Origin: Octopus sinensis
Lineage: Eukaryota
Direction of reading: 5' to 3'
Assembly: GCF_006345805.1 (NCBI RefSeq)
Contig: NC_042997.1
Span: 75,020,001 to 75,084,000 of the forward strand
DNA length: 64,000 bases
Shown here piece by piece: positions 1 through 64,000 of the stretch. The position numbers and the translations under genes are program-made. Every line of letters begins with the position of its first letter. Position 1 is the first letter of the stretch. The notes below the pieces were generated by a model that worked only from the letters and a program-made list of their open reading frames with translations, searched no databases and was not told where the DNA came from.

Positions 1-1500
1 CAAAAACACGAGAAATACGCCTTCAAGACCTCAAAAAAACACTATTACAACGCCATATCCCTCCACCCTTATAGAGTATGGAATAAAACGCGCCAAAGAA
101 CTAGATAACATTACACTGAAAACTACCCAACCTAACACCACACACACCTCAAAATACTACTTCCATACATTTCCACCCACAACCCCAAAAATATCGAAGC
201 ATACACCACAATCATACAAAACCTCAGTCTACTGTTAACAGACCCCAAAATGAAAAACATTATAAATACACACAAAATCCTCAAATGTAAAAGGCAACAC
301 AATCTTTAAAAAACTCTTGACAAATGCCAAACTTCACACACCACATCCACCCCCAGCAGTAAAAAAATGTGCACGCTCAAACTGTGGGACATGCCCCCTC
401 CTACTTGAAGGTTCTGAATTTACCTTCAAACAAGGTACGAAGTTTAAAATCAAGACTACTTCTCCTGTTCCTCCGAGAACTTATCTACGTTCTCACATGC
501 GCTGGTTGCCAACATAATTATGTTGGACAAACTAGTCTCCCGTTACGTACGAGTAGTGGTGCATAAAGAACAAATAAATCTCCCGGAATACCGACAAATT
601 CCACTGAGTGGCCACATAGACTCATGCGCTAAAGACTTAAACCCCAAATTCTATATATTCCCCTTCTACCAATGTAAAGACGGCATCACCACACAGGAGA
701 GAATTAACAAGGAGAATCTCTTTATTGAAAAATTCCAACACAACTTAACATACAAACTCCTCGTTGATCAAACTCCCTTTTCTACCTCATTCTTCATGGA
801 TGGACTCACACAAATATATAAGGATACCATAGATTCATCACTTCAAGCAAAAACTTATACTCTTAAATATCATTTTTACTATTGTTGTTATTACCATCAT
901 CTTTATTATTTATGATATAATAATCTGAAATGCAATTGTCTATGCAAATTTATATAATTAGAAAATAATATAAATAAAGTGTTAAAATCTGAAAGTTAAA
1001 TTATACATACAAACAATTATATAAAAAGATAATGCAAATGAAGCTAAAATGACAATTTTATAATTTGGGGTTTATCAGCAGCTTTTTTTAAGAACTCAAA
1101 GAGTTGTCTCCCCTTATTCACAACACAGGAACTGAAGAACCACAATTACTACTACTTCCTGTTTTGCCAACATCCTAAATTAAACCAAACAACACATGGC
1201 CTTAATCCCATTGGATCCTAATACCTCAAGGTAATTTTTTCATGAACAATCATTAAACTCAAGATACACAATGAACTCACAATGTATCGGAGTACTTATT
1301 TTTTAATCTTTATACATATTTACTACTATCAATTTTTATACATATTTACTACTATTATTCTTTTGCAAAAAACAATGCAACTTTTTTCCCCTTTCTCATT
1401 TTTAAAAAAACCTTTTCACCTAACTATTCTTGATAAGTCAAACTATGACGAAAACCGGTTTGAATAAATATATATTTCTATATTTTTTCATTTTCTCAAT
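1..1500 (+). mobile_element. Penelope-like element 3' part (frameshifted GIY-YIG endonuclease plus 3' pLTR region)
   Basis: Overlapping ORFs give a Cys linker CARSNCGTC, GIY-YIG motifs IYVLTCAGCQHNYVGQT, RxxxHK...LSGH and ERINKENLFI; hammerhead-like motif downstream at 1425-1466. Confidence 0.8.
1425..1466 (+). ncRNA. Minimal type I hammerhead ribozyme motif, U3-A8 variant
   Basis: TATTC-TTGATAA-GTC aaactat GAC-GAAA-ACCGGT-TT-GAATA: stem I TATTC/GAATA, stem II GTC/GAC, palindromic stem III. Confidence 0.6.
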
Positions 1501-1601
1501 TCATTAGAATTTTCTTTCAATCGAGCATTCTGCATTTATACAATTTTTCATTGCTAATCATTTCTCCACATGCGGTCAACACAACCTCACCATTTATTGA
1601 T

Positions 1602-1624
1602 CTATATATTTATATATATATATT

Positions 1625-1665
<41 letters not shown>

Positions 1666-1692
1666 GTATATATTTATGTATGTATATATTTA

Positions 1693-1750
<58 letters not shown>

Positions 1751-1786
1751 ATGTATATATATTTTATATGCATATATTTATATATG

Positions 1787-1818
<32 letters not shown>

Positions 1819-1820
1819 TG

Positions 1821-1864
<44 letters not shown>

Positions 1865-1915
1865 GTGTATATATATATATGTATATATATATATACATAC
1901 ACATACATATATATT
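1602..1915. repeat. (TA)n-rich microsatellite
   Basis: Direct reading. Confidence 0.95.
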
Positions 1916-3700
1916 TGATCCTCAGAGAGGACTGGCTGAAATGTCTCCCCACACCAGACATTGACATAAATCTAGAATGTTTCATGTCTTCTGTGCAAGC
2001 CATATACCAGAAATATGTCCCAGAGCACAAGGCCAAAACAAATAGGAGAAAGATTCCAAGAGAGAGGAAGATCCTCATGAGACGACAGACGAAGGTTGCA
2101 AATCGACTCAACCAACATCTTAAAGTAGCGAAATGTCCCGCTTAAAAACAACACTGATGGAGATTGAAAAAAGGCTGCAATAATCCTATGTGAGGGACAA
2201 AGCAGACAAAGAAGCCTGGGTTATAAAAAAACATTAAATCAAACTCAAAGGCCTTCTTTCATTATGCGAAAGAAACAGCCTCAGTACACTACAAGATAGG
2301 ACCCCTCCTCCAAAAGGATGGCTCCCTCACAGACAGTCCAACTAAGATCAGTGAGATACTGAATGACCAATTTAAAAGTGACTTTACCACCCCGTTGGAA
2401 CACAGACAAGTGAACGAACCAGTGGACTTCTTTGCCACCTCACCTATAACCAACGAGGCAGTTACAATGGAATACATTGACATTAGCGAAGAAGATGGTT
2501 TCCCAGCAATACTCCTCAAAGTATGTAAGCATGCCCTGGCAAAACCCGTCAAGATTCTCTACCAGAGCTTTCTTACAAATGACAAACTGCCAAGAAAGCT
2601 GAAGGTGGCAATAATATGCCCAATACATAAAGGGGGAAGTGGAGCAGATGTCAAAAACTATAGGCCTATCTCTCTAACTTCACACATCAGCAAAGTCATG
2701 GAACGGATAGTCAGAGGGAAACTAATCACATTCCTTGAGGAAAATAACTTCCTGGGTATCACTCAGCATGGTTTTCGACCAGGTAGGAGCTGCCTGACCC
2801 AGTTCTTACAACATTATGACTGGGTGTTGAGGCAGTTACTCAACAAATCAAATGTGGATGTAATATACTTTGATTTTGCAAAATCTTTTGACAAAGTGGA
2901 TCATGGTATGATATGCCATAAACTACGTGACCTCGGCATAGTTGGAAAACTCGGAGTGTGGTTACATGACTTCCTGAAAGACAGGAGTCAGGCAGTAGTG
3001 GTTAATGGAGCCACCTCTATGAACACACAAATAGTGAGCGGTGTTCCACAGGGCACTGTCTTGGGACCACTGCTTTTTATAGTGGGCCTCTCAGATATGC
3101 ACTCAAATGCCCGGATAGCCACTCTGGCCAGCTATGCAGATGATACGAAAGTCTCGCAGAAAATACAGAACTCCAGCAATGTTGCACACCTGCAGCAGAA
3201 GTTGGACTCAATCTACAGATGGGCTGAGGATAATAATATGCAGTTTAATGCTGAAAAATTCCAGGCCCTGCACTACCAGCATCCAAAACTGAATATTAAA
3301 CTTACAGGATACACCGGTCCACAGGGAATTTCAATCCCAGAGCCTAAGTCTGTGAGGAACCTGGGTATCGACATCAGTGATGATACCTCTTTCCAAGTGC
3401 ACATTACCAGGATGGCGACAAAGTGCAGACAACTGGTTGGATGGATCCTAAGAACATTTAGAACCAGAGATAAGGAAATCATGATGGTCCTCTGGCAGAT
3501 ATTCGTCCTCAGCCGCCTGGATTACTGCTCACAGCTATGGTCACCCACCAGTGTGAAATTAACAATGGACCTTGAAGCAATCCAGAGAAGATTCACAAAG
3601 AAGATCGTCTCTTTACAACAGCTCAGCTACTGGGAAAGGTTGAAACAGCTAAGACTGTACTCCCTAGAGAGAAGACGGGAGAGGTATGCAGCAATATATA
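1915..3700 (+). mobile_element. CR1/L2-group LINE, 5'-truncated, reverse transcriptase
   Basis: ORF 2395..3759: NYRPISLTS, QHGFRPGRSC, DFAKSFDKVDH, GVPQGTVLGPLLF, YADD, and CR1-like C-terminus SYWERLKQLRLYSLERRRERY; upstream part broken by stops and frameshifts. Confidence 0.9.
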
Positions 3701-3724
3701 TAACGATGATGATGATGACATACA

Positions 3725-4958
3725 TACATATCATCATCATCATCATCATCATCGTTTAACGTCTGCTTTCCATGCTAGCATAGGTTGGACGATTTTGACA
3801 GAGGGCTGGTGAACCAGATGGCTGCACCAGGCTCCATTCTTGATTTTGGCAGAGTTTCTACAGCTGGATACCCTTCCTAACGCCAATCACTCTGAGAGTG
3901 TAGTGGGTGCTTGTTTTTACATGCCACCGGCACAGGGGCCAGTCAGGGGGTACTGGCAACAACCTTGCTCAAATCGTTTTACACATGCCACCAGCACAGG
4001 TGCCAGTAAGACGCCGTTGGTAACGATCACACTCGAATGGTGCCCTTTTACGGAAGCCATTTGGCTGCTCTGGCAACAATACGCTCGGATGGTGCTCTTG
4101 GCATCCTACTAGCACGGGCACAAGTGCCAGTAAGGCGACGCTGGTAATGATCACGCTAGAATGGTGCCCTTTAAGTGCCACCGGCCCGGAAGCCAGTTAG
4201 CCGCTCTGTCAATGATCACGCTCGTACGGTGCTCTTTGCACCCTGCTAACACAGATGCCAGTCATCAATTTTGATTTTGCTTTTGATTGATTTCACTGGC
4301 CTCAACAGGACTTCACATGCAGAGTTTTAGTGTCCAAAGAAGGAGAGGTACTCATAAGTGGGCTGGTTACGCCCCTGGCATAGGCCATGAGATTATGGTC
4401 TCATTTGGCTTGACGAGTCTTCTCACGCACGGCATATTTCCAAAGGTCTCAGTCACTAGTCTTTTCCTTGGTGAGGCCTAAAGTTCACCACTTCATCCCA
4501 GGTCTTCGTGGGTCTACCACTTCCACAGGTTCCCTCAACCACTAGGGTGTGGCACTTTTTCACACAGCTATCCTCATCCATTCTCACGACATGACCATAC
4601 CAGCGCAGTCGTCTCTCTTGCACTGATGCTTCTTAGGTCCAATATTTCTCTCAAGGTACCTACACTCTGTCGAGTATGCACACTGACATTACACATCCAT
4701 CGGATCATACTGGCTTCATTCCTTGCGAGGTTACGCATGTCCTCAGCAGTCACGGCCCATGTCTCACTGCCATGTAGCATGGCTGTTCATACCCAAGCGT
4801 CATACAGTCTACCTTTTACTCTGAGCGAGAAGCCCTTTGTGGCCAGCAGAGGTAAGAGCTCTCTGAACTTTGCCCAAGCTATTCTTATTCTAGCAGCTAC
4901 ACTTTCAGCGAACCCCCCTCCGCTACTGACTTGGTCCCCTAGGTAACGGAAGCTATTG
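3725..4958 (-). mobile_element. RTE-clade LINE 3' end with (GAT)n tail
   Basis: Frameshifted FRYLGDQV...RIRIAWAKFRELLPLL...MLHGSETWAVTAEDMRNL; 3'UTR with GCCACCGGCAC subrepeats; near-identical family copy at 42445-43558. Confidence 0.85.
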
Positions 4959-5310
4959 TAACACGTAGCCATTTTAGCTATTTTTGAAATAAAGCGGGAA
5001 TTGGCAATATGACGTAATGTCGTATTGCCGAAGAATTATTATTTTCGTTTTTTCCATTGGTTAATATAACTGCTCATAAAGATTCTAAAAAGTTACATAA
5101 AGAATATTTGTAATGGATTTCAATTCATTTAAGTCAAGTTGAGCAGTTATAAAAACCCTGGATTTTGGGAAAAATTTTAGAGTTTGTTGGATGTAACTGA
5201 ACTCCACGACACTCACTCCTTTGAGACATTGGTGATTTTCATGCCATGTCCAAAGAAAATCACTAGTCTATTTTGAATTGTTGATTAATCTATTAGTTAG
5301 ATTTATGAAT

Positions 5311-6300
5311 TAGCTAGTGAATATATAGCCGTACTTCTACACGACGAAAATTATCTTTCCTTTCACATGTACATAATATAAAATATTATATTTATATAAT
5401 AAAACTAATTAAGAAAATGTTTCTCTTCACGTTTTTCTTCAACTGAGTATAAATAAATATGCATTTCTGTAATCATTAAATTATATTTTCTTATAGCAGT
5501 TAAATGAACACGAAGGAAATATTATACATACAAGTCGTTAATATTCATAGCGTTCCATAAGTATATTTCTTTATAGCATTCAGATTTGTGTATAATGATA
5601 ACACTTAAGTTATAAGTGACGTTTTAATCATTATATTCACCCTTACTCAAAAAAGCCAAATAAAATAATCTATTTCCCAATAGAAAGCAATAAATAGCAT
5701 TGCATTACTGTAACAAAACTAAATAGAGAATATACTATAATAATATAACCTAAGAGAAAGCTCAAGGTAGCTTAAAACCACCTATATCAGAAGGCTGCGT
5801 GTTCGAATCATGCATACTATGAAGACGCTATTGTATACCAGTGACAGACAGAACGTCATAACCAACGTCGTCTCCATCTCCGAAGATTTCAACTTGTACA
5901 CAACAAGATAAATACACAGATTTAACTCACGCTGTTAGTGTGAAACTATCACCACGGAAAAACAAATGCAGTATATATATTTGAAAGAGCATCTATATCA
6001 AGAGAAACCTGCACAACAAGTGACTCAACTAATCTCCGCTTCGAGACCCAAATCTTGTTATAGAACTTATTATCGCGTACTACATGAACTGGTAAAATAA
6101 CTCTATCTTAACTCAATATGTTGAGACTTCTCTTATGCTCTGTTGTATTCGCATGCACCTTTATCTGTACCTTTTGTCGCACACACGAACACACAGACAC
6201 AAATATTATACGCATGCATTCATACCACAACACTACACTAGTAATCACAACTCACTTTGTACACTGTGAATAAAATCTATCTTCTCTTTATAAAAGTAGA
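5311..6300 (-). mobile_element. Possible non-autonomous Helitron-like element
   Basis: Minus strand starts TCTACTTTTATAAAAG at 6300; weak CGT/ACG hairpin followed by CTAG near 5313-5345; the base after CTAG is not T. Confidence 0.3.
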
Positions 6301-7859
6301 ACGGTTTTGGCGTCCTTTATTCATTTCCTTTGGCACTGTATAATATATTCATGTATTATGGCTTATATCATTATGTTATGTTAGGATGCGGCCGTGCGGC
6401 ATACAAGAGAAGACTATGTCACCAACCTCCTAACGTACGGTCGTATATATTCAAAATCCTACACTATCAACTACTTCTAGTTAAAATTAGTAGAAGGGTA
6501 CAGATGAATGAAATGACGACAGAGGACAGGAGAAAAGAAATAAGGAAATGAAGAAAGAGAATAAAAAAGAAGCATAAAAGTTCACCATTCAACTTTCCAA
6601 TTGTTTAGATACAAGTCCTTAGGTGCAATCCTGTGTAAATCCATGTAGGTAAAAGTCCTGATAGTGTAAGTATCCAGAAAAAGATGTGAACATATCGAAG
6701 TTCAATAACATAATTAACGGAAGTGGTTATTCAGTGGTAAAAAGAAAGAAAATTACATATGTGGAAGTGGGACAAAATTGGTAACTGGTCAAAATGAATA
6801 ATTTCTGATTCATTGTTATTTTTTCTCATTTTGTACCATTGCATCGTCTGTAGGAGTAAAATTTGCTCAGTATCGGTTACATAGTTGGGAGTAAAAACTG
6901 GTCAATATAGTTTACATCAGAGGTTCTGAACAGGGTCCATACAAAATTTCTGGAGGTCCATAGATGAAATGCAGTAAATTGAGTGTCCACAAGTGGCGTG
7001 CAATCAAGACATGCTAGTCATGCACTGCATGCCCATTGATATTTTGTATAACTCAAAAATTAATTTAAGAACGTAATGTATTTATAACCACATTGAAAAG
7101 TTGTGCACATCATTGGAAACTGAGCTAAAATAGTTACTTTGTCTCAAAGGAAACCCGTCCAGATTGATACTTCACTGTGTTCCCATTTTGCTTCCTCTAG
7201 GCATGCTTAAAGAAAAACGCATAAGAAATCTTTTGTGCCCCCATCTTCCAATCTTTCAATACCTATCATTTCTCTTCTGCCTATCTGTAAAAGTCAATGC
7301 CTGTAAGATTCTTTCTATCTCTATAAAATAACTGCAGAAGCCATGCTTTCGTTAGCTTTGCTCTCCTCTCCCTTTCTATTAGATCATCTTTGTCAACAAT
7401 TCTCTGTAACTGATGCTGCTAACAGGGTTTGACTTTTTGACCCATAAAAATCCTGACCAAAACATATCAACAATCCCATAATTCTTAATTAGTAAGGACA
7501 AATGTTTGGAATATCTATTTCACTCTGTTGTAAGTTTTGAAATTTATTATCATTAACCATCCTTTTGTATGAACAAATTTTCAAACATTCTGAAATCAGA
7601 AATATAATCTATATTATATTTCTGATTTCAGAAATAGCTAATTAATCTTTCATTAATTTACTAAAATTATCTTTCCCTTCATGCTCACACTCACACATGC
7701 ACTATTAGTTTCATAAGATCTCTAGTATTTTTGAAACATTTGTCAAAATGACTGAAATGTGTGTTATAGAAGAAATTTTGAAAAAGTAATTTTTCACAAA
7801 AAGACTTTGAAGGGAAATAATTAATTATAAATGGTGATTGACCAACACAGAAATTACCT

Positions 7860-9440
7860 GATTTGTGAAGCTACAACAAGAAATTCAAGAGACAATTTCA
7901 GGCTAATTTGTATGAAAATAAAAAATGGTTAACTGGTAGTGCTACATTTAATAAGTTATTATGCTGGCTATGCATGTTGTTTTGTCTAGAAAAATATGTT
8001 TGGAATGATAAAGGTTATGATGATTTACATAGTTTATATACGGCTATGCTAAAGCATGAACATTCTCAAAGGCATATAAGATCCTTGATAGATCTTAAAA
8101 CATTCAGAATGTTCACATAGACTTCCAATTAGATGCATCTAAAAAACAGAGCATACAACATCATAATGAGGAAGTTTGACGAAACAGACCCATTCTGTAA
8201 TGATTGATCACTGTAGTTATGTTTTTTAGGTCACCAAGAATTATCATTTTGGGGTCATTTTGAATTTGAAGAATCTAATAATTGTAGAAATTATAAAGAA
8301 CTCTTCAGTAAATATGACGAAAAATTAACAAGCCATCTAGATACAGCTTCTATCTTCTCTGGTCTCTCAAACAGAATTCAAAATGACTTGATCGATGCAA
8401 TTCAAAAGGTTATATTGAATGAAATACAAAATGAACTTAATCAGGCTAAATTTGTTGCTATTGTTGTTGATGAAACATCTGATGTATTGGCATATTCACA
8501 ACTGTCAACTGTTTTACATTATGTTACAGAAGATTGTGTTACGAAAGAACAATTTACCGGTTTTAATGATGTTGGTGCAGATCAATCTGCAAATGCTTTA
8601 TCTGAACATGTTTTTAAATGCTTTGAAACATGGAAATGCAGAAAGAAATTGATTGCACAAACCTATGATGGCACCACTACAATGGCAGAACAATTAAATG
8701 GGTTACAGTCAAAAGTAAGAAAGAAATATGAATGTGTGATCTTTATTCATTGTTGTGCTGATATCCTAAATTTAGTTCTTTCACTATCATGCTCTGCTAA
8801 AAAAGAATGCAAGATTTTTTTTCTACAATAAATGGACTGGGTACATTTTTTTTACAAAATCACCAAAAAGGGTTAATGCATTAGATAACATTGTTAAAAA
8901 AAGATTTCCGAAAGCAACAGCAATTGGATGGAACTACTCATGTCTTATTATCACAAAAGAAAATTATAATTTCATAATCAACCTTTTTGAAGACAGCATT
9001 GAAAATCTTGAAGCATGGGACAATACCACCATACATTCTTTAAAAGTTCCTGATTTCTTATTTTTATTAGAAGTATTCAGTGACATTCACTGATGTCTTA
9101 TTTAACATCCTCTAGAGTAAAAGTCATGACATAGTGTATTGTAAAGAGCAAATAGATAAAACTAGAACTGTGCTCAAAAACAAATTTGACAACATTGATT
9201 TTGTTGAAGCTATGCCAGAACTCTTCAATCTTTGCAAGTTGATTTTGACAATTGTCTACAACTGCTTCTGTAGAGCGATCCTTTTCTGCTTTGAAATGCA
9301 ACAGGAGAAAATAGACTATCTGAGTTAGCACTAATGTTAATTGAAAAAGATTTATTACAACAATTGATGAAAAGAGATATCTATGAAAATGTAATTAATA
9401 TATTTGTTCAGAAAGATCGAAGAATTGAATTGATTTATAA
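7860..9440 (+). mobile_element. Degraded hAT transposase (DUF4371/ZMYM1-like type)
   Basis: SGLSNRIQNDLI...FVAIVVDETSD...QTYDG...IHCCADILNL; C-terminal dimerisation motif LILTI/STTASVERSFSALK across a frameshift; many stops; TIRs not identified. Confidence 0.85.
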
Positions 9441-9789
9441 ATGAGGCAATAACATTTTCGAACACTTTTAAGAAAAATTTTATTGTATTAAAGGGCATTC
9501 TTTCGTTTTAGACTGTAAATTTACAAAATATAAATCAGCTGTTTTATCAGGCTGCTTGCCAATTTCCAGAAAATAATTGACACTCACTTGGGTAGCTTGT
9601 TCTGATACTTATTGAACTCAGTACATTGAAAGACAATGACGCGCGCATACATATACACTGAAATATATATATATAAATATAAACACACACAAACACATTG
9701 AAAGATGTGTGTGTGTGTATGTATAAATCATTTTGTATAAATAATTTTCTTCTACATTCTTTCAAATTTTCTTTCACCATTAGGTAAGT

Positions 9790-11300
9790 GTAATTTACAT
9801 CTCTTCCTTTTCTCCTTGCATGTTGCGATATTTCACATCTTTGCTACTCCCAACAAATGAAAAGAGATGCTACGTTTTTGTTTAGTGTTTTCAGGGCTTT
9901 TCACAATGTTGAATTTTCATACTGTTATGTATTGCTCGACATTGTTATGTCCGGTATTATAATGATGTACTTTGTTGTTGGCTCGACTGGCCCAGACTGC
10001 GTGACTGGTCACAAATGGCATACCTCCCTGACTGCTCCACTCGTGTCTGTGCATTATCTATTTGTAGTGGAAAAGCCCACTTCTCTTGTTTGGGGGATTC
10101 CTCCATAACACATCCCCTTTTGAGATCTTTTTTTCTACACGCAGGATTATATTTTTTTCATTTTCTTTACAGGACCCCAAAAATTTTTTTTTTAAATTTC
10201 TTATCTCAGAAAAGTTAATTATTACATGGAGTTCTCCAATATACACCTATCCGCAATTATTATTTTTTCCACTCTATGTATTACATAGAACAACAAAATC
10301 TTTTTTCAATTTCTCATCACAGAAAAATTTAATTATGACAGTTCTCCAATATACACCTATCAGCAATTATTATTTTTTTTTTTTCAACTCTATGTATTAC
10401 ACATTCAAAACATGCTATTCAAATGTATGCCACAGGTAGTACTGGCTTTACATTCTTACCAGTAGTACTACGAACACATGAGCATCTTGATTGAAATCCT
10501 TTAACAGACTTATATTATTTTTTCTCTGTGTCCCAGGTAGTACTCCAGAAATCCTTCTTCAGCAGAATTGTTATTCATCATATTCTATTATTTCTTTTAT
10601 TTCATAGAATTTTTTCATCACCAAATTTTTTCTTATTGTATCCTGTGGTCATTGGGGAAGGGTATCTTTTTTTCTTCACAAATGTAAATAAACCCAATCT
10701 GTTTCTTAAAGGAGGGACATATTCATTATGCACAGAATGTTATTTACGTCAATGGAGGTAATTGATTGGTTAAAATTGCCGAAATGCAAAAAATTGTAGA
10801 CGAAATATGTTACAACCTATAGAATTTTCTCAATAAAGCCAAGAGAAAATGATGTTTTATAAACACATTCTACCAGTATACGAAGTTTAAAACTTTTTAG
10901 TTACCTAGAAATTATGTTACAAAGTGCCGTTCAAAAGGAAAACATCCGGTCATTGTTGTATCCAGCATGTTTTCAAATTCATGTCACTGAATTTTTCCTT
11001 GTTGTATCCTGCAGTCATTATTGTATCCAGTGTGTTTTCGAATTGTTGTCACTGAATTTTTCTTTGTTGTAGTCTGTGGTCATTATTGTATCCTGCATGT
11101 TTTCAATTTCTTGTTACATGTTATATCCTGCATATGTTTGAAAACTCATCGATACTGTTATGTCTGGTATTATAACGACGTACTTTGTCATTGGCCCAAC
11201 TGGCCCGGATTGCATGACTGGCCTTCATCAGGTGTCTTGGGGAAATTTCGAACCTGGGTTCTCATTCCTAATGGTGTCATTATATTCAAGCCATAGATTA
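9790..11300. repeat. Unclassified repetitive segment with internal subrepeats
   Basis: Diverged ~80-bp direct repeat (about 9935-10030 vs 11146-11230); tandem copies near 10230-10400 and 10960-11110. Confidence 0.4.
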
Positions 11301-11305
11301 CAGTG

Positions 11306-11520
11306 ACCATATCTTCATGGCTGGTGATTTTAATGGACATGTCAGGCAGCACCTGGGTGTCTTCCATGAGTACATGGGGACCATGGAATTGGTTCCCAAA
11401 GTGAAGAGGGAATAAGGTTGCAATTTCGTGATATGAATGGGGTAAGTCAATTACATCGACCCCAGTGTCAACTGGTACTTATTTTACTGACTCCAAAAGG
11501 ATGAAAGGCAAAGTGGACTT
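11306..11520 (+). mobile_element. RTE endonuclease fragment followed by a SINE-like 3' fragment
   Basis: DHIFMAGDFNGHV...HGIG...EEGIRL reading; then gtcaattacatcgaccccagtgtcaactggtacttatttt...ggatgaaaggcaaagt. Confidence 0.6.
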
Positions 11521-11730
11521 TGGTTTGTAAAAGGACGTATTGAATAATGTAGTAATACTGTTTGAAAAAAGGATGAAATGGTTATGGCGTGTTAAGCACT
11601 AACCTAAAAGTAAACAATCAAATAGATTTAAATACTTTATTAACATTATACTTCAGTTCACTGGAGGCCTCTTTCAGAACATTTTTAAAGTACTTATGAA
11701 GAAATCATAAATAAAATAAATCTAACTTAC

Positions 11731-11912
11731 TTTGAAATTTTCTCTATATCCACAAAATTAGGTGGAATAGGTAACACTGTTTTTCCTAAAATTTCACCCA
11801 TACTCAGGTCAATATTTCTTTTCAAAGAATAAGAGGCTTGAATTATATCTTCAGACACAACAGATGGCCAATTTGCATGATTTTTTTTGTTTGTAATTAT
11901 TGGAAGCATAAC
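11731..11912 (-). CDS. Internal exon (182 nt, phase 0 to 2) of a DNAH9/11/17-type axonemal dynein heavy chain, N-terminal tail
   Basis: Acceptor ctatttcag|GTT and donor AA|gtaagt; VMLPIITNKKNHANWPSVVSEDII...GKTVLPIP matches the remembered beta-dynein pattern VLxPLLxNxxNHxxWPxVVSxD...GKTLLPLP. Confidence 0.85.
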
Positions 11913-12209
11913 CTGAAATAGGAAATATATAAAGTAAAAGTACTATTTATACATAGAAAAAACTACAAGAAGAGAAACTTTCTACAGCTATTTGTGATGC
12001 GCTTGCTAGAATGGTGTTATGTTAACAAGCCAAATTATGTGCTGTGTTTTTTTCATAGCACTTAGCATTTTTAATTTACAACATATATTTTTGTAGAATA
12101 CATGTTGTGTATGAATCAAGAAATAACCTGAACAAGAGTTGAAAAGTTTCTTATATATTAGAACATAATTGTTAATTGGTACAGAAATAATCTCTTAATA
12201 AGAAAAATG

Positions 12210-12620
12210 AATTAACCTTTGGAGTGGAGAATTGGGAGATAAATGGGAGGGGTAGTATGTGATATTTGAAAGATAATGTTACTGGGTTTATGAATAGATG
12301 TTAAAAATTTAGGATAGTAATAAATTTTATCAAGGAAGTTGAAATAGTGAGAAAAATGGGGAGCGAATATTAAGTGAGGGTAAGGGTCAATCATATTGTA
12401 GTAGGATGGAAAAGTGGGAATTTCAGGAGAGAAGATGGGTTAGCAGTGGAGAGTGAGTAGTTTCGGTTGAAGAGGCAAAGAAGAGATGAGAGAATGGAAT
12501 TCGAAGAATGAGGATAGGGTGGCTGAAGGGTTGGTGGGGGTGCTGGGTTGGAGGAAATTGGCAAAGGTATTGTTAAGAAGGTTTATGTTACTAGTGTGAT
12601 CAAGCTGTAAGTTGATGACA
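12210..12620 (-). mobile_element. Highly decayed Penelope-like RT fragment
   Basis: FNFLDK...FLTSIHKPSN resembles the PLE thumb motif FLD...T.IYRKPT. Confidence 0.35.
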
Positions 12621-12919
12621 ATTGTAAATAGGCAATCACATAGATTTTACAAAGTAGGCAAATGATGCATAGTACCTGTGTTTACACAAAATGATTACAT
12701 CTGAAAATCTATCTAGCTATCTATCCATCTATCTATCTATATGTAATAATAAAGAGTAAAATTAATTAATCAATTAATAATTAATAATTTTACCAAGTAG
12801 TTCGGTATGTTAAAAGAACCATTATCGGTAACCTTATACAAAAATTCTATAATTATAAGCATAATTATAATTAGGGTTCATAATTATAATTATGCTTATA
12901 ATTATAGAAATTTTGTGTG

Positions 12920-12976
<57 letters not shown>

Positions 12977-13220
12977 TCTCTCTCTCTCTCCTTTCTTCAC
13001 TACCTTTGTATTTCTCTTCCAGTCTCTTTCTTTCTTACACTCACAGTCTTTCTCTCTCTCTTTCTCTGCTTTTCTTGACTACCTCTCTCTTATCCTCCTC
13101 CTTCCCTCTCAGTCTCTGCACAGCCAGCCATATTTCTCTATCCTCTCTCTGCTTATCCTCACTTCCTTTCCCTCTCAGCCTCTCTCTCTCTCTGCATATC
13201 TGTCTCTGCTTCTTCCTGAC
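12920..13220. repeat. (CA)n followed by (CT)n-rich tract
   Basis: Direct reading. Confidence 0.9.
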
Positions 13221-13229
13221 ATTTTTTCT

Positions 13230-15080
13230 CCCTGTTTCAGTAACATGGACCTCAGCAAAGCCAACTGCATGGAAGACAGCATAAGATTCCAATTCAGAGA
13301 AACTAGCAGGTCCGAAATATCAAGACAATGCTCCTCATACAGAACTTTATAGAAGGATTGCCACCAAACACTCTAATTGCAGAGGCCCTGAAAAGTCCTG
13401 GATTTCATCAAACCATGGCTTCAATCAAAAGAAAAAGAATTCGTTCATTTGCTCATATGCTTTAATACAACTGCACATGGAGTTACTAGAGAAAATATTT
13501 GAAGAGGAAGCAAAAGGATGTAAAAGAAACAAGTGACACAATGAAATCAGGGTGATGCTGTGAAGGAGGAACAGAACAAAGCAGATATTATCACCCTGGA
13601 AAAAATGTGAATCCAAGAAGAAGAAAGCAAAGGTCCACCAGGAGAAATAAAAGAAGCCAAATACAAAGGCACAAGCAAGTAGGCAAACTGAAAATGGATG
13701 TGGGCCCAAGGTGGGTACAGAAACAAATGTAAAACAAAATAGAACTTGCGAAGACAATGGTTATGATAAAAAGAAAGCCCAACCAGTCTGCAAGTTCTAT
13801 GCAAAGGGAACCTACTGGCATGGAGACATTGGAACAGGCTGCATCTCAAGCCCCATGTGAGCGGTACTCATTTCATTCACCCCAAGACTGCTTCTAATGA
13901 CAAAGGTCTAGATCACAAGATACAATGCCACCACCATGGAAATGTGTGGATGATGCATGCACTGCTCCTAAAAGGAAACACATGGTGGATGCAGTACGGA
14001 CAGCAGCTGCTGAACAGTGTGACTCAGATGTATAAGGCAGCTGACCTGGCTTCAATAGATATCGAGTCTGAGAAACAATTACTCAAACAACAAATGAACT
14101 AGGGTGGCCATTCTTATCCTCTGCAGATGTCAAACCAGAAGCTACTACCTAAACTCTATATGACAGGAGAAAAAGGACTCATGGTGGAGTTGCAATGTAT
14201 ATCCAGGAAGATATCACTCCTGTGGTTCTGCTGTCACACTCAAACTCAGTCTGTGACACACTGGTGGTACACACTAAACAGGTGAAAATAGTAATATGTA
14301 CTACATATCACCAACCAGATGCTCCAAATTATGGGGACACATTTCAAGAGAGCCTCCAAAAAGTGAAAGAAGTGTTAACCAAACCGAATAAAAGCATGCA
14401 CATACTTCTTCTAGGAGACTTCAAACTCCTAAATGTCAAATGGCTTTCTCTCAGCTATGTCACTGTATGGCCTAAGGCATGAAGAATGATCTCACACACA
14501 TGTTCTTTATGGAGTAAATAATGTTCTACCCAACAAGAAAAGAAATGTCTTGGATTCTGCTTCACATTTGGCGCTCATCCATAATATGGTGTCACTGATG
14601 ATTTTCTCAAACCATAACTTGATAAAACTAACAATGTATGGTCTGCAGAAAACTACAGACTTCTTCAAGTACCCAACCCCTCTCCAACCTGAACTTCCAC
14701 AAAGTTCATTGGAAGGTATTGAGAAAGAGGTCATTGAACAAAACTGGTCTACCAGTCTCTCTACACAAGATGTTGACAAAAAGCTGCAGCAATTTATGGC
14801 AATCATGCACAATATGTGCAGTAAGTTTGCTCCAGAAAGAATGCCAAACCAACAGAAAAGTTTAATTCCTTGGGATAAGAAGATTCTAATTAGACAACAA
14901 GCTAAAATCTCAAATCTTCTAAATGGACCACTGAAGGATAGCAAATGATATTCTCTGAAACAAATATTGCTCCATGAAAATGAGAGGGCAGAAAAAGAAA
15001 CCAGCGCTGTCAAACATATTAAGACAAACCTTAAACCATTCTATAGATATGCAAAAGAGTCTGCTTTAGTACAGTACAAA
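13230..15080 (+). mobile_element. Degraded CR1-like LINE 5' half (CCCH-type ORF1 remnant, endonuclease, linker)
   Basis: VCKFYAKGTxxHG remnant; DRRKRTHGGVAMY, ICTTYHQP, LLGDF endonuclease motifs; KKILIRQQAK linker matches 2050-2100. Confidence 0.75.
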
Positions 15081-15989
15081 ATATAGCTACTGTTCGAAGA
15101 AAATGGCTTGTATTTTTCCTCTTGATTTTCCTCACCCCACTACATAATCTCTACCCTACTTACTCATCCCATAACCACACTTTTAATTATTTTTTGTTTC
15201 CTCATGGTATAAGCCAAAACACAAGGTATAGAAGTCACACAATGTGAAAGCTCATCTTTGATGCAAGTCTGATGAAATGCCTCTCTAATGTCTAAAACCA
15301 CTAACATTACATAAATTTTCACTTTGAATTTTTGCATAAACTAGCATTGCAAGCAAAGTTGCAGCAGAAACAATTCTAATGAATCACTAAAGATGTGTTA
15401 AAGAATTTTCTTAGTCTTCTTGTTTAAATTATTTCCACTTGGCTAAACCGACTATGCAGTGAGATTGTAGTGAAACAAGAAATTTCTATACTTGAGGAAT
15501 TCAAGCATTGGCCTGGAACCCAACAGCGTTAATAGCCCAGAATTTGAGTCGAGTGCTTCTCTGGATATATAAATTCAGCAAAATATAAGAATATTAAAAT
15601 TTTGTTTAAACATCACCATAGAAAATAAGTCATCAATTGAGTATGCAACAAAATTTCAATATAGAAGAATTGAGCACATCACTAGATTATCAGTTGAATT
15701 TAATGCACAGAAGAATAGGTGTACCATAAAGGTAAAATGAAATGAAATGAAATACTGGAATTTGTTTTTGAAGAAAACTAGAAAATTAAATACATGAACT
15801 AAATGAATACACAGAACATATATGATAAAGATTTACAACAGAAATTAAATCAAAACTTTTCACTCACATTACAGGCAAATTAAAATTATAGATAAATTAA
15901 AATTACAAGCAAATAAAAAGTAAAAACAAAGTAAATTTGGAAAATATTTATAAAATCTAATCATACATATATACAATATTCACATAATA

Positions 15990-17700
15990 TTTCTGTCATG
16001 GAAACTTGTAAAACATCCCACTCTACATACGGCAACCTTGCAGAATGTACATTGGAAAGAAGTTTCGACTGGCCATCCACTGGGAGTTTTTCTTTGTTGA
16101 TGTAGACATTCATAGCACTGTCTTTTGCGATTCTCAATTTTTTATTTTTTATGGAGATTGGCTGAACTGAGAAGGATATCTCTCTGGCAGGCTTTGGTTT
16201 TCCTTCCTGCAGTTATTTTTCTGGAGGAATAACCTGCCCTCAGCTGAGTTGCTACATCTGCTGAGAACTGCAGATGGTCGCACCACTTTCAAACCCCTCC
16301 TGATTTGGTATATAATATAAACACATTTACAATGATTGTGTTTACTATATACCAAACCATTTATTACCCAATCTACCAACTGGATAATACCTTATAATTT
16401 GGTTCAGCCAATCTACATTGCCCTGTTATAATCGAGGTTCACAAACATGGTGCCATTTTTATCTACACGTCATTGTGCACTGGTAGATAGAAAATTTATC
16501 TGCCTCTTATCTCTGTATGTGAGATTTCCTTTCTGCCATTGGATTATTTCACCTCTTTTTTATAAATTTTGTTTTTTTTTTAATGGCAGCCCTTTTCTAC
16601 TAGTAATTACTGTAGCACATATATACATTATCACAGCTTCTAAATCCACTGCAAGTTTAACGAAAGTAAAAAATATTATACTGCCCTGGTTATGGTATAG
16701 AAATGATAAATTTCAGACCAGATCGTTCCCTAGGCCATGCTGTCTAACATTATTGTCCCTTTTCCCAGTATAAAAACTAAAGCCACAGCAGTACCCCTAT
16801 TTATTTTGCAAGTTTTCCAAACTTTATCCCCAACTCCATGAGCTTTTCTGGCATATATTGTCGGAAATGAACCCTTCCTTTATACCCCACTATGCCATCA
16901 TCGACGGATAGGTATCTATCAGGATTGTAGAGGGTTTTATATGCATTTTCAATGAAGTCGACAGGAGGTCTTATTTTAAATAAAGGATCAAAGTTTGGTT
17001 CTCCATGTGCTGGGGTACTGCTAGTGTCTCTCACAAGAAAATATTGGCTCAATTTCACAAAACATATCCTTGTCAAAATACTGGAAATGTACTGGTCTCC
17101 AAAAGGTTTCTGATTACTCCAGTAATTTGTAATTCTGGGTAATTGTCTTACACCATAATAATATTTATGGAAAAATATGCCTGTATTTCTTCTATGCTTG
17201 TGAGGAACCACAAGCTATCTTTTTTTCCAGTTTGTTTATATTCTGCATAACAGTTTGTTTCCACAGTGATTGCTTGAAACAAGCTTACTGGAAAAAATAA
17301 GAAAAAAAATGTCCCCGTCACTTAGCGGTTCGGCAAAAAGAGACCGATAGAATAAGTACTGGGCTTACAAAGAATAAGTTCCGGGGTCGATTTGCTCGAC
17401 TAAAAGGCAGTGCTCCAGCATGACCGCAGTCAAAATGACTGAAACAAATAAAAGATAAAAGATAAAAGATAATGGTATAAATTTGTCCTCGCTGTTGCTA
17501 TCGGTGTTCTCTTCAGAATCGCTGCTTTCAGTTTTGGATACAGAAATATCTGATTCATTCTCATATACCACATGCTTTTGGAGTTCACTCATACATTTTC
17601 CCAATTTCCCCATATCTTCCATTGAAAAGCCCTCAAATTCAGAATAACTGTTTGATAGCATGAAACACATCCATTTTAGAAGTTGAAAGAACTTGCCAAA
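15990..17700 (-). mobile_element. Degraded piggyBac transposon interrupted by a SINE
   Basis: LSVDDGIVGYKGRVHFRQYMP...GIK; C-terminal Cys-rich domain RQCYEC...FQCTFCKVAVCRVGCFTSFH near 16020-16125; acidic Ser-rich N-terminus at 17475-17670. Confidence 0.85.
17310..17470 (+). mobile_element. 3' half of the tRNA-derived SINE family
   Basis: Matches the 3' half of the 38764-39170 copy; (GATAAAA)n tail. Confidence 0.85.
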
Positions 17701-17789
17701 GAAAATATTCTAGGATTTTGCACCTGCATTTTTCATTCAAGTTGATATATTTCTAAACTAGGCTGTCAGTAATATATCTAGGTTTATTC

Positions 17790-18700
17790 AGTAATCACTG
17801 GAAGTTCTCATTGGGTGTATGGTGGGTATTGTACAGTTTAGTTTCTAGGTTTAATACATCTACAAAGTAAGCTATTTTATTACACTTTTTGAAGGAGATA
17901 GAAAGATTAATGTTCTCAAAGAAAGCATGGAGATGTTTTCTCAGCCTTTCCACTTCAGACTGGGAACATCCAGAGGTGAGCATCATTGCTATATAGTCTA
18001 CCCCATCCCAACTTTGGAATACTCTTCTCCAATTCATATAGTCCCCACAAAATCACTCCAGAGTATCTATTCTAGAGAAAGTACATCCTTAACATAGCAA
18101 GGATTGCCTCCCAATGTCTGGTCTCTCTCTTCAGTGCTAAAAAATATTTCATCCACAACAATTATTGATACTCTACAAGACTCCGATGAAGCTAACAATG
18201 GAGTATTGCTCTTACATATGGAACAGTATTCCAACTGATTACACAGACATGCTGGACAACCTCTAGAAAAGGGCCTCATGACTTATTGGCATAAAGTCAC
18301 TAAAAGACATGCCCCAAACTTTGGCCCATAGGTATGTTGTCTCCTTTCTCTGCTTTTTACAGGTACTGTAATAGCCTTTGCTCCTCAGATCTGGTTGGGT
18401 TCATTTCCACATCTACTAAAGCACTTCCATATCACTCTTCACTCCTTTTCCCATCATTCTTATTGTGTCCAGGCTCATAGGATATGCACAAATCATTACA
18501 TCCAGTCCTTCCTTCCTAAAACACTGTCCTCCAGGAATTCTTTCCCATTTCATGTATTTTGCAACAGGAGTTGACTTAGAAAGTTTTAAGTGGAATATTA
18601 ATAGCATCAATCTTCCCATGGTTTGTCCATGGCCTTTGGAGGTCATGGGCACACCTTCCTCCAAACCCAGCAAGTAAAAGAAATAAAATGGTACAATGAA
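17790..18700 (-). mobile_element. Decayed Penelope-like RT remnant related to 25550-27880
   Basis: RLYSNDAH (equivalent to GLYRDDAL); RLRKHLHAFFENINLSISF...YFVDVLNL parallels RTRKDLHKFFSNLNLSITF...NFLDATLNL. Confidence 0.6.
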
Positions 18701-18719
18701 TCTCAAAGTATTAGTACAA

Positions 18720-19652
18720 GGTGCTTTGGATTTCTAATTTTCAGGCAACTGGATCCATACTGAAAAAAATCACCTGGCAGACCTGGAACCATTACAGCTC
18801 CAGAAAATGTGGCAGCAGCAAGAGCATCCATTCAGCAATCACCAAAGCATTCTGCTTGTAAGCATAGAAAAGTATTTGTGATACTCAGAGTTTGAGAAGA
18901 ATTCTGCATGCTGATTGGAGATTGCATCCTTACAAAATGATGTTGGTTCAAGATATAACTGAGACAAATCATAACAACTGCAGAGCCATATGTGTGAATT
19001 TTCTTGTACAAGTTCCCTCTGCAGCTGTTCTTCTGAGTACCAATGAGGCTTGTTTCCATATCAATGGAGTAGTAAATGAGCAGAAGTTTCACTACTGGGC
19101 TGAACATAATCCTCATCATCTCCACCAACAACCGCTTCACTTTCCCTGCATAGCTGTTTGATGTGCATGTACCAACTTTAGTGTAAACAACTTGTAATTT
19201 TTTGAAGAAGTGGTGCAACAGTAATTGTTACTTCTGGCTAGTAGGTTGAAATGTTGAAAGCCTTTCTGTGCTCCAGACTGGACAATTTGGATACAGAACA
19301 TGTGTGATTTCAACAGGATGGGGCCACAGCTCACACAGCATGATGTTCACTCAGCGTTGAAGGAAACGTTTCCAAAGCATTTGATCTCTTTAAGAGGAGA
19401 CGTGGAGTGGCTAGCAAGGTCATAAGATTTAAGCCCTTGTGACATTTTCCTTTGGGGATACCTTGAACTCTTGAGGATTTGAAGGAAATGATCAAAGAAG
19501 AAATCAATGCAATTCCACCTGAGATGACATGAAGAGCCTTGGGGAACCTTTTGTCTTATAATTTTTAAAACCCATTAAAACAAAACCATAGATAGCTGTG
19601 TTCTTTTTTTATATCCATTCAAAATGTGGAAGATCCTTATGTCCCACCTGTA
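18720..19652 (+). mobile_element. Degraded Tc1/mariner-superfamily transposase (DD37D/maT-like)
   Basis: LHPYKMMLVQ, STNEACFHINGVVNEQKFHYWAEHNP, FQQDGATAHTA, DLSPCDIFLWGYL motifs; ends in CACCTGTA. Confidence 0.8.
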
Positions 19653-19985
19653 TATACTGTATTGTTTTACCTGAATACGTGGGTACAATTTATAAAGGGC
19701 TGTATATGAGATAGAAAGATATTTTCTTCATTAACAATGATTAAAGAGACTTTTTTTCCATTTGGTTCCTAGTTGACAATGTGTCACTCCTCTTGCTATT
19801 CAGTGAAATATAGGTCCCCAATAACATCTCTCGATAGTTTCCCAGAAAGCATTTTAATAATTAAGCTGATTTAATAATTAGTTTAAAATTCCATAATTTA
19901 AGCTAATTTAATAATTAAAAACAGGGTGCTAAAATTGAAACATTTCAACATTGAATAAAAGAATCAACAATAAAACATAACTGAC

Positions 19986-20144
19986 CTCATTATAGAAGAC
20001 TGACATGTAATCAAGAGGAGAGTGGCTCAAATCACTACAAATAAATGACTCTAATAAAGGATCAGTTTGGGAAATAGGCTGATCAAACTTTCTGATAAAA
20101 TAGCAGGATTTTGCTGACACAGCTGCTGGCCATTTACTCAAAAC
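19986..20144 (-). CDS. Internal exon (159 nt, phase 0 to 0) of the same dynein heavy chain gene
   Basis: Acceptor ctattttacag|GTT and donor GAG|gtcagt; VLSKWP...KSCYFIRK...CSDLSHSPLDYMSVFYNE joins in frame to VMLP of the 11912 exon, like K..YF.K...GDLS..PL..LS....E|V in beta dyneins. Confidence 0.8.
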
Positions 20145-20248
20145 CTGTAAAATAGAGTGAGATAAGAATATATGTTAATAACATGCCTATCTTAATCAAG
20201 AGATTAAGTAGGCAAGTCAGACAAGAAAGGACTCAATACATTTGAATG

Positions 20249-20650
20249 TACAAGGTGGCCATAAAGTTTGGATACATAGGAAATATCATTAATCTTTTTT
20301 TTTCCACATATGAGTTGATGGACATGAGGGATTGTCACATCAACACATAGCAGATGCTTTCAATACACCTCACCCCACAAGGATCCCCATTGCCTTTCTC
20401 ACAGAGGGGAAGATAGTTAAGAAATTCAAAGAAACAGGCAGTGTCTTGGGTGAACCCCATTCTGGATATCCAACAATAATGGTTGAAATGAAAAAAGCTG
20501 GCATGGCTAGGGTTTGTTATAATACTTCACAGGACATCAAAGAAGCTGAGTGTTCACCAAAAGCATACACATCAGACACCTTAGAAAAGAGAAATTTCAT
20601 ACATACAAGTCACAAATCTGCTGCAGACAAACACAAGCCTTTTAATACAC
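20249..20650 (+). mobile_element. Tc1/mariner 5' fragment (TIR-like start plus HTH region)
   Basis: TACAAGGTGGCCATAAAGT start; KIVKKFKETGSVL...SGYP motif. Confidence 0.6.
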
Positions 20651-21012
20651 AGAGTGTGTCAGTTTTTTGAGGCCATTTCTATGAATTTAGAAAAAGATAC
20701 ATAGCTCATCAAAGAAAAGCTACATCATCTTTTTTGATGTCATTGGATTTCCTGTGAAGGAGCCATCCTTTTGGAAGAGGGGCCCTATCTTGTAATGTAG
20801 GCTGTTTCTTTGGCAATGTTAAAGAAAGCTTTAAGGTTTGACTTTATATTTTCTATAACCCAGGCTTCCTTATCTACTCCCTCTTTTTCAGGGATCGAGG
20901 CAGACTTTTCTCAATCTCTAACAGTGTTCTTTTCAGGCAGGACTTTTCACTACTTTTGAGATGTTTGTTCAGGTGGTTTGCAATCTTTGTCTGTTGTCTC
21001 ATAAGAATTTTC

Positions 21013-23916
21013 GGTTAATATAGGGCGTGACAAATATCGGAAAATCAAAAAAAAAATGTGTGTAATAGGTGTAAAACAACTTCCTATGAACGAATATGAA
21101 AAAAAAAATTCGCGCACGCGAAAGGGGGGTGGGGGAGAGGCCTCGGAAAATTCACATCGGGAAGTTCCGAAAGCGTCTGAGGGGCTGACCCGGGCACCAA
21201 AACAAAAAAAAAATTGTGTAATATGTGTAAAACAACTTGCTCTAAACGAATATGAAAAAAAAAATTCGCTCTCGAGAAAGAGGGGTGGGGGAGAGGCCTC
21301 GGAAAATTTATGTCGGGAATTTCCGAAAGCGTCTGAACCGGGCACAAAAACAAAAACAAAAACAGCGTAATAGGTGTAAAAAAAATTGCTCTAAACGACT
21401 ATCATGAAAAAAATGCGCGCTCGCGAAAGGGGGGTGGGGGAGAGGCTTCGGAAATTCACACATGAATCATAAACTCCGTATTTTTGTACATATTTCGCAA
21501 AAAAAAAAAAATAATAAAGAGAAGAAATTCTGAAATAGTGTAATATGTGTAAAACAACTTGCTCTAAACGAATATGAAAAAAAAAATGCGCTCTCGAGAA
21601 AGAGGGGTGGGGGAGAGGCTTCGGAAATTCATACATGAATCATAAACTCCGTATTTTTGTACATATTTCGCAAAAAAAAAAAAAATAAAGAGAAGAAATT
21701 CTGGAAAAAGTGAAGAAATGTTGGATCTCTGCCATGTGAATCAAAATACGTGTCAGAAACATCTTGAAATACTACAGAAATTATGTTACGAAAATGATAA
21801 TGTATACATACCTCTTTGAGTGGTCCATCGACAGTGTTGATAAAGAAATGAGATGGGTTGCGTTTAGAGGAAAAAATTATCGCGGGCCAGGATAAAACTT
21901 AACGCTTGTGTATCTACGACTGAAATGAATATATGAACTTGTTCTGTACCAAGGAGCGGAAATCCTCCACACCAGAAGAATGGATGAGTAAACACTGGTC
22001 AATGAAAGGTCAGTCTTTTGTCTTGAATAGAACTTGTTACCAACTATCGTCTTGTAAACAACTGTTCTTAGACAAAAGACTGACCTTTCTTGAATAGAAC
22101 TTGGTACCAACTATCGTCTTGTAAACAACTGTTCTTAGACAAAAGACTGACCTTTCATTGACCAGTGTTTACTCATCCATTCTTCTGGTGTGGAGGATTT
22201 CCCGCTCCTTGGTACAGAACAAGTTCATATATTCATTTCAGTCGTAGATACACAAGCGTTAAGTTTTATGATAGAGAGTGGCCCTTTGCAATTCATGTGA
22301 ATTAACATTACAGGATGGGATTCGCCGATTTACTAATGACATTGAGGCATTGGATTTTTTTCGAAAACATAATATCATTCCCCGCACAGTTGACTGCCCT
22401 AGATGCAATTTACCATGTACATTGCAAGGAAATACAAACATCTTCCGATGTGGAAGGACTGTTCGCCGTCGAAGGCAACGGCCAACACAATGTCGATATT
22501 CAATATCCCTATACAGCAATACATTTTTGGGGAAGAGCCAGCTATCACCAGGTCAAATCTTGTTATTTGTAAATTACTTCCTCATAGACGGTTGGTCGCA
22601 CTCATTAGCCGTTGAAAATTTGAAAATTTCGTATTCGACCTCAATCGATTGGCGATCCTTCTGCTCCGAGGTTTGTCAACATTGGGTAGAGAATTACCAG
22701 GACCAAATCGGTGGACCAGGAGTTGAAGTGGAGATCGACGAATCTGTTATTGTAAGGAGGAAATACAATCGAGGAAGACTGACAAAAACTATCTGGCTCT
22801 TCGGTGGAATCGAGCGGGTAGCCAAAAAGAAATTTTTGATACCTCTTTCATCTGAGTGTGGTGAAGAGGAAAGGCGAGATGCCGCCACACTGATCCCCTT
22901 AATTACCCGATATATACGCCAAGGGTCGGTAGTATATAGTGATTCTTGGGGTGCTTATAACTCTCTTGGAAATATCGGGTATACTCACTTCCGCGTCAAC
23001 CACAGCGAAAACTTTGTGGATCCGACAAACACGTCGGTGCACACGCAGACAATAGAGAGATTGTGGGGGTCAGTGAAGAAATCGGTTGTTCGCCCAGGCA
23101 TTCGTGCCTGTTACCTAAAACAATACATGGCGAAGTTCCTTTTTTTGGACAGCATCAGACCTGCTGCCAAGAGAATACACGTATTCTTATTGGCAGCAGC
23201 AAGTCTTTATCCTGGCCCGCGATAATTTTTTCCTCCAAACGCAACCCATCTCATTTCTTTATCAACACTGTCGATGGACCACTCAAAGAGGTATGTATAC
23301 ATTATCATTTTCGTAACATAATTTCTGTAGTATTTCAAGATGTTTCTGACACGTATTTTGATTCACATGGCAGAGATCCAACATTTCTTCACTTTTTCCA
23401 GAATTTCTTCTCTTTATTATTTTTTTTTTTGCGAAATATGTACAAAAATACGGAGTTTATGATTCATGTGTGAATTTCCGAAGCCTCTCCCCCACCCCCC
23501 TTTCGCGAGCGCGCATTTTTTTCATGATAGTCGTTTAGAGCAATTTTTTTTACACCTATTACGCTGTTTTTGTTTTTGTTTTTGTGCCCGGTTCAGACGC
23601 TTTCGGAAATTCCCGACATAAATTTTCCGAGGCCTCTCCCCCACCCCTCTTTCTCGAGAGCGAATTTTTTTTTTCATATTCGTTTAGAGCAAGTTGTTTT
23701 ACACATATTACACAATTTTTTTTTTGTTTTGGTGCCCGGGTCAGCCCCTCAGACGCTTTCGGAACTTCCCGATGTGAATTTTCCGAGGCCTCTCCCCCAC
23801 CCCCCTTTCGCGTGCGCGAATTTTTTTTTTCATATTCGTTCATAGGAAGTTGTTTTACACCTATTACACACATTTTTTTTTTGATTTTCCGATATTTGTC
23901 ACGCCCTATATTAACC
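21013..23916 (+). mobile_element. Merlin-superfamily (IS1595-related) DNA transposon with very long modular TIRs
   Basis: Ends GGTTAATATAGGGCG / CGCCCTATATTAACC; 8-bp TSD GAATTTTC at 21005-21012 and 23917-23924; arms about 21013-21900 and 23201-23916; central transposase. Confidence 0.95.
22278..23225 (+). CDS. Merlin/ISXO2-like DDE transposase, 315-codon open frame, no in-frame 5' ATG
   Basis: Zn-ribbon Cys40/43/58/72; IGGPGVEVEIDES (D154), RKYNRGR, WLFGGIER, VYSDSW (D222), VNHSENFVDP, HTQTIERLW (E260); the only Met is residue 284. Confidence 0.9.
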   Translation: MALCNSCELTLQDGIRRFTNDIEALDFFRKHNIIPRTVDCPRCNLPCTLQGNTNIFRCGRTVRRRRQRPTQCRYSISLYSNTFLGKSQLSPGQILLFVNYFLIDGWSHSLAVENLKISYSTSIDWRSFCSEVCQHWVENYQDQIGGPGVEVEIDESVIVRRKYNRGRLTKTIWLFGGIERVAKKKFLIPLSSECGEEERRDAATLIPLITRYIRQGSVVYSDSWGAYNSLGNIGYTHFRVNHSENFVDPTNTSVHTQTIERLWGSVKKSVVRPGIRACYLKQYMAKFLFLDSIRPAAKRIHVFLLAAASLYPGPR

Positions 23917-25549
23917 GAATTTTCTTCTCCCCAGGAATCTTGTTTGTGTGTGTGTGTTCTGGGACAGATCTGTCACATATGGCTTGCATTACGGACATGA
24001 AATGTTTGAAGCTTGATGTCAATGTCTGGTGTGGAAAGACATTTAAGCCAACCTTGTTTCAGAATCTTTCTCAATTGACATCCATTCAGCTGTGCTTTGT
24101 ACAGGCTGTATGGCTGTAGGGGCTTTTGGTTAATCTATTATGTTGTGATCTGAGACTAGTGCCAGTGTCACTTTCATATTATGGATGACATCCATATTGT
24201 GAAGCAGAGATCTAGTATATTATTTACCTTGGTTGGTTGCAGCACAATTTGCTCCATGAATGAAGCATTGCTAAGGTGGATCAGGGACACTACCAGTACT
24301 TGTTGGCAATATGTCATTCCTAAGACTATTAAGCTCTCAGACCATCCCACAAAGAAAAACACTGATGTGTTGCTCTAGTTTGGTGAGAACTTTTATCTTT
24401 GCAAGGCAGTCCTCAAACTTACCTCTGTGATTTGGAATAGCTGGTGGGCAATATGTAGTACATATAACAAGTTGTATGTTGTGTACAATTTGAGTATCGC
24501 ACACTGAATTTGAATATGACAGCAGAACCTGAGGTATGAGGTCCTCTCATATGTATACTGCAACTCCACCAGGGCTCCTTTCTTTTCTGCCTATTCATAT
24601 TGCAACATATTTTGGTGTGTGTACATCTGCATCCCCTATATCAGGTCTTAGATGCATTTCCACAAACGCTAAGCATAGAGCTTGATTGCATGTAGCAAGG
24701 TCTCTCTGGAAAGAGATTTCTGTTTTGCAGTTGAGGTGCAACAGACCTCTGATGTTTAAAAGCAATATTTGTGTAATGCCTGTGTTGGTGTTCATGGTGG
24801 CCATCCTGTATCAGTTGTATGTGGTGGTGGGTGTGGTTTCAAGTTTGTGCTTGTAGCCAGGTCAGCTGCTGTACAATCTATTGTGCCATACACAAAAACG
24901 AGTTTTGTTCAGCTGCTACCTTTTTCACATCTCGATGAGGCTGGCTGTGTGTTGGGGCACATACTATATCTGCATATCATCTTTGGGGAGTAGACAGTGT
25001 GCAGTTTTTTCTTCTTTGGTGTCTTTCCTTTTGTCCTCTTCCTGGAAAGATGTTTTGTTTTAGGCCCATGCAGTTTTGGTAGGGTTTGGTAGTTTGCACT
25101 ATCATCATCGTGTCAACAGTTTCCTTGCAGGTAAAATCTGCATATGCTTTTGCTTTTACTTTCTTTTGTACCTCCTGTTTCTTTTGTTGGAGATCTAGCA
25201 AAAGTTCTTTGTTTTTTTTCCATTTCCTTTTCTTTTAACCCCTTGCTCTCCCTTTTTCTGAGAGCTTTTGCTTTGTCATTTATGACCTTTTGTTTTCTTC
25301 CTTTTCCAGCCCTCTCAAATCTTTGATTGTCTACTGTAGTGAGGGGGAGGGCCAGTATCAGTGTTTCTTTCATTTGCAGGCCTCTCAGTTGTGGCTTTGG
25401 ATTTGCTCTTTTGAGGGACCAGTGGGACCTTGAGGATTTTTTGTTCCTTTTCACTTTCTCCATTCTTTTTGACATCCTTGCTACAATCAGTTCCCAGAAT
25501 GGCATCAAGGATGTCAATGTGCTGTCTAATGAGATCATAGAAATTTGAA

Positions 25550-27880
25550 GCAATTACTCTTTAGTGCCATTGTGATGATGGTGTATGTGGTTGGTGAGTG
25601 TTGCAGATTTACTATGATTATTGTATCTAAAAGAATAGAGATGAGTGGCATACCATTGCTTATGGTTGATCCTATGTATATGGCTGTAGAGTTGTGTAAT
25701 AGATTAAGGACCGTGCATTTGTAAATTACATAATATCTTCTGATGGCAATTACAATTAGGTGAATTTTGGGGACTGTGTTCAGTAATAGAGGAGGTAGTA
25801 TCGTCAGAGGAGAGGTTATAGAAGGGGGGGTGAAAATTTCTATATTATTATTATTATCATTATTATTATTAACGTTATCATTACTATCATTGCTATTACT
25901 ACTATTGTTATTATTAATTCTACTATTTGTAGGGGTGTTAGAGATTGTGGTGGTGTTCCAGGTAGTGTCGGTAGGATGGGTTGGGTTGTGTTTGTGGTCT
26001 AATGTAGGGGTATCTGTACTGTAGCTGTGTGTGTGTTGAGTGTTCGTATTACTAGAGTTTTGGTTATGTGAGTTTTGATAGTAAAGAGAAAGCTTTTGCT
26101 TATTCGAGGCTGCTACAATAGATTTGAAGTTAGGTGAGTTAGAATAAGATAGTTTCAGGGTGGATCGATTAAAGATAGAATGATATTTATGTTGTCGAGG
26201 GAAGTTAGAGTCTAGTATTCTAAAGAAGGATTTAGCTAAGTTCTTAACGTTAAGTGAGAATGGTGGTGTGTACCACAGAATAGAGTGACCGCCACTTTTT
26301 TTAGGTGTTCTAGGAGTAGAGCTATCTAAGTTGTTAGATAAATGAGTGCTATCTATATTTTGGGGAAAGGTGTGTGGGAGGCGAGGCCTGTTATTGTTAG
26401 TTGTTTTATTTGTTTTCATTTTTGACCTAGTGTTAAATGAATGTGTGGGGTCTAGGTTGCCTGGGTGCGAGACCTTCCATGGTTCCATCGACTAATGTGT
26501 GTGGCTGGTTGTGATTGTGATGGTTGTTGCATGTTTGAGATGTGATTTGGGATATGTATTGTTTGAGCCTGGTGTTATGGATGTATTCTATTTGTTGGAA
26601 GAAGCCGCTAGTGGCAAGTGCTTGATTACAATATGGTGCGTGATTATTGAAAATTTCTTTAGTGGAAGAGAGGTCGGATATGCGGGTTGAGATGCCCTTG
26701 ATTATGTTATTGAAAGTGGATTTGTGGTGATTGGAGTGGATGTTAAGGTATTGGTTAGGTTTGTGGTAAGGGGAGTATTGGGATGTTGATAAGTTTAAGG
26801 TTGCATCAAGAAAGTTAGCAGTTTTGTGAGCGTTTTGGAATGTGATAGATAAGTTTAGGTTAGAGAAGAATTTATGTAGATCCTTTCTAGTTCTTTCTAA
26901 GGAGGATTTATTTATGCTTTTGGTAACTAATAAAGCGTCGTCCCTGTATAGGCCTCCCTTGATATTAGGGAAGTGCTTGTGGAGCTGATGTAGTATATAA
27001 AGTCCAAGTAAGTCAGTGACCTGATCTGAATCAGAGGATCCCATGGTTATGTTGAATAGGCTGCTATGGTTGTTGCTATGGTTATTGACCCGGCACCATA
27101 GTTTGCTTTCAAAAGAAATAAGGGTTTTGCGGGCATTAAGTATAATGTTCATTTCTAGTGGGGTTAGGTTAGTAAAGTTCCTAGTTAGAAGAAGAGCTTG
27201 ATTAAGGAGTTTAGGAGAATTAGAAGAGCAGTAATTATTTATGTTGAATTGTAAGAAGGAATATGAGTTTTTGAATTTTAGAAGATGGAACCATGTAATA
27301 ACTTCACCAGTGTGGGACCAAAGGTAAACGTTTAATTTATCCTTGACGATAGGTACTATTTTGTCTAAAATGTTTTTGCTTACCCTTCCTAGGTTGGATT
27401 TGGTGGGGCATATTAGGTGTATTGAAGGTTTGGTAATAGAGTCCTTCTTGTGATCTTTAAGATTAAAGTGTGGAAATGCAGGGCAGTATGGGTCAGTTCG
27501 GTCCTCCACTTGTGATTTCCTCATAAGTTTGCAGTGGTTGTTGTTGATTTCATTTAGGGCAGATGTTGGTGCCAGCTTGTATGATTTGTTGAGTTCTTTC
27601 TTTATGAATATGTTGTATTTCTCAATGCTAATGGGGTACATATTTTCTGTTTTGTCCGAGAAGACATGTAATTTTGGGGATGCAATGATCCATTTTATGG
27701 TGTTTGAGAGCTTTTTTTGAAAGGGGGATTTGTATTTAGAGAATTTAATGTTTCTAATCAAATTAATCATATCCGCTTCAAATTTTTTGAGATGGGGGTT
27801 GTGTGGAGGGTTCTTATATGATTTGAGGTTGTAGTCATTGTTCTTATTGTCAGTTCTATAACCTTATAAATCTACATTCT
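25550..27880 (-). mobile_element. Penelope-like element with RT and C-terminal GIY-YIG, 5'-truncated, frameshifted (probably Hydra-clade type)
   Basis: KDHK...LICPTKSNLG, ITMGSSDS...GLYRDDALL, ILWYTPPFS...IFNRSTLKLSYS, CNC motif, VIYKCTV...IYIGST; long Asn/Thr/His-rich linkers. Confidence 0.85.
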
Positions 27881-28059
27881 AACTCCTAATCCCTAACTAG
27901 TTCCTCACATATACAACCATCTAATTACATTCGTATGTATGTGCATCCACCCATGTGTGCATGTATATGTATGAATGAGTGTATGCATATATGTATGTAT
28001 GTGGGTATGTGTAAATATATTTTGAATAATGCACATGGTTGTAAAGACTATGGTGCTTG

Positions 28060-30900
28060 GAATGTACGTTAAAGTGGAAAGGTGAACAACAATGGATTGC
28101 ATCTGCTACAAATGTGCTCTGAGCTAGGATTGATTGTTGGGAATACTTACTTTCATCATAAGATGAACCATAAAATTACCTCGATTCACTCAAGATCAAA
28201 GCAAGGTCACATGATTAACTTTGTATTAACTCAGAAAGCTGACTTACAAGATTTGTGCAGTCTCATAGTATTGCATGGTACTGATTGTGATACTGATCAC
28301 AAAATAGTTAGGATCCATTAGAAGATTTGTAGTGCAGGTGTACAAGTATCAAAGAAGACTGATGTAGAGCAGCTAAAACAACCACAAGTTTTGCAGTTGT
28401 TTCAGAAGAAATGCAGTAATGTTAATTTTGAAGGTTCATGGCAATCTTTCTGAGATGGAATATATAAAATGGGATCAGAGGTATTAGGTTTTAAGAAGAG
28501 GCAGCTCTGAGACTGGTTTGATCCCAATGATACAGTGATAAATGAGCTTTTAGCAACAAAGAGGTCCACTTATGAAAAGCTTCTCGACCCAAACATTAAG
28601 AACAAAGCACAACTGGAGAAGTTGTACAAATCTCAGAAAGCAGACTTTCAAAAAGAACTCAGAAGGCTTAAAGACACTTGGTGGAGAAATTTGTCTCAGG
28701 AAGTACAGGTAGCCTATGACAGGAAAGACATTAAAATTTTCTATATTTTATTGCAGCAAGCTTTTAAACTGCAACAGTCATCATCATATATTCCCTTGAA
28801 GTTGAAAGATGGAAATGGGGTTATTAAAGATTCTCCTGGAATAATGAATAAATGGAGAGAACACTTTGCAGATCTTTTCCACAATCTGTCTGTAGTGAAC
28901 ATGGATATAATAAACAAAATTTCTCAAAGAAAGATAGTGCAACACATAAACAATACACCTTCCAATGAAGAAGTAAATCTGGCATTATGTAAACTGAAAT
29001 CAGGTAAAGCCCCTGGATTGGTTGGCATTCCAGTTGAAATTCTGAAAGCAAGTGGGGATCATATTTCATCTGAAATTCACAACCTGATAACTCAAGTTTG
29101 GAATGCTTTTTCTGTGACACAAAAATGGATAAATGGCATTCTGATCTCTGTATACAAGGATAAGGGCCCAAAAGCAGTGTGTGGTAATTCTAGAGAGATA
29201 ACTCTCCTGGCACATACTGGGAAGATACTTTCAAGGATCATGTTAGATCATCTTCTTGGGAATGTGTGTCCACATGTGATTCCTGCATAACAGTGTGGTT
29301 TCAGACCTGAGCGAGGAACAATGGACATGATATTTTCTGTGAGGCAGGTTCAAGAGAAATGCTGAGAGGAACAAATGCTACTATACCAGGTTTTCATAGA
29401 TTTAACTAAGGCATTTGACATGGTAAACAGGAAGGCACTGTGGATTGTTTTGTGAGCATCTTTAAGGAACTACACAGAAACATGAAAGCTCAGGTAGTCT
29501 TTAATGGTTAGTTATCTCATGAATTTTCGGTGGACAATGGTGTCAAACAGGGAGATATTCCTGTCCCTACACTTTTCTCTTTATTTTGCTACATTGCTTT
29601 GGTATGCTTTCGAGGATTGCAACAGAGGAATCAGAATCAGATTTCGGACATCTGGCTGCATTTTCAATTTGACCTGGTTTAACTGCAAAGCAAAGACTTT
29701 CAAAATACTTGTTAGAGAGTTACTTTATGCTGATACCTTGGCACACTCAGAGGGGGATATGCAACATTTAATGAGCAGATTTTCCACTGCATGTGTACAT
29801 TTCAGACTCACAATTAGTCTGGGGAAAACCAAAGTAATGTTTACTCCCGTGCCAGGACAAGCATATTCTGAACCAAACATTTTTGTGAATGGAACAAGGT
29901 TAGAAGTTGTTGATACCTTTGTTTACCTAGGAAGCACACTGTCAAGAGATGGTAGTCTTGATGCAGAGATATACTATCGAATAGGGAAACAAAGTGTTGC
30001 ATTTGGAAAGCTCGAAAAGTGAGTATGGGTGGATAAAGGTATTTCCCTGCAGACAAAAGTCAGTGTCTATAAAGCATGTGTATTGTCTGCACTTCTTCAT
30101 TCAAGTGAAAGATGGACCACTTACATGCATCATATAAAACTGCTGGAGAGATTTCATGAAAGTGCCTTAGATGTATCTTAGGAGTCAAGTGGGAATGTTT
30201 CATACCAGATACAGAAGTTTTGTGCTTGGTACGTCACAGCTCAATTGAGCAACATGTTATCTTAGTTCAAATGAGATGGAATGGACATGTTATTAGAATG
30301 AAAGACAAGCATTCGCCAAAGCATCTTTTTTATGGTGAACTCAACTCTGGTAAACAACCACAACATAAGACAAGGAAAAGGTATAAAGACTGTGTGAAGG
30401 AAAACCTGAAGAAACTAGATATGAACAAAAGTGATTGGGAAAATGATATTCTAGATCAGAACAATTGGAGAGGTATTGCTAGGACTGATTGCAATGCCTG
30501 GGAGGAAAAGATGATTCAGCACTCTGAACTTAAAAGGGCCTGTCGCAAAGGAACAATTGAAACTGTAATCAAAAGTGAACATTGGATATGTATTATATGT
30601 GTTATGAAGTCAAAAGCAGGATACATGAATCATATGAATGAAGTCACATAAAAATGCAGATAGGTAATGTTCTTGGACACCAACTGCCTCTTACAACTTG
30701 TGTCATATGTCAAAAAACTTAAGACAATATCTGTATTTGAAAGACATATGCTAATTCAAAAAAACATTCCTTCAGAATCAGATTCCAAAGGGCAAACATA
30801 TAGGAGAAACTTGAATATCTGTCACTTGTGTTTTAAAACCTGTCAGTTTTAAGTCGAGGTGCAGCATGTGTGTCGATAGGATGGTTATCATCTGTCAAGA
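28060..30900 (+). mobile_element. Degraded RTE (BovB-like) LINE: endonuclease end, RT, C-terminal Cys/His motifs
   Basis: CSELGLIVGNTYF...DCDTDH; QCGFRPERGTMDMIF, FIDLTKAFD, ELLYAD, FVYLGSTLS; WNGHVIRM...LFYGEL; many stops. Confidence 0.9.
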
Positions 30901-31140
30901 ACAAGCAATCATCAGATATACATACATATCTAAATATACATGCATATATATATAAATATATGTATGTATGTATGTATATATATACTTGCATCTATATATA
31001 TGTATATATATGCTTGCATATATATATATATAGATAGATATAAACTTATAAAAAGAATGCATGGCATTCAATCATATAATAATATAAATAATATATATAT
31101 GCATATGTATATGTACATACATCTATATGTATATACATAT

Positions 31141-31900
31141 GCATATGTGAGCACAGGACATCACAGAATGTAAACAACATAAAAAAACGAAAACGTGATA
31201 CAAAATACTAATACATGGAATATGAACAATTTTTTTGCAACAATGAAAGAAACAAATGGAAAACAAGACAAGTAACATAACAAACAACCCTTCATCAGTT
31301 GTTGGCTGTTTTTCTAATTCATATTTCAAGCAATTCACTTTCTTTTGCTGTTGCAAAAAAAAGTTCATATTCCATGTATTCGTATTTCGTATCTCATGTT
31401 TTCGTTTTTTTATGTTGTTTACATTCTGTAATGTCCTGTGCCCACATATGCATATGGATATATGTATAGCTGTAAGTATGTACATATACAAATGTACATA
31501 TGCATTCTTTTTATAAGTAAGTTTTATATCAAGAATTCTAATGTGATTCTATTCTATTCTATTCTTTTATTCTAATACTCTTTCCTTTTCTCCCCTTTTT
31601 TCTCTCTTCCTTTCTCTAATTCATTTTATCTCACCTTCTCCTCCTCTCAGTTATTTTCTCTTTGCAGGAGTAACTGTTTTATCGAAGGCATATCTTGTCA
31701 TTGAACTGCTCAAAATACGGATTAAAAACACAGCCAACAACTAACGAAGGGTCGCTATGTTACTTGCCTTGTTTTCCATTTGTTTCTTTCGTTGTTGCAA
31801 AAAAAAAAAAAGTTCATATTACATGTATTCGTATTTCATATCTCATGTTTTCGCTCTTTTATGTTGTTTACATTCCTTAATGTCCTGTGCCCACATATGC
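31141..31900. repeat. Complex inverted repeat of a ~200-bp unit
   Basis: 31141-31335 is inverted at 31695-31900 and partly at 31340-31450. Confidence 0.8.
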
Positions 31901-32612
31901 ATATGTATATATAGATGTAAGTATGTACATATACATACGTATATATGCATATATATATCTACATGGATATATAACAGATAAGTATGTGTATGTGTAAATA
32001 GATTCGCCAGACCTTACTTTTACGTTACCCTTAAGTTATTAAGCTCTTTACTTTGTAAATTTTTAATTTTTATCATTCGTATCATTTGTAAATTATCTTT
32101 TTGCATTTTGTCATTTGTACTTGTGCATGTCCACTTTTTTATTTGAATATATTTATTTGTCATTGCTTTCATTATATCACAAGTATATATCTTATTCTTA
32201 TCCCTATATATTATTAATTTTATATGAATGTTTACACACATAAGTTACGTGAGAATTTAGTTTTTGTAAATTCTTTTTTATTTCTTATATTTTAATTTTT
32301 TTTATTTCTTATTTTTTAATTTTTTTTATTTGAATTAAATTATGGCTTGCACAGTAAGGTCCAGTGAATCTATTTACACATACACATATTTATATGTTAA
32401 AATTAAAATATAGTATTTGGTATCAAACTATGATAAAGTTATTTAAAGGCCTGATGATTGGGGTTACATTTTAAGAAAGGTTCCTGTAAAACACTGCGTG
32501 CTTAAGGAACCATAAAAGAACCTCAAGAAACACGTGTAGCTGAGAAATAAGTAGTAAGTATTAAATCAAAATTCTTTTATATGGTGTGATGAAGGGGACT
32601 ACTATCTCTAAA

Positions 32613-32996
32613 TCTTTATATATAAAAGTGAGGTTGTGTGCTGTCTATCTCCTACGATTTAGATTCCTAACTACTCCCACATTTTGCGGTGCAGTTTAAC
32701 CAAAACCGGGTATCTTATAGTCGTGATTCATATCGAGCCATTCTGGGTATTAGCGCGCGTCTACGATGAGTCTACGATTTAAAAAAAAATTACCATCAAT
32801 TTTTTCCATTTTTAATGCATTTTTGGCATATATAAGGGAAGTAACTCTCTAAAAATTTATTATTAAATCTCAGAACGTAAAAAGCTACAGTAATATGGTT
32901 AGCCATATTGAGATGGCTATTATACTTTACATCTCTAAAAATGCTTATATAGTTATTTCCCTTACAAACCCGAGCAACGCCGGGCGATACTGCTAG
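32613..32996 (+). mobile_element. Non-autonomous Helitron (384 bp)
   Basis: A|TCTTTATATATAAAAG start; hairpin CCCGAGCAACGCCGGG at 32969-32984; CTAG|T end. Confidence 0.85.
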
Positions 32997-33814
32997 TAAC
33001 ATATATATTTCCTCATTGAGAATAATTTGAACCCCTGTGATACCATAATTTTTATTCCCTAATAAATAAAATAAAATAATTTAATGTTAAGCATATATAT
33101 ATATATAGACACACATATGTGTGTATATATATAAATAAATATATATATATATATATTATATATATATATATAACTGGATATATATATATAGTTACTCCGA
33201 ACATGAACAAAGAGAAAACACAACAACGTGAGGACGTGGAACAAGTATAGTGTAATTGGATGCTCAGGAAAGGAAAGAATGGAGGATTAAATGTTTCGAG
33301 CGGAGCTCTTCGTAAGAAACATAGAAACACCCTCCCCTACACACCTCACCCATATCCCATACCCTCCCCCACATACCTCACCTCTAACCCCACCCTCTAC
33401 CTACCCACAACCCCCACTCTACCCCAACCCCCAGCCGAACCCACACCCCACCTGTGCTTTTCTCACTCTCGCCTCCCCCCACCTCCCCACAACATCACAC
33501 CACACTACACTACACCATACAACATTACACATCACATCACAACACACCACCCACACACCCATCCCCACATCTTTACACCTACACATACATACACACACAC
33601 GTCCAGACCACCAGCCCTCTTTCACACGCACATACATACTCTCTTATACACACACGCACCTTTGTGTTGGGGGCACCTTCGTATTGGAAGTCACTTGACT
33701 CTGTTATCCCCCCTACTGTCCCGCTCACGTCTGACCACTGTCCAAAGTCTGGACGCCATGATAGATCGTTAGCTCCTACACGCATTGTTTTCTCTCCTTG
33801 TTTTTTTCTGTGTA

Positions 33815-33852
33815 TCTTTCTGTCGAAGAGTGTAGGCTCGAAACGTAAAAGA
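33815..33852 (+). ncRNA. Hammerhead-like motif, A6U plus extra-A variant, in a pLTR-like repeat (about 33690-33950)
   Basis: TCTTT-CTGTCGA-A-GAGT gtag GCTC-GAAA-CG-TA-AAAGA. Confidence 0.45.
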
Positions 33853-33948
33853 CTTTTTCTATTTCTATTCCTGAGCGCTATACTAATACATTTGTTTGAT
33901 TGTACTCCATCTGCCTTCGTCTTTTGTTTATTTTCGTAAACCTTCCCG

Positions 33949-33986
<38 letters not shown>

Positions 33987-34066
33987 TGAGACGTAACACA
34001 TGACTTGATATATATGGGAAAAAAGTCAAGGTAGAAAATGCTAAAATAATCTTATAAAAAACATTT

Positions 34067-34102
34067 CAGTACCGGTTTCAGTCATTGAGACTTTTTCAAC
34101 TG
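34067..34102 (-). ncRNA. Minimal hammerhead motif, U3-A8 variant
   Basis: CAG-TTGAAAA-AGTC tcaat GACT-GAAA-CCGG-TA-CTG. Confidence 0.55.
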
Positions 34103-34249
34103 TAAGTATGGAAAACAAATTTTGGAAAAATTAAAAGAATAGTTTTTTAAAGAATATTTGCATTGTGATGAAATACAAGTGGCATTTTTCTTGTTTCTGC
34201 CTCTCCTCTTTGCTCTCATGGGTTCGAGTTTGTTGTGAATTCTTGGTAG

Positions 34250-34306
34250 GGAAGAAGAAGAAGAAGAAGAAGAAGAAGAAGAAGAAGAAGAAGAAGAAGA
34301 AGAAGA
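34250..34306. repeat. (AAG)n microsatellite
   Basis: Direct reading. Confidence 0.95.
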
Positions 34307-35384
34307 ATGCCAGAGTGCCATGATAGTAGTATGTGAAATGGTCATGTGCTCTGAAAGTGACCCATTTCGGATGGTAGTAGTGATTGAATTCCTGAAACAT
34401 CTCGTCTGAATTTGCATAGGTGTTATTCTGAACAGCAATAGTGGTAAAGTTTGGAAGAAGGTGGTGGAGAGGAAGAAGACAAAGAAGAAAGTGAAGGGAG
34501 AATAAGAAGGAATGTATGTAGTATGATAGTAGTAAGGTGTTAAATGGGCAAGTGATATAAAAGTGACTCATCACGGATTATAGCAGTCCAAAGAATTCAT
34601 TTTAAAACAGTCCCAATTAGAAGTGAATGTATGATGGGAAGTTCTATTTTTGTTTAATTTATTTTATTTATATATTAACTTTGATAAATAATAAATTTCT
34701 AAATTGGTAAATAGGTAAAGTAAATTACACAACATATAATTTTAAAATATTTAAAATATCTTGAAATAAATAACAGTCAGTAAAAATTAGTTGGCTTCGC
34801 CTTATTTATTATTATAAATAATAGAAAATACTTTTTAAGAACTTTTATATGTTAATAAGAATTATCTCCCCCAAAAAGTAGCTTTCAATGTTGGATTATA
34901 CAATTGCTGGTAGCCATGGAGAGAAAATTACCATACAGATAACTTAACATTTCTTTTTCCTACTTTTATTCCACATTTCTGTTCGTTATTTACTAAAGTA
35001 AAATTATTCCAACAACTTCTAGTTATATTATTTTAGTTTCATGTCTTCATATAGGATGTTAATAGCAAAATAAGTTCATATATACTAGACCTGAAGACTA
35101 GCAATATAATCATTTTAATATGGTACTGTATTTAGAGACATTCTATTTCAGCAATATTGAGGAATATGTTGTTATGAGATGCGTGTAGCAAAGTATGTGA
35201 TTTGAAATCAGAATTGAAGGTATTAATTTTGATAATCTGGAATAAGAATTGTAGGTATTAATTTTGATAATTTTAATATTTGCTCCTATATGTACATATT
35301 GCGGATACTGTCATTCAATGATGATTGAGTTGCTTAAGGGTGATTCTGTCTCTTAAACCAATATATATATATCTATATCTATCT

Positions 35385-35440
<56 letters not shown>

Positions 35441-35457
35441 CTATCTATCTTCTATAT

Positions 35458-35503
<46 letters not shown>

Positions 35504-35584
35504 GGTCCCGGGTGAGTCGGGGTTAACCACAGTAAATAAGGTACTCAATACATAGCAGAGTAAATTGATTTATTATATAGAAGG

Positions 35585-35635
35585 AGCTTCTACAGGACTA
35601 GAACTGTTTCATTCAAAAGAAATCATCAGGAAGCT
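35585..35635 (-). ncRNA. Type I hammerhead ribozyme motif with canonical core, in a probable PLE 3' end (about 35500-35830)
   Basis: AGCTTC-CTGATGA-TTTC tttt GAAT-GAAA-CAG ttctagtc CTG-TA-GAAGCT; stem II closing pair is a U-U mismatch. Confidence 0.65.
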
Positions 35636-35869
35636 AGTAGACAAGAGTTGTTTTGGCATTTATACATTTAGGCAGGTTTAAATGGGTGGTGGTGGGGGAC
35701 TTTTTTGGGGGTAGGCATGGCGCAAAACTGTCATTATTAGGGGAGTGGTCAAAGGAATCGGTGGTAAAGTAGATAAAAGAATAAATAAAATAAAATAAAA
35801 TAAAATAAAAGAATTAAAAAATAAATAGAAAAATAGAGTTTTAGGTAATTAAGGAGACTCTCACTTGTA

Positions 35870-35883
35870 CATATCCACACATA

Positions 35884-35915
<32 letters not shown>

Positions 35916-36022
35916 CATACACATATATATATACACCCACATATTCACATATATCTGTACATATACATACATACCCACACATACATACATATATATATAC
36001 ACATACATACACATACATATAC

Positions 36023-36059
<37 letters not shown>

Positions 36060-36608
36060 TATATCTACATATACATAGACATACCCTTGAACGTACACAC
36101 ATATACACATATACATACGTATACATACACATATGTATACTCACTCGCACCTATACAGATGCATATACATGCCCACACATACACACATTTTTATTCTCTT
36201 ATTTTTATTCTTACCATTACTACATTTGTTTATATCTTTATTTTTATTTTTATCTTGACCGAGGTCAGCCGGTCTCAAGGGATGAGCTTAAGATTCCGTT
36301 TATCTATCTACTTACTTATTCGAACGCAAGCACTCACTCACGCCCACACACTCAGACGTACACACATACACATACGCACACGCATACATCTACATACATT
36401 CACGTATATTCACATACACGCATACACATACATACCTCAAAACACCCACATAAGACTAGTCCATACATATACACTAATTAATATATATACACATATACAT
36501 ATACACATACATACACAAACATACATATACATACACATATACATATATATATACATACATATACATGTACATATACATACACATATACATTCATACATAT
36601 ATACACAT

Positions 36609-36639
<31 letters not shown>

Positions 36640-36642
36640 CAT

Positions 36643-36687
<45 letters not shown>

Positions 36688-36985
36688 TATATATATACAT
36701 ACACATACATATGCGTACACATACACACACATACACACGCGCATCTATATATACACATAAGTACATACATGCATACTCAAGTAATAGCAATAATAATAAT
36801 AATAATAATAATAAATATATATATATACATGCAGTTACCCATTATACATACGGATACATACATATAAACATACCCATATATACCTATTTACACATATGTA
36901 TATATACATACATACACACATAACTCTACATACCTACATATACATAAACACACAAGCGTACATATATATATATATATATATACAT

Positions 36986-37033
<48 letters not shown>

Positions 37034-37180
37034 CACATACACATACACATATACACACATACACATATACACACACATACATACACACACATATATACAT
37101 ACATTTACACACACATTTTTTTACACGCATATCTATACACATACTCATACACACACATATATATATACATATATATATAC

Positions 37181-37211
<31 letters not shown>

Positions 37212-37562
37212 CATATGTGTGCATATATACATATACACACATACACATACACACAAGCACATACATGCATAAATGTATACATACACATACACACACTCAC
37301 GCGCCTCCTTATATACATAAATAGATACATGCATACAAACGCATACTCATGTAATAAATAATGAATAAGGAATAATAGATATATATACACATGCAGTTAC
37401 CCTTTGTACAGACGGAAACATACATATAAGCATACGCGTATATACCTATCTACACATATGTATATATACATACATGCACATACACACAACACTACATACT
37501 TACATATACATAAACACACGAGCGTACACATATATATACATATATATATACATATACATATA

Positions 37563-37601
<39 letters not shown>

Positions 37602-38142
37602 CGGGCCTTTATTAGACAGATTTATAACAATGCATAATGTATGTCTGTGGCCTTCTTCAGCCGCGCACAACAGCTTCCACATGGACATGTGTTACATCAC
37701 ACACACATACATACACATACCTGCACACATATATACACACATATACATACATATACATACATACATACACATACACACACATAAACATACATACACATAT
37801 ACATGCGCACATACATATACACACACATATATATATATATACATTTATAAAAATATGGTAAAGTAAAAGAATTCACTTTACCACACACCGAACTTTTCAG
37901 AAATAGCAGCCAAAAATTTGGCTATTTCTTCAACTGCAAATAAAATTTATTAACAATTAATTAATTCGACCCCCTTTTTTGATAACAATATATATATATA
38001 TACACACATATATATATATATATATATGTATACATATATATATATATATACATCTATATGTATATTATATATATTACACACATACACATACACATACACA
38101 TACACATATACACATACACACATATATAACATGTGTATATAC

Positions 38143-38202
<60 letters not shown>

Positions 38203-38609
38203 TATACACACGAGCACATACATGCATAAATGTATACATATGTCTATACAAATGCATACACATACACACACTCACGCGCCTCCTTATATACATAAAAACA
38301 TACATGCATACAAACGCATACTCATGTAATAAATAATGAATAATAAATAATAGATATATGTACACATGCGGTTACCCTTTGTACAGACGGAAACATACAT
38401 ATAAGCATACACGCATATACCTATCTACACATATGTATATATACACATGTGTATATATACATACATACATGCACATACACATATATATACATATATACAC
38501 ATACACACACATACATACACACATATATATATACACATATATACATACATATACATACATACATACACATACATACACATACATACACATACATACACAT
38601 ACATATACA

Positions 38610-38664
<55 letters not shown>

Positions 38665-38701
38665 TATAAGTATATATATATCTATATATATATATATTAA
38701 T

Positions 38702-38748
<47 letters not shown>

Positions 38749-38760
38749 ATATATATGTAC
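35870..38760. repeat. Complex (TA)/(CA)/(TACA) microsatellite field with an embedded higher-order repeat
   Basis: A ~180-bp non-simple unit recurs at about 36720, 37275 and 38255. Confidence 0.85.
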
Positions 38761-38763
38761 ACA

Positions 38764-39170
38764 GGCGCAGGAGTGGCTGTGTGGTAAGTAGCTTGTTTAT
38801 CAACCACATGGTTCCGGGTTCAGTCCCACTGCGTGGCACCTTGGGCAAGTGTCCTCTACTATAGCCTCGGGCCGACCAAAGCCTTGTGAGTGGATTTGGT
38901 AGACGGAAACTGAAAGAAGCCCGTCGTATATATGTATATGTATGTATATATATGTGCGTGTGTGTGTTTGTGTTTGTCCCCCTAGCATTGCTTGATAACC
39001 GATGCTGGTGTGCTTATGTCCCCGTTACTTAGCGGTTCGGCAAAAGAGACCGATAGAATAAGTACTGGGCTTACAAAAGAATAAGTCCCGGGGTCGAGTT
39101 GCTCGATTAAAGGCGGTGCTCCAGCATGGCCGCAGTCAAATGACTGAAACAAGTAAAAAAGAGTAAAAAA
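38764..39170 (+). mobile_element. Full-length tRNA-derived SINE
   Basis: A-box-like TGGCTGTGTGG and B-box-like GGTTCAGTCCC; central (TA/TG)n; further copies at 17310, 42325, 43585, 44020. Confidence 0.9.
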
Positions 39171-39189
39171 AAAAAGATATATATACATT

Positions 39190-39390
39190 CAAAATGTGAC
39201 CGCGTGGGTACCGTTGGCGATTTTTTCCTCTGTCTTCCCTTCTCTGGATCTTTCCTTCTCCTATGTTTCCGACGAAGAGCTCCGCTGGAAACGTTAAACC
39301 CTCCTTCTTTCCTTCTTTTCTGAGCTATATTTGTTCTACGTCCTCGCGTTGTTGTGTTTTTTTGTGCTTTCTTGTTTGGATTAACTATAT
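39190..39390 (+). mobile_element. Solo PLE pseudo-LTR-like repeat with hammerhead-like motif (39265-39299)
   Basis: Same family as 47640-48020 and 33230-33340 (minus); CCGACGAAGAGC tcc GCTG GAAACGTTAAAC. Confidence 0.6.
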
Positions 39391-39482
39391 ATATACATAA
39401 ACATATATACTTATATACATATACGCATACACATATGCATACATACAATATATATATATACATATATACATACATATATAAT

Positions 39483-39554
<72 letters not shown>

Positions 39555-40299
39555 TATATATAAGTTCAGTAAAAATTTAGATTCAGTTGAATATGGTACT
39601 TAAGTTAAAGGCACTAGAATTTCATATGGTATTATCCTTATAATTCAAAATGGGGTGATTATAATCAAAATAAGCAACAAGGATATCCAGAGGTAATGCA
39701 GTATGATCGTTTCATGCGACTCCATTTAATTGAACAATGCAAGTATTACATCAGTTTTAAAATGTAAAATTAATAAGTCTTATTAATAATATAACTTTTA
39801 CACAATAGCTTGATCATTTCTTTACTTGATATTAAACACTAGTCATTTATGACAATACCCACGACAAGTAAATAGAACCTTGCTTCTATTGTGGCGAATT
39901 TACCGCCTCTGATTAGATACCTTTCATAATCGCACCGAGACACTTTTCGAAGGTGCTTTTCTCCGTGTGTTCAAATCTTTTTTCTCTACATTGTATACTT
40001 TATAGACAATAGTCTTTTCTTTAATTTAATTTTTTATTATCTATCTGGACTATTCCATTTCTGCACGCCAATTATATTTTTTATTTAATCCCATTCATGT
40101 GAAACCACTTTTTCAAGTTCAAATCATTGATGCAATTTTATACCAATTGTTATTTTTACTTTTGTTATGTTACGATTATATTATGCTTTAGTTTAATTTT
40201 AATTATTACTTAGTAAATATAATTCAATTGTTATTATTATTTTTATTGTTAAAGTGAAAGTATCTGACATAAAATAGAGAAATGTTTTTGTTTCACTTT

Positions 40300-40650
40300 T
40301 AACACATAATACTAAAATAGTGGAGAAGATAGGATATTCCTATGGGCTCGCTCTAGGCAAGAAGTTGAACATTTTTTTTGCCCATGAAACTACATGGACC
40401 CTAAATAAGGCATGTGTAAAATTTGAATGAAATTAGTTGTGTAGTTCTCAAGTTTTAGGGAATCGTATTGGAGAAGATATGATATTGTTGTGGGCTCGCC
40501 CTAGGCAAAAAGTTAAAAACTTTTTTTGCCGATGACACACCCCGGACCCTACGTAAGGCATGTGTAAAATTTGAATGAAATTGGTTGTGCAGTTCTCAAG
40601 TTTTAGGGAAACACACAGACAGACACACACACACACACACATTCTCAGTT
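40300..40650 (-). mobile_element. Helitron-like 5' fragment with a ~150-bp internal tandem duplication
   Basis: Minus strand tatataaaactgagaatgtgtgtg...tctgtctg start; 40343-40461 repeated at 40492-40610. Confidence 0.45.
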
Positions 40651-40721
40651 TTATATATATATATAAAGATATACATATATATATACATATATATATATAC
40701 ATATACGTATGTATATATATG

Positions 40722-40792
<71 letters not shown>

Positions 40793-40906
40793 GTATATAT
40801 ATATGTATATATTAGGATATATATATATATTATATATATGTATATATATATGTATAATATATATATATAATATATATTATATATATGTATATATATATAT
40901 GTATAT

Positions 40907-40955
<49 letters not shown>

Positions 40956-42324
40956 ATATATATGTATATATATATGTATATATATATATTATATATGTAT
41001 ATATATATATATAATATATCATATATATATATATATATGTATATATATTATGTAGAAAAATGCAAAAATGGGACAAGAACGTAAGAAGACGATACAAAAA
41101 TCACGGACGGGACATTCGAAGTCTTCAATCTTCAGTCAAGAACTGGATCATCCTAGCAATTTTTGCTGATTAATCTTGAGATCGCTCCGATCCGGCCAGC
41201 CCCAAGGAAAAACTAAGCTACGAGCATTAGATTTCTTTGAAAAAGGATCGAATGTATACGTATATGTATATAATGGCAATGATTCGATAATGGCAATGTT
41301 TCGTTTGTCGCAGCACACGTCATAATGGCAATGTATATATTATATATAATATATATAATATATATATATATATATTATTGCGCCGCACGTGGGACTGCGA
41401 TGCTACCACAGGTTCCCACACAAGCAGTCCGCAGTTTCCTGCGCATGCGACAACACTCAGCAAATCAGAAACCCACTCCGGACGGTGAAGTAGTGAAACG
41501 TACCCAGTAGAGCCAACCATAACAACAATATTAACACAAACAAAACATTGTGTCGTCAAAGTATTTCTTTCAACAAAACATTCAACAATAGGTCTTTAGA
41601 AAGTTCTATTTTCTTTCCTTCGTTCCTTTAAAAACATATTTCACATATAAGAACAAAGTTCTTTTTTCTTTTCCTTATTTTCTTTTCAAACATTTAACGT
41701 CACAATGTTTTCCTTTTTTCTTTAAACAGTTAACATCACAAAGTTCGTTTCTCAAAAAACATTTAATAACACAGTCATTTTGCTTCGTTCTTTTCTTTTT
41801 TTTTAAATACACATTTAACGGCAATAGTTCTTTCGTTTTATGTCTGCAACTTCGGCGAAAGCTAGCTAAGCACAGTATCTTACTACATCACTTGCCAGTC
41901 GTTAAGATGTCCGTCTCTCGCTCCGTGTATCTCTCTCTGCCCCTGTTTGTTTCTCAACTCAGCGCTACCCGTATGTATGGGGCCGTCCAGCCAGTGCATG
42001 TTTCCCTTCTAAAACTCGGTTACTCTATCATTGTCTTTATCTTCTTTAAACTCTCTGTGACCGTAGAGGGCCAGAGTACAAGTGCCTACGGCCATAAACA
42101 ACCGTGCTGCTTGACAACGCAATGGAAATACCACTGGCCTGAACATCTAGAACACCATTTCGAAACCAGCTAATGAAGGGAAAAGGGACATAATGTTTTT
42201 GTTGGTTTTTTTTTGCGTTCGTATATCAATATATATATATTACATATATATATATGTTACATATACATATATTACATGTATACATATATTACATAGATAT
42301 GTATATAAATTACATATACATATG

Positions 42325-43558
42325 TAGGCGCAGGAGTGGCTGTGTGGTAAGTAGATTGATTACCTATCACATGCTTCCCACAGCGTGACACCTTGGGCAA
42401 GTGTCTTCTACTATAGCCTTGGGCCAACCAAAGACTTGTGAGTGCAGCAACGTCAAAGGAAGGCTAACTAGGAAGATTGTTATAAACACTGAAAATGCAC
42501 AGAGACCAACTTCCTCCACATTCCAGGGAGGAAAACTAGAAATAGTTGATAGCTTCCGTTACCTAGGTGACCAAGTCATTAGTGGGGGCGGGTGTGTTGA
42601 AAGTGTAACTGCTAGAGTAAGAATAGCCTGGGCAAAGTTCAGGGAGCTCGTACCTCTACTGGTAACAAAAAGACTCTCGCTCAGAGTAAAAGGCAGACTA
42701 TGGGCTGTGACTGCTGAGGATATGCGTAAGCTCGCAAGAAATGAAGCCAGTATGCTCCGATGGATGTGCAATGTCAGTGTTCATACTCGACAGCGTGTAA
42801 GTACTTTGAGAGAAAAGTTGGAGCTACGAAGCATCAGTTGTGGTGTGCAAGTGAGACGTTTGCGCTGGTATGATCATGTGACGAGAATGGATGAAGATAG
42901 TTGTGTGAAAAAGTGCCACACCCTAGTTGTTGAGGAAACCTGTGGAAGAGACAGACCCAGGAAAACCTGGGACGTGGTGGTGAAGCAGGACCTTCGAAAT
43001 TTATGTCTCACCGAGGAAGTGACTAGAGACCGAGACCTTTGGAAGTATGCTGTGCGTGAGAAGACCCGGCAGGACACGTGAGACAGTAACCCTTGGCCTC
43101 TACCTATGATGTAGCCAGTCCACTTATGCATACTTTTCCTTCTTGGGACACAAACCTCTACTTGTGAAGACCTGTTGAGATAAGTGAAAATCAAAATCAA
43201 AATCGAAATCGATCAACATCAATGGAAATTGTAGCTGTGATACCAGTGCCGGTGGTACATAAGAGAACCATCCGAATGTGGACGTTGCCAGCTCCGCCCT
43301 GACTGGCCTCCGTGCCGGTGGCACGTAAAAAGCACCATCCAATCGTGGCTGGTTGCCAGCCTCGTCTGGCACCTGTGCTGGTGGCACGTACAAAGCACCC
43401 ACTACACTCACAAAGTGGTTGGCGTTAGGAAGGGCATCCAGCCGTAGAAACATTGCCAGATCAGGCTGGGCCTGGTGCAGCCTTCTGGCTTCCCAGACCC
43501 CAGTTGAACCGTCCAACACATGCTAGCATGGAAAGCGGACGCTAAACGATGGTGATGA
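42325..43558 (+). mobile_element. SINE head (42325-42445) joined to an RTE LINE 3' end (42445-43558)
   Basis: GGCGCAGGAGTGGCTGTGTGG head; ORF 42401..43081 with LEIVDSFRYLGDQV...GRDRPRKTW; (GAT)n tail. Confidence 0.85.
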
Positions 43559-43584
43559 TATATATATATTATATATATATATGT

Positions 43585-43940
43585 TGCTAACCAACTACAT
43601 GACTCCGGGTTCAGTCCCACTGCGTGGCATCTTGGGCAAGTGTCTTCTAATATAGCCCCGGGCCGACCAATGCCTTGTGAGTGGATTTGGTAGACGGAAA
43701 CTGAAAGAAGCCTGTCGTATATATGTATATATATATATGTATGTGTGTGTTTTAGCATTGCTTGACAACCGATGCTGGTGTGTTTACGTCCCCGTCACTT
43801 AGCGGTTCGGCAAAAAGACACCGATAGAATAAGTACTGGGCTTACAAAGAATAAGTCCCGGGGTCGATTTGCTCGACTAAAGGTGGTGCTCCAGCATGGC
43901 CGCAGTCAAATTAATGAAACAAGTAAGAGAAAGTAAAGAG
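43585..43940 (+). mobile_element. 5'-truncated tRNA-derived SINE
   Basis: Matches 38764-39170. Confidence 0.85.
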
Positions 43941-44019
43941 TATATATATATATATGTATAATATATATATATGTATATTATATATATACATATGTATAAT
44001 ATATATATATGTATATTTT

Positions 44020-44432
44020 ATATACTCTTTTACTCTTTTACTTGTTTCAGTCATTTGACTGCGGCCATGCGGGAGCACCGCTATTAGTCGAGCAAATCGA
44101 CCCCGGGACTTATTCTTTGTAAGCCCAGTACTTATTCTATCGGTCTCTTTTGCCGAACCGCTAGGTGACGGGGACGTAAACACACCAGCATCGGTTGTCA
44201 AGCAATGCTAGGGGGACAAACACAGACACACAAACATATACACACACACTTATATATATATACATATATACGACAGGCTTCTTTCAGTTTCCGTCTACCA
44301 AATCCACTCACAAGGCATTGGTCGGCCCGGGGCTATAGCAGAAGACACTTGCCCAAGATGCCACGCAGTGGGACTGAACCCGAACCATGTGGTTGGTTAG
44401 CAAGTTACTTACCACACAGCCACTCCTGCGCC
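44020..44432 (-). mobile_element. Full-length tRNA-derived SINE
   Basis: Reverse complement of the 38764-39170 family. Confidence 0.9.
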
Positions 44433-44760
44433 TATATATATGTATATGTATGATATGTATATATAATATATATATATTTCATATATATACAGTACTGTAT
44501 TATATTATACTATATTTTATATTTTATGTGGTATCTTCCATCTACTTTGTATTGTGAATAGCAGAATGCACATATTCCGTTATTGGTATTATTATTAATA
44601 ATAATAATAATATTTATAGTTTTGGTAATTTAATACAATGAACTTAGGACTTTGTATATGTACCCTTTGATGTGGATATATATGTATACTCCAGTATATA
44701 TATTTGATTATCAGTAACCTTATGTGTATGTATATTATTATATATATACTTATATATATT

Positions 44761-44800
<40 letters not shown>

Positions 44801-45999
44801 CACTTATATATATATGTATATATATATGTATATATATATGTATATATACACTTTATACGGTCGTTACATAGACGACTGTATAGGCGCCACCTCCCTTTCC
44901 CGCGAACAACTCTGCCACTTCATCTCTTTCCTCTCTAACTTCCACCCCTCTCTACAATTCACTTCCACCATATCCAATACTTCCGTTAACTTCCTTGATA
45001 TCTCACTCAGCATCGACCACCCCTCCCACTCTCTCACCACCTCCGCCTTCTTCAAACCCACGGATTCCCACCTCTATCTCAACTTCTCCACCTCCCATCC
45101 CTTCCACACCAAACGGGCTATCCCCTACTCCCAGTAGCCGCGACCAGGATTTCGAGACCCAGACTCAATACCTGGCCCGCCTGTTCAGGCTTCGAGGATA
45201 CCCACCTACCCTGGTCTTGAACGCCCTCGCCCGCGCTCGTCGCATCGACCGCACCACCGCCCTTTCTCCTTCCAATCACCCACCCCCAACCGCACCCCCT
45301 TTCCCCTCCTTTTCCACCCCTCTACTCTACCCCTTCGTCGGAAGATACTTCGTGCCTTCCGTCGTCTCCAGCTCGATTCCACGACCCACCCCATTTTCCC
45401 CAACCCACCCCTGTCCTCCTTCAAACGAGCCCGGAATCTACACGACCTCCTGGTCCGCAGCACCCTCCCTTCTTCCCCCTCGGCCCCACTCGGATCCTTC
45501 CCATGCTCCAGATCCCGCTGCAACACCTGCCCCTTCATCACCAACACCACTGCTGTCACCGGTTCCAACCGGCGAACTGTACGTATCAGGTCTTCCTTTA
45601 CGTGCACCTCGTCTGGACTCATATACTGCATTAAATGCAACCGCTGCAGGATGCTGTATATAGGACAGACGGGACGCCGGTTGTCAGACCGATTCGCCGA
45701 GCATCTGCGGGATGTTCGTCTACTTTCCAGTTCTCCCGTCGCACGGCACTTCCGCTCGGCCAGACATTCCCCGATGACATCTCGGTGTTTGGTCTTGCTC
45801 CACACAACGGCTCTCCACAATCTAGGCTTCACTTGGAGCAACGGTTCATATTCCTTCTACGGACTCTAACCCCACACGGACTCAACACAGCCCCCTCCTC
45901 TTAGTGACTGCTCTCCACTTCTCCCCAGGCATCTTTTATTTTTTATTTTTTATTTTTTGTTTATTAATTATTATTTATTTTTTATATTTTAAAAAATTT

Positions 46000-47580
46000 T
46001 TATAATCGTCCTTATGCAGTCACACACACACATACTCACGTACCCACGAACACACCTACTCCCAACACACCACACACACACAACGTACATGCACATGTAC
46101 GCACACATACTTCCACACCCATACACACACCCACACACCCCCACGCGCACACACACACATGCCTGTGCACACACACCAGGGACAATACTCATACATATAC
46201 GCACACTCCTATAAACACCTAGCTGGGACGCACAGATACACGCACGTAAGCGCACACACGCACATGTACCTTACATACAAATACATACACACATACATAC
46301 ACACACATACCCACACACACACGCACACACACATACATACACACACATACATACATACACACACGTACACACACATACATACATACATACATTCACACAT
46401 ACATACACACATACACACACACACAAACATACATACACACACATACACACACACATACACATACATACACACATACACACACATACATATACATACATAC
46501 ATACACACACACATACACACATACACGAATACATACATACATACACACACACACATACACACATACATATACATACATACACACACATACATATACACAC
46601 ATAGGTACACACACGCACATGCACACATACATATACATACATACATACAGACACACACATACACACATACATAGATACATACACACATACATACATATAC
46701 ATACATACACACACATACATATACACACATACGTACACACACGCACATGCACACATACATATACATACATACATACACGCATGCACGCATACACGCATGC
46801 ACACATACATACATACACACACGCGTACATATACTTACATACATACACATACACATACACACACACACTTACACACATACACCCGTACATACATACACAC
46901 ACACTTGCATACACACACATACATACACATTTACACACATACACACACACATACATACACACACGCATACATATACATACACACACACATACACACATAC
47001 ATACATACATACACACATACATACACACATACATACATAGATACATACATACACAAACATACATATACATACATACATACACACACACATACACACATAC
47101 GCACGCACACATACATACATACATACATACACACACATACACACACACGTACATACATACATACATACATACATACATACACACAAACTTACACACATAC
47201 ACATACATACATTTACATATATATACATACATACATTTACATATATATATACTATACACTCACACACATACCCATGTACAAACACACACAAACTCACATA
47301 CACACCGACAGATATACATACACAATATACACCTATTCGCGCACGCACACATACACACAAACACATACAAACGCACACATACACGCACACACATACACGT
47401 ACATACATACACTCTCACACAAATGAACCCACACATACATCCCTACACACACACACGCACGTACAAGCACACACGCACTAGGTTAAACAATTACCCGCCA
47501 CACACCCACACTCTACGCATACACACACGAACACACACATGCACACACACACACACACTACAAACAACACACACACATGA
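46000..47580. repeat. (CA)/(TACA)n microsatellite field
   Basis: Direct reading. Confidence 0.95.
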
Positions 47581-47865
47581 TACATATAGCCCTTTGTTTT
47601 TTTGACCTGGCTTTGATCTGGCCTGATACAAACAGCTAGTTGTCATTGCCTTTATTCACCAAAAATACACACACACACGCACAAACACACTTGCCATCTT
47701 GCACACACACACACACACGCATTCCTTTTTTGGAACTCTCTGGCCTTGTAAAACCATGTTTCGACCACCTTCAACTTCTGTTCTTTCAATATGTGATCTC
47801 TTGAGCACTATCAGCTCATATATTTTCTCCTCTGTCTTCCCTCCTTGGGATCTTTCTTTCTCCTT

Positions 47866-47900
47866 GTTTCCGACGAAGAGCTCCGCTCGAAACGTTAAAC
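47866..47900 (+). ncRNA. Minimal hammerhead-like motif, U4C plus extra-A variant
   Basis: GTTT-CCGACGA-A-GAGC tcc GCTC-GAAA-CG-TT-AAAC. Confidence 0.5.
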
Positions 47901-48018
47901 CCTCCTTCCCTTCTTTCCTGAGCGTCAATAATACTTTAATTGTTCCACGTCCTGCGTTGCTGTGTTTCTTTCTAATTTTTTCTCTTTTTTTCTTTTTTTT
48001 TTTCTTGTTTGGATTAAC

Positions 48019-48116
<98 letters not shown>

Positions 48117-48180
48117 ATATTGTATATATTCTTGTGTATTTTGTTTCATATTTATATTTGCATTTTATATTTTCATAATT

Positions 48181-50115
48181 GTACTTTATAATCTTTGACG
48201 AGGCCTTGAGATATATATATATAAGTAACTCATTTTAACTGCATATTACCTCAATACATCTGACTAATATAGGCACAATGAGATACCTTTATCTACAGGC
48301 TGAAACAGCTGCAAGATCCATTTTATTTGTAATATTTTTATGGTATTATCTTACTTATTGATGTATATTGTTTTATTCTGTTCTATTCTGTTGGATTTGG
48401 ATGTTCCTATTTAATTAGTTAATAAATTATATGAATTGGTATTATCTGTAAGTTGATGATTGAAAGGAATCTGTTCCTCCATTTTCTTATTTGTATTATG
48501 ATTTTGAGGTAAAACATTTTACCTTCGCCCATCTAATACAATAAATGAACTAATTGCATTGCAATTGTAAGCATTTATGTATTAGCCTTTTGGGTACTTC
48601 ACTGGCAGTATATTGGATAACTGATATCCCCTAGTGGGTTACACTCATAACCCCATCTCACTTTGTACTTTTAAGTTAATTTTCTGATGAATTTGCATTG
48701 CTAATACTTATGTACATGAAGTATCTATTCAATATTTTAAGTGTTGATATATAAGTGAGTGCATCCAAGTATAGTACATCAATTCCACAGGATGAATACT
48801 GCTGGTAAAATGGAGATTTGGATCAATTCATCAATGAATGATGTACCCATACCAACTAGGGACCACTACACTAAAGAGCTTATTTACAGAATGAACGAGT
48901 TTATACGCAGGATTAGATGGAAAGTATTTCACCACGAAAAAAATATAAGAAAAGTGAACCAAGAAGGAAGTAATGACCTCAACCGTAATGGAACAAGGAG
49001 TAACTATGAGGAAGCAATTAAAATAATGGGAAATACCTTCAAATCTTGGAAATCACCACCACCAAACAAACATCTGGAAAACTTCGAGCAGGAATTATGG
49101 GACACCATCAGAAATATTAAATTTAAAAACCACCCATTGAGGAACAACCCGTACCAAAGAAAACTAAAGGAATTAATAAGAACTGTTGAGGGAATGAATG
49201 GTATATTAACCCATTCTGACAAAACTAATAACATTTACAATATTGACATTCTTACATACCACGAGTTATTGCATAAAGAAATCATGAAGAAGTATAAAAT
49301 TGTACCATTTGATACACTCAGAAAATTAAATTCAGAAGCTAAGGAAATTATGTTTGATTACTATCTCTATATTATAAATCTGAAATGCGAAAAGTTTGTT
49401 TGTTTGTCAGGTTTTGGCATTGAGAACGGCCACTAGATCCCGTCGGATTGACTCCAAAATTTACAGGGACATATAAAATGAGGTGAGGATGCCAGTAGGC
49501 TAGGTTAGAAATCCCTATCTGTCTTCCTTCGTCACTCACTCTCTTTCCTCCCTTCCCATCACATTCTATCTATAACGTCGTTTAACAGTGTCTAACTCCC
49601 TTCACTTTCTCTTTATAACGTCGTCAAACAGCGTTCTATATCTCCCCCTCACCGCCTTCGACAGCGCTTTCACACTCTCTCTCTCTCTCTACGTCTATCT
49701 GCATTCATAGACAGAATTATCATCGCCACCACCACAACACAATCATGAGAACAAATATTATGAATCAGATATTTATAGGGTTAATTTATATATATATATG
49801 TGTGTGGGGGGGTTCTATATATAAATATGTATATTAAACTTTTTAATACTTTTTGATAGTTATATATATATATTTTTAAATTATAAATATAAATTAATTA
49901 TTTTAATTTTAAATTTAAATAATTTGAATTTTAAAATTTTATATTTTGTATATTTTGTATATTATATTTTTATTTTATGTTTTCTTTTATGTTTTTCACT
50001 GTTTTATTTGCCTAATAGTGGTTTTATCTCATATTTAATTTATATATATATATATATTATATATATATATATATATTATATATATATATAATTTGTATAC
50101 ATTTGTATATATAAT

Positions 50116-50180
<65 letters not shown>

Positions 50181-52465
50181 ATATGTGCATTATGTGGTCG
50201 GTTGTGCTGAAAATATGCACACCTATGTTAAAAGCGCTGGCGAGTTATCATGGCAACTATTTTTTTCCTCAAATGAAGGGCGTCACCTCTAGGACAAAAT
50301 TCCTCATCTTATAAAATGAGACCCGAGTAGACCCAAATGAAATCGGGTTATATTAACCAAAATGTGAAAAGAGGTCTAAATGGGGCTTGAAGGGGATTAA
50401 AATTTACAGGAGCGGGTGTTTAGGAATTCTCTGTTACATCAAGCTAAAAAATTTGCGCCAGCCTTTAAATCGTCAATGTGTTGACGTCCATGATGAAGAA
50501 GTTTTGAATGCTTGCCATGGTGAGTCTACTTCAAAGCTTGGTGTTTAGGAATTTCCTTTTACATCAAGTTCAAAATTTTACGCCAGCCGTTAAACTGCTA
50601 CTATGTTACTGTCAGTCGTTAAGAAATGCCAGTCATGGTGACTCTACTATCCTCAGATTCTATCCTTTCAAACTTTGGTTTCCAATATTTTTAATTTTTA
50701 TTCAGCTCGCAAGTTCGTCTATCCCTTTGAAATGTTAGTGTTTTGCTGTCTGCCTTGAAGCAGACCTTTCCGTTGTCACTGCCTGATATTTATGATTGAT
50801 CTTTCAAACTACTTTCTTTCTCAACTTACTCAAGATCTTTTGTTGTTTATAAATGGGAGATAGATAGATAGAGAAAGATAGAGAGTAAGAGAAAGCGAGG
50901 GAGAGTCCGAGAGAAATGAAGAGTAAGAGAGTGGGAAAGGGAGAGAGAAAGGAGAGAGAAACAAAGAGGGAGAATCATTATCATCATCGCTTAACGTCCG
51001 TTTTCCGTGCTAGAATGGTTTGGACGGTGTGACCGAGGTCTGGGAAGCCAGGAGGCTGCACCAGGCTCCAGTCTGATCTGGCAGTGTTCCTACAGCTGGA
51101 TGCCCTTCCTAACGCCAACCACTCCGTGATTGTAGTGGATGCTTTTTTCGTGCCACCGGCACAGGTTTCACGGGGGGAGGGGCACTGGCAGCGGCCACGA
51201 TCGGTTGGTGCTTTTTACGTGCCACCGGCACAGAAGCCAGTGAAGGCGGCGCTGCCATCGGCCACATTCGGATGCTGCTTTTTACGTGCCGAAAAGATGC
51301 AACAGAAAATAACAACCACACTCTTACCCGTGCGTAGAGCGGGTCACCTTAAGCTAGTCTAGAAGATAAAACTGAACCCTATACTCCTTAGAATTACAAT
51401 TAAGGATCATAAAGATAATTTCCCTGGTAATACACAAGTTAGACTGATTTGTCCTAGCAAATCCAACTTAAGTAAATTAAGTAAACTAATCCTAGACAAA
51501 TATTTACCAACTATAAGAAACAAAATTAAGCTTAGTCTTTGGAAGAATATACAGAGCACACTGGATTGGTTCTCTGGTATTAAGGTTAGTAATGGTAGTA
51601 ACAATAAATTTATCCAACTAGATATCCAGAACTATTACTCTTCTATAAACCCTATTATACTGAACCAGGCTTTAATTTTTGCTATGAGACATACTAACAT
51701 CAGCATGAGGGAAATCAAGGTTATTTTAATTGATAGGAAAACAGTCATAGAATTCGATAACAAATTATGCGCTAGGAAGGACACACCCATCTTATTTGAC
51801 ATCACTATGGGATCGCCGGATTCAGCGGAAGCGACTGATTTAGTAGGGATGTATTTACTGGATAATTTAAGTAGGGAATTCCCTGAATTGAAGGGCAGCC
51901 TATATAGAGACGACGCTTTGTTTTTAGTTAAGAATACATCTAATAGAAGACTAGAAATACTGAAAAAACGACTGCACAAATATTTTAAGAGTTTTGGATT
52001 ATCAATAATTATTGAAAATGAAAATTACTCTGTCAATTATTTAGATGTTAATTGCGACCTCACTAATGGAATACACGAACCTTATGTTAAACCTAATTCT
52101 AATTTAGTCTATATAAACTACTCTAGCAATCACCCCCCCGCCTCAAATTAAAAGGTCACTTTTGCTTAGCATTAGTCAAAGAATCTTTTATCTATCCTCG
52201 AATGTAGATATATTTAATAGACATAGTGAAAAATACGACTCTGCATTACATAAGGCAGGTTATATTGGTAAAATTAAGTATATACCTAGTAACAACCTTA
52301 GTGATAGAAATAGGTCAACTACTACAAATATAAATGGGTTGGGTGGGGCTAACGGCAACTCTAGGGTAAATGGCAATAAGGAATATAATATTGTGAATGG
52401 TAATAATACTAGTAGCGGTATAAACGGAACTAAAGATCTTATATTAAATGACTCAGCACATAACA

Positions 52466-52467
<2 letters not shown>
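48181..52467 (+). mobile_element. Penelope-like element (same type as 25550-27880), interrupted by a Helitron and cut off at the (AAT)n/Tx1 array
   Basis: FIRRIRWK, FKSWKSPP, SDKTNNIY; resumes at 51358 with LEDKTEPY, KDHK, RLICPSKSNL, FDITMGSPDS, LYRDDAL, NYLDV, SNHPP. Confidence 0.85.
49364..51357 (+). mobile_element. Non-autonomous Helitron with nested cargo (microsatellites, unclassified DNA, RTE-tail repeat at 50977-51295)
   Basis: A|TCTCTATATTATAAATC...GCGAAAAGTTTGTTTGTTTG start; hairpin ACCCG/CGGGT at 51326-51344; CTAG|T end; excision restores GAT TAC TAT CTA GAA GAT of the host ORF. Confidence 0.85.
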
Positions 52468-52515
<48 letters not shown>

Positions 52516-52791
52516 TAATTCTTTTTTATTGGCCACAAGGGCTGACACACATGATTAGAAAACATAAAGGGACAAAACAGGACGAAAGATTACAAAGGGT
52601 TTTGTCCGTTTGTGAAAATATTGTGTAAAAAACAGTTTAACAAAGAATGATTGTAACATGGAAAAACTCCCAATAGGGGGAGGCGCTTCGAAAGGTTCCT
52701 GGTGGAAAAAAACCCATAAAAGCCAACGGGATCCTGGTCAAAAAGGGAGGTAGAGAGTCCCTTTTTTCTCCTTTTATATTACCTTTTTGAA

Positions 52792-55764
52792 TCACAGGCG
52801 AAACCTGAGAACTGGTTCATTTATACTGGCCATTCTCGCACAATTCACCCACCTTTCAGAAAATTTGCTATCGGACAGCACTCTCCTCTCTAACCTCATC
52901 TTCCTTTTCAAGTGAAACTTGAAAAAGTTGATGAGGCCTTGACCAAAGAGGAAAGTGTCTGACTTTAGCCCTTTCAAACGGGTCCACCATACCACTTCTT
53001 TCGCCACAGCCACTAAGCACAAGAAAACGGCCTCGCCCTCCTTGTTAAAGGAGGTCGGCGGGGCAATCTTCACTATGGATTCGGCCGATAGCCGGATCCG
53101 TCCTACACGTGACAGTAGCTGTTCGACATAAACCCATAGTTCAGCAATACTCGGGCACTGGACGAGTGCGTGCAGAACGGTTTCGTCGTCCTGGCAACAC
53201 CTCGGGCAGGCCCGGCTGACGGCACTTCCGTGCCGGTAGAGTTTACCCCAAGCAGGCAGAGCCCCTCGGTAGCACTGCCAGGCGAGCGACCTCTGGAAAT
53301 TATCCATTGGCCTCGGCCCGAAAGTCCTTCCGAACAGACCGCTCAATTCGTTATCGTCAACGCCTAGAGTTTCCCCGAGAACGTCGTCGCATTTTCCCTC
53401 CACTAACCCTCTATAGAACGCTAGAATGGAGCTGTAACCGATCGCATTGCCCGCCTGGCGGAAGGCGGAGAGAGCTTGACGGCACTCGAGGTACCAAGCA
53501 CCCTTTCTCGGTCTACGTTTGATCCAGGTCTGCAGCTCTGTCAAAGAGACGAACTGCGGAAAATCGCGGCTGACAAATGACGACCATACCTGTTCACCGT
53601 CTAGGAAACGCTTGAGATGTCGCAGCCTGAGCGCATGTCTGCGCGTCAGTAACCACGGCATTCCAAGGCCTCCGTTCAGCGGTGACGTCGTCGGCATAGG
53701 CAGACACGCTGTTTCCGCCTCCTAGATCGCGCGGGATACCCCTCAAAGCCTCCAACTTGCGCAGTAATGGCTCGAGAGTCAAAATGTACAAGAGGGAGGA
53801 GAGAGGGCATCCTTGGCGGACCGAACGCGAGATGTCGAACGGTTCCGAAAGGTGACCGTTCACCCGTATCACCGAGCAGATGTTGCTGTATAAAGCAGCT
53901 ATCCACCCGCGGAACACTGGACCGAAGCCAGCTGCCTTGAGGACAGCTTCCAGGTACCGATGGTCGACCCTATCGAAGGCTTTACTCTGATCCAAGTTGA
54001 TCAAAGCCCCACCCGCGCCAGCGTCGTTACCCACCCTCTCTATGATGTAGCGCATGAGATGGAGGTTGTCGTGTATCGATCTGGTCGGCACGGCGCATGT
54101 CTGCGTCTTGCCGACCAGCTTGTCCGCCACAGGCGCCAATCTCTTAGCTAGCACCTTGGCCAAAATCTTCAACTCTGCATTGAGCAGAGTGATGAGCCGA
54201 AAATTCCTTATAACGTCCCCCTTGTTTGGGTCCTTCTTCAGCAAAGCCACCACCCCTCGACAGACAAAAGCAGGAATTCTCCCGTTTTGCTGCCAGTTGC
54301 AGTAGACGTTTGCCAACAGGCCCGCAAACAAGTCTGGCATTGAAGTGTAAAGCTCGTAGGGCAGACCATCCAAACCCGGCGATCTACCTCTCGTGCAACT
54401 CTTCATCGCTTCTTCCACTTCGCAGGCAGATATCGGTCCTTCGCAGCACTCTGCCTCGCTGTCCGAGAGTTGCGGCAGTCCGTCCAGGTACACACCGAAG
54501 TCTGTACCGTTGGTGTCCGTTCCACCGCTCGTCCCAAATAGTTGAGCAAAGTGCCGCTGAAGCTCTGTACACATCTGCTTCGGTTCGGTAACCTCGCGCC
54601 CGTTCTGGTCCACCAAAGACCGAATGGTTGCTTTGTTGCCTCGCTTCGCCTCCGCCACGCGGGCCCATCGAGCGGCTCTAGTCCCCTCCCCGCTTAGCGA
54701 ACGTGCCTTAGCTCTGACAACGCAGCCTTCGTGTTTGGCGTCGAAGTGTTGGTCGAGGGCCAACCTTGCCGCCAACACGTCGGTCGCGATGCCAGTGTCA
54801 AGAGCCTCTTCTAGTTTCTTAACTAGATCCCACTCTCTCTTCCTACGTTCAATAGCTAGAGTCTTACTATACCTAATCGACTCTACTCTAATTGCTCTCT
54901 TGAGGGCAAACCACCAGTTGTTGTTGATGATTGCCCCCGTGAGCGCCCGCTCAACTAGTAAACTAATCCGGTCTCTGTAAGCTTTGCACGCCGTTAACGA
55001 TGCGTTCAGCTTCCAGTAGCCGGGTCCCTGTCTATGTAGCCTATCTAAGTCGACCGTACAGATCACTAATTTGTGGTCCGTATATTCGACTAGGTGGAAT
55101 TGTGGACACCCTACGCTGTCCTTATCCGCTGGCCTACAAAACACTCTATCTAAGTACGATCTAGACGACCCGATGCGGTTTGTCCAAGTCCACATTGGCA
55201 CATTCGGGTTGTCTAGTCGAGACCTGTCGGATAGCTGAAAGCGGCCGAGTAGGTTGGCGAGGCTCTTGCACCCCCCTCTCCCATTAGACGCTCCCCTGCC
55301 CACCCGATCGAAATGTTCGTCTAAGACAGCGTTCCAATCCCCAACTAGCACTAGAGTGCGTGACGTTCCCAGGAAAACTTCCAGACGTTTGAAATAATCC
55401 AACTGCCCTGCTCCTGTCGGAGCGTAGGCAGCCAGCAGTCTGAAAGCACCGCCGTCACTACCGTCCACGTCGAGGACCACCAACTTGCCTTCCGGATCCA
55501 AGAAGACTGTCCTTATTTTCAGGTCCAGGCCCTTCCGAAATAACACCGCAGTACCACCACCGCCCGCTCCCGGCCGACACGGAGATAGAAATATCTCGTA
55601 TCCGCCGAAAAGGGGGCGAGCCTGCGGGTCGGGTCGGAGAGCCTGGTTTCACTGATGGCTGCTACATCCACATCATGAAACCTCAGGTCGTTTAACAGGT
55701 GACCCTGTTTCCAAGGTGACCCGAGGCCTCTCACATTCAAGCAACCGATTCTAAGATTTGCCAT
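52792..55764 (-). pseudogene. Tx1 copy A ORF2, disrupted
   Basis: Segments 55519..55764, 53594..55546 and 52792..53697 in different frames. Confidence 0.9.
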
Positions 55765-56045
55765 GCTTCAAAAGTAAGGGAAAAAAAGGAGAAAAAAGGC
55801 TCTACTTACTGTTGTTGGTGGTGGGGGTGGCTCCCTTGTGCTTTTGCATGGGTTCTTCCACTATATTTTTGTAAAGTTTCTTAGAGAAACTTTTCCCTAA
55901 CGATCCCACATCGTTAGGGAATATTTGTTTAACTTCGTTGTATGTAGTTTTGTTTACTTTAATTGTCAGAATGTGTGCTGGTGGTGTGTTTTTTGTTGGT
56001 ATAACAAAATCTGTTATACTTGTACTGGTTGTGTTTTTCAAATAC

Positions 56046-57614
56046 TCAACCAGTTCTTGGTTTTTTGTATTTATTGCTGTAAGTGCGTCTGTGTGGGTGT
56101 GTCTGTGGCAGTGGCAATGGCAGTAGTGGTGTCGAAAGTGTTGTTGTTGTTTGTTGTTGTGAATGTGTGTTGTCGTTGATGTTGTTGTTGATGTTTGGAA
56201 GCACTATTTGTTCGTGCTTCCCCTGTATATCTTTTTGTTTTTTCCTCCTTTTCTTTTTTGGAGACACTGTGCTCCATTCTCCTTTGTTGGAATCAGAGCT
56301 CGCACAATCCGAGTACTCTTCATCCGGCAAAGGAATGGTTGAGGGGTCTGCTTCAGCAGCAGGACGAAAGGTTGTTGGTTCCGCCGGTATCGGTGGTGCC
56401 GCTGCTCCTGTTGCTGTTGATGTTGCTGCTGTCGACCTTCTAGGTACTGGTGTTGGTTTGGTGGTGGTTGTTGTTGTTGGAGGTGGTGTTGTTCGTCTTG
56501 GTGCCTGTGATGGTGTTGGTGGTGTTGCAGCCTTTGGTGTTTCGTACTGTTTTTGTTGTTTCTGTTGTTGTTGTTGTTGTTGTTGTTGTTGCTGCCTCTT
56601 GCTATATTCCTCCATTCTCTTTTTTTGAATGGGGCAGTCCCTCTTCAGGTGGCTTTCGCTACTGCAGAGGAAACATTTTGGCTTTCGCCCCTCTACAGTA
56701 ACATTTAGCCTGGTCCCATCTAGTAAGATGACAAAGTCAGGTATGTCATTGATGTTTTCCTGCTGGATCTGTACCAGCAGTTCAATACCCATACCTGACC
56801 AGTTCTTTTCTCGAACCCTCAGAACATTTAGAATAGTGGCAGTGTCCTCTATGCCATAGAGGATAGCCGCCACTAGCCATGAGATTTTCTGTTCGGGGGG
56901 TATTGTGTTTATTGTTATTTTTTGTACCTTACGCCCGAGGTACGTCGGAACGAGGTACAAATGTTCATTTTGCAAGGGCGAAATGGCATGCGCTCTTGCT
57001 TGCTCCTCTGTTGGGAAGCGAACCTCCACGGTTCCAAAACGCTTCCCTCTTGTCACATAGCTCTTTTGGCCCCAAATGGGCTTCAGAGCCATTTCTAACT
57101 GTTGTGGTGTGGCGTTACACAATCTTTTAGTTTTCTTTTCGAAAACTTTATAAAAAATTGTTTTTTTGTTGGTCTCTTGTATGAGTTGTTGAGGTGTGTT
57201 GAGGAAAACACTGTTTCCCTCTTTTCTCAACAAATCTTTTGCCATTTTTAGATCCTCCATCGTAATTTGTATATCTTCCGAAATTTGCTTCGCAGCAGAA
57301 GGAAAATCGTTGGAAATTTTTACATTTTTCTCTGTGTTCCTGTTTGTGTTTGTGTCTGTTATAACTTTCCTTTCCTCCCCCTTCGGTACAACATCACATG
57401 TTGAAGGCAGAGGGGGAAAATCGGGAATTACGTCGAACGCGACGTCCTGGCTTGTATTCTCCTTTCGAACGGAGCGCGTGCTCTCCGGTTCGGAAGGAGG
57501 ATCTTTGTTGACTTTTAAGGCGTGAAGTGGGTGTTTTGGACGAGTTGTGTGTGTTTGCGGAGGGAATGTATTTTGAAGGAAGGAACAGCCAACATGTTTT
57601 TTTGTAATTTTCAA
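56046..57614 (-). pseudogene. Tx1 copy A ORF1 (RRM-like region, CCHC knuckle, polyQ, Pro/Thr-rich); continues by frameshift to about 55770
   Basis: 522-aa ORF; TVEVRF, KCFLCSSESHLKRDCP. Confidence 0.85.
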
Positions 57615-58127
57615 AATGTTTAAATGTTCAAATGTTCAAAATTTCAAAACGTAATTTCACCCCGAATGGGGCAAAATTTTGCCTAACCCACCAGCTCTGC
57701 AAAGAGCTAGTCGGCTCGGCTACAAAAATATTAAAAAATATTAAGACTTATCAATAAATTTCCAATGAAATTGGTGCAAAATTCACGGAGCTTCCGGATA
57801 CACGTCCATCAGCGTTGGAAGAAATAATAATAATAATAATAATAATAATCAATTCTTTTTTATTGGCCACAAGGGCTGACACGCATGATTACATAAAGGG
57901 ACAAGACAGGACGAAAGGTTACAAAGGGTTTTGTCCGTTTGTTAAAAAATCCGTGTAAAAAACTTTAAAGCAATGATTATTAAAACAATGAAAAACTCCC
58001 AAAAGGGGGAGACGTCTCGAAAGGTTCCTGGTGGAAAAAACCCTACAAAAGCCAACGGGAGCCTGGTCAAAAAAAGGGGGGTAGAGAGTCCCCTTTCTTC
58101 TCCTTTACATTACCTTTTTCTTTGAAA

Positions 58128-61100
58128 TCACAGGCGAAACCTGAGAACTGGTCCATTTATACAGGCCAGTCTCGCACAATTCACCCACCTTTCATAAAAC
58201 TTGCTATCGGACAGCACTTTCCTCTCTAACCTCATCTTCCTTTTCAAGTGAAACTTGAAAAAGTTGATGAGGCCTTGACCAAAGAGGAAAGTGTCTGACT
58301 TTAGCCCTTTTAAACGAGTCCACCACACGACTTCTTTCGCCACAGCCACAAGGCACAAGAAAACGGCCTCGCCCTCCTTGTTAAAGGAGGTCGGCGGGGC
58401 AATCTTCACTATGGATTCGGCCGATAGTCGGATCCGTCCTACACGTGACAGTAGCTGTTCGACATAAACCCATATTTCAGCAATACTCGGGCACTGGACG
58501 AGTGCGTGCAGAACGGTTTCGTCGTCCTGGCAACACCTCGGGCAGGCCCGGCTGACGGCACTTCCGTGCCGGTAGAGTTTATCTCGAACAGGCAGAGCCC
58601 CTCGGTAGCACTGCCAGGCGAGAGACCTCTGGAAATTATCCATTGGCCCCGGCCCGAAAGTCCTCCCGAACAGACCGCTCAGTTCGTCGTCTTCAACGCC
58701 TAGAGTTTCCCCGAGAACGTCGTCGCATTTTTCCTCCACTAACCCTCTATAGAACGCTAGAGTAGAGCTGTAACCGACCGCATTGCCCGCCTGGCGGAGG
58801 GCGGAGAGGGCTTGACGGCACTCGAGGTGCCAAGCGCCCTTTCTCGGTCTACGTTTGATCCAGGTCTGCAGCTCCGTCAAAGAGACGAGCTGCGGAAAAT
58901 CGCGTCTGACAAAAGACGACCACACCTGTTCACCGTCTAGGAAGCGCTTGAGATGCCGCAGCCTGAGCGCATGTCTGCGCAACAGCAACCACGGCATTCC
59001 AAGGCCTCCGTTCAGCGGTCGTTGACAGCAGATGGATCGCCTGACCAGTGGCACCTGACCCTTCCACAAAAAGTCGAAGAGCAGGCGTACCAGCTTGGCC
59101 AACCAGCGGTCGGGACAAGGGACGACGGTCAAGCGGTAATAGATGACGGATGCGATGTACGCATTCGCCACCTCCGCTCGACCTTTCAGGGACAGCTTCC
59201 TCTCGGCCCATTTCTGGGTGAGACGTGCCACCCTGCTCGTCACCTCTTCCCAGTTCTTATCCACCTGGAGGTCCGGACCGAACCAGACCCCGAGCAGTTT
59301 AACGGGTCCGTCTGTCCAGCGCCCTACGACGCTGTTGGACGGCATGGGCTTGCCTCTCCAGGTGCCCAGTTGCAAGCCCACAGACTTTTCCGCGTTAATC
59401 TTTGCCCCTGTCACCGCTTCGTACTGGTTTAGCGTCTCGCCAATCAGGCCAATGTGCCTGTGGCTCGACACCACCACGGTGACGTCGTCGGCATAAGCAG
59501 ACACGCTGTTTCCTCCGCCTCCTAGATCGCGCGGGATGCCCCTCAAAGCCTCCAACTTGCGCAGTAATGGCTCGAGAGTCAAAATGTACAAGAGGGAGGA
59601 GAGAGGGCATCCTTGGCGGACCGAACGCGAGATGTCGAACGGTTCCGAAAGGTGACCGTTCACCCGTATCACCGAGCAGATGTTGCTGTATAAAGCAGCG
59701 ATCCACCCGCGGAAGACTGGACCGAAGCCGGCTGCCTTGAGGACAGCTGCCAGGTACCGATGGTCGACCCTATCGAAGGCTTTACTCTGATCCAAGTTGA
59801 TCAAAGCCCCACCCGCGCCAGCGTCGTTACCCACCCTCTCTATGATGTAGCGCATGAGATGGAGGTTGTCGTGTATCGACCTGGTCGGCACGGCGCATGT
59901 CTGCGTCCCGCCGACCAGCTTGTCCACGACAAGCGCCAATCTCTTGGCTAGCACCTTGGCCAAAATCTTCAACTCTGCATTGAGCAGAGTGATGGGCCGG
60001 AAATTCCCTATAACGTCCCCCTTGTTTGGGTCCTTCTTTAGCAAAGCCACCACCCCTCGACAGACAAAAGCAGGAATTCTCCCGTTTTGCTGCCAGTTGC
60101 AGTAGACGTTTGCCAACAGGTCCGCAAACAAGTCTGGCATCGAAAAGTAAAGCTCGTAGGGCAGACCATCCAAACCCGGCGATCTACCTCTCGTGCAACT
60201 CTTCATCGCTTCTTCCACTTCGCAGGCAGATATCGGTCCTTCGCAGCACTCTGCCTCGCTGTCCGAGAGTTGCGGCAGTCCGTCCAGGTACACACCGAAG
60301 TCTGTACCGTTGGTGTCCGTTCCACCGCTCGTCCCAAACAGTTGAGCAAAGTGCCGCTGAAGCACCGTACACATCTGCTTCGGTTGGGTAACCTCGCGCC
60401 CGTTCTGGTCCACCAAAGACCGAATGGTTGCTTTGTTGCCTCGCTTCGCCTCCGCCACGCGGGCCCATCGAGCGGCTCTAGTCCCCTCCCCGCTTAGCGA
60501 ACGTGCCTTAGCTCTGACAACGCAGCCTTCGTGTTTGGCGTCGAAGTGTTGGTCGAGGGCCAACCTTGCCGCCAACACGTCGGTCGCGATGCCAGTGTCA
60601 AGAGCCTCGTCTAGTTTCTTAACTAAATCCCGCTCTCACTTCCTACGTTCAATAGCTAGAGTCTTACTATACCTAATCGACTCTACTCTAATTGCTCTCT
60701 TGAGGGCAAACCACCAGTTGTTGTTGATGATTGCCCCCGTGAGCGCCCGCTTAACTAGTAAACTAATCCGGTCTCTGTAAGCTTTGCACGCCGTTAACGA
60801 CGCGTTCAGCTTCCAGTAGCCGGGTCCCTGTCTATGTAGCCTATCTAAGTCGACCGTACAGATCACTAATTTGTGGTCCGTATATTCGACTAGGTGGAAT
60901 TGTGGACACTCTACGCTCTGTCCTTATCCGCTGGCCTACAAAACACTCTATCTAAGTACGATCTAGACGACCCGATGCGGTTTGTCCAAGTCCACATTGG
61001 CACATTCGGGTTGTCTAGTCGAAACCTGTCGGACAGCTGAAAGCGGCCGAGTAGGTTGGCGAGGCTCTTGCACCCTCCCCCTCTCCTATCAGACGCTCCC

Positions 61101-61567
61101 CTGCCCACCCGATCGAAACGTTCGTCTAAGACAGCGTTCCAATCCCCAACTAGTACTAGAGTGCGTGACGTTCCCAGGAAAACTTCCAGACGTTTGAAAT
61201 AATCCGACTGCCCTGCTCCTGTCGGAGCGTAGGCAGCCAGCAGTCTGAAAGCACCGCCGTCACTACCGTCGACGTCGAGGACCACCAACTTACCTTCCGG
61301 ATCCAAGAAGACTGTCCTTATTTTCAGGTCCAGGCCCTTCCGAAACAACACCGCAGTACCACCACCGCCCGCTCCCGGCCGACACGGAGATAGAAATATC
61401 TCGTATCCGCCGAAAAGGGCTGCGAGTTCCTGCGGGTCGGAGAGCCTGGTTTCACTGATGGCTGCTACATCCACATCATGAAACCTCAGGTCGTTTAACA
61501 GGTGACCCTGTTTCCAAGGTGACCCGAGGCCTCTCACATTCAAACAACCGATTCTAAGATTTGCCAT
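58128..61567 (-). pseudogene. Tx1 copy B ORF2 (about 1145 aa reconstructed); 2-bp insertion near 60917 and an AGA>TGA stop near 60637; RT and C-terminal 816 aa open
   Basis: ORFs 60911..61567, 60636..60866 and 58128..60578 compared with copy A. Confidence 0.9.
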
Positions 61568-61576
61568 GTTTAAAAG

Positions 61577-62432
61577 TTAGGGAAAAAAAAGGAGAAAAAA
61601 GGCTCTACTTACTGTTGTTGGTGGTGGGGGGGTGGCTCCCTTGTGCTTTTGCACGGGTCCTTCAATAATATTTTTGTAAAGTTTCTGAGAGAAACTTTTC
61701 CCTAACGATCCCACATCGTTAGGGAATATTTGTTTTATTTCGTTGTAAACTGTTTTGTTTATTTTTATTGTGAGAATGTGTGCTGGTGGTGTGTTGTGTG
61801 TAGGTATTATGAAATCTGTAATGTTTGTGCTTGTTTTGTTTTTCAAATACTCAACCAGTTCCTGGTTTCTTGTATTCACTGCTGTAATCGTGTCTGTAAT
61901 TGTGTCTGTGTTTGTTTGTGTCTGTGGTAGTGGCAGTAGTGGTGTCGAAAGTGTTGTTGTTGTTGTTTGTTGTTGTGAGTGTGTGTTGTTGTTGATGTTG
62001 TTGTTGATGTTGGGAAGTACTGTTTGTTCGTGCTTCCCCTGTAAATCTTTTTGTTTTTTCCTCCTTTTCTTTTTTGGAGGTACTATGTTCCATTCTCCTT
62101 TGTTGGAATCAGAGCTCGCACAATCCGAGATCTCTTCATCCGGCAAAGGAATGGTTGAGGGGTCTGCTTCAGTAGCAGGACGAAAACTTTTTGTTTCCGC
62201 CGGTATCGGTGGTGCCGCTGCTCCTGTTACTGTTGATGTCGCTGCTGTCGACCTTCGAGGTACTGGTGTCGGTGTTGGTTTGCTGGTGGTTGTCGGTGTT
62301 GGTTTGCTGGTGGTTGTTGTTGTTGGAGGTGGTGTTGTTCGTCTTGGTGCTGGTGTTGGTGATGGTGTTGGTGGTGTGGCAGCCTTTGCTGTTTCTTGCT
62401 GTTTTTGTTGTTGTTTCTGTTGTTGTTGCTTG

Positions 62433-62472
<40 letters not shown>

Positions 62473-63484
62473 GCCTCTTGCTGAAAGCCTCCATCCTCTT
62501 TTTGTGAATGGGACAGTCCCTCTTTAAGTGGCTTTCGCTGCTGCAGAGAAAACATTTTGGCTTTCGCCCCTCCACAGCAACGTTTAGCCTGGTGCCGTCC
62601 GGCAAACTTACGAAATCAGGGACTTTACTTATATTCTCTTGCTGAATTTGCGCAAGAAGCAGCACTCCCATCCCCAACCAGTTTTTCGCGCCCTCACTCT
62701 CCTGACATCTAGAATGGTGGTAGTGTCCTCTATATCATAGAGGACAGCTGCCACCAGCCATGACATATTTAGCTCAGGGGGGACGAGGTCGATTTTATTT
62801 TTGTCACTCTTCGCCCGAGGTGGGTTGGAATTAGTAACAAATTCTCAGTTTGCAAGGGCGAAATGGCGTTCGCCCTTGCCAGCTCCTCTGTTGGGAAGCG
62901 AACCTCCACGGTTCCAAAACGCTTCCCCTTGGTTACGTAGCTCTTTTGGGCCCAAATGGGCTTTAGAGCTATCTCCAACTGTTGGGGTGTGGCATTTGTT
63001 ATTCTTTTTAGTTTTCTGTCGAAAACTTTGTAAATTATTGTTTGCTTGTTGGTGCTTTCAATCACCTCTTGTGGAGTATGAGGAAGATACCATTGCCATC
63101 CTTCCTTAACAATTCCTTCGCTCTTTTCACATCTTCTAGAGTTATCTTAACTTCCTCCGAAATTTGCTTCGCAGCAGAAGCAAAATTGTTGGAAGTTTTT
63201 TCTTTTATCTCCGTGTCAATGTTTGTGATGATTTTTGTATTTGTTTTTTTTTCCTCCTCCTTCCGTACCAAAGCATTAGGTGAAGGCAGAGGGGGAAAAT
63301 CGAGAATTACGTCGAACGCGACGTCCTGGCTTGCATTCTCCTTTTGAACCGAGCTCGTGCTCTGCGGTTCGGAAGGAGAATCTTTGTTGCCTTTTAAGGC
63401 GTGAAGTGGGTGTTTTGTACGAGTTGTGTGTGTTTGCGGAGGGAGTGTATCTTGAAGGAAGGAACAGCCAACTGTTCGCTTCAT
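61577..63484 (-). pseudogene. Tx1 copy B ORF1, frameshifted
   Basis: ORFs 63062..63484, 62769..63065 and 61577..62677 are collinear with copy A ORF1. Confidence 0.85.
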
Positions 63485-63723
63485 AGCTATGTTTTTTTTT
63501 TGTTGTAATATTCAAAATGTTGAAAAATGTCAAATGTTCAAAATTTTAAAACGTAATTTCACCCCGAATGGGGCAAAATTTCGCCCAACCGACGAGCTCC
63601 GCAAGAAGCCGGTCGGTTTGGCTACAAAAATATTAAAAAATATTCAAACCTAACAATAGATTTCCAATGAAATTGGTGTCAAATTCACGGAGCTGATTCA
63701 CGTACGTCCATCGGCGTCGGAAG

Positions 63724-63801
<78 letters not shown>

Positions 63802-63870
63802 GAAGAAGAAGAAGAAGAAGAAGAAGAAACACACAAAAGCCGTTCGATTCACTTCAACATTTAAGTTTAA

Positions 63871-63921
63871 TTTGTCAAAATATTTTCGTCGCTATAAGAC
63901 CGCGACCTGTTCACTGACAAA
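63871..63921 (-). ncRNA. Type I hammerhead motif, G3-C8 variant
   Basis: TTTGTCA-GTGAACA-G-GTCGC ggtcttata GCGAC-GAAA-ATAT-TT-TGACAAA; perfect 7-bp stem I and 5-bp stem II. Confidence 0.6.
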
Positions 63922-64000
63922 AATCCGTGCTGCATCTGAGAAAGTAACAGTTAGTTCGTTATATATATGTACGTATGTGTGTATGTATGTATACACGCAT

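What the first reader, a model, noticed from the sequence alone, without database searches (positions are those of the whole stretch)
21013..23916. Young fold-back Merlin transposon with ~0.7-0.9-kb modular TIRs and an uninterrupted transposase frame
Seen: GG...CC termini, a perfect 8-bp TSD (GAATTTTC), and arms so similar that the track's ORFs 21056..21370 and 23559..23873 translate identically. The left arm holds four ~150-170-bp G-tract-containing subunits and the right arm three. The arms extend into the last codons and stop of the transposase. Known: Merlin elements are IS1595-related with 8-9-bp TSDs, and the TIRs originally described were shorter (tens to a few hundred bp, from memory). 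Inference: a recently mobile, Foldback/Galileo-like Merlin lineage, possibly polymorphic in the population.
Basis: partly seen in the sequence, partly recalled or inferred. Interest (0 to 1): 0.85.

Follow-up and report, generated by a model that had tools for sequence, protein, structure and literature searches.

The report
Long-armed Merlin transposon copy in octopus
This is a real, recently inserted 2.9-kb "Merlin" cut-and-paste transposon in what is almost certainly an octopus genome. It is an ordinary member of a known kind: Merlins with 1-kb repeat-filled arms are already catalogued, and this copy has lost its ATG start codon.

Summary
Window 21013-23916 is a 2,904-bp element with GG…CC termini, a perfect 8-bp target-site duplication (GAATTTTC), and inverted arms that match at 709 of 711 shared positions. 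The left arm has four ~150-175-bp G-tract units and the right arm three. A 315-codon open frame encodes an IS1595/Merlin DDE transposase.

An older repeat copy at 1933-2341 spans the joined flanks without a gap and carries one copy of the 8-mer, so it acts as an in-window empty site.

- The frame starts with GTG just after in-frame stops, and the first in-frame ATG is codon 284. An Octopus vulgaris copy, 85% identical, starts with Met at that position.
- A near-perfect 378-bp palindrome lies between the left arm and the ORF.
Repbase Merlin-1_DR and Merlin-N5_DR have 1,000-bp TIRs containing tandem repeats, and a 2026 O. vulgaris annotation lists two recently active Merlin families.

New inferences:
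- The left arm is an inverted copy of the native 3' end, because it contains the last codons and the stop.
- The unit core motif is conserved in a family whose transposase is only 64% identical.

Verdict: new member of a known kind, low-to-moderate interest.

The parts
21005..21012 (.). Left copy of the 8-bp target-site duplication, GAATTTTC
   Evidence: Read directly. 8/8 identical to 23917-23924. The paralogous site has a single 8-mer.
21013..21040 (+). Left terminal 28 bp, GGTTAATATAGGGCGTGACAAATATCGG (5'-GG terminus)
   Evidence: Only two matches in the window, the two termini; 0 expected by chance. The start resembles the 26-bp TIR of relative L006, GGTAAATGTGAAGCTG….
21041..21700 (+). 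Left-arm array of four units: S1 21041-21198, S2 21199-21347, S3 21348-21520, S4 21521-21700. Each has a ~97-nt core: GTGTAATAGGTGTAAAACAA…TTCGCGCNCGCGAAAGGGGGGTGGGGGAGAGGCCTCGGAAAATTCACA.
   Evidence: S4 is a chimera: its core matches S2 (92/98) and its tail matches S3, which points to unequal exchange between units.
21701..21898 (+). Inner, non-repeated part of the left arm. It is an inverted copy of the 3' non-coding region plus the last ~7 codons and stop of the transposase.
   Evidence: L 21633-21896 = R 23469-23206, 262/264. The right-hand counterpart is homologous to the 3' flank of two related families.
21892..22269 (.). Internal near-perfect palindrome: ~132-nt arms, with a 67-bp tandem duplication (22021-22154) at the centre.
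   Evidence: I11, I12, D3; DNA hairpin -168.6 kcal/mol, z = -30.9. No other copy in the window.
22278..23225 (+). Merlin/IS1595-type DDE transposase frame: 315 codons plus TAA. Catalytic D154 (22737-22739), D222 (22941-22943), E260 (23055-23057). Putative zinc ribbon H31/C40/C43/C58/C72. First codon is GTG, not ATG.
   Evidence: Pfam PF12762, E = 3.9e-15. 915 homologues; full-length against them. AF2 model pLDDT 92.6 with an integrase/transposase-like core. No in-frame ATG before codon 284. 85% identical to O. vulgaris XP_029643201.1, which begins with Met-Ala-Leu-Cys.
23203..23888 (-). Right arm. Inner unique part ~23203-23401, overlapping the last codons and the stop. Three units: 23402-23581, 23582-23730, 23731-23888.
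   Evidence: The innermost unit's motif sits ~240 bp after the stop. The same motif sits ~220 bp after the stop in L001/L002.
23889..23916 (-). Right terminal 28 bp, the exact reverse complement of the left terminus (ends …CC).
23917..23924 (.). Right copy of the 8-bp target-site duplication, GAATTTTC
1933..2341 (-). Paralogous, uninterrupted copy of the repeat into which the Merlin inserted. It serves as an in-window empty site.
   Evidence: BLASTN 74.7% over 411 bp across the joined flanks. Gap-free across the junction with one 8-mer, GGATCTTC.

Best explanation
This is one copy of a Merlin-superfamily (IS1595-related) DNA transposon in a cephalopod genome, most likely Octopus.

How it moves. 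By analogy with other DDE elements, the transposase would bind the element ends, cut the element out and insert it at staggered cuts 8 bp apart. Repair of those cuts made the GAATTTTC duplication. The protein has an N-terminal Cys/His zinc-ribbon-like region plus helices, and an RNase-H-fold DDE core with D154, D222 and E260.

Where it landed. It inserted into an older interspersed repeat.

How the long arms arose (inferred). The ~0.7-0.9-kb arms were not built symmetrically. The right arm is the native 3' end: the last codons, the stop, ~180 bp of 3' non-coding sequence, an array of ~150-175-bp units and the 28-bp terminus. The left arm is an inverted duplicate of that 3' end, which replaced the original 5' end. 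The element therefore transposes on two '3' ends'. Unit number then drifts by unequal exchange: 4 against 3, and the extra unit is an S2/S3 chimera.

What the units do (inferred, about even odds). The unit core is conserved in a family whose transposase is only 64% identical. It most likely carries extra binding sites for the transposase or a host factor that help pair the ends.

State of this copy. Its transposase frame starts with GTG and has no usable ATG. It is most likely a recently inserted copy that has lost autonomous expression and could move only with transposase supplied by sister copies.
For: Shown by tool results or read directly from the sequence:
- TSD, termini and arm identity.
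- Paralogous empty site with a single 8-mer.
- PF12762 domain. Full-length alignment to 67 relatives, with D154/D222/E260 at least 90% conserved and H31/C40/C43/C58/C72 invariant.
- AF2 model with pLDDT 92.6. Its best PDB matches are retroviral integrase, ISCth4 and IstA cores.
- Host: 85% identity to O. vulgaris XP_029643201.1 from the supplement of PMC8101967, which begins with Met at the GTG position. Next-best relatives are sea-slug proteins and unnamed run assemblies.
- Direction of the arm duplication. The inverted repeat runs into the coding sequence and stop. The stretch after the stop is homologous to the 3' flank of the P0001 and P0002 families. L001 has 726 bp upstream of its ORF with no inverted copy of its 3' flank. 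A complete relative, L006, has only 26-bp TIRs, an 8-bp TSD and G/C-tract units on the 3' side only.
- Motif conservation. The 16-mer ATGTGAATTTTCCGAG matches exactly in L001 and L002, ~220 bp after the stop. In the window it lies ~240 bp after the stop. Both contigs end just after it, as assemblies do at repeats.
- TCGGAAAAT occurs 6 times in the 64 kb, all inside the element. One copy per arm lies at the inner edge of the terminal 28 bp.
- Chimeric fourth unit.
- No ATG.
Against: - No second copy of this exact family could be retrieved. The window holds a single copy, and the protein collection returned nothing above 66% identity. Family copy number, consensus, typical arm structure and the ancestral start codon are therefore inferred from one decayed O. 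vulgaris protein.
- The terminal 44 bp show no significant overall similarity to the units beyond the 9-mer (scores fall within the shuffle range).
- Many Merlin families carry internal tandem repeats with no known role (PMC8101967), so the units may be neutral minisatellites.
- The L001/L002 evidence is a single motif at a contig end.
- GTG in a good context (A at -3, G at +4) could still allow weak initiation, or it could be a sequencing error.
- Transposase binding, excision and integration were not tested.
Confidence: 0.8

Rival explanations
1. The copy is fully autonomous and active. The transposase is translated from the GTG (near-cognate initiation, perhaps as self-limitation), or the G is a sequencing or assembly error for ATG.
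For: The frame is otherwise intact, full-length and has all catalytic residues. The context is favourable: A at -3, G at +4. The arms are 99.7% identical and the TSD is perfect. PMC13282606 reports recently active Merlin insertions in O. vulgaris.
Against: All 67 aligned relatives and the O. vulgaris copy have Met at this position. In-frame TGA and TAG lie immediately upstream, and there is no other ATG before codon 284. Non-AUG initiation is usually inefficient in animals (general knowledge).
Confidence: 0.15
2. The repeated units are neutral minisatellite expansions in the subterminal region. Only the ~28-bp termini matter for transposition.
For: Internal tandem repeats with variable copy number are common in Merlin families, with no function assigned. 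One example is 4 against 3 units of 163 bp in two Symbiodinium copies (PMC8101967). Unit number differs between the two arms here. Relative L006 works with 26-bp TIRs, as its intact TSD shows.
Against: The unit core motif is kept exactly (16/16) at the same distance from the stop in a family with only 64% protein identity. L006 also has G/C-tract units 3' of its ORF. The 9-mer TCGGAAAAT is shared by the terminus and the units, and is unique to the element in 64 kb.
Confidence: 0.4
3. A short-TIR Merlin is nested inside, or captured between, the arms of an unrelated foldback/MITE-like element. On this view the long arms are not Merlin sequence.
For: Arms make up 55% of the element. An additional palindrome lies inside it.
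Against: The inverted repeat is continuous from the terminus into the transposase's last codons. There is no inner TIR/TSD pair, only spurious pairs at palindromic 8-mers inside the repeats. The inner arm and the unit motif are homologous to the native 3' flanks of related Merlin families. The outer terminus resembles the L006 Merlin TIR.
Confidence: 0.04
4. The inverted left arm is an assembly artefact, for example a chimeric or fold-back read.
For: Long near-identical inverted repeats are a known source of assembly error. No reads are available here.
Against: The arms differ by a 173-bp unit and two substitutions. The outer ends carry a matched 8-bp duplication. The two flanks are contiguous in a paralogous repeat copy. 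An artefact would not produce these features.
Confidence: 0.03

Closest known systems
Merlin superfamily of eukaryotic DNA transposons (Feschotte 2004; surveyed in PMC8101967), related to bacterial IS1016/IS1595
   Same: DDE_Tnp_IS1595 domain, conserved DDE triad, 8-bp TSD, TIRs starting 5'-GG, and a single ~315-aa transposase ORF.
   Different: The arms (711-884 bp) are longer than the 24-462 bp of the original description. The left arm is an inverted copy of the 3' end, coding tail included. This clade has an invariant Cys/His zinc-ribbon pattern, although Merlins are said to lack Zn_Tnp_IS1595.
Repbase Merlin-1_DR and Merlin-N5_DR (Danio rerio)
   Same: Both are Merlin elements listed with 1,000-bp TIRs that contain tandem repeats mirrored in both arms: N5_DR has 113 bp x 5.2 at 531-1114 and 3193-3775; 1_DR has 44/99-bp repeats at both ends. 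This is the same architecture, long modular TIRs.
   Different: Different host (fish) and different family. Merlin-1_DR is ~10 kb and Merlin-N5_DR is non-autonomous.
Octopus Merlin families (PMC13282606, O. vulgaris repeat annotation; protein XP_029643201.1 in PMC8101967)
   Same: Same host group. The transposase is 85% identical to XP_029643201.1. The two 'recently active' Merlin families have 11 insertions totalling 28,998 bp, a mean of ~2.6 kb, close to this 2.9-kb copy.
   Different: That paper gives counts only. It describes no arm structure, unit array or start codon. Whether this copy belongs to one of those two families could not be checked.
L006 relative (ENA metagenome contig, transposase P0029, 48% identical)
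   Same: A complete Merlin with a GG… terminus similar to the window's, an 8-bp TSD (GTTGAATG), and G/C-tract units downstream of the ORF.
   Different: Only 26-bp TIRs and 1,963 bp in total. The units are on the 3' side only. This is the likely ancestral layout.
Foldback / Galileo-type long-TIR elements (own knowledge: Galileo = P superfamily, 7-bp TSD, TIRs up to ~1.2 kb with internal tandem repeats)
   Same: Long, nearly identical arms carrying tandem sub-repeats whose number varies. The arms make up more than half of the element.
   Different: Unrelated transposase (IS1595-type rather than P/THAP) and an 8-bp TSD. This is convergence in architecture, not membership.

Membership tests
Merlin superfamily | Transposase with the DDE_Tnp_IS1595 (PF12762) catalytic domain | tested here: met
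   E = 3.9e-15, 56.6 bits against a cut-off of 27. All 14 aligned relatives hit it.
Merlin superfamily | Conserved D-D-E catalytic triad in the three Merlin blocks | tested here: met
   D154 (VEIDES), D222 (YSDSW) and E260 (TIERLW), each at least 90% conserved in 68 sequences. The model has an RNase-H-like core.
Merlin superfamily | 8- or 9-bp target-site duplication | tested here: met
   GAATTTTC x2. The paralogous site has a single 8-mer.
Merlin superfamily | Terminal inverted repeats beginning 5'-GG | tested here: met
   GGTTAATATAGG… and its reverse complement, …CCTATATTAACC.
Merlin superfamily | TIR length within the described range (24-462 bp in Feschotte 2004; up to 1,000 bp in Repbase entries) | tested here: met
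   711/884 bp exceeds the 2004 range but lies within the Repbase range listed in S1 Table of PMC8101967.
Autonomous (self-sufficient) element | Complete transposase gene with an ATG start | tested here: not met
   Codon 1 is GTG. In-frame TGA and TAG lie upstream. The first in-frame ATG is codon 284. Relatives start with Met.
Autonomous (self-sufficient) element | Demonstrated excision or insertion activity, or polymorphic insertions | not testable with these tools
   No reads, population data or other genomic copies were available.
Galileo / P-superfamily foldback elements | P-type (THAP-containing) transposase and 7-bp TSD | tested here: not met
   The transposase is IS1595-type and the TSD is 8 bp. 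The definition of Galileo is from my own knowledge.
Foldback-like architecture (structural class, not a family) | Very long TIRs built of tandem sub-repeats and making up most of the element | tested here: met
   Arms of 884 + 711 bp are 55% of 2,904 bp. There are 4 and 3 units.
IS1595 family N-terminal domain | Zn_ribbon_IS1595 (PF12760) | tested here: inconclusive
   The window protein has no hit at E <= 1. Ten of 14 relatives hit weakly (best E = 0.0031). H31/C40/C43/C58/C72 are invariant in 68 sequences.

The most novel reading that the evidence does not exclude
Cephalopods may carry a still-mobile Merlin lineage that rebuilt its 5' end from an inverted copy of its 3' end. On this reading, the conserved ~100-nt unit core (palindromic TTCGCG…CGCGAA, a G-tract, and TCGGAAAAT) is an array of transposase-binding modules needed for end pairing. 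That would be the first defined subterminal binding-site architecture for any Merlin/IS1595 element. The GTG start might also act as a built-in brake on expression.
Probability: 0.15. Interest if true: 0.45.

Novelty: new member of a known kind. Interest (0 to 1): 0.27.

Why it matters
It matters little for biology at large. Merlin elements, long modular TIRs within Merlin, and recently active Merlins in octopus are all already on record.

It has modest value for transposon specialists:
- It is a clean, datable example with its own paralogous empty site.
- It shows how a long-TIR element can arise by inverted duplication of one end, coding tail included.
- It offers a candidate conserved subterminal motif that could be tested as a binding site.

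No Merlin/IS1595 transposase matched a solved structure by sequence, and I know of no biochemical study of one. An intact-looking octopus copy could therefore serve as a starting point for one.

Tried and rejected
- Other copies in the window: none found, by BLASTN or TBLASTN.
- Closer relatives in the protein collection: the best hit is 66% identical. The 85%-identical O. vulgaris protein was found only through a paper's supplement.
- TIRs around relatives: L001-L005 and L007 gave no GG…CC plus TSD pair. Only L006 was complete.
- Rfam scan of 20500-24500: no match at E <= 1, so the units are not a known RNA.
- Bacterial promoter/terminator scan: not meaningful in a eukaryote, and ignored.
- Similarity between the terminal 44 bp and the units: not above shuffles, apart from one shared 9-mer.
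- PDB sequence search: no hit.
- Looking up the Logan run accessions in the literature: nothing found, so the hosts of P0001 and P0002 remain unnamed.
- Literature search for 'long TIRs' plus Merlin: nothing specific. The bioRxiv DDE survey had no TIR data.
- The internal palindrome as an inserted TA-flanked MITE: the flanks allow it, but the palindrome itself makes the TA ambiguous and no other copy exists in the window. Left open.
- Possible homology of the ~25 nt before the start codon with the P0001 family: too short to judge.
Full report
**Observation**

The region was read directly. The element runs from 21013 to 23916 (2,904 bp).

- **Termini and TSD.** It begins GGTTAATATAGGGCGTGACAAATATCGG and ends with the exact reverse complement. 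These are the only two matches in the 64-kb window, and none is expected by chance. GAATTTTC flanks it on both sides, at 21005-21012 and 23917-23924.
- **Arms.** A gapped alignment of the left arm against the reverse complement of the right arm gives 447/447 identities for 21013-21459 against 23916-23470. It gives 262/264 for 21633-21896 against 23469-23206. The left arm has one 173-bp block (21460-21632) that the right arm lacks.
- **Units.** The G-tract motif GGGGGTGGGGGAGAGGC occurs four times in the left arm, three times in the right arm, and nowhere else in the window. Tandem Repeats Finder and the repeat finder give unit periods of 156, 149 and 173 bp.
- **Overlap with coding sequence.** The right arm starts at about 23203-23206, inside the coding sequence; the stop is at 23223-23225.

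**An in-window empty site**

I joined the two flanks with a single copy of the 8-mer and searched the window. The join aligns at 74.7% over 411 bp to window 1933-2341 on the minus strand, right across the junction. The alignment has no gap at the junction when one 8-mer is kept, and needs an 8-bp gap when both are kept. The paralogue reads GGATCTTC where the target is GAATTTTC.

The element therefore inserted into a pre-existing interspersed repeat and duplicated 8 bp. This also makes an assembly artefact very unlikely.

**What the ORF is**

- The 315-codon frame at 22278-23225 hits Pfam DDE_Tnp_IS1595 (PF12762, E = 3.9e-15). It has 915 homologues at E <= 0.001.
- It aligns end to end with them.
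- D154, D222 and E260 are conserved in at least 90% of 68 sequences. H31, C40, C43, C58 and C72 are invariant.
- An AlphaFold model built on that alignment is confident (mean pLDDT 92.6). Its best PDB matches are retroviral integrase cores and the ISCth4 and IstA transposases, i.e. an RNase-H-fold DDE enzyme.
- No solved structure matches by sequence.
- Ten of 14 relatives weakly match the IS1595 zinc ribbon (PF12760, best E = 0.0031). The window protein does not.

**Host**

The supplement of PMC8101967 contains Octopus vulgaris XP_029643201.1. It is 85% identical to the window ORF over 267 residues and shares the first 33 residues exactly apart from residue 1. The window is otherwise rich in non-LTR retrotransposon ORFs and microsatellites. 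It is therefore almost certainly from an octopus.

**The start codon**

Translated with the standard code, the frame begins with Val (GTG).

- The two codons before it are TAG and AGA, with TGA just before those.
- The only in-frame Met is codon 284.
- ATGs in the 380 bp upstream open only short frames.
- Relatives begin with Met at this position, and so does the O. vulgaris copy.

The simplest reading is an A-to-G change in the start codon of this copy. The context (A at -3, G at +4) would allow weak near-cognate initiation. That, or a base-calling error, remains possible.

**The internal palindrome**

Between the left arm and the ORF lies a 378-bp near-perfect palindrome (21892-22269). A 67-bp tandem duplication sits at its centre. 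As single-stranded DNA it folds at -168.6 kcal/mol (z = -30.9). It has no other copy in the window. Its origin, whether an inserted hairpin element or a local fold-back duplication, is unresolved.

**How the long arms arose**

The inverted repeat includes the last seven codons and the stop, so the right arm must be the original and the left arm the copy. Comparisons with relatives support this:

- The ~150 bp after the stop is recognisably homologous to the 3' flank of two related families, P0001 and P0002 (66% and 64% protein identity).
- The unit core motif ATGTGAATTTTCCGAG is present exactly in L001 and L002, about 220 bp after their stop. In the window it lies about 240 bp after the stop. 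Both contigs end a few bases later.
- L001 has 726 bp upstream of its ORF with no inverted copy of its 3' flank.
- One complete relative, L006 (48% identity), has 26-bp TIRs starting GGTAAATGTG…, an 8-bp TSD (GTTGAATG), a length of 1,963 bp, and G/C-tract units only downstream of the ORF.

The likely history has three steps. First, an ancestor had short TIRs and a 3' subterminal unit array. Second, the 3' ~0.7 kb was duplicated in inverted orientation and replaced the 5' end. Third, unit number changed by unequal exchange. The fourth left-arm unit supports the last step: its core matches S2 (92/98) and its tail matches S3.

**Function of the units**

The case for function:

- The core is conserved across families.
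- The 9-mer TCGGAAAAT is shared by the terminus and the units. It occurs six times in the window, all inside the element.

The case against:

- The terminus and the units show no other significant similarity.
- Internal tandem repeats are common in Merlins and have no assigned role.

I give roughly even odds to binding-site modules against neutral minisatellites.

**Comparison with what is known**

- Merlin is defined by the IS1595-type DDE domain, 8-9-bp TSDs and GG-initiated TIRs of 24-462 bp in the original description. All of the defining features are met here.
- The arm length exceeds the 2004 range. However, S1 Table of PMC8101967 lists Repbase Merlin-1_DR and Merlin-N5_DR with 1,000-bp TIRs that contain mirrored tandem repeats, and Merlin-1N1_LVa with 325 bp.
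- PMC10294476 notes that, among molluscs, Merlin is found mostly in cephalopods.
- PMC13282606 counts 18 Merlin families (2.19 Mb) in O. vulgaris. Two are recently active, with 11 insertions totalling 28,998 bp.

Galileo/Foldback is only an architectural analogy.

**Verdict**

This is a genuine, well-bounded, recently inserted Merlin copy with long modular arms. It probably cannot make its own transposase. It is a new member of a known kind.

The points that add something are the 3'-to-5' inverted-duplication origin of the arm, the conserved unit motif, the missing ATG and the inner palindrome. None could be generalised, because no sister copies were accessible.

Noticed in passing
window 1933-2341 (-) and 2395-3759 (+): A second, uninterrupted copy of the repeat that the Merlin landed in (74.7% over 411 bp). 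It lies next to a 454-aa ORF with a reverse-transcriptase domain, so the target repeat may be part of a retroelement.
   Followed up: partly
window 52792-55546 (-) and 58128-60578 (-): Long ORFs with RVT_1, Exo_endo_phos and zf-RVT domains. These are non-LTR (LINE-type) retrotransposon copies in a GC-richer stretch (0.42-0.56 GC).
   Followed up: partly
window 46272-47578; 1603-1914; 40652-41048; 40321-40610: A 1.3-kb (ACAC/TACA)n block with strong GC skew, two (TA)n runs of 300-400 bp, and a 148-bp unit repeated twice.
   Followed up: no
window 22368-22493 (codons 31-72 of the transposase): H31, C40, C43, C58 and C72 are invariant in 68 relatives, and 10 of 14 relatives weakly match Zn_ribbon_IS1595. 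The literature, however, states that Merlins lack this domain. This clade probably keeps an IS1595-like zinc ribbon.
   Followed up: partly
window 23285-23345, mirrored at about 21757-21817; L001 ~1745-1822; L009 ~1103-1160: The 3' non-coding stretch shows splice-like signals (AG|GTATGT … TTTCTGTAG) conserved in three Merlin families. This may be a small 3'-UTR intron or some other constrained element.
   Followed up: no
L003 (Elysia chlorotica RQTK01001207.1) 4294-13838: At least six Merlin transposase fragments plus one near-full copy lie in a row within 10 kb, partly merged into annotated 'genes'. This looks like a local cluster or tandem array of decayed Merlins.
   Followed up: no
L006 5106-5488: The short-TIR relative carries its own nested 74-nt inverted repeat, long poly-G/poly-C tracts and two G/C-tract units downstream of the ORF.
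   Followed up: partly
protein search: The 85%-identical NCBI protein XP_029643201.1 (O. vulgaris) did not appear among the hits; the best was 66%. The host's own sequences seem to be absent from the searchable collection, so copy-number statements cannot be made from these tools.
   Followed up: no
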